Positions 1 through 24,000 of a stretch of DNA of 24,000 nucleotides are shown in pieces. The stretch's first letter is position 1. Each line of letters starts with the position of its first letter. The stretch lies in NCBI GenBank assembly GCA_038317685.1, contig JBBQBQ010000005.1, positions 6,984 through 30,983 on the forward strand, written 5' to 3'. The stretch comes from Desulfuromonadales bacterium. GTDB lineage: Bacteria > Desulfobacterota > Desulfuromonadia > Desulfuromonadales > DDH964. Position numbers and translations under genes: made by a program. A model generated the notes under the pieces. The model saw only the letters and a list, made by a program, of their open reading frames with translations. It was not told the origin of the DNA and did no database searches.

Positions 1-2
1 TG

Positions 3-482
3 ATTCTCGCTGCCCAGTTCGAATCGTTCTTCGAGCCCTTCGCCATCATGCTCTCGCTGCCGCTCTCCATCGTCGGCATGGCCGGGATGCTCAAACTGAC
101 CGGCGACACCGTCAACATCATGTCGCTGATCGGCCTGATCATGCTCATGGGGCTGGTGACCAAGAACGCGATCCTCCTCGTCGATTACGCCAAAGTCCTG
201 CAGCGGCGCGACGGCAAGGGGCGGCGGGAGGCGGTCATCGAGGCCGGGCGCACCCGGCTGCGTCCCATCGTCATGACGACGCTGGCGATGATCTTCGGCA
301 TGCTGCCGCTGTTTCTCGCCATCGGTTCCGGCGCCGAGATGCGCGCGCCGCTGGCCCGCGCCGTCGTCGGCGGCCTGATCACCTCGACGCTGTTGACGCT
401 GATCGTGGTGCCGGTCGTTTATACCCTGATGGACGATTTCGGCGCCTGGCTCAAGCGCGCCTGGCGGGGGAGCCATGGCTGA
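3..482 (+). CDS. RND (AcrB/AcrD/AcrF-type) efflux permease, C-terminal fragment; 5' end lies outside the window
   Basis: Frame 3 is open from the window edge (ILAAQFESFFEPFAIMLSLPLSIVG...). TM10-12-like sequence typical of HAE1 RND pumps (LIGLIMLMGLVTKNAILLVDYA, RLRPIVMTTLAMIFGMLPL, GGLITSTLLTLIVVPVVY). Stop TGA at 480-482. Confidence 0.9.
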   Translation: MLAAQFESFFEPFAIMLSLPLSIVGMAGMLKLTGDTVNIMSLIGLIMLMGLVTKNAILLVDYAKVLQRRDGKGRREAVIEAGRTRLRPIVMTTLAMIFGMLPLFLAIGSGAEMRAPLARAVVGGLITSTLLTLIVVPVVYTLMDDFGAWLKRAWRGSHG

Positions 483-507
483 CAGCCATCCCTTGTCAGG
501 CCATTCG

Positions 508-560
508 ACCACCAAGACACCCAGCGCACCAAGCTGAAGGCCTGTTCGTGTCTTGGTGGT
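508..560 (+). repeat. 13-bp perfect inverted repeat (accaccaagacac / gtgtcttggtggt) with a 27-nt loop, in the RND-TolC intercistronic spacer
   Basis: Read directly: 508-520 is the exact reverse complement of 548-560. A competing small hairpin gtggt-gagg-accac (556-569) is followed by gtttt. Confidence 0.5.
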
Positions 561-619
561 GAGGACCACGTTTTCCTGGATAAACTTTGGTTGTTATCTT
601 CCGGAAAGGACCGCCGGTC

Positions 620-1924
620 ATGCTGACCATGCGATCACTGACACTCCTGTTGCTCCTGCTCCTTTTCACCCCGATCCTTCCGGCTCATGCCGGTGCGGGC
701 CGGAGTCTGAGCCTCGACCAGGCACTGGAGCTCGCCCTGAAGAACAACCATGACATCGGCAAGGCCGAGGCCTACGGGGAGTACGTCGAGGGGCGCTACC
801 GCGAGGAACGCGCCGCGGCCCTGCCGCAGCTGAGCTTGTCGGCCGCGGCCCGCTACCAGCGCGACGGCAGCCAAGCTCCCGACACCGTCGGCCGCCGGCT
901 GAGTAGCGGCCAGGTCAGTCTGGACCTGACCCAGCCGCTGTTTACCTGGGGGAAGATCGGCGCCGCCATCCGTGCCGCCGAGGTCGGCCGCCAAACGGCC
1001 GTCGAACGCGGCCGGCAAGCCCGCCAGACGGTGGTCCGGGACGTGACGGCGGCCTTCTACGACGTCCTCCTCGCCGATCAGCTGCTGCAGCTGGCGCAGC
1101 AGAACCTCGCCCAGAAAGAGCGCCACCTCGACGAGGCGCAGAAGAAGTTCGCCGCCGGGGTCGCCACCGACTACGACGTGCTGGCGGCCGAAGTCGCCCT
1201 GGAGAATGCCCGCCCCGAACTGATCCGGGGGGAGAATCAACTGCGCTTTGCCTACGACGCACTCGGCCTTCTCCTCCCAGATGCTGGGCCCTTTACTGCC
1301 AGCGGCTCCCTGGAGAGCGAACGGCAGCCTCCGCAGGACCAAGCCGCGGCGATCGCCCTGGCCTTGGCGGAGCGCCCCGATCTCGCCGAACAGGACCAGC
1401 AGGTGGCGATCTACCGGGAGCTGGTCACGATCGCCGCCGCCGACGACAAGCCCCGCCTCGATCTGCGCGGCGGCGCCGCCTGGAACAGCTGGGAGGGCCC
1501 CGGCGACCACGGCGACGGCCCCGGCTGGAACGGCGGCGTGTACCTCAGTTTCCCCTTTTTCGACGGCTGGCGCACCGCCGGCCGGGTCGCCGCCGCCAAG
1601 AGCGAGCTGCGCACCCGCCGCCTGGAAGAAGCCCAGCTGCGCGACTTCATCGTCCGGGAGGTGCGCGACGCAATTCGGGCGGTGCGCCAGTCCGACCAGA
1701 TCGTCGTCGCTCTTTCCGGGACGGTGAAGCAGGCGCTACGCCTGCTGGAGATGGCCGAACAGGGCTTCGGGTACGGGGTCAAGACCCGCCTCGATGTCGA
1801 GGATGCCCAGCTCAACCTCCTCCAGGCCGAAAGCAACCTGGCCCGCGCCCGCCGCGACTCTCTGGTGGCTCGCAGCCAACTGGTGTGGGCGACGGGCGGG
1901 GGAGGGCGGTCGGGGAGCGATTGA
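620..1924 (+). CDS. TolC-family outer membrane efflux protein
   Basis: ATG at 620 is preceded by GGAAAGGA (604-611). Signal peptide MLTMRSLTLLLLLLLFTPILPAHA. TolC/OMF-like coiled-coil repeat sequence (LSLDQALELALKNNHDI, AGVATDYDVLAAEVALENARP, YGVKTRLDVEDAQLNLLQAESNL). The ORF-track start at 587 is a less likely upstream start. Confidence 0.85.
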   Translation: MLTMRSLTLLLLLLLFTPILPAHAGAGRSLSLDQALELALKNNHDIGKAEAYGEYVEGRYREERAAALPQLSLSAAARYQRDGSQAPDTVGRRLSSGQVSLDLTQPLFTWGKIGAAIRAAEVGRQTAVERGRQARQTVVRDVTAAFYDVLLADQLLQLAQQNLAQKERHLDEAQKKFAAGVATDYDVLAAEVALENARPELIRGENQLRFAYDALGLLLPDAGPFTASGSLESERQPPQDQAAAIALALAERPDLAEQDQQVAIYRELVTIAAADDKPRLDLRGGAAWNSWEGPGDHGDGPGWNGGVYLSFPFFDGWRTAGRVAAAKSELRTRRLEEAQLRDFIVREVRDAIRAVRQSDQIVVALSGTVKQALRLLEMAEQGFGYGVKTRLDVEDAQLNLLQAESNLARARRDSLVARSQLVWATGGGGRSGSD

Positions 1925-2019
1925 CTTACCCCGGTTGATAGGGTATGAAGAAGCATCCCTTCCTTTCCGCCGGGGGGGCCGCCCCGCTGCCCCGATCCTG
2001 CCAAATTTGGAGATTCACG

Positions 2020-3219
2020 ATGATCCGACGGCTTGCCTGGTTTCTCTGCGCCCTCCTGCCGCTCCTTTCGGCCTGCGGTGATGGCGGAACCCCGACCCGC
2101 GAAAACCCCTTTGTTCCCCTGACGAGCCTGGAGATCCGCGCCGCCGCAGGGTCCATCGCCGCCGGCACCACCAGCCAGTTCCGGGTCTTCGGCCTCTACT
2201 CGGGGATCTTCGAACGGGAGCTGACCGACCGGGCGCAGTGGATCTCCTCCGAACCGACGATCCTGACCTTCAGCGACCTCCCGGGAGAGGCTGGGCTGGG
2301 CAAGGCCCTGCTCCCCGGCGTCGTGACCGTCAGCGCCTCTTACCAGGGCTTCACGGCCCAGGTCCCGGCGACCGTCACGGTCATGGTCCTCTCCAGCCTC
2401 GTCATCGCCCCGGCGAGCTCCCTGGAGAACCCCCAGGTCATCCCCCTCGGGTTTACCCAGCAGTTCACCGCGACCGGGACCTTTCAGGGCGGCGCCACCC
2501 AGGATCTGACCCGGGATGTCACCTGGGCCTCGGCCGCCGGCCAATTCAGCGTCGGCAACGGTGCCGACCAGGCCGGGTTGGTCACCCCCCTGGAGCCGGG
2601 GGATGCCGAACTGATCGCGACCTTTCAGGGGGTCACCGCGACCGCCTACCTGAGCCTCGCCTCGGCGGTTCTCAGCGAGATCACCATCGCCCCGAAGCTG
2701 TCAGCCAACCGGATGACGATGGCGCAGGGGACCAGCCAGCGGCTCACCGCCACCGGCCATTTTACCAACGACAGTCAGCGCGACATCACGGCCGAGGTGG
2801 TCTGGTCGGTCAGCCCGACGGGGATCGCCACGGCCGGCAACGACCCCGGCAGCGAGGGGTTGATCGAGGCCCTGATCCCCGGGACGACCTCGGTGAAGGC
2901 GACCCTGGGGAGCGTTAACGGCAGCGGGACCTTGACGGTCACCAATGCCTTCCTGACCGAAATCGAGGTCACCCTGGCTGATTCCGATGCCGTCATCGCC
3001 GTCAACGATACGACCCAGGCGAGCGCCACCGGAACCTTCTCCGACCTCACGACCCAGGATTTGAGCCTGGATGTGGCCTGGTCGACCGGGGACGGCGTCA
3101 TCGCCACGGTGAATTCCGCGGGTCTGGTCAGGGGTCTGGCGGCCGGAGAAGTGGAGATCATCGCCACCCTGGATGCCATCACCAGTTCGACCACCCCGAA
3201 AATCCTGACGGTTCAGTGA
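2020..3219 (+). CDS. Lipoprotein with four tandem bacterial Ig-like (Big_2-type) modules
   Basis: ATG at 2020 with GGAG at 2009-2012. Lipobox LLSAC in MIRRLAWFLCALLPLLSACGDGG. Four ~90-aa repeats begin LTSLEI, LSSLVI, LSEITI and LTEIEV, each with a G.T.Q..ATG.F....T.DLT..V.W pattern. Confidence 0.75.
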   Translation: MIRRLAWFLCALLPLLSACGDGGTPTRENPFVPLTSLEIRAAAGSIAAGTTSQFRVFGLYSGIFERELTDRAQWISSEPTILTFSDLPGEAGLGKALLPGVVTVSASYQGFTAQVPATVTVMVLSSLVIAPASSLENPQVIPLGFTQQFTATGTFQGGATQDLTRDVTWASAAGQFSVGNGADQAGLVTPLEPGDAELIATFQGVTATAYLSLASAVLSEITIAPKLSANRMTMAQGTSQRLTATGHFTNDSQRDITAEVVWSVSPTGIATAGNDPGSEGLIEALIPGTTSVKATLGSVNGSGTLTVTNAFLTEIEVTLADSDAVIAVNDTTQASATGTFSDLTTQDLSLDVAWSTGDGVIATVNSAGLVRGLAAGEVEIIATLDAITSSTTPKILTVQ

Positions 3220-3248
3220 CCCGAATCGTTGCTGACAGAGAGGCCATC

Positions 3249-3908
3249 ATGATCCGATCGATCCTTCTGCTCCTGAGTGTGGCATTGCTGGGGTTGTCGC
3301 CGGCCTTCAGCCTGGCCTGGGCGGCGGGTCCCGGGCCGTATGTGGAACTCCAGGGCCTGGGCACCTATGTCCTGGCCGGGCAAAGCGACTCCGCAACCGG
3401 GAGTTTCAACCTGAAGTACGATCCCGGCTATGGCGGCGCGCTGGCGATCGGCTACGATCTGGCCGAGGCCTACCCGGATTTCGGCCAGGGACGCGTCGAA
3501 CTGGAAGCCTCCTCCCGGACCAACACCCTCACCAAGGCGGAGTTCAAGGAAGGGTCGGTGGCGGCCGACGGTGAGATCAGGGTGGAAAGCCTGCTCCTCA
3601 ACACCTTCGCCGAATATCACCGTGGTTCGAACCTCGTCCCTTACCTCGGCTTCGGCCTCGGCTACGCCCGGGTGACGATGAAGCAGGCCACGGTTTACGG
3701 CCAACCCTTCGCCGACGACAGCGCCGGGGTGCTGGCCTTTCAGGGGGGGCTCGGCGTCGGCCTGGAAGTGAGCGACCATCTGACCTTCGATCTCGGCTAC
3801 CGGTTCTTCGGGACCCTCAAGCCGAGCTTCAAGAGCGCCGACGGCTCCAGCTTCGATGCCAAATATTCGAGCCACAATGCCCTGCTCGGCCTGCGGGTCC
3901 GCTTCTGA
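3249..3908 (+). CDS. Small outer-membrane beta-barrel protein (OMP_b-brl / OmpA-barrel-like)
   Basis: ATG at 3249 with AGAGAGG upstream. Signal peptide MIRSILLLLSVALLGLSPAFSLAWA. Alternating amphipathic strands (YLGFGLGYARV, AFQGGLGVGLEV, LTFDLGYRFFG). C-terminal beta-signal LLGLRVRF ends in Phe. Confidence 0.8.
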   Translation: MIRSILLLLSVALLGLSPAFSLAWAAGPGPYVELQGLGTYVLAGQSDSATGSFNLKYDPGYGGALAIGYDLAEAYPDFGQGRVELEASSRTNTLTKAEFKEGSVAADGEIRVESLLLNTFAEYHRGSNLVPYLGFGLGYARVTMKQATVYGQPFADDSAGVLAFQGGLGVGLEVSDHLTFDLGYRFFGTLKPSFKSADGSSFDAKYSSHNALLGLRVRF

Positions 3909-3938
3909 TCCGGCGACCGCCGGGCTTTCGCAACAAAT

Positions 3939-3978
3939 AACCGGAGCCGGCCCTTGGGCCGGCTCCGGTTGGTTTTTA
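3939..3978. terminator. Bidirectional rho-independent terminator between the convergent OMP and response-regulator genes
   Basis: Perfect 13-bp stem ccggagccggccc (3941-3953) / gggccggctccgg (3957-3969) with loop ttg. Flanked by ttggttttt on the plus strand and ttatttgttg on the minus strand. Confidence 0.85.
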
Positions 3979-3998
3979 CCACTCTGGCTGTCCTCACC

Positions 3999-4664
3999 TC
4001 ACCCCTCGAATTTGTACCCCGCCCCGTAGACCGAACGGATCAACTCCTCCTCCGGCGCCGCCACCTCCAGTTTCCTGCGCAGCTTCTTGATGTGACTGTC
4101 GATAGTGCGATCGCTGACGATGCGCTGGTCGGGGTAGATGTGGTCCATCAGCTGCTCCCGGGAGAAGATCCGTCCGGGGTGGGCGGCGAGATGCTGGAGG
4201 AGCTTGAACTCGACGGCGGTCAGTTCGATCTCCCGGTCGTGCCAGAGGGCCCGGAAGCGGTCGCCGTCGAGGCGCAGCCCGTTCCCCTGCGGACCGGGGC
4301 CCGCGCTGCGCCGCAGGACCGCCTTGACCCGCGCCACCACCTCCCGGGGGCTGAAGGGTTTGCAGATGTAATCGTCGGCCCCCAGCTCCAGACCGAGGAG
4401 CCGGTCGATCTCCTCGACCCGGGCGGTGACCATGATGATCGGCACCCCGGAGAAGGCCCGCAGCTCCTTGCAGACCTCCAGGCCGTCCCGGCCCGGCAGC
4501 ATCAGGTCGAGAAGAACCAGGGCCGGCTGGCTGGCCCGCACCCGGGAGGCCACGACCAGGCCGTCGCTGATGATGACGGGCTCAAACCCCGCCTGGCGCA
4601 GATAGTCGGCGAGGAGAGCCGCCAGCTTCGGCTCGTCTTCGACGATCAGAATCGTCCCGTTCAT
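3999..4664 (-). CDS. baeR: OmpR-family response regulator, BaeR-like
   Basis: Start [14 protein letters not shown] at 4664 forms an ATGA overlap with the upstream kinase stop. REC plus winged-helix domains. The segment [41 protein letters not shown] closely tracks my recollection of E. coli BaeR. The symbol is by similarity only. Confidence 0.85.
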
Positions 4665-6115
4665 GATGTGCCTTCCTGCAGCGGCAGCTCGATGTGCAGC
4701 CACACCCCCCCCAGGGGGGAAGGGGCGGCATGGATGAGCCCGCCGTGGGCCTCGACGATGTTGCGGCAGATCGCCAGCCCCAGGCCGGCTCCGCCGGTGG
4801 CGCGGCTGCGGGAGGAATCCACCCGGTAGAGCCGCTCGAAGATACGTTCCAGGGCGGCGGGGGGGACGCCGGGGGCGCTGTCCTGAAAGTCGATCAGCGC
4901 CCGTCGTCCGGCCGTGGTCAGGCGGATCTCCAGCCGGCCGCCGGGGTCGGTGTAGTTGAGGGAATTCTTGAGCAGATTGACGAAGAGTTGATGGAGACGA
5001 TCAGGGTCGCCGAAGCAGGGAAGTGCGTGTTTCGGCAGGTCGGCCTGGAGGGTCAAGGACTGGTGGGCGAAGGCGGCCCGGAACCCCTCCAGCGCCATGC
5101 CGAGGGTCGCCGTCAGGTCGAGATCCTCTTTGCGGTAATCGAGGGATCCCAGGTCGGAAAGCGCGAGCTGGTAGAGGTCGTCGATCAGCCGGGCCAGGTG
5201 CAGCACCTCGGCGTGCAGGGAGCCGACCGCCTCGGGGGTCGGTTGCCGGACCCCGTCCTGCAGGGCCTCGATCTCGCCGCGCAGGACCGCCAACGGGGTC
5301 CGCAGTTCATGGGAGATGTCGGCGACCCACTGGCGGCGGGTTCGTTCATTCTGCTCCAGGGTCAGCGCCAGGGTGTTGAAGTCCCGGGCCAATTGTCCCA
5401 GCTCATCGTCGCCGCTGACCGGCACCCGGGTCGTGTAGTGACCGGCGGTCAAGCGGTGGGTGGCCTCAGCCAATCCTTTGAGGGGGCGCACCAGGCGCTG
5501 GGCGAGGGGCAGGGAGATCAGCGCGGAAACCAGGAGCATGACCCCGGCGACCAGTCCCAGAGTCCCTTTCTGCTCCTTGACGAAGCGCAGTTGGTGGGCG
5601 TCCTCCAACCCTCGCCGGGGGATGAGACCGAGGTAGCCGATGACCCGGCTGTTCTGGAGAAGGGGGCGCGGTTCAAGCTCCGCGGCTCCCTCCGCCGGTC
5701 CGAAGACCGGGAGATGGTCGGCGTCAAGGAGGAAGACCCGTTTTTCAAACTGGGCGACAGGCCCCGGCGCCGGCTCCCGGGCGGGGCGTTCGCCCCGTTC
5801 GGCACGGCGTTCCAGGCGCCTTTCCAGTCGGGCCAGCTGCTCCGGCCCCACGGTTCCCGGCGGCAGGGTGCGGATCATCAGCCGCAGCCAGTTGACCGGC
5901 TGGTTGCGGAGAAACTCCCAGCTGCCATTCTCGGCGAAGGACTGTTCCAATTCTCCCGCCAGGTTTTCCAGTCGGTCCTGCTCCACGGTATTGACGTACT
6001 GCAGGAAGCCGCGGTTGAAGCTCCAGCGCACGATCAGGGACATGGAGAGGACGACGGCGGCGGTGGCCACGAGGATCGCCAGAAAGATGCGGTATTTGAT
6101 GTTGAATTTGAGCAT
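4661..6115 (-). CDS. baeS: Sensor histidine kinase, BaeS-like (2 TM, HAMP, HisKA, HATPase_c)
   Basis: ATG at 6115 ([37 protein letters not shown]) with GGAG about 9 nt upstream. H-box [19 protein letters not shown] boxes LLKNSLNYT and [19 protein letters not shown]. The GTG at 6157 in the ORF track is less likely. Confidence 0.85.
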
Positions 6116-6200
6116 GGCTGCGGCTCCGGCAAACGCGTCTGTCCTTGTTGGTATCACACTTCCCGGGAAAAAACATCGTCAAGCAGAGCAGAACCGCAAT

Positions 6201-6233
6201 TTCCACATTTCTTCCACATTTTCTCCGCATTCG
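6201..6233. promoter_or_regulatory. Three 11-bp-phased direct repeats (TTCCACATTTC / TTCCACATTTT / CTCCGCATTCG); candidate OmpR-family (BaeR-like) operator
   Basis: Read directly. The CC of the core TCCRCAWT sits at 6203, 6214 and 6225 (11-bp period). A fourth degenerate copy accgcaatt starts at 6193. Located about 86 nt from both divergent start codons (6115 and 6317). Confidence 0.45.
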
Positions 6234-6316
6234 TCGCCTAGTCTCATCCTCAAGCACGGCCGACATGAGGTCGCCGGATCGTGACATCGAAGCCACCACC
6301 CATAAAGGAGGTCGCC

Positions 6317-6934
6317 ATGAACCGAACCACCACAACCCGCCGTTTTTCCCGTTCCGCCCTGGCTCTGCTGCTGGGGATCGGACTGGTCCTGACCGCCGCC
6401 CCTTCCTGGGCCGAGCGAAACGAGCGATCCGACCACGCCGATCGCCGGCAGGTGACGGTCGTCAAACGCCTCCCCGCCGGTCATCGAACCGTCCGGGTCC
6501 ATGACATCGATTATGCCGTCGCCGACGGACGGTATTACCGGCGTGAGGCCGCCGGCTTGGTTCTGGTCCCGCCGCCGATTGGCGCCGTGGTCCTCAACCT
6601 CCCCGCCGGCCGCTTGAGCATCAACCTCGGCGGGGTCGCCTACTTCCGCAGCGGCGACGTCTATTTCCGGGCCGCCCGCCACGGCTACGAGGTGGTTGCT
6701 CCGCCCCCGGTTCAGATCCGAGCGGCCCGGGACGATCTGCGCATCGTGGTTCGCGCGGCCCTGCTCAATGTGCATTCCGGCCCGGCCCGGAACGCCGTCG
6801 TCATCAACCAGGTTCACTCCGGCTCCCGTCTGGTCGTCACCGCTCAGGCTCCCGGCTGGTACCGGGTCCGTCTACCGGGCGGTGGTCAGGGCTGGATCAT
6901 GAGCAAGTACGCGGGTTCGGCTGCGGCCGGTTGA
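6317..6934 (+). CDS. Secreted protein with a C-terminal bacterial SH3 (SH3_3) domain
   Basis: AAGGAGG at 6305-6311 and ATG at 6317. Signal peptide MNRTTTTRRFSRSALALLLGIGLVLTAAPSWA. C-terminus LLNVHSGPARNAVVINQVHSGSRLVVTAQAPGWYRVRLPGGGQGWIMSKY is SH3_3-like. The middle region (Y.V.DG.YY...V.V.PP.GAVV..LP.G) resembles DUF6515-type repeats from memory, unverified. Confidence 0.7.
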   Translation: MNRTTTTRRFSRSALALLLGIGLVLTAAPSWAERNERSDHADRRQVTVVKRLPAGHRTVRVHDIDYAVADGRYYRREAAGLVLVPPPIGAVVLNLPAGRLSINLGGVAYFRSGDVYFRAARHGYEVVAPPPVQIRAARDDLRIVVRAALLNVHSGPARNAVVINQVHSGSRLVVTAQAPGWYRVRLPGGGQGWIMSKYAGSAAAG

Positions 6935-6996
6935 CAGAGTCGACGACACCCGTAACCTTCACCGGGGCTCTGCCCCTTAGCCAAGGAGAATCAATC

Positions 6997-7485
6997 ATGA
7001 AAAAACACCTGTTCATTGGCGCTTTGCTCACCGCCGCCCTGGCCGCCGGCCCCGCCCTTGCCACCCCGCCCCATTCTGCCGGCCCCGGTGGCGACCGACC
7101 CCACCGCTTTGAAAGCGGGCACCGCCAGGAGCGGATGGCCGCCATCCTCGGCTTGAGCCAGGAGCAGCAGGCGCAGATCAAGGCGATCCGGGAAGAGGCT
7201 CGCCGCCAAACCGAATCCCTGCGGCAAAGCCTGGCCGCCGATCGGGAAAAGCTGCGGACGCTGATCGACGCCGTCCCCTTTGATGAAACGGCGGTTCGCA
7301 TGCTCGCCGCCGGAGAAGTGACGGCCAAAACCGAACTCCTCGTTGCCAGAGCCCGGACCCGGAACCAGATCCACGCTATCCTGACTCCGGAACAGCGGGT
7401 CCTGGCCGAAAAGCTTCGTCCGCTGCTTGAGGAGCGTCGTGGCCACCGGGGGCGTGGACATGCGGTCCATGATGGCGAAAGGTAG
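6997..7485 (+). CDS. Spy/CpxP-family periplasmic chaperone or stress protein (LTxxQ motifs)
   Basis: AAGGAGAA at 6983-6990 and ATG at 6997. Signal peptide MKKHLFIGALLTAALAAGPALA. Two LTxxQ-type motifs (LSQEQQAQIKAI and LTPEQRVLAEKL) in a helical, charged protein of the right size. Confidence 0.75.
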   Translation: MKKHLFIGALLTAALAAGPALATPPHSAGPGGDRPHRFESGHRQERMAAILGLSQEQQAQIKAIREEARRQTESLRQSLAADREKLRTLIDAVPFDETAVRMLAAGEVTAKTELLVARARTRNQIHAILTPEQRVLAEKLRPLLEERRGHRGRGHAVHDGER

Positions 7486-7636
7486 GCCGGCTCCGGGCGA
7501 TGGGGAGCAATGGGCTCCTCCCGAACACAACATTTAAATCCTTTTAACCTTGTTCAAAGCGATATACTGATGACCATCCGGAGCCGGCCGCCGTCGCGCG
7601 GTCGGCTCCCGGTCCTTTCTTCCAAAGGCGGAAATT

Positions 7637-9001
7637 ATGCGCAACTGTATCCTGCTGCTGATCCTCTCTATCCTCCTGGTCACCCTCGACGGGCTGGCCC
7701 GCGCCGCCGACAGTGAGGGTACGCTGCGATTGACGCTGCCGCAGGCGGTCGTTCTGGCCCTGGCCGCCAATCCCGACTTGACCCTGTCCCGCAGCCAGGA
7801 GCGGTCCGCCGTGGTGGCGGTGGAAACAGCCCGCGGCCGTTTCCTTCCCGACCTCCAGGCCAGCGGCAGCGGCCGGGAGAACTGGCAGCACCAGGCGCCG
7901 CCGGGGACCTCCGATGAATATCGTACCGTCAACCTGGGGCTCGCCTCATCGTTGAACCTTTTCAACGGCTTTGCCGACAGCGCCGGGCTCGGCAGCGCCC
8001 GTCAGCAGCTCCAGGCGGCCTCCGCCACCCTGGAACGCCAGCGGCAGACGATCGCCTTCGACACCGCCAGCCGCTTCATCGCGGTCCTCAGCGATCAGGA
8101 ACTGGTGCAGGTGGCGGAGCAGAACCTGACCAGCCAGAAGGCGCTGCAGGAACAGATCGACGCCTTCTACCGGGCCGGGGTGCGGTCGGTCACCGATCTT
8201 TATCAGCAGCAGGCGGCGACCGCCCTGGCCCAGTTCAACCTCATCAACGCCCGTCGCAATCTCCAGGTCGACCGGTTGCAGCTCCTCCAGACCCTCGGTC
8301 AGAACCCGCCGACGACGGTGGAGGTGGTGGCGCCGGGCGCCGTCGATGTTGGCGCCGCCCTGCCGAACCTCGATCTGGCGGAGCTTTACCGGCAGGCCCT
8401 CCTGGCCCGTCCCGACCTCACCGCTCAGGAGCGGCAGCTCGAGGCGTCCCGGGAAGCGATCCGCGTCGCCCGGGCCGGCTATCTGCCGACCCTCGCCCTG
8501 CAGGCCGATGCCGGTTCCAACTACAACAGCCAGAGTCACGGCAGCCTTTCCGGCCAGCTTGGCGACGACAATCTCGGCGCCAGCATCGGGGTGGCCTTGT
8601 CGGTGCCGATCTTCGACCGCGACCAGACCCGCACCAGCGTCGCCCAGGCCCGCCTCGGGGCCGACGACGCCGCGACCCGGCTGGCCAAATTGAGGCAGCA
8701 GGTCGGGGCCGAGGTCGGCCAGGCGCTGTCTGACTACCGCAGCGCCGAAGAGCAGCTGACGGCGGCGACCGAGCAGCTCAGCTACGCCCGCCAGGCCCTG
8801 GCGGCGACCGAAGCCCGCTACCGGGTCGGCGCCTCGACCTGGATCGAACTCTCCACCGCCCGTTCGACCCTGGTTCAGGCCCAAGGGGACGAAGTCCGGG
8901 CCCGCTACGCCGTCCTGCTGCAGGGCTTGAACCTCGGCTATGCCGCTGGCGACCTCGATCCCCTGCTGAACCGCCTGAACCCCCAGGAGCACTCCTCATG
9001 A
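7637..9001 (+). CDS. TolC-family outer membrane efflux protein; first gene of the MacAB-type operon
   Basis: ATG at 7637. Signal peptide MRNCILLLILSILLVTLDGLARA. OMF repeats (LTLPQAVVLALAANPDL, AGVRSVTDLYQQQAATA, YRVGASTWIELSTARSTLVQAQ). Stop overlaps the next start (ATGA at 8998-9001). Confidence 0.85.
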   Translation: MRNCILLLILSILLVTLDGLARAADSEGTLRLTLPQAVVLALAANPDLTLSRSQERSAVVAVETARGRFLPDLQASGSGRENWQHQAPPGTSDEYRTVNLGLASSLNLFNGFADSAGLGSARQQLQAASATLERQRQTIAFDTASRFIAVLSDQELVQVAEQNLTSQKALQEQIDAFYRAGVRSVTDLYQQQAATALAQFNLINARRNLQVDRLQLLQTLGQNPPTTVEVVAPGAVDVGAALPNLDLAELYRQALLARPDLTAQERQLEASREAIRVARAGYLPTLALQADAGSNYNSQSHGSLSGQLGDDNLGASIGVALSVPIFDRDQTRTSVAQARLGADDAATRLAKLRQQVGAEVGQALSDYRSAEEQLTAATEQLSYARQALAATEARYRVGASTWIELSTARSTLVQAQGDEVRARYAVLLQGLNLGYAAGDLDPLLNRLNPQEHSS

Positions 9002-10212
9002 CCCGCACCGCCCGTCTTTTGCTGCGCAGTTCCATCGTCCTGATCGTCCTGGCGGTCGTCATCGCCGGTCTTTACCTGTGGCGCGGCGCCGGTTCGGCGA
9101 AGTCCGCCGCCGCCCCCTATCTGACCGCACCGGTTGTCCGCGGCACCTTGGAGCGCACCGTCTCTTCCACCGGCACCCTTGCCGCCGTGGAAACGGTGAC
9201 GGTCGGCACCGAGGTCTCGGGGACGGTGGCGAAGGTCCTGGTCGACTTCAATAGCAAGGTGACGAAGGGGGAAATTATGGCGGTCCTCAAGCCCGACCTC
9301 TTCAACGCCGCCGTCGCCGATGCGGGAGGGACGGTGACCCAGACCGAGGCGGGCCTCGCCCAGGCCGAGGCCGACCTGGAACGCAACCGCCCGCTCTTTG
9401 ACCAGGGTTACCTTGCCGCGCAGGAATTCCTCCCCTACCAGACCGCCCGCGACAAGGCCCGGGCGGGCCTCGTTTCGGCCCGGGCCGGACTGGCCCGGGC
9501 CCGCACCAACCTGGGGAATGCGACGATCCGCTCGCCGATCGCCGGCACCGTTATCCAGCGCAGCATCGATGCCGGGCAGACGGTGGCGGCCAGTCTCAAC
9601 ACCCCGACCCTCTTCATCATCGCCAAGGACCTGGCGCGGATGCAGATCGAGGCGGCCGTCGACGAGACCGACATCGGCCAGATCCAGCCCGGCCAGCCGG
9701 TCCGTTTCAGCGTCCAGAGTTACCCGGAGAGGACCTTTACCGGCAGCGTTCGCCAGGTGCGGCTGCAGCCGACGACGGTGCAGAACGTCGTCACCTATAC
9801 TGTCATTGTCGAGGCGGCCAACGACGACAAGGTCCTCCTTCCCGGCATGACCGCCACCGTTGACTTCGTCGTCGAACGGGTCGAGGGAGCGTTCCTCGTC
9901 CCCAACGCCGCCCTGCGCTTCAAGCCGACCCGTCCCGGCGGCGAGACGGCCGCGCCCGACGCAGAGGTTACCGGAGACGCGGCGACCGGCAAGGGGCGCC
10001 CCCGAGGCCCCCGGCTCTTCACGGTCACCGCGGAAGGGCGCCTGGAGCCCCACCAGGTCACGGCCGGCAGCAGCAACGGCCAGCAGACCGTCGTTACCGG
10101 TGACGATCTCAAGGAAGGGCTGTCCGTCGTCACCGGGGTGAACGCTGCGGGGTCCAAGCCGAAGGCGAGCTTCTCCCTCTTCGGCGCCATGCGCGGCAGG
10201 CCGTCACGATGA
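8998..10212 (+). CDS. macA: Efflux membrane-fusion protein (HlyD/MacA family)
   Basis: N-terminal TM anchor, then YLTAPVVRGTLERTVSSTGTLAAVETVTVGTEVSGTVAKVLVDFNSKVTKGE (lipoyl/beta-barrel signature), a coiled-coil hairpin, and RSPIAGTVIQRSIDAGQTV. ATGA overlaps at both ends. Confidence 0.85.
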   Translation: MTRTARLLLRSSIVLIVLAVVIAGLYLWRGAGSAKSAAAPYLTAPVVRGTLERTVSSTGTLAAVETVTVGTEVSGTVAKVLVDFNSKVTKGEIMAVLKPDLFNAAVADAGGTVTQTEAGLAQAEADLERNRPLFDQGYLAAQEFLPYQTARDKARAGLVSARAGLARARTNLGNATIRSPIAGTVIQRSIDAGQTVAASLNTPTLFIIAKDLARMQIEAAVDETDIGQIQPGQPVRFSVQSYPERTFTGSVRQVRLQPTTVQNVVTYTVIVEAANDDKVLLPGMTATVDFVVERVEGAFLVPNAALRFKPTRPGGETAAPDAEVTGDAATGKGRPRGPRLFTVTAEGRLEPHQVTAGSSNGQQTVVTGDDLKEGLSVVTGVNAAGSKPKASFSLFGAMRGRPSR

Positions 10213-10958
10213 ACGCCGAAACCCTCCTCGTTCGCGACGTGACCAAGGTCTTCAACCTCGGGGATGTCCAGGTCCACGCCCTGCGCGGGGTCTCCCTCAG
10301 CGTCCGCCAGGGGGAGTTCGTCGCCGTCATGGGGAGTTCCGGGAGCGGCAAATCGACCCTGATGAACATCCTCGGCTGCCTCGATCTGCCGACCTCCGGC
10401 GACTATCACCTCGACGGCGTCGCCGTCGGCAGTCTCAGCCGCAACCGTCTTGCTGACCTGCGCAACGAAAAGATCGGCTTCGTTTTTCAGGGCTTCAACC
10501 TCCTGGCGCGGACCACCGCCCTGGAGAACGTCGAACTGCCGCTCCTCTACGATCGCCGTCACCGGGTCGCCCGGCCCCATGAAGCGGCCGTCGAGGCGCT
10601 CACCCGGGTCGGTCTCGGCGAGCGCCTCCACCACCATCCCAACCAGCTCTCCGGCGGCCAGCAGCAGCGGGTCGCCATCGCCCGCGCCCTCGTCAACCAG
10701 CCGGCCATCGTCCTTGCCGACGAGCCGACCGGCAACCTCGACAGCCGTACCACCCTGGAGGTCCTCGCCCTCTTCCAGCAGCTCAATCGGGAGGGGTTGA
10801 CCCTGATCCTCGTCACCCACGAAGCCGAGGTCGCCCGCTACGCCTCGCGCCGCGTCGAACTGCGTGACGGCCGGGTGCTGCGCGACGAGCCGGTGACGGC
10901 ACCGCGGGACGCCGTCGCCGACCTTGCTGTCCAGCCGGCATTGGAGGAGGAATCATGA
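10209..10958 (+). CDS. ABC transporter ATP-binding protein (MacB/LolD-type ATPase, encoded separately)
   Basis: Walker [11 protein letters not shown]-loop FVFQGFNLL, signature [15 protein letters not shown], Walker [14 protein letters not shown]-loop LVTHE. Confidence 0.95.
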
Positions 10959-12172
10959 AGTGGCGCAAGCTCCTCAAGGTCGCCCTGCAGAGTATTGCCC
11001 GCAACAAGATGCGCAGCCTGCTGACCATGCTCGGCATCATCATCGGCGTCGGCTCGGTCATCAGCCTCGTCGCCCTCGGCGAAGGGTCGCAGAAGGATAT
11101 CGAGGGGCAGGTCGCCTCCCTCGGGACCAACCTCCTGATGATCCAGGCCGGCAGCAGCCACATCGGCGGTGTCCAGGGGGGGGCCGGGACCCTCGAAGCC
11201 CTGACCATGGCCGATGTCGCCCTGCTGCAGAAGGATGCCCCGCTCCTCCAGGGGGTCTCGCCGGAGATCCGCGTGCAGAGCCAGGTCGTCGCCGCCGACC
11301 ACAACTGGAACACCACCATCTTCGGCGTTTTCCCCGACTACCTGATGATCCGCAACTTTCCCCTTGCCTCCGGGGCTGTCTTCGGTGAACGGGACCTGGC
11401 GACCCGCGCCAAGGTCGCCCTCCTCGGGAAAACCGTCGCCGACCAGCTCTTTCCCGGGGAGGACCCGGTCGGGGCGCGCATCCGCATCCGCAACGTCCCC
11501 TTCCTGGTCGTCGGGATCCTCGCCTCCAAGGGCCCCTCGGCGATGGGGAGCGACCAGGACGACGTCATCCTCGCCCCGGCCACCACCGTCCTTTATCGCC
11601 TCGGCGACGGCAAGACGGTCCGCTCCATCGTCGCCAGCGCCGTCTCCGGCGAGCAGATGGCGGGCGCCAAGGCCGAAATCACGGCGGTCCTGCGGGAGGC
11701 CCATCGCCTTGCTCCCGACGCCGTCGACGACTTCCACCTGCGCGACCAGACCGAGATCAACCAGATGGCGACCCGCGTCACCGGCACCCTGACCCTCCTG
11801 TTGACCGCCATCGCCGGGGTCTCCCTGGTCGTCGGCGGCATCGGCATCATGAACATCATGCTGGTCTCGGTCACCGAGCGCACCCGCGAGATCGGCCTGC
11901 GTCTCTCCATCGGCGCCCGCCCCCGCGACATCCTCTCCCAGTTCCTTCTGGAGGCGGCGACCTTAAGCCTCTTCGGCGGCATCCTCGGTATCGTCGGCGG
12001 CCTTGGCGGCGCCTTTCTCGGCGGCCGCCTGCTCGGCATCAGCGTCGTCGTCAACCCCGGGGTGATCGTCGTCGCCGTCCTCGTCACCGGTGCCATCGGC
12101 ATCTTCTTCGGCTTCTACCCGGCCCGCAAGGCTGCCAACCTCAACCCCATCGACGCGCTGCGCTACGAGTGA
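10955..12172 (+). CDS. ABC transporter permease (MacB periplasmic domain plus FtsX 4-TM module)
   Basis: [42 protein letters not shown], a large periplasmic loop, and a C-terminal FtsX-like region (GGIGIMNIMLVSVTERTREIGLRLSIGARPRDIL ... FFGFYPARKAANLNPIDALRYE). Confidence 0.95.
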   Translation: MKWRKLLKVALQSIARNKMRSLLTMLGIIIGVGSVISLVALGEGSQKDIEGQVASLGTNLLMIQAGSSHIGGVQGGAGTLEALTMADVALLQKDAPLLQGVSPEIRVQSQVVAADHNWNTTIFGVFPDYLMIRNFPLASGAVFGERDLATRAKVALLGKTVADQLFPGEDPVGARIRIRNVPFLVVGILASKGPSAMGSDQDDVILAPATTVLYRLGDGKTVRSIVASAVSGEQMAGAKAEITAVLREAHRLAPDAVDDFHLRDQTEINQMATRVTGTLTLLLTAIAGVSLVVGGIGIMNIMLVSVTERTREIGLRLSIGARPRDILSQFLLEAATLSLFGGILGIVGGLGGAFLGGRLLGISVVVNPGVIVVAVLVTGAIGIFFGFYPARKAANLNPIDALRYE

Positions 12173-12308
12173 TCGGGGCTTGCCGCTGGAGATAACTCCG
12201 TAAGGATTCCAGTACCTTTTTGATGACAAGGAGATGAAGGGGTCAAAGGGGGGGACGGTTTTTTTCGGCAAAGAGCGGGGAGATGACCGGAACCAACAGA
12301 ACCTGCGC

Positions 12309-12354
12309 AGCCGCCCGTAACCGGACCTGGACCGGCGGGCGGCTATTTGCGTTT
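12309..12354 (+). terminator. Candidate rho-independent terminator of the MacAB-type operon
   Basis: Stem agccgcccg (12309-12317) / cgggcggct (12336-12344), with inner ccgg/ccgg pairing, followed by atttgcgttt. Confidence 0.4.
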
Positions 12355-12454
12355 GAGGGGCGATTGTCAACGACGATCAAGTTGTTAGTGGGGATTGTCT
12401 CCTGACCAGGGGTGACCCTTGTGGTCGCTGGTCCTGCCGTAGCTGCCGGAAGGG

Positions 12455-12487
12455 AAAAAATCAGGGGCGGCCCGGTGGCCGCCCCTG
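12455..12487 (-). terminator. Rho-independent terminator of the PstS-like gene
   Basis: 11-bp GC stem (12462-12472 / 12477-12487) with loop cggt. On the minus strand it is followed by TTTTTT (complement of 12455-12460). Lies 34 nt after the stop at 12521. Confidence 0.8.
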
Positions 12488-12520
12488 AGGGTACTGCAAT
12501 TCCCTGGTGCGGGACCGACG

Positions 12521-13339
12521 TCAATGGTTCAGCGGGACTCCGCCGGCGGCGACAAGGAGTGGTGCCGCGGCGGCGGAGGTGGCGAATTCCACGAATTCTT
12601 TGGCGTTCCCGGACAGGCCGCTCTCCTTGAAAATAAGCGCCAGGGTGTTGACACTCGGGTAACCGGCCAGGGTCGGCAGGCGTCCATCAATGGCGAGCAT
12701 CTTCACCCTGGAGTTTTTCGCGACGTCATGAGGACCGAAACCGATGCCCGCCGGGTGGTCCTCGACGGCTGCAATCATCTCTTGGGTCTTGGTGGCGAGG
12801 AGTGCCTTGCTGGTCAGGCCGAGGTCCTTGAAACCGGGGAAACTGTTGCGCAGGACCTCCAGGGAGCTGTCGCCGTCCTCTCTGCGAGTGACGCTGATCG
12901 GCAGATCCTTGCCACCGACTTCCTTCCAATTGGTGACCTTTCCGGAGTAGATGGCACACACCTGCTCAGAGCTGAGCCCCTGGATATCGGCGATGGGATT
13001 GACGAAGAAGACGACCGGCACCAGGGCGAAGGGACGATAACTGAGACCATAGGCCCGCTCTTTTTCCTTGATGGGACGAGCGACCCGGCCGAGGATGGCC
13101 GCTCCTTCGCCGACAGCCTTGATTCCCCCGCTGGAGCCGATGCTGTCGGGAATTTGGATGCTCGCGTCGGGGTGGATTTTTTCGAAGCTGAACTTCAAGG
13201 CTTTGAGGATCATGACCCCGTCGCCGGTGCCGACAATGGATATTTCTTCGGCCATGGCAGGGGTGCCGACGAAGGACAGGACCAGGACCAGGGCCAAGGC
13301 TCGACTCAACCTCGCGATAAACCGAAAGCTGTCTTTCAT
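12521..13339 (-). CDS. Orphan periplasmic substrate-binding protein, PstS/PBP_like_2 family (phosphate-binding-like)
   Basis: ATG at 13339 with GAGGAG 6 nt upstream; the track start at 13342 is a TTG. Signal peptide ending PAMAEE. ISIVGTGDGVMILKAL...IGSSGGIKAV...PFALVPVVFFVNP is typical of PstS-like PBPs. No pstCAB genes are adjacent. Confidence 0.7.
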   Translation of the reverse strand: MKDSFRFIARLSRALALVLVLSFVGTPAMAEEISIVGTGDGVMILKALKFSFEKIHPDASIQIPDSIGSSGGIKAVGEGAAILGRVARPIKEKERAYGLSYRPFALVPVVFFVNPIADIQGLSSEQVCAIYSGKVTNWKEVGGKDLPISVTRREDGDSSLEVLRNSFPGFKDLGLTSKALLATKTQEMIAAVEDHPAGIGFGPHDVAKNSRVKMLAIDGRLPTLAGYPSVNTLALIFKESGLSGNAKEFVEFATSAAAAPLLVAAGGVPLNH

Positions 13340-13490
13340 CAAGATCTCCTCGAATAAATGTTAGGGGCCTCTGCAATAATTGGAGGCATCTTATACTGAA
13401 ATGGGGTAGTTTTCTAGAATAAGTTCTAATGCGGCGGATTATTCTGCCAACAATGGTTTCGTGACGGGGGCCGCCAGGGGTATCGTGCCG

Positions 13491-13629
13491 CCCCGGTGAC
13501 ACCCGGTTCGCCCTGCAGAATCTCGCCGGCCATTTTGGCCGAAGCCTCGAGGTCCTCATCGCCGGGAGGCTTCTGGCCGGGGGTGGGGGGGGCTGAAATC
13601 GATGAGCAGGTAGGACCCGGTGGCGGGTG
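13491..13629 (-). pseudogene. Frameshifted 139-bp internal fragment of the 15246-15884 gene (copy 1 of a direct repeat)
   Basis: Base-by-base alignment with 15476-15613 shows 3 substitutions and a 1-nt indel in a G-run. It encodes ..PPTPGQKPPGDEDLEASAKMAGEILQGEPGVTGA.. with no start and no flanking homology. Confidence 0.85.
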
Positions 13630-13796
13630 TTGAACGGGAAGCAGTGGAAGGAAAACAGCCATGGCGGGGGCGACCCAGCCATAAATAGTTTGTAATACAT
13701 GTGTATTGCAGGAGAATTTACCAACCATCCCCACCTGAATAGTCCCCGCTTGATTACGGAAGGCGGGTTCTCCATCCTTCACCTAAGGAGGCAGTT

Positions 13797-14126
13797 ATGG
13801 AACTCTACGGCGCTTCTCGCTTTCTTTCGCCCTTCGCCAGGTCCGCCTTCGTCGCATCGCAGGAACCGGGCCTGCCCTTCGAGATGACACCCCTCGACCT
13901 GTCGCGGGGAGAAAACCAGGCGGCTGACTATGCGAAACAATCGCTCACCCAGCGCGTTCCCACCCTGGTCGATGGCGACTTCGCCCGGTCCGAATCTTCG
14001 GCCATCGACGGGTATCTGCACCAGGCTGATGCGGGGCCGCCGCTGTGGGGTCGGTTGCCGCATCCTTCTGCCGGGCCGGTGTGGGTTGCCCCGGCGGGGC
14101 TGTTTCAAGCTGCGGGACCCGCATGA
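13797..14126 (+). CDS. Glutathione S-transferase N-terminal (thioredoxin-like) domain only; truncated, possible pseudogene
   Basis: MELYGASRFLSPFARSAFVASQEPGLPFEMTPLDLSRGENQ...QRVPTLVDGDFARSESSAIDGYL resembles my recollection of the YfcF-class GST N-terminus (FFSPY..S.WVALQEKGL.F....DL..GEH...RRVPLL..DDFELSESSAI.EYL). The C-terminal alpha-helical GST domain is missing and the last ~30 aa are Pro/Gly/Ala-rich. Confidence 0.5.
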   Translation: MELYGASRFLSPFARSAFVASQEPGLPFEMTPLDLSRGENQAADYAKQSLTQRVPTLVDGDFARSESSAIDGYLHQADAGPPLWGRLPHPSAGPVWVAPAGLFQAAGPA

Positions 14127-15076
14127 ATCGTCATCGGCTCGCCGGAATTCCCGGGGGGGGACGGGACGTGACAACTCTTCCCGGGGAACCCCTGAGGATG
14201 GCCCTGGCCGGGCTCCTTGTCGAGTACCGGAACCGGCGCATCCTTGCCCCGTCCTTTGAGGCAAAAGGGATGGAGCGGCACGCCGGGGCGCTCGCCGAGC
14301 AGTGGAATGCCCGCTTTCCCGGCTTCCCGACCGAACATTTTCCCTACACCTCGCTCCGGGGGGAGTTTCATCGCAAGCAGCGGGACGCCCACCTGAAGGA
14401 CATTATCGTCCGCTTGCTGGCGGACTGCGATGGTCCACCGCCCATCGTCAACCCCGCCTGTGTCTTCGGCGCACATGCCTGCGACCTGGCCCGGCGCTTG
14501 CCGCACCGGCAGGTGATCGGGACGGACATTGACCCGCGGTGGCATGCGCTGTACCGGATTCGTAAACTGGGGCATCTCCCCCGGAACTTCAGCTTCCGGC
14601 AGGACAATATTTTTTCCCCGCAACTGGATGTCACGCCGATCGCCGTCGTTTTCTTTGGTGCCTGCGGTTCTGTCACGGACGGAGCCCTGGACTATGCCAT
14701 CGCCGCGGGGGCCCGATTTGTCATGTGCCGCACCTGCTGCCACGACAATATCGGCGGCAACCTGGCCGTCACCTCGCGTCCCAGCCTGGTCAGCCACTTC
14801 TTCCGGGCCAAAAACCGGGTCTACAACCGCCTGAAAAAGGCGCCGAAATACTCCGGCTATTACTTCTCACAAAAGTACGCTGACAACGCCTATCCCCGGA
14901 GCGTCGCCGGCAGGCGGTCAAGCACTCCGGACGAATTCCTGGCGGTGGCCCGGGACTCGGCGGAGAGCGACATCTGCCGGGCCATCATCGACCTGGACCG
15001 GTGTCTCTACCTCGTCGAGCATGGTTTTCTTGTCGAGTATCAGGGCGAGTTGCTGGTGGCGGAACGGGAAGTGTGA
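14123..15076 (+). CDS. Hypothetical protein, class I SAM-methyltransferase-like (Methyltransf_32-like layout); start uncertain
   Basis: The ATG at 14123 forms an ATGA overlap with the GST-fragment stop. Alternative starts are 14198 and 14270 (GAGG 8 nt upstream). Rossmann-like strand-loop PACVFGAHACDLARRL...VIGTDIDP, then FRQDNIF, VVFFGACGSVTDGALDYA and FVMCRTCCHDNIG resemble the HACGdL...pCCyhk pattern of PF13679, from memory. Confidence 0.5.
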   Translation: MNRHRLAGIPGGGRDVTTLPGEPLRMALAGLLVEYRNRRILAPSFEAKGMERHAGALAEQWNARFPGFPTEHFPYTSLRGEFHRKQRDAHLKDIIVRLLADCDGPPPIVNPACVFGAHACDLARRLPHRQVIGTDIDPRWHALYRIRKLGHLPRNFSFRQDNIFSPQLDVTPIAVVFFGACGSVTDGALDYAIAAGARFVMCRTCCHDNIGGNLAVTSRPSLVSHFFRAKNRVYNRLKKAPKYSGYYFSQKYADNAYPRSVAGRRSSTPDEFLAVARDSAESDICRAIIDLDRCLYLVEHGFLVEYQGELLVAEREV

Positions 15077-15245
15077 AAGGGCTATTGGGGGGGGCAGGCA
15101 GGCGAGGCTCCCCCATGCCGACGGTGGGAGGCGGACCGGCGTCAGACGTGGGGTGCAGAGGCCAAATGGGGCGGGCTGCTTTTTCGCAAAAGCAGCCCGC
15201 CGCCGTATGCGTGGTCGGAAAGTGACGATGCCGCTGCGAGTTCCC

Positions 15246-15884
15246 TCAGTTTCCGGTGCCGCCGTGGAGGGTGATGGAGTGGAGCAGGGCGGCCATCTCC
15301 CGGGCATCGACCGGATCTTTGAGGGTGTCGGTGAAGTAGAGGAAGAACCAGTAGGGATGGGCATAGCCGATCAGCCCGGAAAAGGCTTTCGGCGTCCCAT
15401 TCTGTTGGTAGGTCGCATCCAGTTGGTAGACCTTCCTCGCGCCGGCGATGTCCGCGGTGGTAAAGTGGATCTGTGCCCCGGTGACCCCCGGTTCGCCCTG
15501 CAGAATCTCGCCGGCCATTTTGGCCGAAGCCTCGAGGTCCTCATCGCCGGGAGGCTTCTGGCCGGGTGTGGGGGGGCTGAAATCGATGAGCAGGTAGGAG
15601 CCGGTGGCGGGTGCGTAAATAAACCCCTGGTTCTGGGCCAGGCGCTTCATGGCCATGGCGGTCACTTCGGCGCGGGACAGGCTCTTGCCCTGATCCTGAA
15701 GGTCGTGCTCGACGTCGGCGATCATCGGCGCCACCAGCATCTCGGGAGGGGTTCGGCTGAAACTCCAGCGGGCGCTGGGGAGCTGAAAATCGATGGAAAA
15801 CTGGGGATCGATCGACAGCGTTTCGGCGCCGGCGACCCACGGGCAGGCGAATAGCAGCGCCAGCAGCAGGCTGATGATACGCAT
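15246..15884 (-). CDS. Secreted hypothetical protein; source of the 139-bp repeat
   Basis: AAGGAG 7 nt upstream of the ATG at 15884. Signal peptide MRIISLLLALLFACPWVAGA. No family recognised. Confidence 0.7.
   Translation of the reverse strand: MRIISLLLALLFACPWVAGAETLSIDPQFSIDFQLPSARWSFSRTPPEMLVAPMIADVEHDLQDQGKSLSRAEVTAMAMKRLAQNQGFIYAPATGSYLLIDFSPPTPGQKPPGDEDLEASAKMAGEILQGEPGVTGAQIHFTTADIAGARKVYQLDATYQQNGTPKAFSGLIGYAHPYWFFLYFTDTLKDPVDAREMAALLHSITLHGGTGN
15476..15613 (-). repeat. Copy 2 of the ~139-bp direct repeat, in frame inside the 15246-15884 CDS
   Basis: About 97% identical to 13491-13629, in the same orientation. Confidence 0.9.
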
Positions 15885-16116
15885 TTCGCAACTCCTTTTG
15901 GCAACGGTAAGTGGTGCTGGATCAGGGACGTTTCTCGGCTTCAATAATAATAACAAACAATCGAGAATTAATTTTATGCCTGGATTTTTGCTTCACTCCG
16001 GTAGAAATCTTATCAAAATCAGAAGGGTTTACCACAGAGGACCCGGAGCCATTCAACCAACGGGGCAGGTTGTTTCCGGAGTCTCCGTGTCTCCAGGGAG
16101 CGAAACGGACGGGGGG

Positions 16117-16764
16117 TCAAAAAGACCCGAGGGCCAGCAGCGCCAGTCGGCCGCCGAGGAGGATCAGCAGGCAGCCAAGGATTGTCTGCAACGCCGGCTG
16201 AAACCGTAGAAACAACGGCTGCAGGCGCCGGTCGGAGATCAGCAGGGCGACGCAGGCGTACCAGGAAAAGGAGATCAGGAACATGGCGAGGTTGAGGAAG
16301 GCCTTTTCCCAGAGCGGCGCCCCGGGGGCCATCACCAGGGTGAAGAGGCTGAAATAGAAGGCCCAGGCCTTGGGGTTGGTGAGGTTGGTGAAGAGGCCGG
16401 TCCGGTAGGCCGACAGTGGGGCGAGGGGCACTCTGGCGGGCCGGCCGGCGTCGGTCGGAACGTTGCCCGCCCGCCGTCGGCGAAGGACCATGCCGCAGCC
16501 GAGCCAGACCAGGTAGCCGCCTCCCAGCAGGGAGAGGACCGTGGAGAAGTGGGGGAGGGCGGTGACCAGCAGCAGCAGCCCGAGCAGGCCGGCGGAGGCA
16601 AACAGGCCGCTGCCGGTCGCCACGCCGAACGCCGTGTAGAGCCCGGCCCGGCGGGAATCGCCGAGGGTCGTGTCGACGACCAGCAGAAAGTTCGGCCCCG
16701 GGCTGACGATCGCGAGGGTAAAGACCGCCAGCACCGCGGTGATGTTGATCCAGATGCCATCCAT
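16117..16764 (-). CDS. LysE/RhtB-family amino-acid exporter
   Basis: MDGIWINITAVLAVFTLAIVSPGPNFLLVV (LysE N-terminal SPGP motif), six hydrophobic segments, about 215 aa. The ATG at 16764 is preferred over the TTG at 16773; no clear Shine-Dalgarno. Confidence 0.8.
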   Translation of the reverse strand: MDGIWINITAVLAVFTLAIVSPGPNFLLVVDTTLGDSRRAGLYTAFGVATGSGLFASAGLLGLLLLVTALPHFSTVLSLLGGGYLVWLGCGMVLRRRRAGNVPTDAGRPARVPLAPLSAYRTGLFTNLTNPKAWAFYFSLFTLVMAPGAPLWEKAFLNLAMFLISFSWYACVALLISDRRLQPLFLRFQPALQTILGCLLILLGGRLALLALGSF

Positions 16765-16887
16765 AACCGGCAATTCAGGCCCTGCCCTCGAAGGGCGGCA
16801 GGGAGTTCCTGCGGCCCATGAATAATCGGGGAAACCCCTCGGGGTCCCGAAGCAGATTCCCTCCGGCCCCGCGCTCCTGCACCGCTG

Positions 16888-17253
16888 TCATCCCCCCGCC
16901 AGCTTGACCTTCCAGCCACGTTTCGCCAACTCCGCCAGCAACAGGTCCCGATGATCCCCCTGGATCTCGATGACCCCGTCCCGCACCGTGCCGCCGCTGC
17001 CGCAGCGTTTCTTGAGCTCCCCCGCGAGAGTCTTGAGACCCGCGGAATCGAGAGGGACGCCCCGGATGATCGACACTCCGGCTCCCTTGCGGCCCTTGGT
17101 CTCCCTCCCGATCCGCACGATGCCGTCGCCCGGCGGCGGCGCCGCCGGCTTGCGGCACAGGCACTGAGCCGCCGGGCGTTCGCAGACCGGGCAGATTCGC
17201 CCCTGGCCGCTGGTGTAGACGAGGCCGCCGCTACGGTTGGCTCCGCCCTTCAT
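16888..17253 (-). CDS. yciH: SUI1/eIF1-family translation initiation inhibitor YciH
   Basis: LVYTSGQGRICPVCERPAAQCLC...GIVRIGRETKGRKGAGVSIIRGVPL...LKKRCGSGGTVRDGVIEIQGDHRDLLLAELAKRGWKVK is a characteristic YciH sequence. ATGA overlap with the upstream GGDEF gene. Confidence 0.9.
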   Translation of the reverse strand: MKGGANRSGGLVYTSGQGRICPVCERPAAQCLCRKPAAPPPGDGIVRIGRETKGRKGAGVSIIRGVPLDSAGLKTLAGELKKRCGSGGTVRDGVIEIQGDHRDLLLAELAKRGWKVKLAGG

Positions 17254-18212
17254 TGCTGCTTATTCCGGGATTCCACGGGTGGCGGGGAGGGTAGGTTGGT
17301 CGCTGTTTCGAGGCGGTTGCGACCGTTGGTCTTGGCGCGGTAGAGAGCGTCGTCGGTTTCCCGGATCAAGTCTTCGATGGTGACGATGGTGGAGTTGGGG
17401 CAGACCGCAGCGCCGATGCTGACGGTCAGCTGCAGTCCTGCGAGGGGGCCGTCGAAGGACTGTTCGCTGGCGGCGTGACGGATGCGCTCGCCGACCTTGA
17501 CGGCTTCGTGAAGGGGGGTCTCGGGGAGGACCAGAGCGAATTCCTCACCGCCGAAGCGGGACGCCAGGTCGTATTGGCGCAGGTGGTGGCGGAGGAGTTG
17601 GGCGAGGGTGACCAGCACTCGATCTCCCTGCTGGTGGCCGAAGCTGTCATTGACCTTCTTGAAGTGATCGATGTCGACCATGAGCAGGGCGAGGGGCGCG
17701 ACGTGGCGTTGGCTGCGGCGGAATTCCCGGTCGAGGGTCGCCATCAGGGTGCGGCGGTTGGCAAGGCCGGTGAGGGGATCGGTGGCGGCCAGTTCGAGGA
17801 GCATCAGGTTGCTTTCGCGCAGGCTGTCCTGGAGGGTCTTGATCTTCAGCTGCACCTTGACCCGGGCCAGCAGTTCCCCGGGATCGAAGGGCTTGGTCAC
17901 ATAGTCGCTGGCCCCCTGGCCGAGGACCCGGACCTTGGCCTCCTGGTCGCCCTGGCCGGTGAGCATGATCACCGGGATGTTCTCCAGTTCCGGGCGGGTG
18001 GCGAGCAGCTGCAGGAACTTGAAGCCGTCCATCCCCGGCATCTCCAGGTCGCAGAGGATGACGTCGGCCGGCCGGTCGAGGAGAGCCCTGAAGCCCTCCA
18101 GGCCGTCCCCCGCTTCACGGTATTCCCGAAACAGGTTGGTCCGCTCCAGTATCTTGAGGATCTGCTGGCGGGCGACTTTGGAGTCGTCAATGATCAAAAT
18201 GGAATGTTTCAT
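17250..18212 (-). CDS. Response regulator with GGDEF output domain (REC-GGDEF diguanylate cyclase)
   Basis: REC domain: ILIIDDS and the phospho-acceptor context VILCDLEMPGMDG. GGDEF domain: DPLTGLANRR, intact GGEEF, and an RxxD I-site (RQYD) five residues upstream of GGEEF. Confidence 0.9.
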   Translation of the reverse strand: MKHSILIIDDSKVARQQILKILERTNLFREYREAGDGLEGFRALLDRPADVILCDLEMPGMDGFKFLQLLATRPELENIPVIMLTGQGDQEAKVRVLGQGASDYVTKPFDPGELLARVKVQLKIKTLQDSLRESNLMLLELAATDPLTGLANRRTLMATLDREFRRSQRHVAPLALLMVDIDHFKKVNDSFGHQQGDRVLVTLAQLLRHHLRQYDLASRFGGEEFALVLPETPLHEAVKVGERIRHAASEQSFDGPLAGLQLTVSIGAAVCPNSTIVTIEDLIRETDDALYRAKTNGRNRLETATNLPSPPPVESRNKQQ

Positions 18213-18353
18213 AAGAAAGCCCCGTGTTTCCCGAATTTTCTGTCAAGGCGGCCTGCTTGTAAAGGGAAAAGGTGAGCCTCGCTGCGGCGACAAACCCGAC
18301 TGGCCGGGATATACTGAACACAACGAGAGGGGTTCAGCTGAAAGGAGGCAGTC

Positions 18354-18545
18354 ATGTCGTTGGGGAAAACCTGGTATACCCCCGAGGGAGCCGAAGCCAA
18401 GTTTGGGGTGAGCAAGGAGCAGGTTCTGCGCTGGGTCGAGGAGGGATTGGTGCGGTCGGAACGGGAAGGGGACAAAGTGGTCCTGGTCAATGGCGACGAC
18501 TTGGGAATCAAGGTCGAGTCGCTGGTCAGTGACGCCCAGGGTTGA
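18354..18545 (+). CDS. Small helix-turn-helix DNA-binding protein (MerR/excisionase-type HTH_17-like)
   Basis: AAAGGAGG at 18340-18347 and ATG at 18354. YTPEGAEAKFGVSKEQVLRWVEEGLVRSEREGDKVVLVNGDDL fits the HTH_17 pattern. Confidence 0.65.
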   Translation: MSLGKTWYTPEGAEAKFGVSKEQVLRWVEEGLVRSEREGDKVVLVNGDDLGIKVESLVSDAQG

Positions 18546-18549
18546 GAGG

Positions 18550-19770
18550 ATGGCAGCCGTCGAAGGGACCTTTGACCTGGCGATCATCGGCGGCGGCATC
18601 GTCGGCTGCGCCACCGCCTTGGCGCTGCTGGAGCAGCGGCCGGGGCTGAGCCTCGTGGTGCTGGAGAAGGAGGGTTCTCTGGCGGCTCACCAGACCGGCC
18701 ATAACAGCGGGGTGATCCATTCCGGCCTCTATTACCAGCCGGGCTCCCTCAAGGCCCGTAATTGCGTGGCGGGGCGGGATGCCCTTTACGGGTTCTGCGC
18801 AAGCCACGACATTCCCGTAGAGCGTTGCGGCAAGGTGGTGGTGGCGACCGATGGCGGGGAGTTGCCCTTTCTCGCCGAACTGGAACGCCGGGGACGCGCC
18901 AACGGCCTGGAGGGGCTGGAGCGCCTGGATGGCCCGGGTCTGCGGCGCTATGAGCCGCAGGTGGCGGGGATTGCCGGCCTCCACGTGCCCCAGACCGGAA
19001 TCGTCGATTATGTGGCCGTCACCGAAGCCATGGCGCGGCAGGTGCGGGCCTTGGGCGGAACGGTGCGCACCGACGCCAGGGTCGAGCGGATCGCCCGGCG
19101 CGACGGCGACTTTCACCTTGCAACCCCCGGTGGGACGACCCTCAGCCGCTGTCTGATCAATTGCGCCGGACTGCAAAGCGACCGGGTGGCGAAGCTCGCC
19201 GGGGTGAGTCCGGGGGTCCGCATTATCCCGTTTCGCGGCGAATATTTCGTGCTGCAGCCGGCGCGACGGCACCTGGTCCGCAATCTGATCTATCCGGTCC
19301 CGGACCCGGCCTTCCCGTTTTTGGGGGTCCACTTTACGCGGATGATCGACGGCGCCGTCGAGGCAGGACCCAACGCTGTCCTGGCCCTCCATCGCGAAGG
19401 GTACGGGCCTTATGCCCTGTCGTTGCGGGATTGCTGGGAGACCTTCAGCTATGGGGGGTTCTGGCATCTGGCGGGACGCTACTGGCGGATGGGGTGGCGA
19501 GAGGTGCGACGCTCGTTCAGCAAGGGGCTGATGGTGCGCGATCTGCAGCGGCTCCTGCCGAGCTTGACAGCCGCCGACATCTCCCGCGGCGGGGCCGGGG
19601 TCCGGGCGCAGGCGGTCGACGGGGACGGCCGGCTGCTCGACGATTTCCGCATCGTCACCGGAGAGGGGATGATTCACGTTCTCAACGCCCCCTCTCCGGC
19701 GGCGACGGCGTCGCTCAGCATCGGCCGCAGCATCGCCGAAGAGGCGGGAGCGCATTTCGGCCTGGGGTGA
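18550..19770 (+). CDS. lhgO: L-2-hydroxyglutarate oxidase (FAD-dependent)
   Basis: FDLAIIGGGIVGCATA dinucleotide-binding motif. LEKEGSLAAHQTGHNSGVIHSGLYYQPGSLKA and IPFRGEYFVLQ are typical of LhgO/YgaF. The start at 18550 removes an Arg/Ser-rich leader from the track ORF. Confidence 0.85.
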   Translation: MAAVEGTFDLAIIGGGIVGCATALALLEQRPGLSLVVLEKEGSLAAHQTGHNSGVIHSGLYYQPGSLKARNCVAGRDALYGFCASHDIPVERCGKVVVATDGGELPFLAELERRGRANGLEGLERLDGPGLRRYEPQVAGIAGLHVPQTGIVDYVAVTEAMARQVRALGGTVRTDARVERIARRDGDFHLATPGGTTLSRCLINCAGLQSDRVAKLAGVSPGVRIIPFRGEYFVLQPARRHLVRNLIYPVPDPAFPFLGVHFTRMIDGAVEAGPNAVLALHREGYGPYALSLRDCWETFSYGGFWHLAGRYWRMGWREVRRSFSKGLMVRDLQRLLPSLTAADISRGGAGVRAQAVDGDGRLLDDFRIVTGEGMIHVLNAPSPAATASLSIGRSIAEEAGAHFGLG

Positions 19771-19791
19771 GGAGCACCCCGGGCGGTGGGT

Positions 19792-20256
19792 TCAGGGGAT
19801 TCCCGCCAGGGCGCCGAAGAGGAAAGGCTGGCTGGCGATGGTGATATCCCCCAGCAGTTCGAGTAGCGGAACCGTCAGGGCCGGCAAAGGGAACGTGCCG
19901 AACTGGATGCCGCGGACACAGCGGCGACCATGGGCCAGGGTCGGATAGGCCTTGCAGATGTCCGGTTTAAGGTCGTGGATCGCGCACCCTGAACTTTGCG
20001 GACCGGTTGGCTGTAGGAAGGGGCAGATTTCGATCCGCGCCTTGGTCTGGGGATCGACCCAGATCCAGCCGAGCCGGTTGACCCGCTGCACCAGATCGTC
20101 CCGCCCCATCTCCCGCCAGCGTTTCAGGTCGGACGCTGATGCATGCAGGTGGCCGCCAAAGAGCTGGCAGCACTGGCCGCAGGCCCGGCATCCTTTGGGA
20201 CGCCTTTCTTGTCGATTTCCCCCGAGATTCAACCAATCCAACAACCGGTCAACCAT
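19792..20256 (-). CDS. YkgJ-family cysteine-cluster protein (CxxCxxCC, putative Zn/Fe-chelating)
   Basis: AGGGAGG upstream of the ATG at 20256. CRACGQCCQLFG, CPFLQP and CAIHDLKPDICKAYP match the PF03692 pattern. Hydrophobic C-terminal tail. Confidence 0.8.
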   Translation of the reverse strand: MVDRLLDWLNLGGNRQERRPKGCRACGQCCQLFGGHLHASASDLKRWREMGRDDLVQRVNRLGWIWVDPQTKARIEICPFLQPTGPQSSGCAIHDLKPDICKAYPTLAHGRRCVRGIQFGTFPLPALTVPLLELLGDITIASQPFLFGALAGIP

Positions 20257-20313
20257 GGCCACCTCCCTTTCGGCGGGTTGCTGACCCGCCGCCTCGGTCC
20301 GGGGCCGGCTCCG

Positions 20314-20360
20314 CACGCAAAACCGCCGCCCGGCTGCTGCCGACACGGCGGTTTTGCGTG
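20314..20360 (-). other. 15-bp perfect inverted repeat (stem-loop) between hgcB and the YkgJ-like gene; terminator or leader structure
   Basis: cacgcaaaaccgccg (20314-20328) is the exact reverse complement of cggcggttttgcgtg (20346-20360). The 17-nt loop contains a further cggc/gccg pairing. No U-tract follows on the minus strand. Confidence 0.5.
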
Positions 20361-20427
20361 GGAACCTGAAATTTTCGACCTCAGCATTTGCTCCTCCCCG
20401 GTCAGGAGCCGTTAATCATGCACTATT

Positions 20428-20457
20428 TTGATAGCGCGTTGCCGGGAGGGTTGTCAA
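20428..20457 (-). promoter_or_regulatory. Candidate sigma70-type promoter for the YkgJ-like gene (TTGACA-18-TATCAA)
   Basis: On the minus strand, TTGACA is the complement of 20452-20457 and TATCAA the complement of 20428-20433. About 165 nt upstream of the start codon. Confidence 0.4.
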
Positions 20458-20500
20458 CCCAAAACCGGGGAATTCTCGGATTAATTGAATGGGGCCAAGG

Positions 20501-20794
20501 TCAACAACTCGATCCGCCGCAGTCGCAGCTCGGTTCCTCCCCGGTGAGCCAGCCGTGGATGATGGCGCTGGCGCAGCCGACCCCGGCCTTGACCGTAAGC
20601 GCCGTGACCGGGCAGTTGCGGGCGCAGGCGCCGCATTCCATGCAGCGGTCCCGGACGACGATGGCCGCCTTCTTCGCGGCCAGGGCGAAGACCCCGTGGG
20701 GGCAGACTTCGAGGCAACGGCCGCAGCCGATACAGGCCGGTTGATCCAGTTCCAGGGTCGTCACCCCGGAGAGATAGAGCAATCCCGTCGTCAT
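20501..20794 (-). CDS. hgcB: HgcB, 2x[4Fe-4S] ferredoxin of the mercury methylation pair
   Basis: CIGCGRCLEVCP and CMECGACARNCP (the C(M/I)ECGA signature), conserved GVGCA cysteine, and Cys-rich tail SCDCGGSSC. The ATG at 20794 is preferred because GGAGGA lies 7 nt upstream inside the hgcA 3' end; the track start at 20812 would overlap hgcA by 14 nt. Confidence 0.9.
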   Translation of the reverse strand: MTTGLLYLSGVTTLELDQPACIGCGRCLEVCPHGVFALAAKKAAIVVRDRCMECGACARNCPVTALTVKAGVGCASAIIHGWLTGEEPSCDCGGSSC

Positions 20795-20798
20795 TGTT

Positions 20799-21971
20799 TC
20801 ATCCTCCGACAAAGCCTCCGAACACCCAGGCCACCGCGGCGATCAGCAAGGCTCCTCCCTGGAAGGGGATGGCCCGGCGCATCTCTTTCTCCACCCCCGA
20901 CGGGGAGGTGTAGGTGGTCGATCCGGTAAAGTTCATGGCGCACCAGGAAGCGACCGCCGGCAGGGCCAGCAGGAGGGCGGCGCCGTTCCAGAAACCGAGC
21001 GTCCCCCGGGCCAGCAGGAGGCCGACGACGGCCAGCATGGCCCCGAGTTCCGCCCCCTTGACGGCAAAGGCGCGCCCCGGTAGCCAGGGGAGGAGGATCG
21101 GTGTCAGGACCGCTCCGGCCACTACCCCGGTCAGGCCGACGGCAATCGCCAGTCCTCCCCGCAGGAGGGCCGCCGCCGGGTGAAAGAATTGGGGGCCAAG
21201 GGCGCCGATGGCGAGGAGGCCGAGGCAGCTCCAGCCGATCTGTCGGGCCATGCCGGTCAACTCCACCGGGGTCAGGACCAGTCTCTCCCCCAGGGTGAAG
21301 GTCACCCGCCGCATCGCCGGTGTCGCCTTCATGCCGGCGGCCAGAAAGACCGCCACATCGGCGGCCCGCACCGGGCCGTAGATCACCCGGAAGCCAGTCT
21401 GACGTTCCACCAGGTGAGCGGCGACCCCGGGGGCGCCGAGTTGGGGGAGGACCAGGACCCGGTGGCTGACGACCCGCTCCAGAGCGGTCCCCCGGACCTG
21501 ACGGACCACCTCTGTGGTGCCGAAGGTCCCCTTGCCGGCGGCGCACCAGACGTTGATCCCCTCCGTCTCCAGGACCAGGATCCATAGATGCAGTCCGGCC
21601 AGTCGGCAGCGGAGGGCATCGAAGGAGAGCTTGTAGTTGGCGGTGACGAGGACCGGCGAGCCGTCATGAGGGGTGCCGACGGCGTAGAGGCCGGGGGGGA
21701 TGCGGTAGCGCCTTCGCCCCAACCCCCAGCGCATCTGCCAGCGGCCGAAGCTATCCCGCACGGCCAGGCGGGTGGCGACCTGGGGGACCGTCCCGGCCGG
21801 GGTCTCCAGCCAGTCGCTGACGAAGGGCCAGACCCGCAGACCGGGACGTTCACCGGTCAGCGCAGCGGGAAGGCAGGCGGGGCGGGGGGGACAGCAGGCA
21901 CCGGCCGGCTCCGACCCGGAGAGGCCGGTCTCCGCGGGAAGTCGGTCAGTCTCCGTCAGCACTTCAGGCAC
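20799..21971 (-). CDS. hgcA: HgcA, corrinoid protein of the mercury methylation pair (N-terminal corrinoid-binding domain plus C-terminal TM domain)
   Basis: Cap-helix signature NVWCAAGK is encoded at 21531-21554 (checked codon by codon). Flanking CFeSP-like sequence VLVTANYKLSFDALR...GTFGT, then several hydrophobic helices. The annotated start is a GTG with a poor Shine-Dalgarno, so the 5' boundary is uncertain (see findings). Confidence 0.9.
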   Translation of the reverse strand: MPEVLTETDRLPAETGLSGSEPAGACCPPRPACLPAALTGERPGLRVWPFVSDWLETPAGTVPQVATRLAVRDSFGRWQMRWGLGRRRYRIPPGLYAVGTPHDGSPVLVTANYKLSFDALRCRLAGLHLWILVLETEGINVWCAAGKGTFGTTEVVRQVRGTALERVVSHRVLVLPQLGAPGVAAHLVERQTGFRVIYGPVRAADVAVFLAAGMKATPAMRRVTFTLGERLVLTPVELTGMARQIGWSCLGLLAIGALGPQFFHPAAALLRGGLAIAVGLTGVVAGAVLTPILLPWLPGRAFAVKGAELGAMLAVVGLLLARGTLGFWNGAALLLALPAVASWCAMNFTGSTTYTSPSGVEKEMRRAIPFQGGALLIAAVAWVFGGFVGG

Positions 21972-21995
21972 CGCACCCGGCGGCGCTTTCGGTGG

Positions 21996-22073
21996 TCAAC
22001 ACCCCGTATCGGCCGCTGGTTCCGGTACACCGGATGGGGGGGCGGGCGAGAATTCCGGTTCGATGTCGTTCAT
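21996..22073 (-). other. 25-codon ORF in the hgcA frame (MNDIEPEFSPAPPSGVPEPAADTGC-TGA); leader peptide or Sec read-through extension
   Basis: ATG is the complement of 22071-22073, with GGAG (22083-22086) 9 nt upstream. TGA at 21996-21998 lies 8 codons before the GTG at 21971, in the same frame (102 nt apart). Confidence 0.3.
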
Positions 22074-22090
22074 CGGGTCAGTCTCCGTGT

Positions 22091-23155
22091 TCAAAGGAGC
22101 CGGCCGCCGGTTTTTTTGAGTTCGGCGTGGGCGTGGCGCAGCATCCGTTCGGTGGTGGCCCAGTCGACGCATTTGTCGGTGATCGATACCCCGTATTTGA
22201 GGTCGGCCAGATGCTGCTGGATCGGTTGGTTGCCGGCTTCGAGGTTGCTCTCGATCATCACCGATGAGATCGAACGATTGCCGGCGCTGAGCTGTTGCAG
22301 CACGTTGCCCAGAACCTCTTCCTGGCGCTCATGATTCTTGTAGGAATTGGCGTGGCTGCAGTCGACCATGATGGCATTGTTGAGCCCGGCCTTGGCGAGG
22401 AGGTCCTCGGTGCGGCGAATGTCTTCGGGGAAGTAGTTGGGGCTGTCGTTGCCGCCGCGCAGGACGATGTGGACGTCGAGGTTGCCGGTCGTCTGGACGA
22501 TGGCATTGAGGCCTTCGTTGTTGATGCCGAGGAAGTTGTGGGGGTGGCGGGCGGCGCCCATGGCGTCGATGGCGATCTGCAGGTTGCCGTCGGTGCCGTT
22601 CTTGAAGCCGACCGGAAAGGAGAGGCCGCTGGCCATCTCCCGATGGGTCTGGGATTCGGTGGTGCGGGCGCCGATGGCCCCCCAGCTGACCAGATCGGCG
22701 AGAAACTGCGGGGTGATCGGGTCGAGCATTTCGCCGGCGACCGGCAGGCCGAGGTCGGTGATGGCGCAGAGCAGGCCGCGGGCCACGCCGAGCCCTTTGG
22801 AGATCTGATGGCTGCCGTTCAGGTCCGGGTCGTTGATCAGGCCTTTCCAGCCGATGGTGGTCCGCGGTTTTTCGAAATAGACGCGCATCACCAGCAGCAG
22901 CTGATCCTGCAACTCCTGGCCGAGGGCGGTGAGGCGCCGGGCATAGTCGAGGGCGGCGCGGGGGTCGTGAATCGAGCAGGGCCCAACCACGACCATCAGT
23001 CGCCGGTCCCGCCGGTGCAGGATGTCGACCACCGCCTGGCGGGCGTTGTAGACGTTCTCGGCACCGGATTCAGAGAGGGGGAAGACCTGTTTCAGGTCGG
23101 CGGGGGCGATGACCGGAGTGAGCCCCCGGATCCGTAGATTGTTGGTCCGTTTCAT
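22091..23155 (-). CDS. 3-deoxy-7-phosphoheptulonate (DAHP) synthase, class I (AroF/G/H type)
   Basis: RLMVVVGPCSIHD, VMRVYFEKPRTTIGWKGLINDP, WGAIGARTTESQTHREMASGLS.PVGFKNGTDG and MVDCSHANS are hallmark class I DAHPS blocks. Confidence 0.95.
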   Translation of the reverse strand: MKRTNNLRIRGLTPVIAPADLKQVFPLSESGAENVYNARQAVVDILHRRDRRLMVVVGPCSIHDPRAALDYARRLTALGQELQDQLLLVMRVYFEKPRTTIGWKGLINDPDLNGSHQISKGLGVARGLLCAITDLGLPVAGEMLDPITPQFLADLVSWGAIGARTTESQTHREMASGLSFPVGFKNGTDGNLQIAIDAMGAARHPHNFLGINNEGLNAIVQTTGNLDVHIVLRGGNDSPNYFPEDIRRTEDLLAKAGLNNAIMVDCSHANSYKNHERQEEVLGNVLQQLSAGNRSISSVMIESNLEAGNQPIQQHLADLKYGVSITDKCVDWATTERMLRHAHAELKKTGGRLL

Positions 23156-23227
23156 CGATCGATCCTCGTTTCGCGTGATGTGGGGACAACCGCCGCCGAG
23201 TGCGGGCGGCAGCTTCCTCCGGCCGGT

Positions 23228-23256
23228 ACTCTAGCGGTTTTCCCGGGGAAAGTCAA
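23228..23256 (-). promoter_or_regulatory. Candidate sigma70 promoter for the DAHP synthase gene (TTGACT-17-TAGAGT)
   Basis: On the minus strand, TTGACT is the complement of 23251-23256 and TAGAGT the complement of 23228-23233, with a 17-nt spacer. About 70 nt upstream of the ATG at 23155. Confidence 0.5.
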
Positions 23257-23290
23257 AACCCCCGACACCTCTCTGGGATCGGGAAAGGGT

Positions 23291-23320
23291 TTGACACTGC
23301 GCCGGTCGATCAGCTATAAA
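23291..23320 (+). promoter_or_regulatory. Candidate sigma70 promoter for yggT-divIVA (TTGACA-18-TATAAA)
   Basis: TTGACA at 23291-23296 and TATAAA at 23315-23320. About 55 nt upstream of the ATG at 23376. Confidence 0.55.
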
Positions 23321-23375
23321 CTTAGCTTCAATGCGGCCTTGGGGCTCTTCCTCACGGCGCGTGAACGAGGTAGCC

Positions 23376-23663
23376 ATGAATATCCTGCTTGGAACCCTGG
23401 CCGAGGTCATCGACCTCGTGATCCAGATTTACACCTATATCGTCATTGCCCGCGCCATCGTCTCCTGGGTCAACCCCGATCCTTACAATCCCATCGTCCG
23501 TTTCCTGTACCAGGCGACCGAACCGGTCCTGGTCCGCATCCGCCGGATGATCCCTTCCGTCTTCGGCGGTTTCGACCTTTCCCCGATCATCCTTTTGGTT
23601 GGTCTCACCCTGCTGCGTCGACTGCTCCTCGCCCTGCTGCAGCAAGCCGCCTTCCATCTGTAA
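23376..23663 (+). CDS. yggT: YggT-family membrane protein
   Basis: GAGG 5 nt upstream of the ATG at 23376. IYTYIVIARAIVSWVNPDPYNPIVRFLYQATEPVLVRIRRMIP.....DLSPIILLVGL is the classic YggT repeat sequence. Confidence 0.85.
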   Translation: MNILLGTLAEVIDLVIQIYTYIVIARAIVSWVNPDPYNPIVRFLYQATEPVLVRIRRMIPSVFGGFDLSPIILLVGLTLLRRLLLALLQQAAFHL

Positions 23664-23673
23664 CGAGGTGCCC

Positions 23674-24000
23674 ATGCGCATCACCCCCATCGACATCCAG
23701 CAGTACCAGTTCAAGACCCGCCCTTTTGGCTACGAGAAGGCCGGGGTCGATCACTTCCTGGAGTTGATCTCCGATGAGATGGAGCGACTGATGCGCCAGC
23801 ACCAGGAGTTCAAGGAAGAGCTGGCCCGGACCCGGGCCTCCCTGGATGAGATGCGCCAGCGGGAAGCGATGCTCAAGGAGACGCTGGTGACGACGCAGCG
23901 GGTCACCGACGAGCTGAAGGCCAACGCGCGCCGGGAGGCGGAGATCGTTGCCGCCGAGGCGGAGCTGCGCGCGGAACGGGTGGTGCGCGACGCCGAGGAC
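23674..24000 (+). CDS. divIVA: DivIVA-domain protein, 3'-truncated by the window edge
   Basis: Not in the ORF track because no stop falls in the window. GAGG 5 nt upstream of the ATG at 23674. MRITPIDIQQYQFKTRPFGYEKAGVDHFLELISDEMERL is the canonical DivIVA N-terminus, followed by a coiled coil. Confidence 0.85.
   Translation, partial: MRITPIDIQQYQFKTRPFGYEKAGVDHFLELISDEMERLMRQHQEFKEELARTRASLDEMRQREAMLKETLVTTQRVTDELKANARREAEIVAAEAELRAERVVRDAED

Follow-up and report, generated by a model that had tools for sequence, protein, structure and literature searches.

The 24,000-nucleotide stretch of DNA analysed here (the window) very likely carries, directly behind an aroG gene on the minus strand, a functional-looking hgcA–hgcB operon of a Desulfuromonas-type bacterium, in which, to judge from the nucleotide sequence, an in-frame UGA near the start of hgcA is probably decoded as selenocysteine (Sec). 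To our knowledge, no genetic marker of methylmercury formation by microbes other than hgcAB is known. The pair is a known system, orthodox and intact, whose occurrence in this lineage is not new, and the sequence-only reading made before this analysis was right to call it known and not novel. Both that reading and the public annotation appear to have missed the start of hgcA, and hence a probable Sec-containing N-terminal extension. The features of the locus are as follows.

20501–20794, minus strand: hgcB, a 97-residue 2x[4Fe-4S] ferredoxin (NCBIfam NF040864; Pfam Fer4 families)
20799–21971, minus strand: hgcA as annotated, a 390-residue ORF with a GTG start at 21971–21969
20799–22073, minus strand: proposed full hgcA coding region, 424 codons plus stop, with UGA read as Sec (U26)
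20802–20807, minus strand: Shine–Dalgarno sequence GGAGGA for hgcB, within the final hgcA codons
20808–21293, minus strand: transmembrane domain of five long helices, from hydropathy and AlphaFold secondary structure
21306–21824, minus strand: corrinoid-binding domain, approximately residues 50–222 of the 390-residue ORF (Pfam CdhD, CFeSP matches)
21531–21554, minus strand: cap-helix motif NVWCAAGK, containing the predicted cobalt-ligating C143 (390-residue numbering)
21891–21896, minus strand: second vicinal pair, Cys-Cys in ACCPPRP, residues 26–27 of the 390-residue ORF and 60–61 of the extended protein
21968–21986, minus strand: SECIS-like hairpin GCGCCGC-CGGGU-GCGGUGC, with a 7-bp stem, a 5-nt loop and a ΔG of −11.5 kcal/mol
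21996–22001, minus strand: TGT-TGA, proposed Cys25-Sec26 (CU), in frame with hgcA, the UGA at 21998–21996
22071–22073, minus strand: ATG, proposed true start of hgcA, 17 nt past the aroG stop (22093–22091)
22082–22086, minus strand: Shine–Dalgarno-like GGAGA, read from the sequence, 8 nt ahead of ATG 22073
22091–23155, minus strand: aroG-type DAHP synthase, directly upstream of hgcA and a conserved neighbour

The two genes are separate: hgcA ends in a TGA at 20801–20799, a gap of 4 nt (AACA) follows, and hgcB has its own Shine–Dalgarno sequence and an ATG at 20794–20792. The same split arrangement, hgcA then hgcB, is found in 36 of 42 genome loci. The NVWCAAGK motif, the 97-residue ferredoxin with its 4-nt spacing and the Shine–Dalgarno sequence inside the last hgcA codons had all been described from the sequence, and each lies where it had been placed. 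Against the curated NCBIfam equivalog models, HgcA scores 435 bits (NF040863, cut-off 275) and HgcB 131.4 bits (NF040864, cut-off 99), with profile-search E-values of 1.6e-130 for HgcA_corrinoid and 8e-39 for HgcB_ferredoxin; these matches far exceed chance. The cap-helix motif is found in 39 of the 42 genome loci, residues N140 to G148 of HgcA are invariant across 42 homologues, and the window protein retains all of the more than 100 columns invariant among them. The pair, which had already been assigned to hgcAB, is almost certainly orthologous to it.

The AlphaFold model of HgcA (pLDDT 84) gives as its best PDB match in Foldseek the HgcAB model of Pseudodesulfovibrio mercurii ND132 (9a0b_A, E = 3e-24, 51% identity), followed by the CFeSP corrinoid domains 2ycl_A, 4djd_C and 2h9a_A at E-values of approximately 2e-6 to 3e-6. 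The CFeSP large subunit (AcsC/CdhE) shares with HgcA a Rossmann-like corrinoid-binding fold, matched over approximately 125 residues at 21–25% identity and an rmsd of 3.1–3.5 Å. Behind this domain lie five C-terminal helices of 19–32 residues each (residues 227–256, 265–296, 302–320, 327–349 and 359–388; pLDDT mostly above 90), in agreement with the hydropathy profile, and the earlier description of a corrinoid-binding-like domain followed by a multi-helix hydrophobic C-terminus is thereby upheld. The cap-helix C143 corresponds to C93 of ND132, for which a role in cobalt ligation follows from mutagenesis (PMC7305189, PMC11588087). The N-terminus of the model is disordered.

That the pair might instead be a non-methylating paralogue, either of the Wood–Ljungdahl CFeSP type or a relative of the HgcAB-like fusions, is largely refuted and retains a negligible probability. 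In its favour, Pfam returns for HgcA only the generic CdhD domain, and the experimentally determined structures found by a PDB sequence search are those of the CFeSP large subunit only. CFeSP, however, has no membrane domain and a different partner, its sequence aligned to the cap helix of HgcA (SVLTAYADGK) is without a cysteine, and HgcA scores only 64.2 bits against the CFeSP gamma model, far below the cut-off of 306. The HgcAB-like fusions (NF043039) are built from homologous modules (corrinoid, membrane and ferredoxin), whereas the genes of the window are unfused and score 183.6 and 57.3 bits against the fusion model, below its cut-off of 285. The cap-helix cysteine, the five-helix membrane domain and the identity to the ND132 model likewise argue for HgcA proper.

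HgcB contains the two CX2CX2CX3CP motifs that had been reported, CIGCGRCLEVCP and CMECGACARNCP, whose cluster cysteines are C21/24/27/61 and C51/54/57/31, and also GVGC74A. The C74 of the latter is the counterpart of Cys73 in ND132, the requirement for which was demonstrated by mutagenesis (PMC7305189). Its tail, ...PSCDCGGSSC, holds C90 and C92 as a CxC and ends in a lone C97, with no vicinal pair, whereas ND132 has the vicinal Cys94-Cys95; in ND132 one tail cysteine suffices (PMC7305189). The tail type of the window is common to approximately 20 related loci and typical of Desulfuromonas- and Geobacteraceae-type relatives. Since hgcB ends in a cysteine codon followed by TGA, a C-terminal Cys-Sec pair replacing the usual Cys-Cys was considered as well. 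The stop codon is TGA in 24 of 25 loci whose HgcB ends in a single cysteine; its share is lower for CC-ending tails (16 of 28), for long ORFs in the same loci (63%) and for the hgcA genes of the same loci (9 of 23), all counts from loci that are phylogenetically non-independent. Read-through, however, meets no second stop close by and would give unconserved tails of 3 to 450 codons, running in L101 antisense through the convergent lhgO, and no consistent SECIS-like hairpin follows the TGA across the sampled loci. A Sec at the C-terminus of HgcB is very improbable and was rejected for this clade on account of the unconserved tails and their entry into lhgO.

In hgcA, the earlier reading was correct that a 390-residue ORF exists, with a GTG start at 21971, but the gene probably extends beyond this ORF. 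An in-frame TGT-TGA, which resembles a Cys-Sec pair and is directly followed by codons for PPKAPPGA, marks the upstream limit of the ORF; for this reason the true start is probably ATG 22073, 102 bases upstream of GTG 21971, which adds 34 codons. The proposed start has the GGAGA ahead of it, whereas no comparable Shine–Dalgarno sequence precedes GTG 21971, which sits in the 3′ arm of the hairpin. The peptide CU-PPKAPPGA is encoded across the UGA exactly in nine relatives (L001, L044, L049, L050, L052, L055, L095, L101 and L103); L046 and L014 depart from it at one or two positions, making 11, and in L012, L027 and L034 the match is looser, with only CUP(P) kept, which brings the related loci to 14 overall. 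L031 and L077 carry CUGP, and a homologue in L010 reads CCPPKAPP, with Cys at the UGA site. The codon preceding the UGA is always Cys in the CU relatives, and in all of those with sufficient contig an ATG precedes the UGA, the closest one approximately 12–24 codons away (L044, where the contig end intervenes, was left out of this count). Read in this way, the gene likely has its UGA at 21998–21996 read through as Sec.

In the 34 added codons GC3 is 0.61, compared with 0.85 for the rest of hgcA. This lack of a coding-like GC3 excess in a short Pro- and Ala-rich segment was taken as neutral to slightly negative.

The loop of the hairpin lies 16 nt from the UGA. Its dimensions fall within the four bSECIS criteria of PMC13188914, which specify a loop of 3–9 nt with a G in its first two positions, a stem of 4–16 bp, a spacing of 16–37 nt and a minimum free energy of −7.5 kcal/mol or lower. 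Of 16 candidate sites, 15 have a hairpin that qualifies, with five distinct stem sequences and spacings of 16–19 nt, as against 19% of 600 control positions. Three fourfold-degenerate codons of the stem are invariant, with a third-position G in all 12 sequences, whereas elsewhere in hgcA only 7% of 68 comparable fourfold columns are invariant. Covariation within the CUPP clade is non-significant, the observed score being reached by 226 of 500 shuffles; 97% of alignment cells are paired, with a change in both partners at a single pair only, and covariation is therefore uninformative in this clade because the stem is nearly invariant. Support for the hairpin rests instead on the invariance of synonymous sites and the control-calibrated test of the bSECIS criteria. 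Constraints on RNA and protein are confounded here, because the conserved peptide APPGA is encoded by the stem as well.

Under the alternative in which HgcA is the 390-residue protein from GTG 21971, UGA 21998 is a true stop that either ends a short upstream ORF (MNDIEPEF...TGC) or lies in a non-coding spacer, and the conservation reflects a regulatory RNA or leader. This agrees with the public gene call for the window, which is exactly the 390-residue protein, and with the RefSeq HgcA of Desulfuromonas carbonis (WP_231875342.1), which starts just after the hairpin; the low GC3 upstream and the non-significant covariation also favour it, as does the lack of any selA, selB, selD or tRNA-Sec found within the 24-kb window. 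It would leave unexplained, however, an in-frame peptide whose conservation in 14 relatives spans the UGA, the unfailing Cys before that codon, the homologue with Cys in its place and a GTG buried in a hairpin arm, and the same read-through has been reported for 20 other HgcA proteins (bioRxiv 10.1101/2022.07.06.499078). The short form is accordingly considered unlikely, and the extended, Sec-containing protein is preferred.

HgcA selenoproteins with an N-terminal CU were described in a 2022 preprint by Haft (bioRxiv 10.1101/2022.07.06.499078), and PMC13188914 lists the HgcA selenoprotein under NF040863 with the motif CU. As in that form, the extension in the window lies behind a UGA that is in frame and immediately preceded by a Cys codon, and it is missed by gene callers, which start the protein beyond the UGA. 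The sequences that follow resemble each other: GSU1440 reads CUGPKTPAV and the window CUPPKAPPGAV, so that C-U and the subsequent P-K-x-P are shared. The pentapeptide PCUGP, called perfectly conserved by Haft, is GCUPP in the window, and the supplementary alignment of the preprint holds 24 CUGP and no CUPP sequences. The extended protein, at 424 residues, also lies outside the reported range of 363–400 and has the second CC(PP) motif 34 residues downstream. CUPP is thus, as read from the sequence, an unlisted variant of an already described feature of HgcA. Within the CC segment, C26 and P29 (390-residue numbering) are conserved in at least 90% of the 42 homologues, in a region that is disordered in the model.

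Compared with HgcA and HgcB of ND132 (DND132_1056/1057) and of Geobacter sulfurreducens PCA (GSU1440/1441), the window has the same two-gene arrangement, NVWCAAGK cap helix, five-helix membrane domain, pair of CX2CX2CX3CP motifs, Cys73 equivalent and tail cysteines, but a longer N-terminal tail with CU and CC (in the extended reading) and an aroG gene upstream, with no regulator gene directly upstream. The closest relatives, approximately 70–74% identical in HgcA, include D. carbonis and sp. DDH964 (WP_231875342.1) as well as the uncultured L001, L049, L050 and L052. The D. carbonis/DDH964 group shares the yggT / aroG-hgcA-hgcB / lhgO / REC-GGDEF neighbourhood, of which yggT / aroG-hgcA-hgcB / lhgO is common to the closest relatives, and also has the hidden CU-PPKAPPGA extension and hairpin.

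Twelve genome loci, as well as L101 and L103, show the synteny with aroG, and aroG is probably co-transcribed with hgcA. Between hgcB and lhgO the window has an additional gene for a CxxCxxCC-domain protein and a long hairpin; such a gene occurs in none of 100 related loci in the genome and metagenome scans, and in L101–L103 the interval from hgcB to lhgO shows no call for one. No ArsR-type regulator adjoins hgcA, the flanks of the pair being aroG and the CxxCxxCC-domain gene. In a scan of the whole window no Rfam family reached its gathering threshold, and thus no cobalamin riboswitch or known RNA was seen near hgcAB. A promoter and terminator scan of 19700–23400 gave nothing useful for hgcAB, with one weak terminator-like site inside hgcA, one promoter-like site upstream of aroG and none between aroG and hgcA. 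The GC content is 0.70–0.72 across hgcA and approximately 0.60–0.69 in the flanks. A horizontal-transfer island was considered in this connection; despite the GC difference, recent acquisition is unsupported, since many relatives keep the same neighbourhood.

By analogy with ND132, HgcA would be a membrane-anchored corrinoid protein in which C143 of the cap helix ligates cobalt, and HgcB a two-cluster ferredoxin reducing the corrinoid to Co(I). Methylation of the corrinoid would follow, with S-adenosylmethionine as the methyl donor according to PMC11588087, and the methyl group would pass to Hg(II), yielding methylmercury, while C74 and the tail cysteines C90, C92 and C97 of HgcB would handle Hg(II) and CH3Hg+. 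Corrinoid binding and a requirement of the pair for Hg(II) methylation are here presumed from orthology to the ND132 and PCA proteins (PMC7305189, PMC11588087).

In the preferred reading, translation would begin at ATG 22073, and the UGA would be decoded as Sec with the aid of the downstream hairpin, giving a 424-residue HgcA with a disordered N-terminal tail that carries Cys-Sec (C25-U26) and Cys-Cys (C60-C61). Such a flexible soft-ligand tail may capture or hand over Hg(II) or methylmercury, by comparison with the C-terminal Cys pair of HgcB and the Cys pairs of MerA, although the chance that it has a role in Hg handling is put at somewhat less than even. The tail would be inessential for catalysis, because recombinant ND132 HgcA that lacks the extension, being expressed from the old start, retains Hg methylation in lysates (PMC11588087). 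A joint reading, more tentative still, would make the Desulfuromonas-type HgcA proteins selenoproteins with tandem Cys-Sec (CUPPKAPPGA) and Cys-Cys motifs approximately 34 residues apart, whose tail may act as a Hg(II)-acquiring or methylmercury-releasing relay for the corrinoid site, and would make full-length HgcA, and perhaps methylmercury output, dependent on selenium.

From its gene content the host can be expected, with good though not full confidence, to methylate Hg measurably. In the isolates tested so far, Geobacter and Desulfuromonas relatives among them, the presence of hgcAB has predicted methylation well, and this weighs against the view that the pair is genuine but the host a poor producer of methylmercury in nature, owing to low expression or limited Hg uptake, corrinoid or selenium. 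The tight aroG-hgcA-hgcB layout weighs against that view too, as it suggests co-transcription with a housekeeping gene. The missing promoter-like site between aroG and hgcA favours weak production, as would a dependence of full-length HgcA yield on selenium if Sec is needed, and HgcAB amounts to approximately 0.0004% of total protein even in model methylators (PMC11588087). Poor production is on balance rather unlikely, and a methylating host is preferred.

The locus thus flags its uncultured, Desulfuromonas-like host as a likely producer of the neurotoxin methylmercury, a prediction from sequence that is useful for environmental surveys and unsurprising for the lineage. The public call for the window HgcA, and the RefSeq entry WP_231875342.1 from one cultured relative, D. 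carbonis, appear to truncate a Sec-bearing tail. If that tail is real and functional, expression constructs and HMM surveys based on the short form would miss a Hg-handling part of the enzyme, and the published ‘invariant’ PCUGP would need relaxing to C-U-[GP]-P. Selenium availability could then modulate methylation, which, if true, would provide a molecular link to the long-known antagonism between selenium and mercury in sediments.

The 390-residue open reading frame put forward as hgcA is present at 20799–21971 on the minus strand, with a GTG start, and encodes the expected NVWCAAGK motif at 21554–21531. Its TGA stop (20801–20799) is followed by AACA and then by the ATG (20794) of the 97-residue ferredoxin gene hgcB (20501–20794 in this ATG form), giving the reported 4-nt gap, and the GGAGGA Shine–Dalgarno site claimed for hgcB lies at 20807–20802, inside the final hgcA codons. 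Both HgcB motifs noted in the sequence-only reading, CIGCGRCLEVCP and CMECGACARNCP, are found, followed by GVGC74A; the tail cysteines are C90, C92 and C97. Proteins identical to the 390-residue HgcA and the 97-residue HgcB exist as NCBI gene calls. The pair lies among the following features:

1–12172, plus strand, left half of the window: mostly envelope and efflux genes, including the tail end of an RND pump, two outer-membrane efflux proteins, a Big_2 protein and an OMP beta-barrel
6931–7485, plus strand: LTXXQ/heavy-metal-resistance periplasmic protein
8998–12172, plus strand: MacA/MacB-type ABC exporter set
17250–19770 and 22091–23663: conserved neighbourhood spans (also at related loci L001, L005, L012, L014, L018, L101 and L103)
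19792–20256, minus strand: 154-residue CxxCxxCC-domain protein (Pfam PF03692, YkgJ type), between hgcB and the convergent lhgO
Downstream of hgcAB, convergent: L-2-hydroxyglutarate oxidase (lhgO)
Downstream side, next to lhgO: REC-GGDEF regulator
On one strand, in order: aroG-type DAHP synthase (directly upstream), hgcA, hgcB
Beyond aroG, divergent: yggT

Scoring with curated models, as that reading had proposed, bore out the assignment: HgcA reached 435 bits on the NCBI HgcA_corrinoid equivalog (cut-off 275) and HgcB 131.4 bits on HgcB_ferredoxin (cut-off 99). The HgcAB-like fusion model gave the same HgcA 183.6 bits and the model for the CFeSP gamma subunit gave it 64 bits, below their cut-offs of 285 and 306, and Pfam assigned the pair only generic CdhD and Fer4 domains. 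The window HgcA keeps every column that is invariant among 42 aligned homologues, the cap-helix stretch N140–G148 among them. The AlphaFold model built from this alignment (mean pLDDT 83.9) runs from a disordered N-terminal segment (residues 1–45) through an alpha/beta domain to five long helices at the C-terminus, with hydropathy analysis in agreement on the membrane domain. A PDB sequence search with HgcA found no experimentally determined HgcA structure, only CFeSP large subunits (E ~2e-8). The first Foldseek match in the PDB was 9a0b_A, the deposited integrative model of HgcAB from the reference methylator ND132 (E = 3e-24, 51% identity, 322 columns), followed by CFeSP corrinoid domains (E ~2e-6 to 3e-6, ~128 residues, rmsd 3.1–3.5 Å). 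The scores, the invariant columns and the predicted fold therefore effectively exclude identity as a CFeSP or fused paralogue. The system is a known one, and Desulfuromonadales are known hgcAB carriers; the window proteins are new family members, ~70–74% identical to their nearest relatives, which for HgcA (70–74%) include Desulfuromonas carbonis/sp. DDH964. Related genome matches are mostly Desulfuromonadales or Geobacteraceae MAGs.

The sequence-only reading missed the hgcA gene start. The stop bounding the 390-residue frame upstream is a TGA (21998–21996) that is in frame and comes straight after a TGT (Cys) codon. This frame also holds, farther upstream and 17 nt past the aroG stop, an ATG (22073–22071) with a GGAGA site 8 nt ahead of it; inspection of the sequence found no Shine–Dalgarno site ahead of GTG 21971. 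Read through, HgcA has 424 residues and starts MNDIEPEFSPAPPSGVPEPAADTGC-U-PPKAPPGAVPEVLTE, with C25-U26, C60-C61 (in ACCPPRP) and C67 in its N-terminal tail. A preprint (bioRxiv 10.1101/2022.07.06.499078) describes most HgcA proteins as selenoproteins whose CU dipeptide sits ahead of the annotated start, within an N-terminal extension; HgcA selenoproteins are also listed in a review (PMC13188914). We read through the UGA in this way at 100 related loci from genome and metagenome scans, and then at L101 and L103, from two cultured relatives. Across the UGA, the peptide C-U-PPKAPPGA is unchanged in L001, L044, L049, L050, L052, L055, L095, L101 (D. carbonis type) and L103, differs by one or two residues in L046 and L014, and is reduced to C-U-P(P) in L012, L027 (Fundidesulfovibrio agrisoli) and L034; L010 has CCPPKAPP, a Cys homologue at the Sec site. 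An ATG precedes the UGA in every relative whose contig extends far enough, the nearest ~12–24 codons before it.

The UGA is followed, after 12 nt, by a hairpin (GCGCCGC-CGGGU-GCGGUGC, 21986–21968) with a 7-bp stem, a 5-nt loop, a UGA-to-loop distance of 16 nt and a dG of -11.5 kcal/mol; the annotated GTG falls in its 3' arm. These values lie within the four bSECIS criteria quoted in a 2026 review (PMC13188914). Applied by script, the criteria returned a qualifying hairpin at 15 of 16 candidate sites (spacing 16–19 nt, five different stem sequences), against 19% of 600 control positions drawn at random, in frame, from the same genes, or 6% at comparable stability. As the stem is almost invariant in the clade carrying the Cys-Sec-Pro-Pro (CUPP) motif (97% paired), a formal covariation test was uninformative and, because the stem also codes for APPGA, synonymous sites were examined. 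The third position is G in 12 of 12 sequences at three invariant fourfold-degenerate stem codons, whereas 7% of 68 comparison columns elsewhere in hgcA are invariant and G occupies 31% of those positions; the loop Gly codon varies freely. This points to RNA-level constraint on the stem.

Against selenocysteine, no tRNA or sel genes were found within the 24-kb window, and GC3 of the N-terminal extension is unremarkable. It also counts against this reading that the window motif, GCUPP, differs from the PCUGP of the preprint, a form seen here in L031/L077; CUPP is absent from the preprint's supplementary alignment, which holds 24 CUGP, and C-U-P-P-K-A-P-P-G-A is a new variant relative to that alignment. 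A further counterpoint comes from ND132, whose HgcA is active in lysates when produced recombinantly from the old start (PMC11588087); catalysis therefore cannot depend on the tail. Weighing both sides, we consider it probable that Sec is truly inserted at this UGA.

For the window gene and the cultured relatives alike, annotation begins HgcA at a GTG immediately past the conserved segment. The upstream in-frame M...C-U-PPKAPPGA (L101 2923–3003, from a D. carbonis-type genome; L103 2935–3003) is left out of the gene calls; WP_231875342.1 (RefSeq) and ALC17221.1 (GenBank) are both 376 residues long, with a GTG start just after the hairpin. Public HgcA gene calls of this clade, the RefSeq D. carbonis entry included, therefore appear to lack the true N-terminus.

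The HgcB tail ...PSCDCGG(S)SC is the norm in this clade and ends in one cysteine, whereas ND132 HgcB has a vicinal pair; because either of the two ND132 tail cysteines suffices (PMC7305189), the single-Cys tail is, by analogy, compatible with activity. HgcB ending in a single Cys is closed by TGA in 24 of 25 loci (window 20501–20503; L002–L101); in the same loci TGA closes hgcA in only 9 of 23 and long ORFs in 63%. Sec read-through at this stop seems unlikely in this clade, since the tails show no conservation and can extend antisense into lhgO. Desulfomonilia-type tails (L024 ~3600–3625 and L029 ~7365–7390; also L073 and L075) read ...GGSCSC-TGA-CGNWL-TAA and ...GGSCSC-TGA-CVYCL-TAG, both extensions having five codons with Cys first, a synonymous Leu codon change and differing final stops. 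On these features of length, leading Cys, Leu codon and stops, the extension looks translated, so these HgcB proteins may carry a CSC-U-C selenocysteine tail, a candidate site different from the residue-73 Sec of HgcB reported in the preprint (bioRxiv 10.1101/2022.07.06.499078).

The order yggT/aroG-hgcA-hgcB/lhgO/REC-GGDEF is kept in a dozen genome loci and the cultured relatives, which argues for vertical inheritance of hgcAB within the clade despite a GC of hgcA slightly above its flanks. The short distance from the aroG stop to the proposed hgcA ATG (17 to about 65 nt across window and relatives) suggests co-transcription with aroG, an aromatic amino-acid biosynthesis gene; we know of no functional link between hgcAB and this neighbourhood. 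Three Desulfuromonadales-type MAG loci (L006 2415–3100, L007 7116–7800, L008 7176–7900) have aroG-hgcA with several N-terminal CCPP repeats and a DnaJ/CbpA-like gene after an orphan hgcA, no hgcB or ferredoxin motif being present anywhere in them.

The CxxCxxCC gene has no NCBIfam match and no homologue in any of the 100 related hgcAB loci, and the L101–L103 gene calls show no such gene in the hgcB–lhgO interval, which suggests a lineage-specific insertion next to hgcAB. The 245-nt spacer separating it from hgcB is folded far more stably than shuffled sequence (z = -5.4), mainly through a long near-perfect ~27-bp hairpin (20307–20366, minus strand; arms 20314–20328 and 20346–20360, occurring once in the window) that matches no Rfam family. 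Upstream of it are a promoter-like TTGACA-N18-TATCAA pair (20428–20457, minus strand) and a 52-codon ORF (20229–20387) with a strong GGAGGAG Shine–Dalgarno site. The structure may serve as terminator of hgcAB or as a leader/attenuator for the gene that follows. Large ORFs at 3954–4829, 4694–6241, 12524–13357 and 15021–15854 gave no family match.

In many Geobacteraceae-type HgcA proteins (among them P0024, L003, L009 and L043) the disordered N-terminus carries 4–6 CCPP repeats in tandem, as in CCPPKPKPDGCCPPPKAEAPCCPPKPVTAPCCPP. These repeats are not covered by the NCBIfam HgcA model, whose first position corresponds to residue 62 of the window ORF. The CUPP and CCPP of the window resemble a form of this array with just two repeats, the first of them carrying Sec. 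By orthology, HgcB would reduce the HgcA corrinoid to Co(I) and the reduced corrinoid would then be methylated, the methyl donor being S-adenosylmethionine and not methyl-tetrahydrofolate (PMC11588087). The Cys-ligated methyl-corrinoid would pass its methyl group to Hg(II), with HgcB Cys73 and the tail cysteines shuttling Hg(II) and CH3Hg+ (PMC7305189). The disordered N-terminal tail of HgcA, with its Cys-Sec and Cys-Cys pairs, may, we infer, provide a further mercury-handling arm.

Follow-up and report, generated by a model that had tools for sequence, protein, structure and literature searches.

Gene content and layout of the hgcA locus

The window, i.e., the whole analyzed stretch of 24,000 nucleotides from a Desulfuromonadales bacterium, carries hgcA on the minus strand between a DAHP synthase gene directly upstream and hgcB directly downstream on the same strand. 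HgcA makes methylmercury, the neurotoxic mercury species that builds up in food webs. Residues 96–421 of the extended HgcA matched the NF040863 profile (HgcA_corrinoid) with 434.6 bits (cutoff 275, profile positions 1–324 of 325), and the profile left the N-terminal extension described below uncovered. The score of hgcB against NF040864 was 131.1 bits (cutoff 99). No terminator-like site was seen between the DAHP synthase gene and hgcA, the only promoter-like site was at 23256–23228, and the two genes are probably part of one transcript; their synteny was kept in D. carbonis, D. soudanensis, and others. The features of the region, given in window positions, were as follows:

22091..23155, minus strand: DAHP synthase gene, directly upstream of hgcA (NF009395 and TIGR00034)
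22083..22086, minus strand: Shine–Dalgarno-like GGAG, read directly, followed by a 9-nt spacer and the ATG
20799..22073, minus strand: proposed full-length hgcA, 424 codons including Sec26, stop codon at 20801–20799 (core matching NF040863)
22071..22073, minus strand: ATG, proposed true start of hgcA, the first ATG past the stop of the upstream gene, with the Shine–Dalgarno-like site ahead of it
21999..22070, minus strand: codons 2–25 of the N-terminal extension, NDIEPEFSPAPPSGVPEPAADTGC, the last being Cys25 (TGT at 22001–21999; from translation)
21996..21998, minus strand: TGA, putatively read as selenocysteine, residue 26 (from in-frame conservation and alignment with Cys)
21968..21986, minus strand: SECIS-type hairpin, encoding A-P-P-G-A-V (from bSECIS constraints, relatives, and controls)
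21969..21971, minus strand: GTG, the start in database record P0001 (390 aa; from the ORF list), corresponding to Val35 in the 3′ arm of the hairpin
21891..21896, minus strand: second vicinal Cys pair, C60–C61, motif GACCPPRPA (direct reading and translation)
20501..20794, minus strand: hgcB, ferredoxin partner, likely start ATG 20794 with GGAGGA upstream (NF040864)

The arrangement described in the sequence-only reading was recovered on the minus strand element by element: GGAG, located 4 nt past the stop codon of the DAHP synthase gene (22093–22091), the 9-nt spacer, ATG, 25 codons, TGA, PPKAPPGA, and GTG. The 25 codons from the ATG translate as MNDIEPEFSPAPPSGVPEPAADTGC and end with the Cys codon TGT, and from ATG 22073 the frame runs through these codons, the TGA, and eight further codons, encoding PPKAPPGA, to the GTG of the database record with no other stop. 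The hgcA ORF as listed from this GTG spans 20799–21971, and no Shine–Dalgarno sequence precedes GTG 21971. The hairpin that had been reported 9 nt past the TGA was confirmed to the base (5′ arm GCGCCGC, 21986–21980; loop CGGGU, 21979–21975; 3′ arm GCGGUGC, 21974–21968), as was the location of the GTG within its 3′ arm. The downstream motif GACCPPRPA, which had been presented as a counterpart of the C-TGA-P-P site, is real, but its cysteine pair lies 35 residues after the selenocysteine position and not 34. Across 60 sequences, C60 was kept in 90% or more, and the pair was aligned with the nearly invariant CCPP motif of the relatives.

Conservation of the in-frame TGA and of the hairpin downstream

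About 20 relatives shared the in-frame C-TGA-P-P, D. carbonis and D. soudanensis among them. The TGA-type loci included L001, L012, L014, L027, L031, and L034, those of D. carbonis and two metagenome relatives, eight metagenome loci, and that of a genome assigned to D. soudanensis WTL, with the same CUPPKAPPGA hgcA; a TGA-containing ortholog was also present in Fundidesulfovibrio agrisoli. The pattern TGY-TGA-CCN-CCN...GCGCCGC was common to 15 loci. Extension codons 2–25 were variable among the Sec-type loci, and the Cys immediately 5′ of the TGA was invariant in all of them (15/15 relatives). An in-frame ATG was found 12–26 codons 5′ of the TGA in 16/16 Sec-type relatives with complete, unshifted upstream sequence, a count from which L048 (ending at a contig edge) and L018 (frame-shifted) were excluded; in the relatives L014 and L001, this ATG is preceded by GGAGAC/GAGAC, which is similar to the GGAG of the window.

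Alignment with homologs lacking the TGA revealed Sec/Cys pairing: the counterpart of CUPPKAP was CCPPKAP in L010, CCPP in L003, L007, and P0015, and CCPPxK in other Cys-type relatives; one homolog, P0005, had Ser at this position. The number of CCPP repeats ranged from one to six per relative, the first being CU in the Sec-type genes. The proposals that the TGA is decoded as selenocysteine within a C-U-P-P extension, that it should align with Cys in orthologs, and that a CxPP motif is duplicated with selenocysteine in place of the second Cys thus found support in the conservation of the in-frame TGA together with its flanking peptide and in the repeats of the relatives.

The hairpin was compared with the bSECIS consensus of Zhang and Gladyshev (2005), as summarized in PMC13188914: a loop of 3–9 nt, a stem of 4–16 bp, G among the first two loop nucleotides, a UGA-to-loop distance of 16–37 nt, and MFE ≤ −7.5 kcal/mol. 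The hairpin of the window lay within all four bSECIS constraints (7-bp stem, 5-nt loop, −11.5 kcal/mol, and a UGA-to-loop distance of 16 nt, which is the lower limit of the model), the loop CGGGU having G at position 2, and the same four constraints were satisfied by 11/11 distinct hairpin forms of TGA-type genes, each of these genes having such a hairpin. Like the bacterial SECIS of the E. coli fdhF type, the hairpin of the window is a coding-region stem-loop that directly follows the UGA, with a small loop and G-G/U at the loop start; it differs in its short, perfect, GC-rich stem of 7 bp with no bulged U or lower stem, and binding of SelB to it is putative.

The strict hairpin test was passed by 6/7 TGA sites versus 0/65 Cys-Cys sites, with a background of 0.7% of positions, so that the bacterial SECIS geometry suggested from the sequence was upheld and the hairpin was present only at TGA sites. 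Across 14 distinct relatives the hairpin was 98% paired, and in four lineages the stem sequences differed while the geometry was the same. When the peptide was recoded synonymously, only 0.86% of the variants gave the hairpin; GCG and CCG, the less-preferred codons of the gene, are invariable in the stem, while third codon positions differ among relatives in the spacer and loop. The Cys-type relative L010 encodes PPKAPPA without the 3′ arm of the hairpin, and the U/C variation at the position of the GTG (GTG vs. GCG) pairs with G of the 5′ arm.

It should be noted that the fold z-score of the 76-nt region was −0.09, i.e., the hairpin alone is unremarkable in DNA of 67% GC, and single-sequence thermodynamics therefore cannot distinguish it from the GC-rich background. 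Formal covariation among 15 aligned relatives was not significant (176 of 500 shuffles reached the observed score) because the hairpin is almost invariant within the Desulfuromonas-like clade; consequently, the structural evidence comes from the differing stems, the control of Cys sites, and the analysis of synonymous sites. The Rfam search gave no SECIS match at the gathering threshold or at E ≤ 10 (snoRNA/lncRNA noise), and a usable model for such bacterial SECIS was not evident. The combination of features and their conservation is far beyond chance.

Other TGA codons of the window were also considered. TGA serves as the ordinary stop of the DAHP synthase gene, hgcA, and hgcB. The C-terminus of HgcB, ...CGGSSC, is followed by TGA, and a second selenocysteine site at this terminal Cys, by analogy with SaoC, was rejected in favor of an ordinary stop: no conserved hairpin was found 5–20 nt downstream, the tails were unconserved, and the sequence past the TGA looked non-coding. 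Since TGA ends translation normally at other sites of the window and that of hgcB has no hairpin, the recoding in hgcA would be local and site-specific. Further TGA-plus-hairpin sites (5416, 7571, 14869, and 3742) were among stop codons and were regarded as chance matches.

Selenocysteine reading and its alternatives

According to the comparison of sequences, the hgcA gene of the window is most probably (about 0.88) a selenoprotein gene with a wrong start in the database, in which the UGA is recoded by means of the SECIS hairpin downstream. Translation would begin at ATG 22073, 9 nt after the GGAG, the UGA at 21998–21996 would be recoded to selenocysteine, and the 7-bp hairpin with the CGGGU loop would act as a bacterial SECIS recruiting SelB with Sec-tRNA(Sec), the GTG of the database start being plain Val35 in the 3′ arm. 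The predicted product is an HgcA of 424 residues, the first 75 or so of which form an N-terminal tail that is rich in Pro and Ala and probably flexible. In this tail, Cys25-Sec26 (CUPPKAPPGA) would be followed, 35 residues on, by Cys60-Cys61 (CCPPRPA), and the corrinoid-binding and membrane domains come after the tail. At the level of sequence, the putative recoding is shown by the comparative evidence.

If this reading is correct, synthesis of full-length HgcA requires both selenium and the selenocysteine machinery. Neither selA, selB, selC, or selD nor any tRNA was present among the annotated ORFs of the window, which comprise all but several overlapping or short ORFs; the source contig is ~31 kb long. 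Among relatives, 13 selenoprotein genes were reported for D. soudanensis WTL (PMC12013277), and Desulfuromonas acetoxidans and Geobacter species are selenocysteine users (PMC1794560).

The same arrangement could be explained by a leader peptide, with a 25-codon uORF stopping at the TGA whose translation melts the hairpin and exposes GTG 21971, thereby regulating hgcA by translational coupling. The GTG does lie within the 3′ hairpin arm, 24 nt past the TGA, it was kept in 6/15 relatives, and it is the start chosen by gene callers in the window, in L045, and in D. soudanensis, although the called hgcA starts vary between genes. In addition, HgcA of ND132 made in E. coli was active in lysate (PMC11588087; the paper is silent on the extension), and if the construct began at the old annotated start, as is assumed here, the extension is not essential for catalysis there. 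Against a leader peptide, the codon aligned with the GTG was GCG in 8/15 relatives and GGG in 1/15, in L048 and L059 the stretch from the TGA to the conserved core contained no ATG, GTG, or TTG, and in L099 the sole start codon after the TGA lies inside the core. Moreover, the GTG has no Shine–Dalgarno sequence, the supposed leader was unconserved save for the Cys directly ahead of the TGA, and PPKAPPGA before the GTG was conserved and aligned with the coding sequence of uninterrupted Cys-type ORFs. Because the GTG is unconserved and two relatives have no start after the TGA, a leader peptide that unmasks the GTG, as the sequence-only reading had offered as an alternative, is excluded; judged by this sequence comparison, the explanation appears largely refuted and very improbable.

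Part of the same evidence bears on a dual output, in which Sec-extended HgcA would be made with selenium and a shorter form without selenocysteine would arise from the GTG or by reinitiation when recoding fails, constituting a switch between two isoforms. Such a switch would fit the presence of the GTG in the window, the activity of truncated HgcA in vitro (PMC11588087), and the UGA recoding of E. coli, which is just 30–40% efficient and selenium-dependent (PMC4513850). It is nevertheless very improbable: several relatives are unable to produce the short form, the GTG is neither conserved nor preceded by a Shine–Dalgarno sequence, and reinitiation has no direct support here. A recent nonsense mutation, which had likewise been offered, or a pseudogene or a Cys codon misread during sequencing or assembly would require a single substitution from TGC or TGT, and Cys-type relatives do exist; however, the TGA was kept in about 20 independent assemblies, two of them complete isolate genomes, a dedicated hairpin goes with it, and the downstream gene is intact, as its score against NF040863 indicates. 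The conservation of the TGA excludes a nonsense mutation, and the probability of this whole group of explanations is close to nil.

Relation to known systems and significance

Selenocysteine in the HgcA family was already reported in 2022–2023 and is not new. In a preprint by Haft (2022; bioRxiv 10.1101/2022.07.06.499078), published as Haft and Gwadz (2023; J Bacteriol 205:e00259-22), most HgcA proteins were described as selenoproteins with an N-terminal CU motif, and in the 2024 PNAS study (PMC11588087), the selenoprotein status of HgcA was a suggestion from sequence analysis. No experimental report of selenium in HgcA was found in the literature. The gene of the window resembles those described by Haft in belonging to the same family (NF040863), in having one in-frame UGA ahead of the formerly annotated start, and in the vicinal Cys-Sec pair (CU) in a short N-terminal extension; in both cases, extra CC motifs are "packed" into the Cys-type homologs, and the proteins in databases begin only downstream of the UGA. 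It differs in that PCUGP was invariant in their 20 genes, whereas the window has GCUPP within the conserved CUPPKAPPGA. The relatives had PCUPP, RCUPP, ACUPP, or SCUPP, with PCUGP only in L031 and L081, and the supplements of the preprint gave no text matches for CUPP or CUGP. Since the CU that defines these proteins is retained near the N-terminus, the window was assigned to a subtype rather than excluded from the family. It is a new, mis-annotated member of the CUPPKAPPGA subtype. No SECIS for HgcA is described in the main text of the preprint, whereas the hairpin is defined and tested here. Thus, the present analysis adds a confirmation in a new lineage, a CUPPKAPPGA subtype distinct from the published PCUGP motif, and, for use by annotation pipelines, an explicit account of the recoding hairpin with controls.

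By analogy, the tail of HgcA may be likened to the CC motif of MerT, the C-terminal CC motifs of MerA and HgcB, and the CU motifs of the SAO proteins (SaoL, SaoB, and SaoC), all of which are pairs of neighboring Cys-Cys or Cys-Sec residues in a flexible part of a mercury-handling protein; the same parallel to mercury proteins with vicinal Cys was drawn in the preprint by Haft (2022). The HgcA tail differs from these motifs in carrying CU and then CC, with up to six CCPP units in relatives, and binding and transfer of mercury by it are putative. A mercury-binding role is proposed for both pairs: CU and CC could capture Hg(II) as thiolate/selenolate ligands of very high affinity and pass it toward the methyl-corrinoid site.

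Should native HgcA have an N-terminal Cys-Sec pair, the start would be wrong in most database entries, most biochemical constructs would be devoid of a probable Hg(II)-binding site, and synthesis of HgcA would be selenium-dependent. As selenocysteine is encoded by the 26th codon, all of HgcA would hinge on selenium-dependent recoding of the UGA. The CU site could then gate or throttle mercury methylation according to selenium supply, low selenium leading to a stop after 25 residues and to little or no HgcA; in this window alone, a backup isoform without selenocysteine might come from the non-conserved GTG of the SECIS arm. Such a gate is unlikely, though conceivable; if it exists, it might contribute to the extremely low abundance of HgcA and would tie the selenium–mercury antagonism in sediments directly to a molecular mechanism. 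The difference from current records is apparent in the lengths of the proteins: P0001 has 390 aa compared with 424 for the extended form, and the D. carbonis protein in RefSeq (WP_231875342.1) likewise remains truncated, at 376 aa.

Anatomy of the hgcA 5′ region and conservation of its in-frame TGA

Direct reading of the window located every element that the sequence-only reading had described, namely GGAG, an upstream ATG, the TGA with its PPKAPPGA frame, a GTG, a hairpin and a second Cys motif, at the positions claimed for them:

22093-22091, minus strand: DAHP synthase gene stop, the end of the upstream neighbour, read from the sequence
22086-22083, minus strand: GGAG, followed by a 9-nt spacer before ATG
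22073-22071, minus strand: upstream ATG start, opening the ORF that reads MNDIEPEFSPAPPSGVPEPAADTGC
22001-21999, minus strand: Cys codon TGT, the last codon ahead of TGA
21998-21996, minus strand: TGA, after which the frame goes on as PPKAPPGA
21986-21968, minus strand: hairpin GCGCCGC / CGGGU / GCGGUGC, beginning 9 nt past the TGA
21971-21969, minus strand: GTG, the start in the ORF finder and public record, inside the hairpin 3′ arm; the extended frame runs through it
21896-21891, minus strand: CC codons of GACCPPRPA (residues 58-66 of the extended protein)

The public record of the window HgcA (P0001, 390 aa) is 100% identical to the product from GTG 21971; translation from ATG 22073 would give an extended HgcA of 424 residues, with the proposed selenocysteine (Sec) at residue 26.

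Decoding of this TGA as Sec, the reading proposed earlier, is very probable (about 0.88) and is supported by conservation, Sec/Cys pairing and a TGA-specific hairpin. The sample comprised 42 hgcA loci from genomes, 58 from metagenomes and those of the nearest homologs in databases, and TGA conservation was scored by walking upstream of each hgcA core in frame. In-frame Cys-TGA-Pro-Pro was found in genome loci (L001, L012, L014, L027 of Fundidesulfovibrio agrisoli, L031 and L034), in the nearest of the database homologs (Desulfuromonas carbonis L043/L044, L045 and L046), in metagenome loci (L048, L050, L053, L054, L056, L059, L081 and L099) and in D. soudanensis (L105). Fifteen loci have TGY-TGA-CCN-CCN-(AAA)-GCG-CCG-CCG-GGN-GCG-GYG in common, encoding CUPPKAPPGA, and the in-frame TGA with its flanking peptide is kept in orthologs from about 20 assemblies. 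In alignments, Cys-type relatives (Cys-Cys at this motif) have Cys at the TGA position, within CCPPKAPPA in L010 and CCPPxK in L003, L007 and the homolog P0015; judged from these sequences, this is a classical Sec/Cys pair, the homology extending to either side of the UGA. The idea of a duplicated CxPP motif with Sec in one copy was correct, since CCPP occurs one to six times in Cys-type relatives and the window holds CU, then CC.

A DNA pattern search added L018, a long-read MAG with a full CUPPKAPPGA and hairpin around 2905; its hgcA core match, 95 nt further on (around 3001), is in another frame, and this frame break is probably an assembly indel error or a real frameshift.

The hairpin as a SECIS-type element

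Taken alone, the hairpin does not stand out in DNA of such high GC content (fold z-score -0.09); hairpins of this kind are present at 0.7% of all positions. The bacterial SECIS (bSECIS) model specifies a loop of 3-9 nt with G within its first two positions, a stem of 4-16 bp, a UGA-to-loop distance of 16-37 nt and an MFE no higher than -7.5 kcal/mol (2026 review, PMC13188914). The window element, in which a 7-bp stem closes a 5-nt loop (CGGGU) 16 nt from the UGA at an MFE of -11.5 kcal/mol, conforms to this model, as do 11/11 distinct hairpin forms in relatives, which bears out the SECIS geometry suggested for it. Four lineages have four stems (GCGCCGC, UCCGGC, GUCCGCC and GGGGCUC) in one geometry at 16-19 nt. 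Under a strict definition, a hairpin with a G-U loop was present at six of the seven TGA sites, the seventh combining that stem with a loop of CGGGA, and at 0 of 65 Cys-Cys sites of relatives, against a background of 0.7%. When synonymous recodings of PPKAPPGAVPEVLT were sampled with the codon usage of the window hgcA itself, just 0.86% formed such a hairpin. The stem codons are invariantly GCG and CCG, whereas GCC and CCC are the preferred codons of the gene. In the spacer and loop, third-codon positions vary, and Cys-type L010 encodes a near-identical peptide and has no hairpin 3′ arm. Thus, the hairpin is a SECIS-type element and not a by-product of the peptide. Formal covariation in the Desulfuromonas-like clade was not significant because the stem there is almost invariant, with one varying pair (GC 8, GU 4, AU 1). 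An Rfam search gave no match, which is uninformative, since there was no sign of a usable Rfam model for bacterial SECIS of this type.

The window HgcB ends (20501-20515, minus strand) in ...CDCGGSSC followed by TGA, so that one Cys stands at the terminus where the family usually has Cys-Cys; single-Cys ends also occur in L002-L004, L009-L012, L014, L043-L047, L049-L051, L053, L057 and L058. TGA is the next codon in 21 of 22 distinct single-Cys HgcB sequences; CC-ending HgcB stop at TGA (11), TAG (4) or TAA (5), and 53% of hgcA genes stop at TGA. No conserved hairpin was found 5-20 nt downstream of the terminal hgcB TGA, which served as an internal negative control. A second CU site here was rejected in favour of an ordinary stop, given also the unconserved tails and non-coding-looking 3′ sequence. 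Inheritance probably explains the uniform TGA, which HgcB of the same clade with CC ends use as well.

Alternatives to Sec decoding and the role of the Cys-Sec pair

Origin of the TGA by nonsense mutation or sequence error, one of the alternatives raised earlier, is excluded by its retention across about 20 assemblies, two isolate genomes among them. The other, a leader peptide that ends at the TGA and unmasks the GTG start of hgcA, fails on four counts. In 9 of 15 relatives the GTG position reads GCG or GGG, a U/C change that simply switches a stem pair between G·U and G-C. Close homologs differ in their database starts (GTG, GTG or ATG, +9 to +18 codons). Moreover, the peptide between TGA and GTG is conserved, whereas the supposed leader is variable except for its last Cys. 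From the TGA to the conserved RPG..W.FV..TP.G.VP core, ATG, GTG and TTG are all absent in L048 and L059, and the sole candidate start of L099 lies inside that core; with no start codon before it, these loci cannot produce HgcA unless the UGA is decoded. Both alternatives were therefore rejected. A variant genetic code was ruled out, since the DAHP synthase gene, hgcA and hgcB of the window all stop at TGA, and Sec recoding would thus be site-specific.

In bacteria, Sec is inserted at a UGA accompanied by a SECIS, read by SelB with Sec-tRNA(Sec). Given this established process and the anatomy seen at hgcA, the window UGA and its hairpin would be read by SelB carrying Sec-tRNA(Sec). The N-terminal tail is rich in Pro and Ala (17 and 11 in residues 1-75), bears a CU pair and a CC pair, and is probably flexible. 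In MerT, MerA and HgcB, the standard device for handing on Hg(II) is a vicinal thiolate/selenolate pair, and by this analogy the Cys-Sec pair would most likely capture Hg(II) and deliver it to the methyl-corrinoid site. ND132 HgcA made in E. coli was active in lysate (PMC11588087); as that construct presumably started at the old annotated start, the tail is probably dispensable for catalysis.

Published HgcA selenoproteins and genomic context

HgcA selenoproteins are already known, from the Haft preprint, which reports most HgcA proteins as selenoproteins with a CU motif near the N-terminus (bioRxiv 2022, 10.1101/2022.07.06.499078; subsequently Haft & Gwadz, J Bacteriol 2023), and from a 2026 review that lists HgcA (NF040863) with motif CU (PMC13188914); the window represents a minor subtype. 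In the preprint, PCUGP is invariant in 20 genes and the main text is silent on a SECIS for HgcA (10.1101/2022.07.06.499078), whereas the window clade has (G/P/R/S)CUPP within CUPPKAPPGA and a characterised hairpin. The family model NF040863 matches only the core (residues 96-421 of extended HgcA). Public CUPP-type entries are truncated after the TGA (P0001, 390 aa; D. carbonis WP_231875342.1, 376 aa), and the latter is named 'mercury methylation corrinoid protein HgcA' in RefSeq despite truncation; the published reannotation may not have been extended to, or may not cover, this subtype. The predicted Sec in HgcA is biologically notable and already published.

No Sec machinery gene or tRNA was found among the annotated ORFs of the window (source contig about 31 kb). 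Sec use in this organism has indirect support from relatives. The hgcA of the locus attributed to D. soudanensis WTL, for which 13 selenoprotein genes are reported (PMC12013277), is of the same CUPPKAPPGA subtype, and Sec use has long been known in Desulfuromonas and Geobacter (PMC1794560). The gene order yggT, divIVA, DAHP synthase, hgcA, hgcB, DAO oxidase, GGDEF regulator matches that of D. carbonis and D. soudanensis. The DAHP synthase gene (aroG/aroF type; 22091-23155, minus strand) lies directly upstream of hgcAB (20501-22073, same strand), its end 17 nt from the new hgcA ATG; no terminator-like site was found between them, and the sole promoter-like site (23256-23228) lies upstream of the DAHP synthase gene. 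This synteny is kept across Desulfuromonas- and Geobacter-like relatives, as judged from called genes in L043-L046 and L105 and from the DAHP synthase C-terminus in the upstream translation of L003, L014, L054, L057, L059 and L095.

About 150 nt downstream of hgcB, a 184-aa protein (19792-20346, minus strand) contains a CxxCxxCC domain, putatively chelating zinc or iron (PF03692, E = 4e-7). NCBIfam gave no match to this protein, and in D. carbonis the position is without a gene. The large ORFs 3954-4829 and 4694-6241 gave no Pfam match. A run of envelope and efflux genes occupies 48-12172 (plus strand) and includes an AcrB-family gene end, two outer-membrane efflux proteins, Big_2 and beta-barrel proteins, an LTXXQ/heavy-metal-resistance (Spy/CpxP-like) protein, an HlyD-type adaptor, and a MacB-type ABC ATPase and permease.
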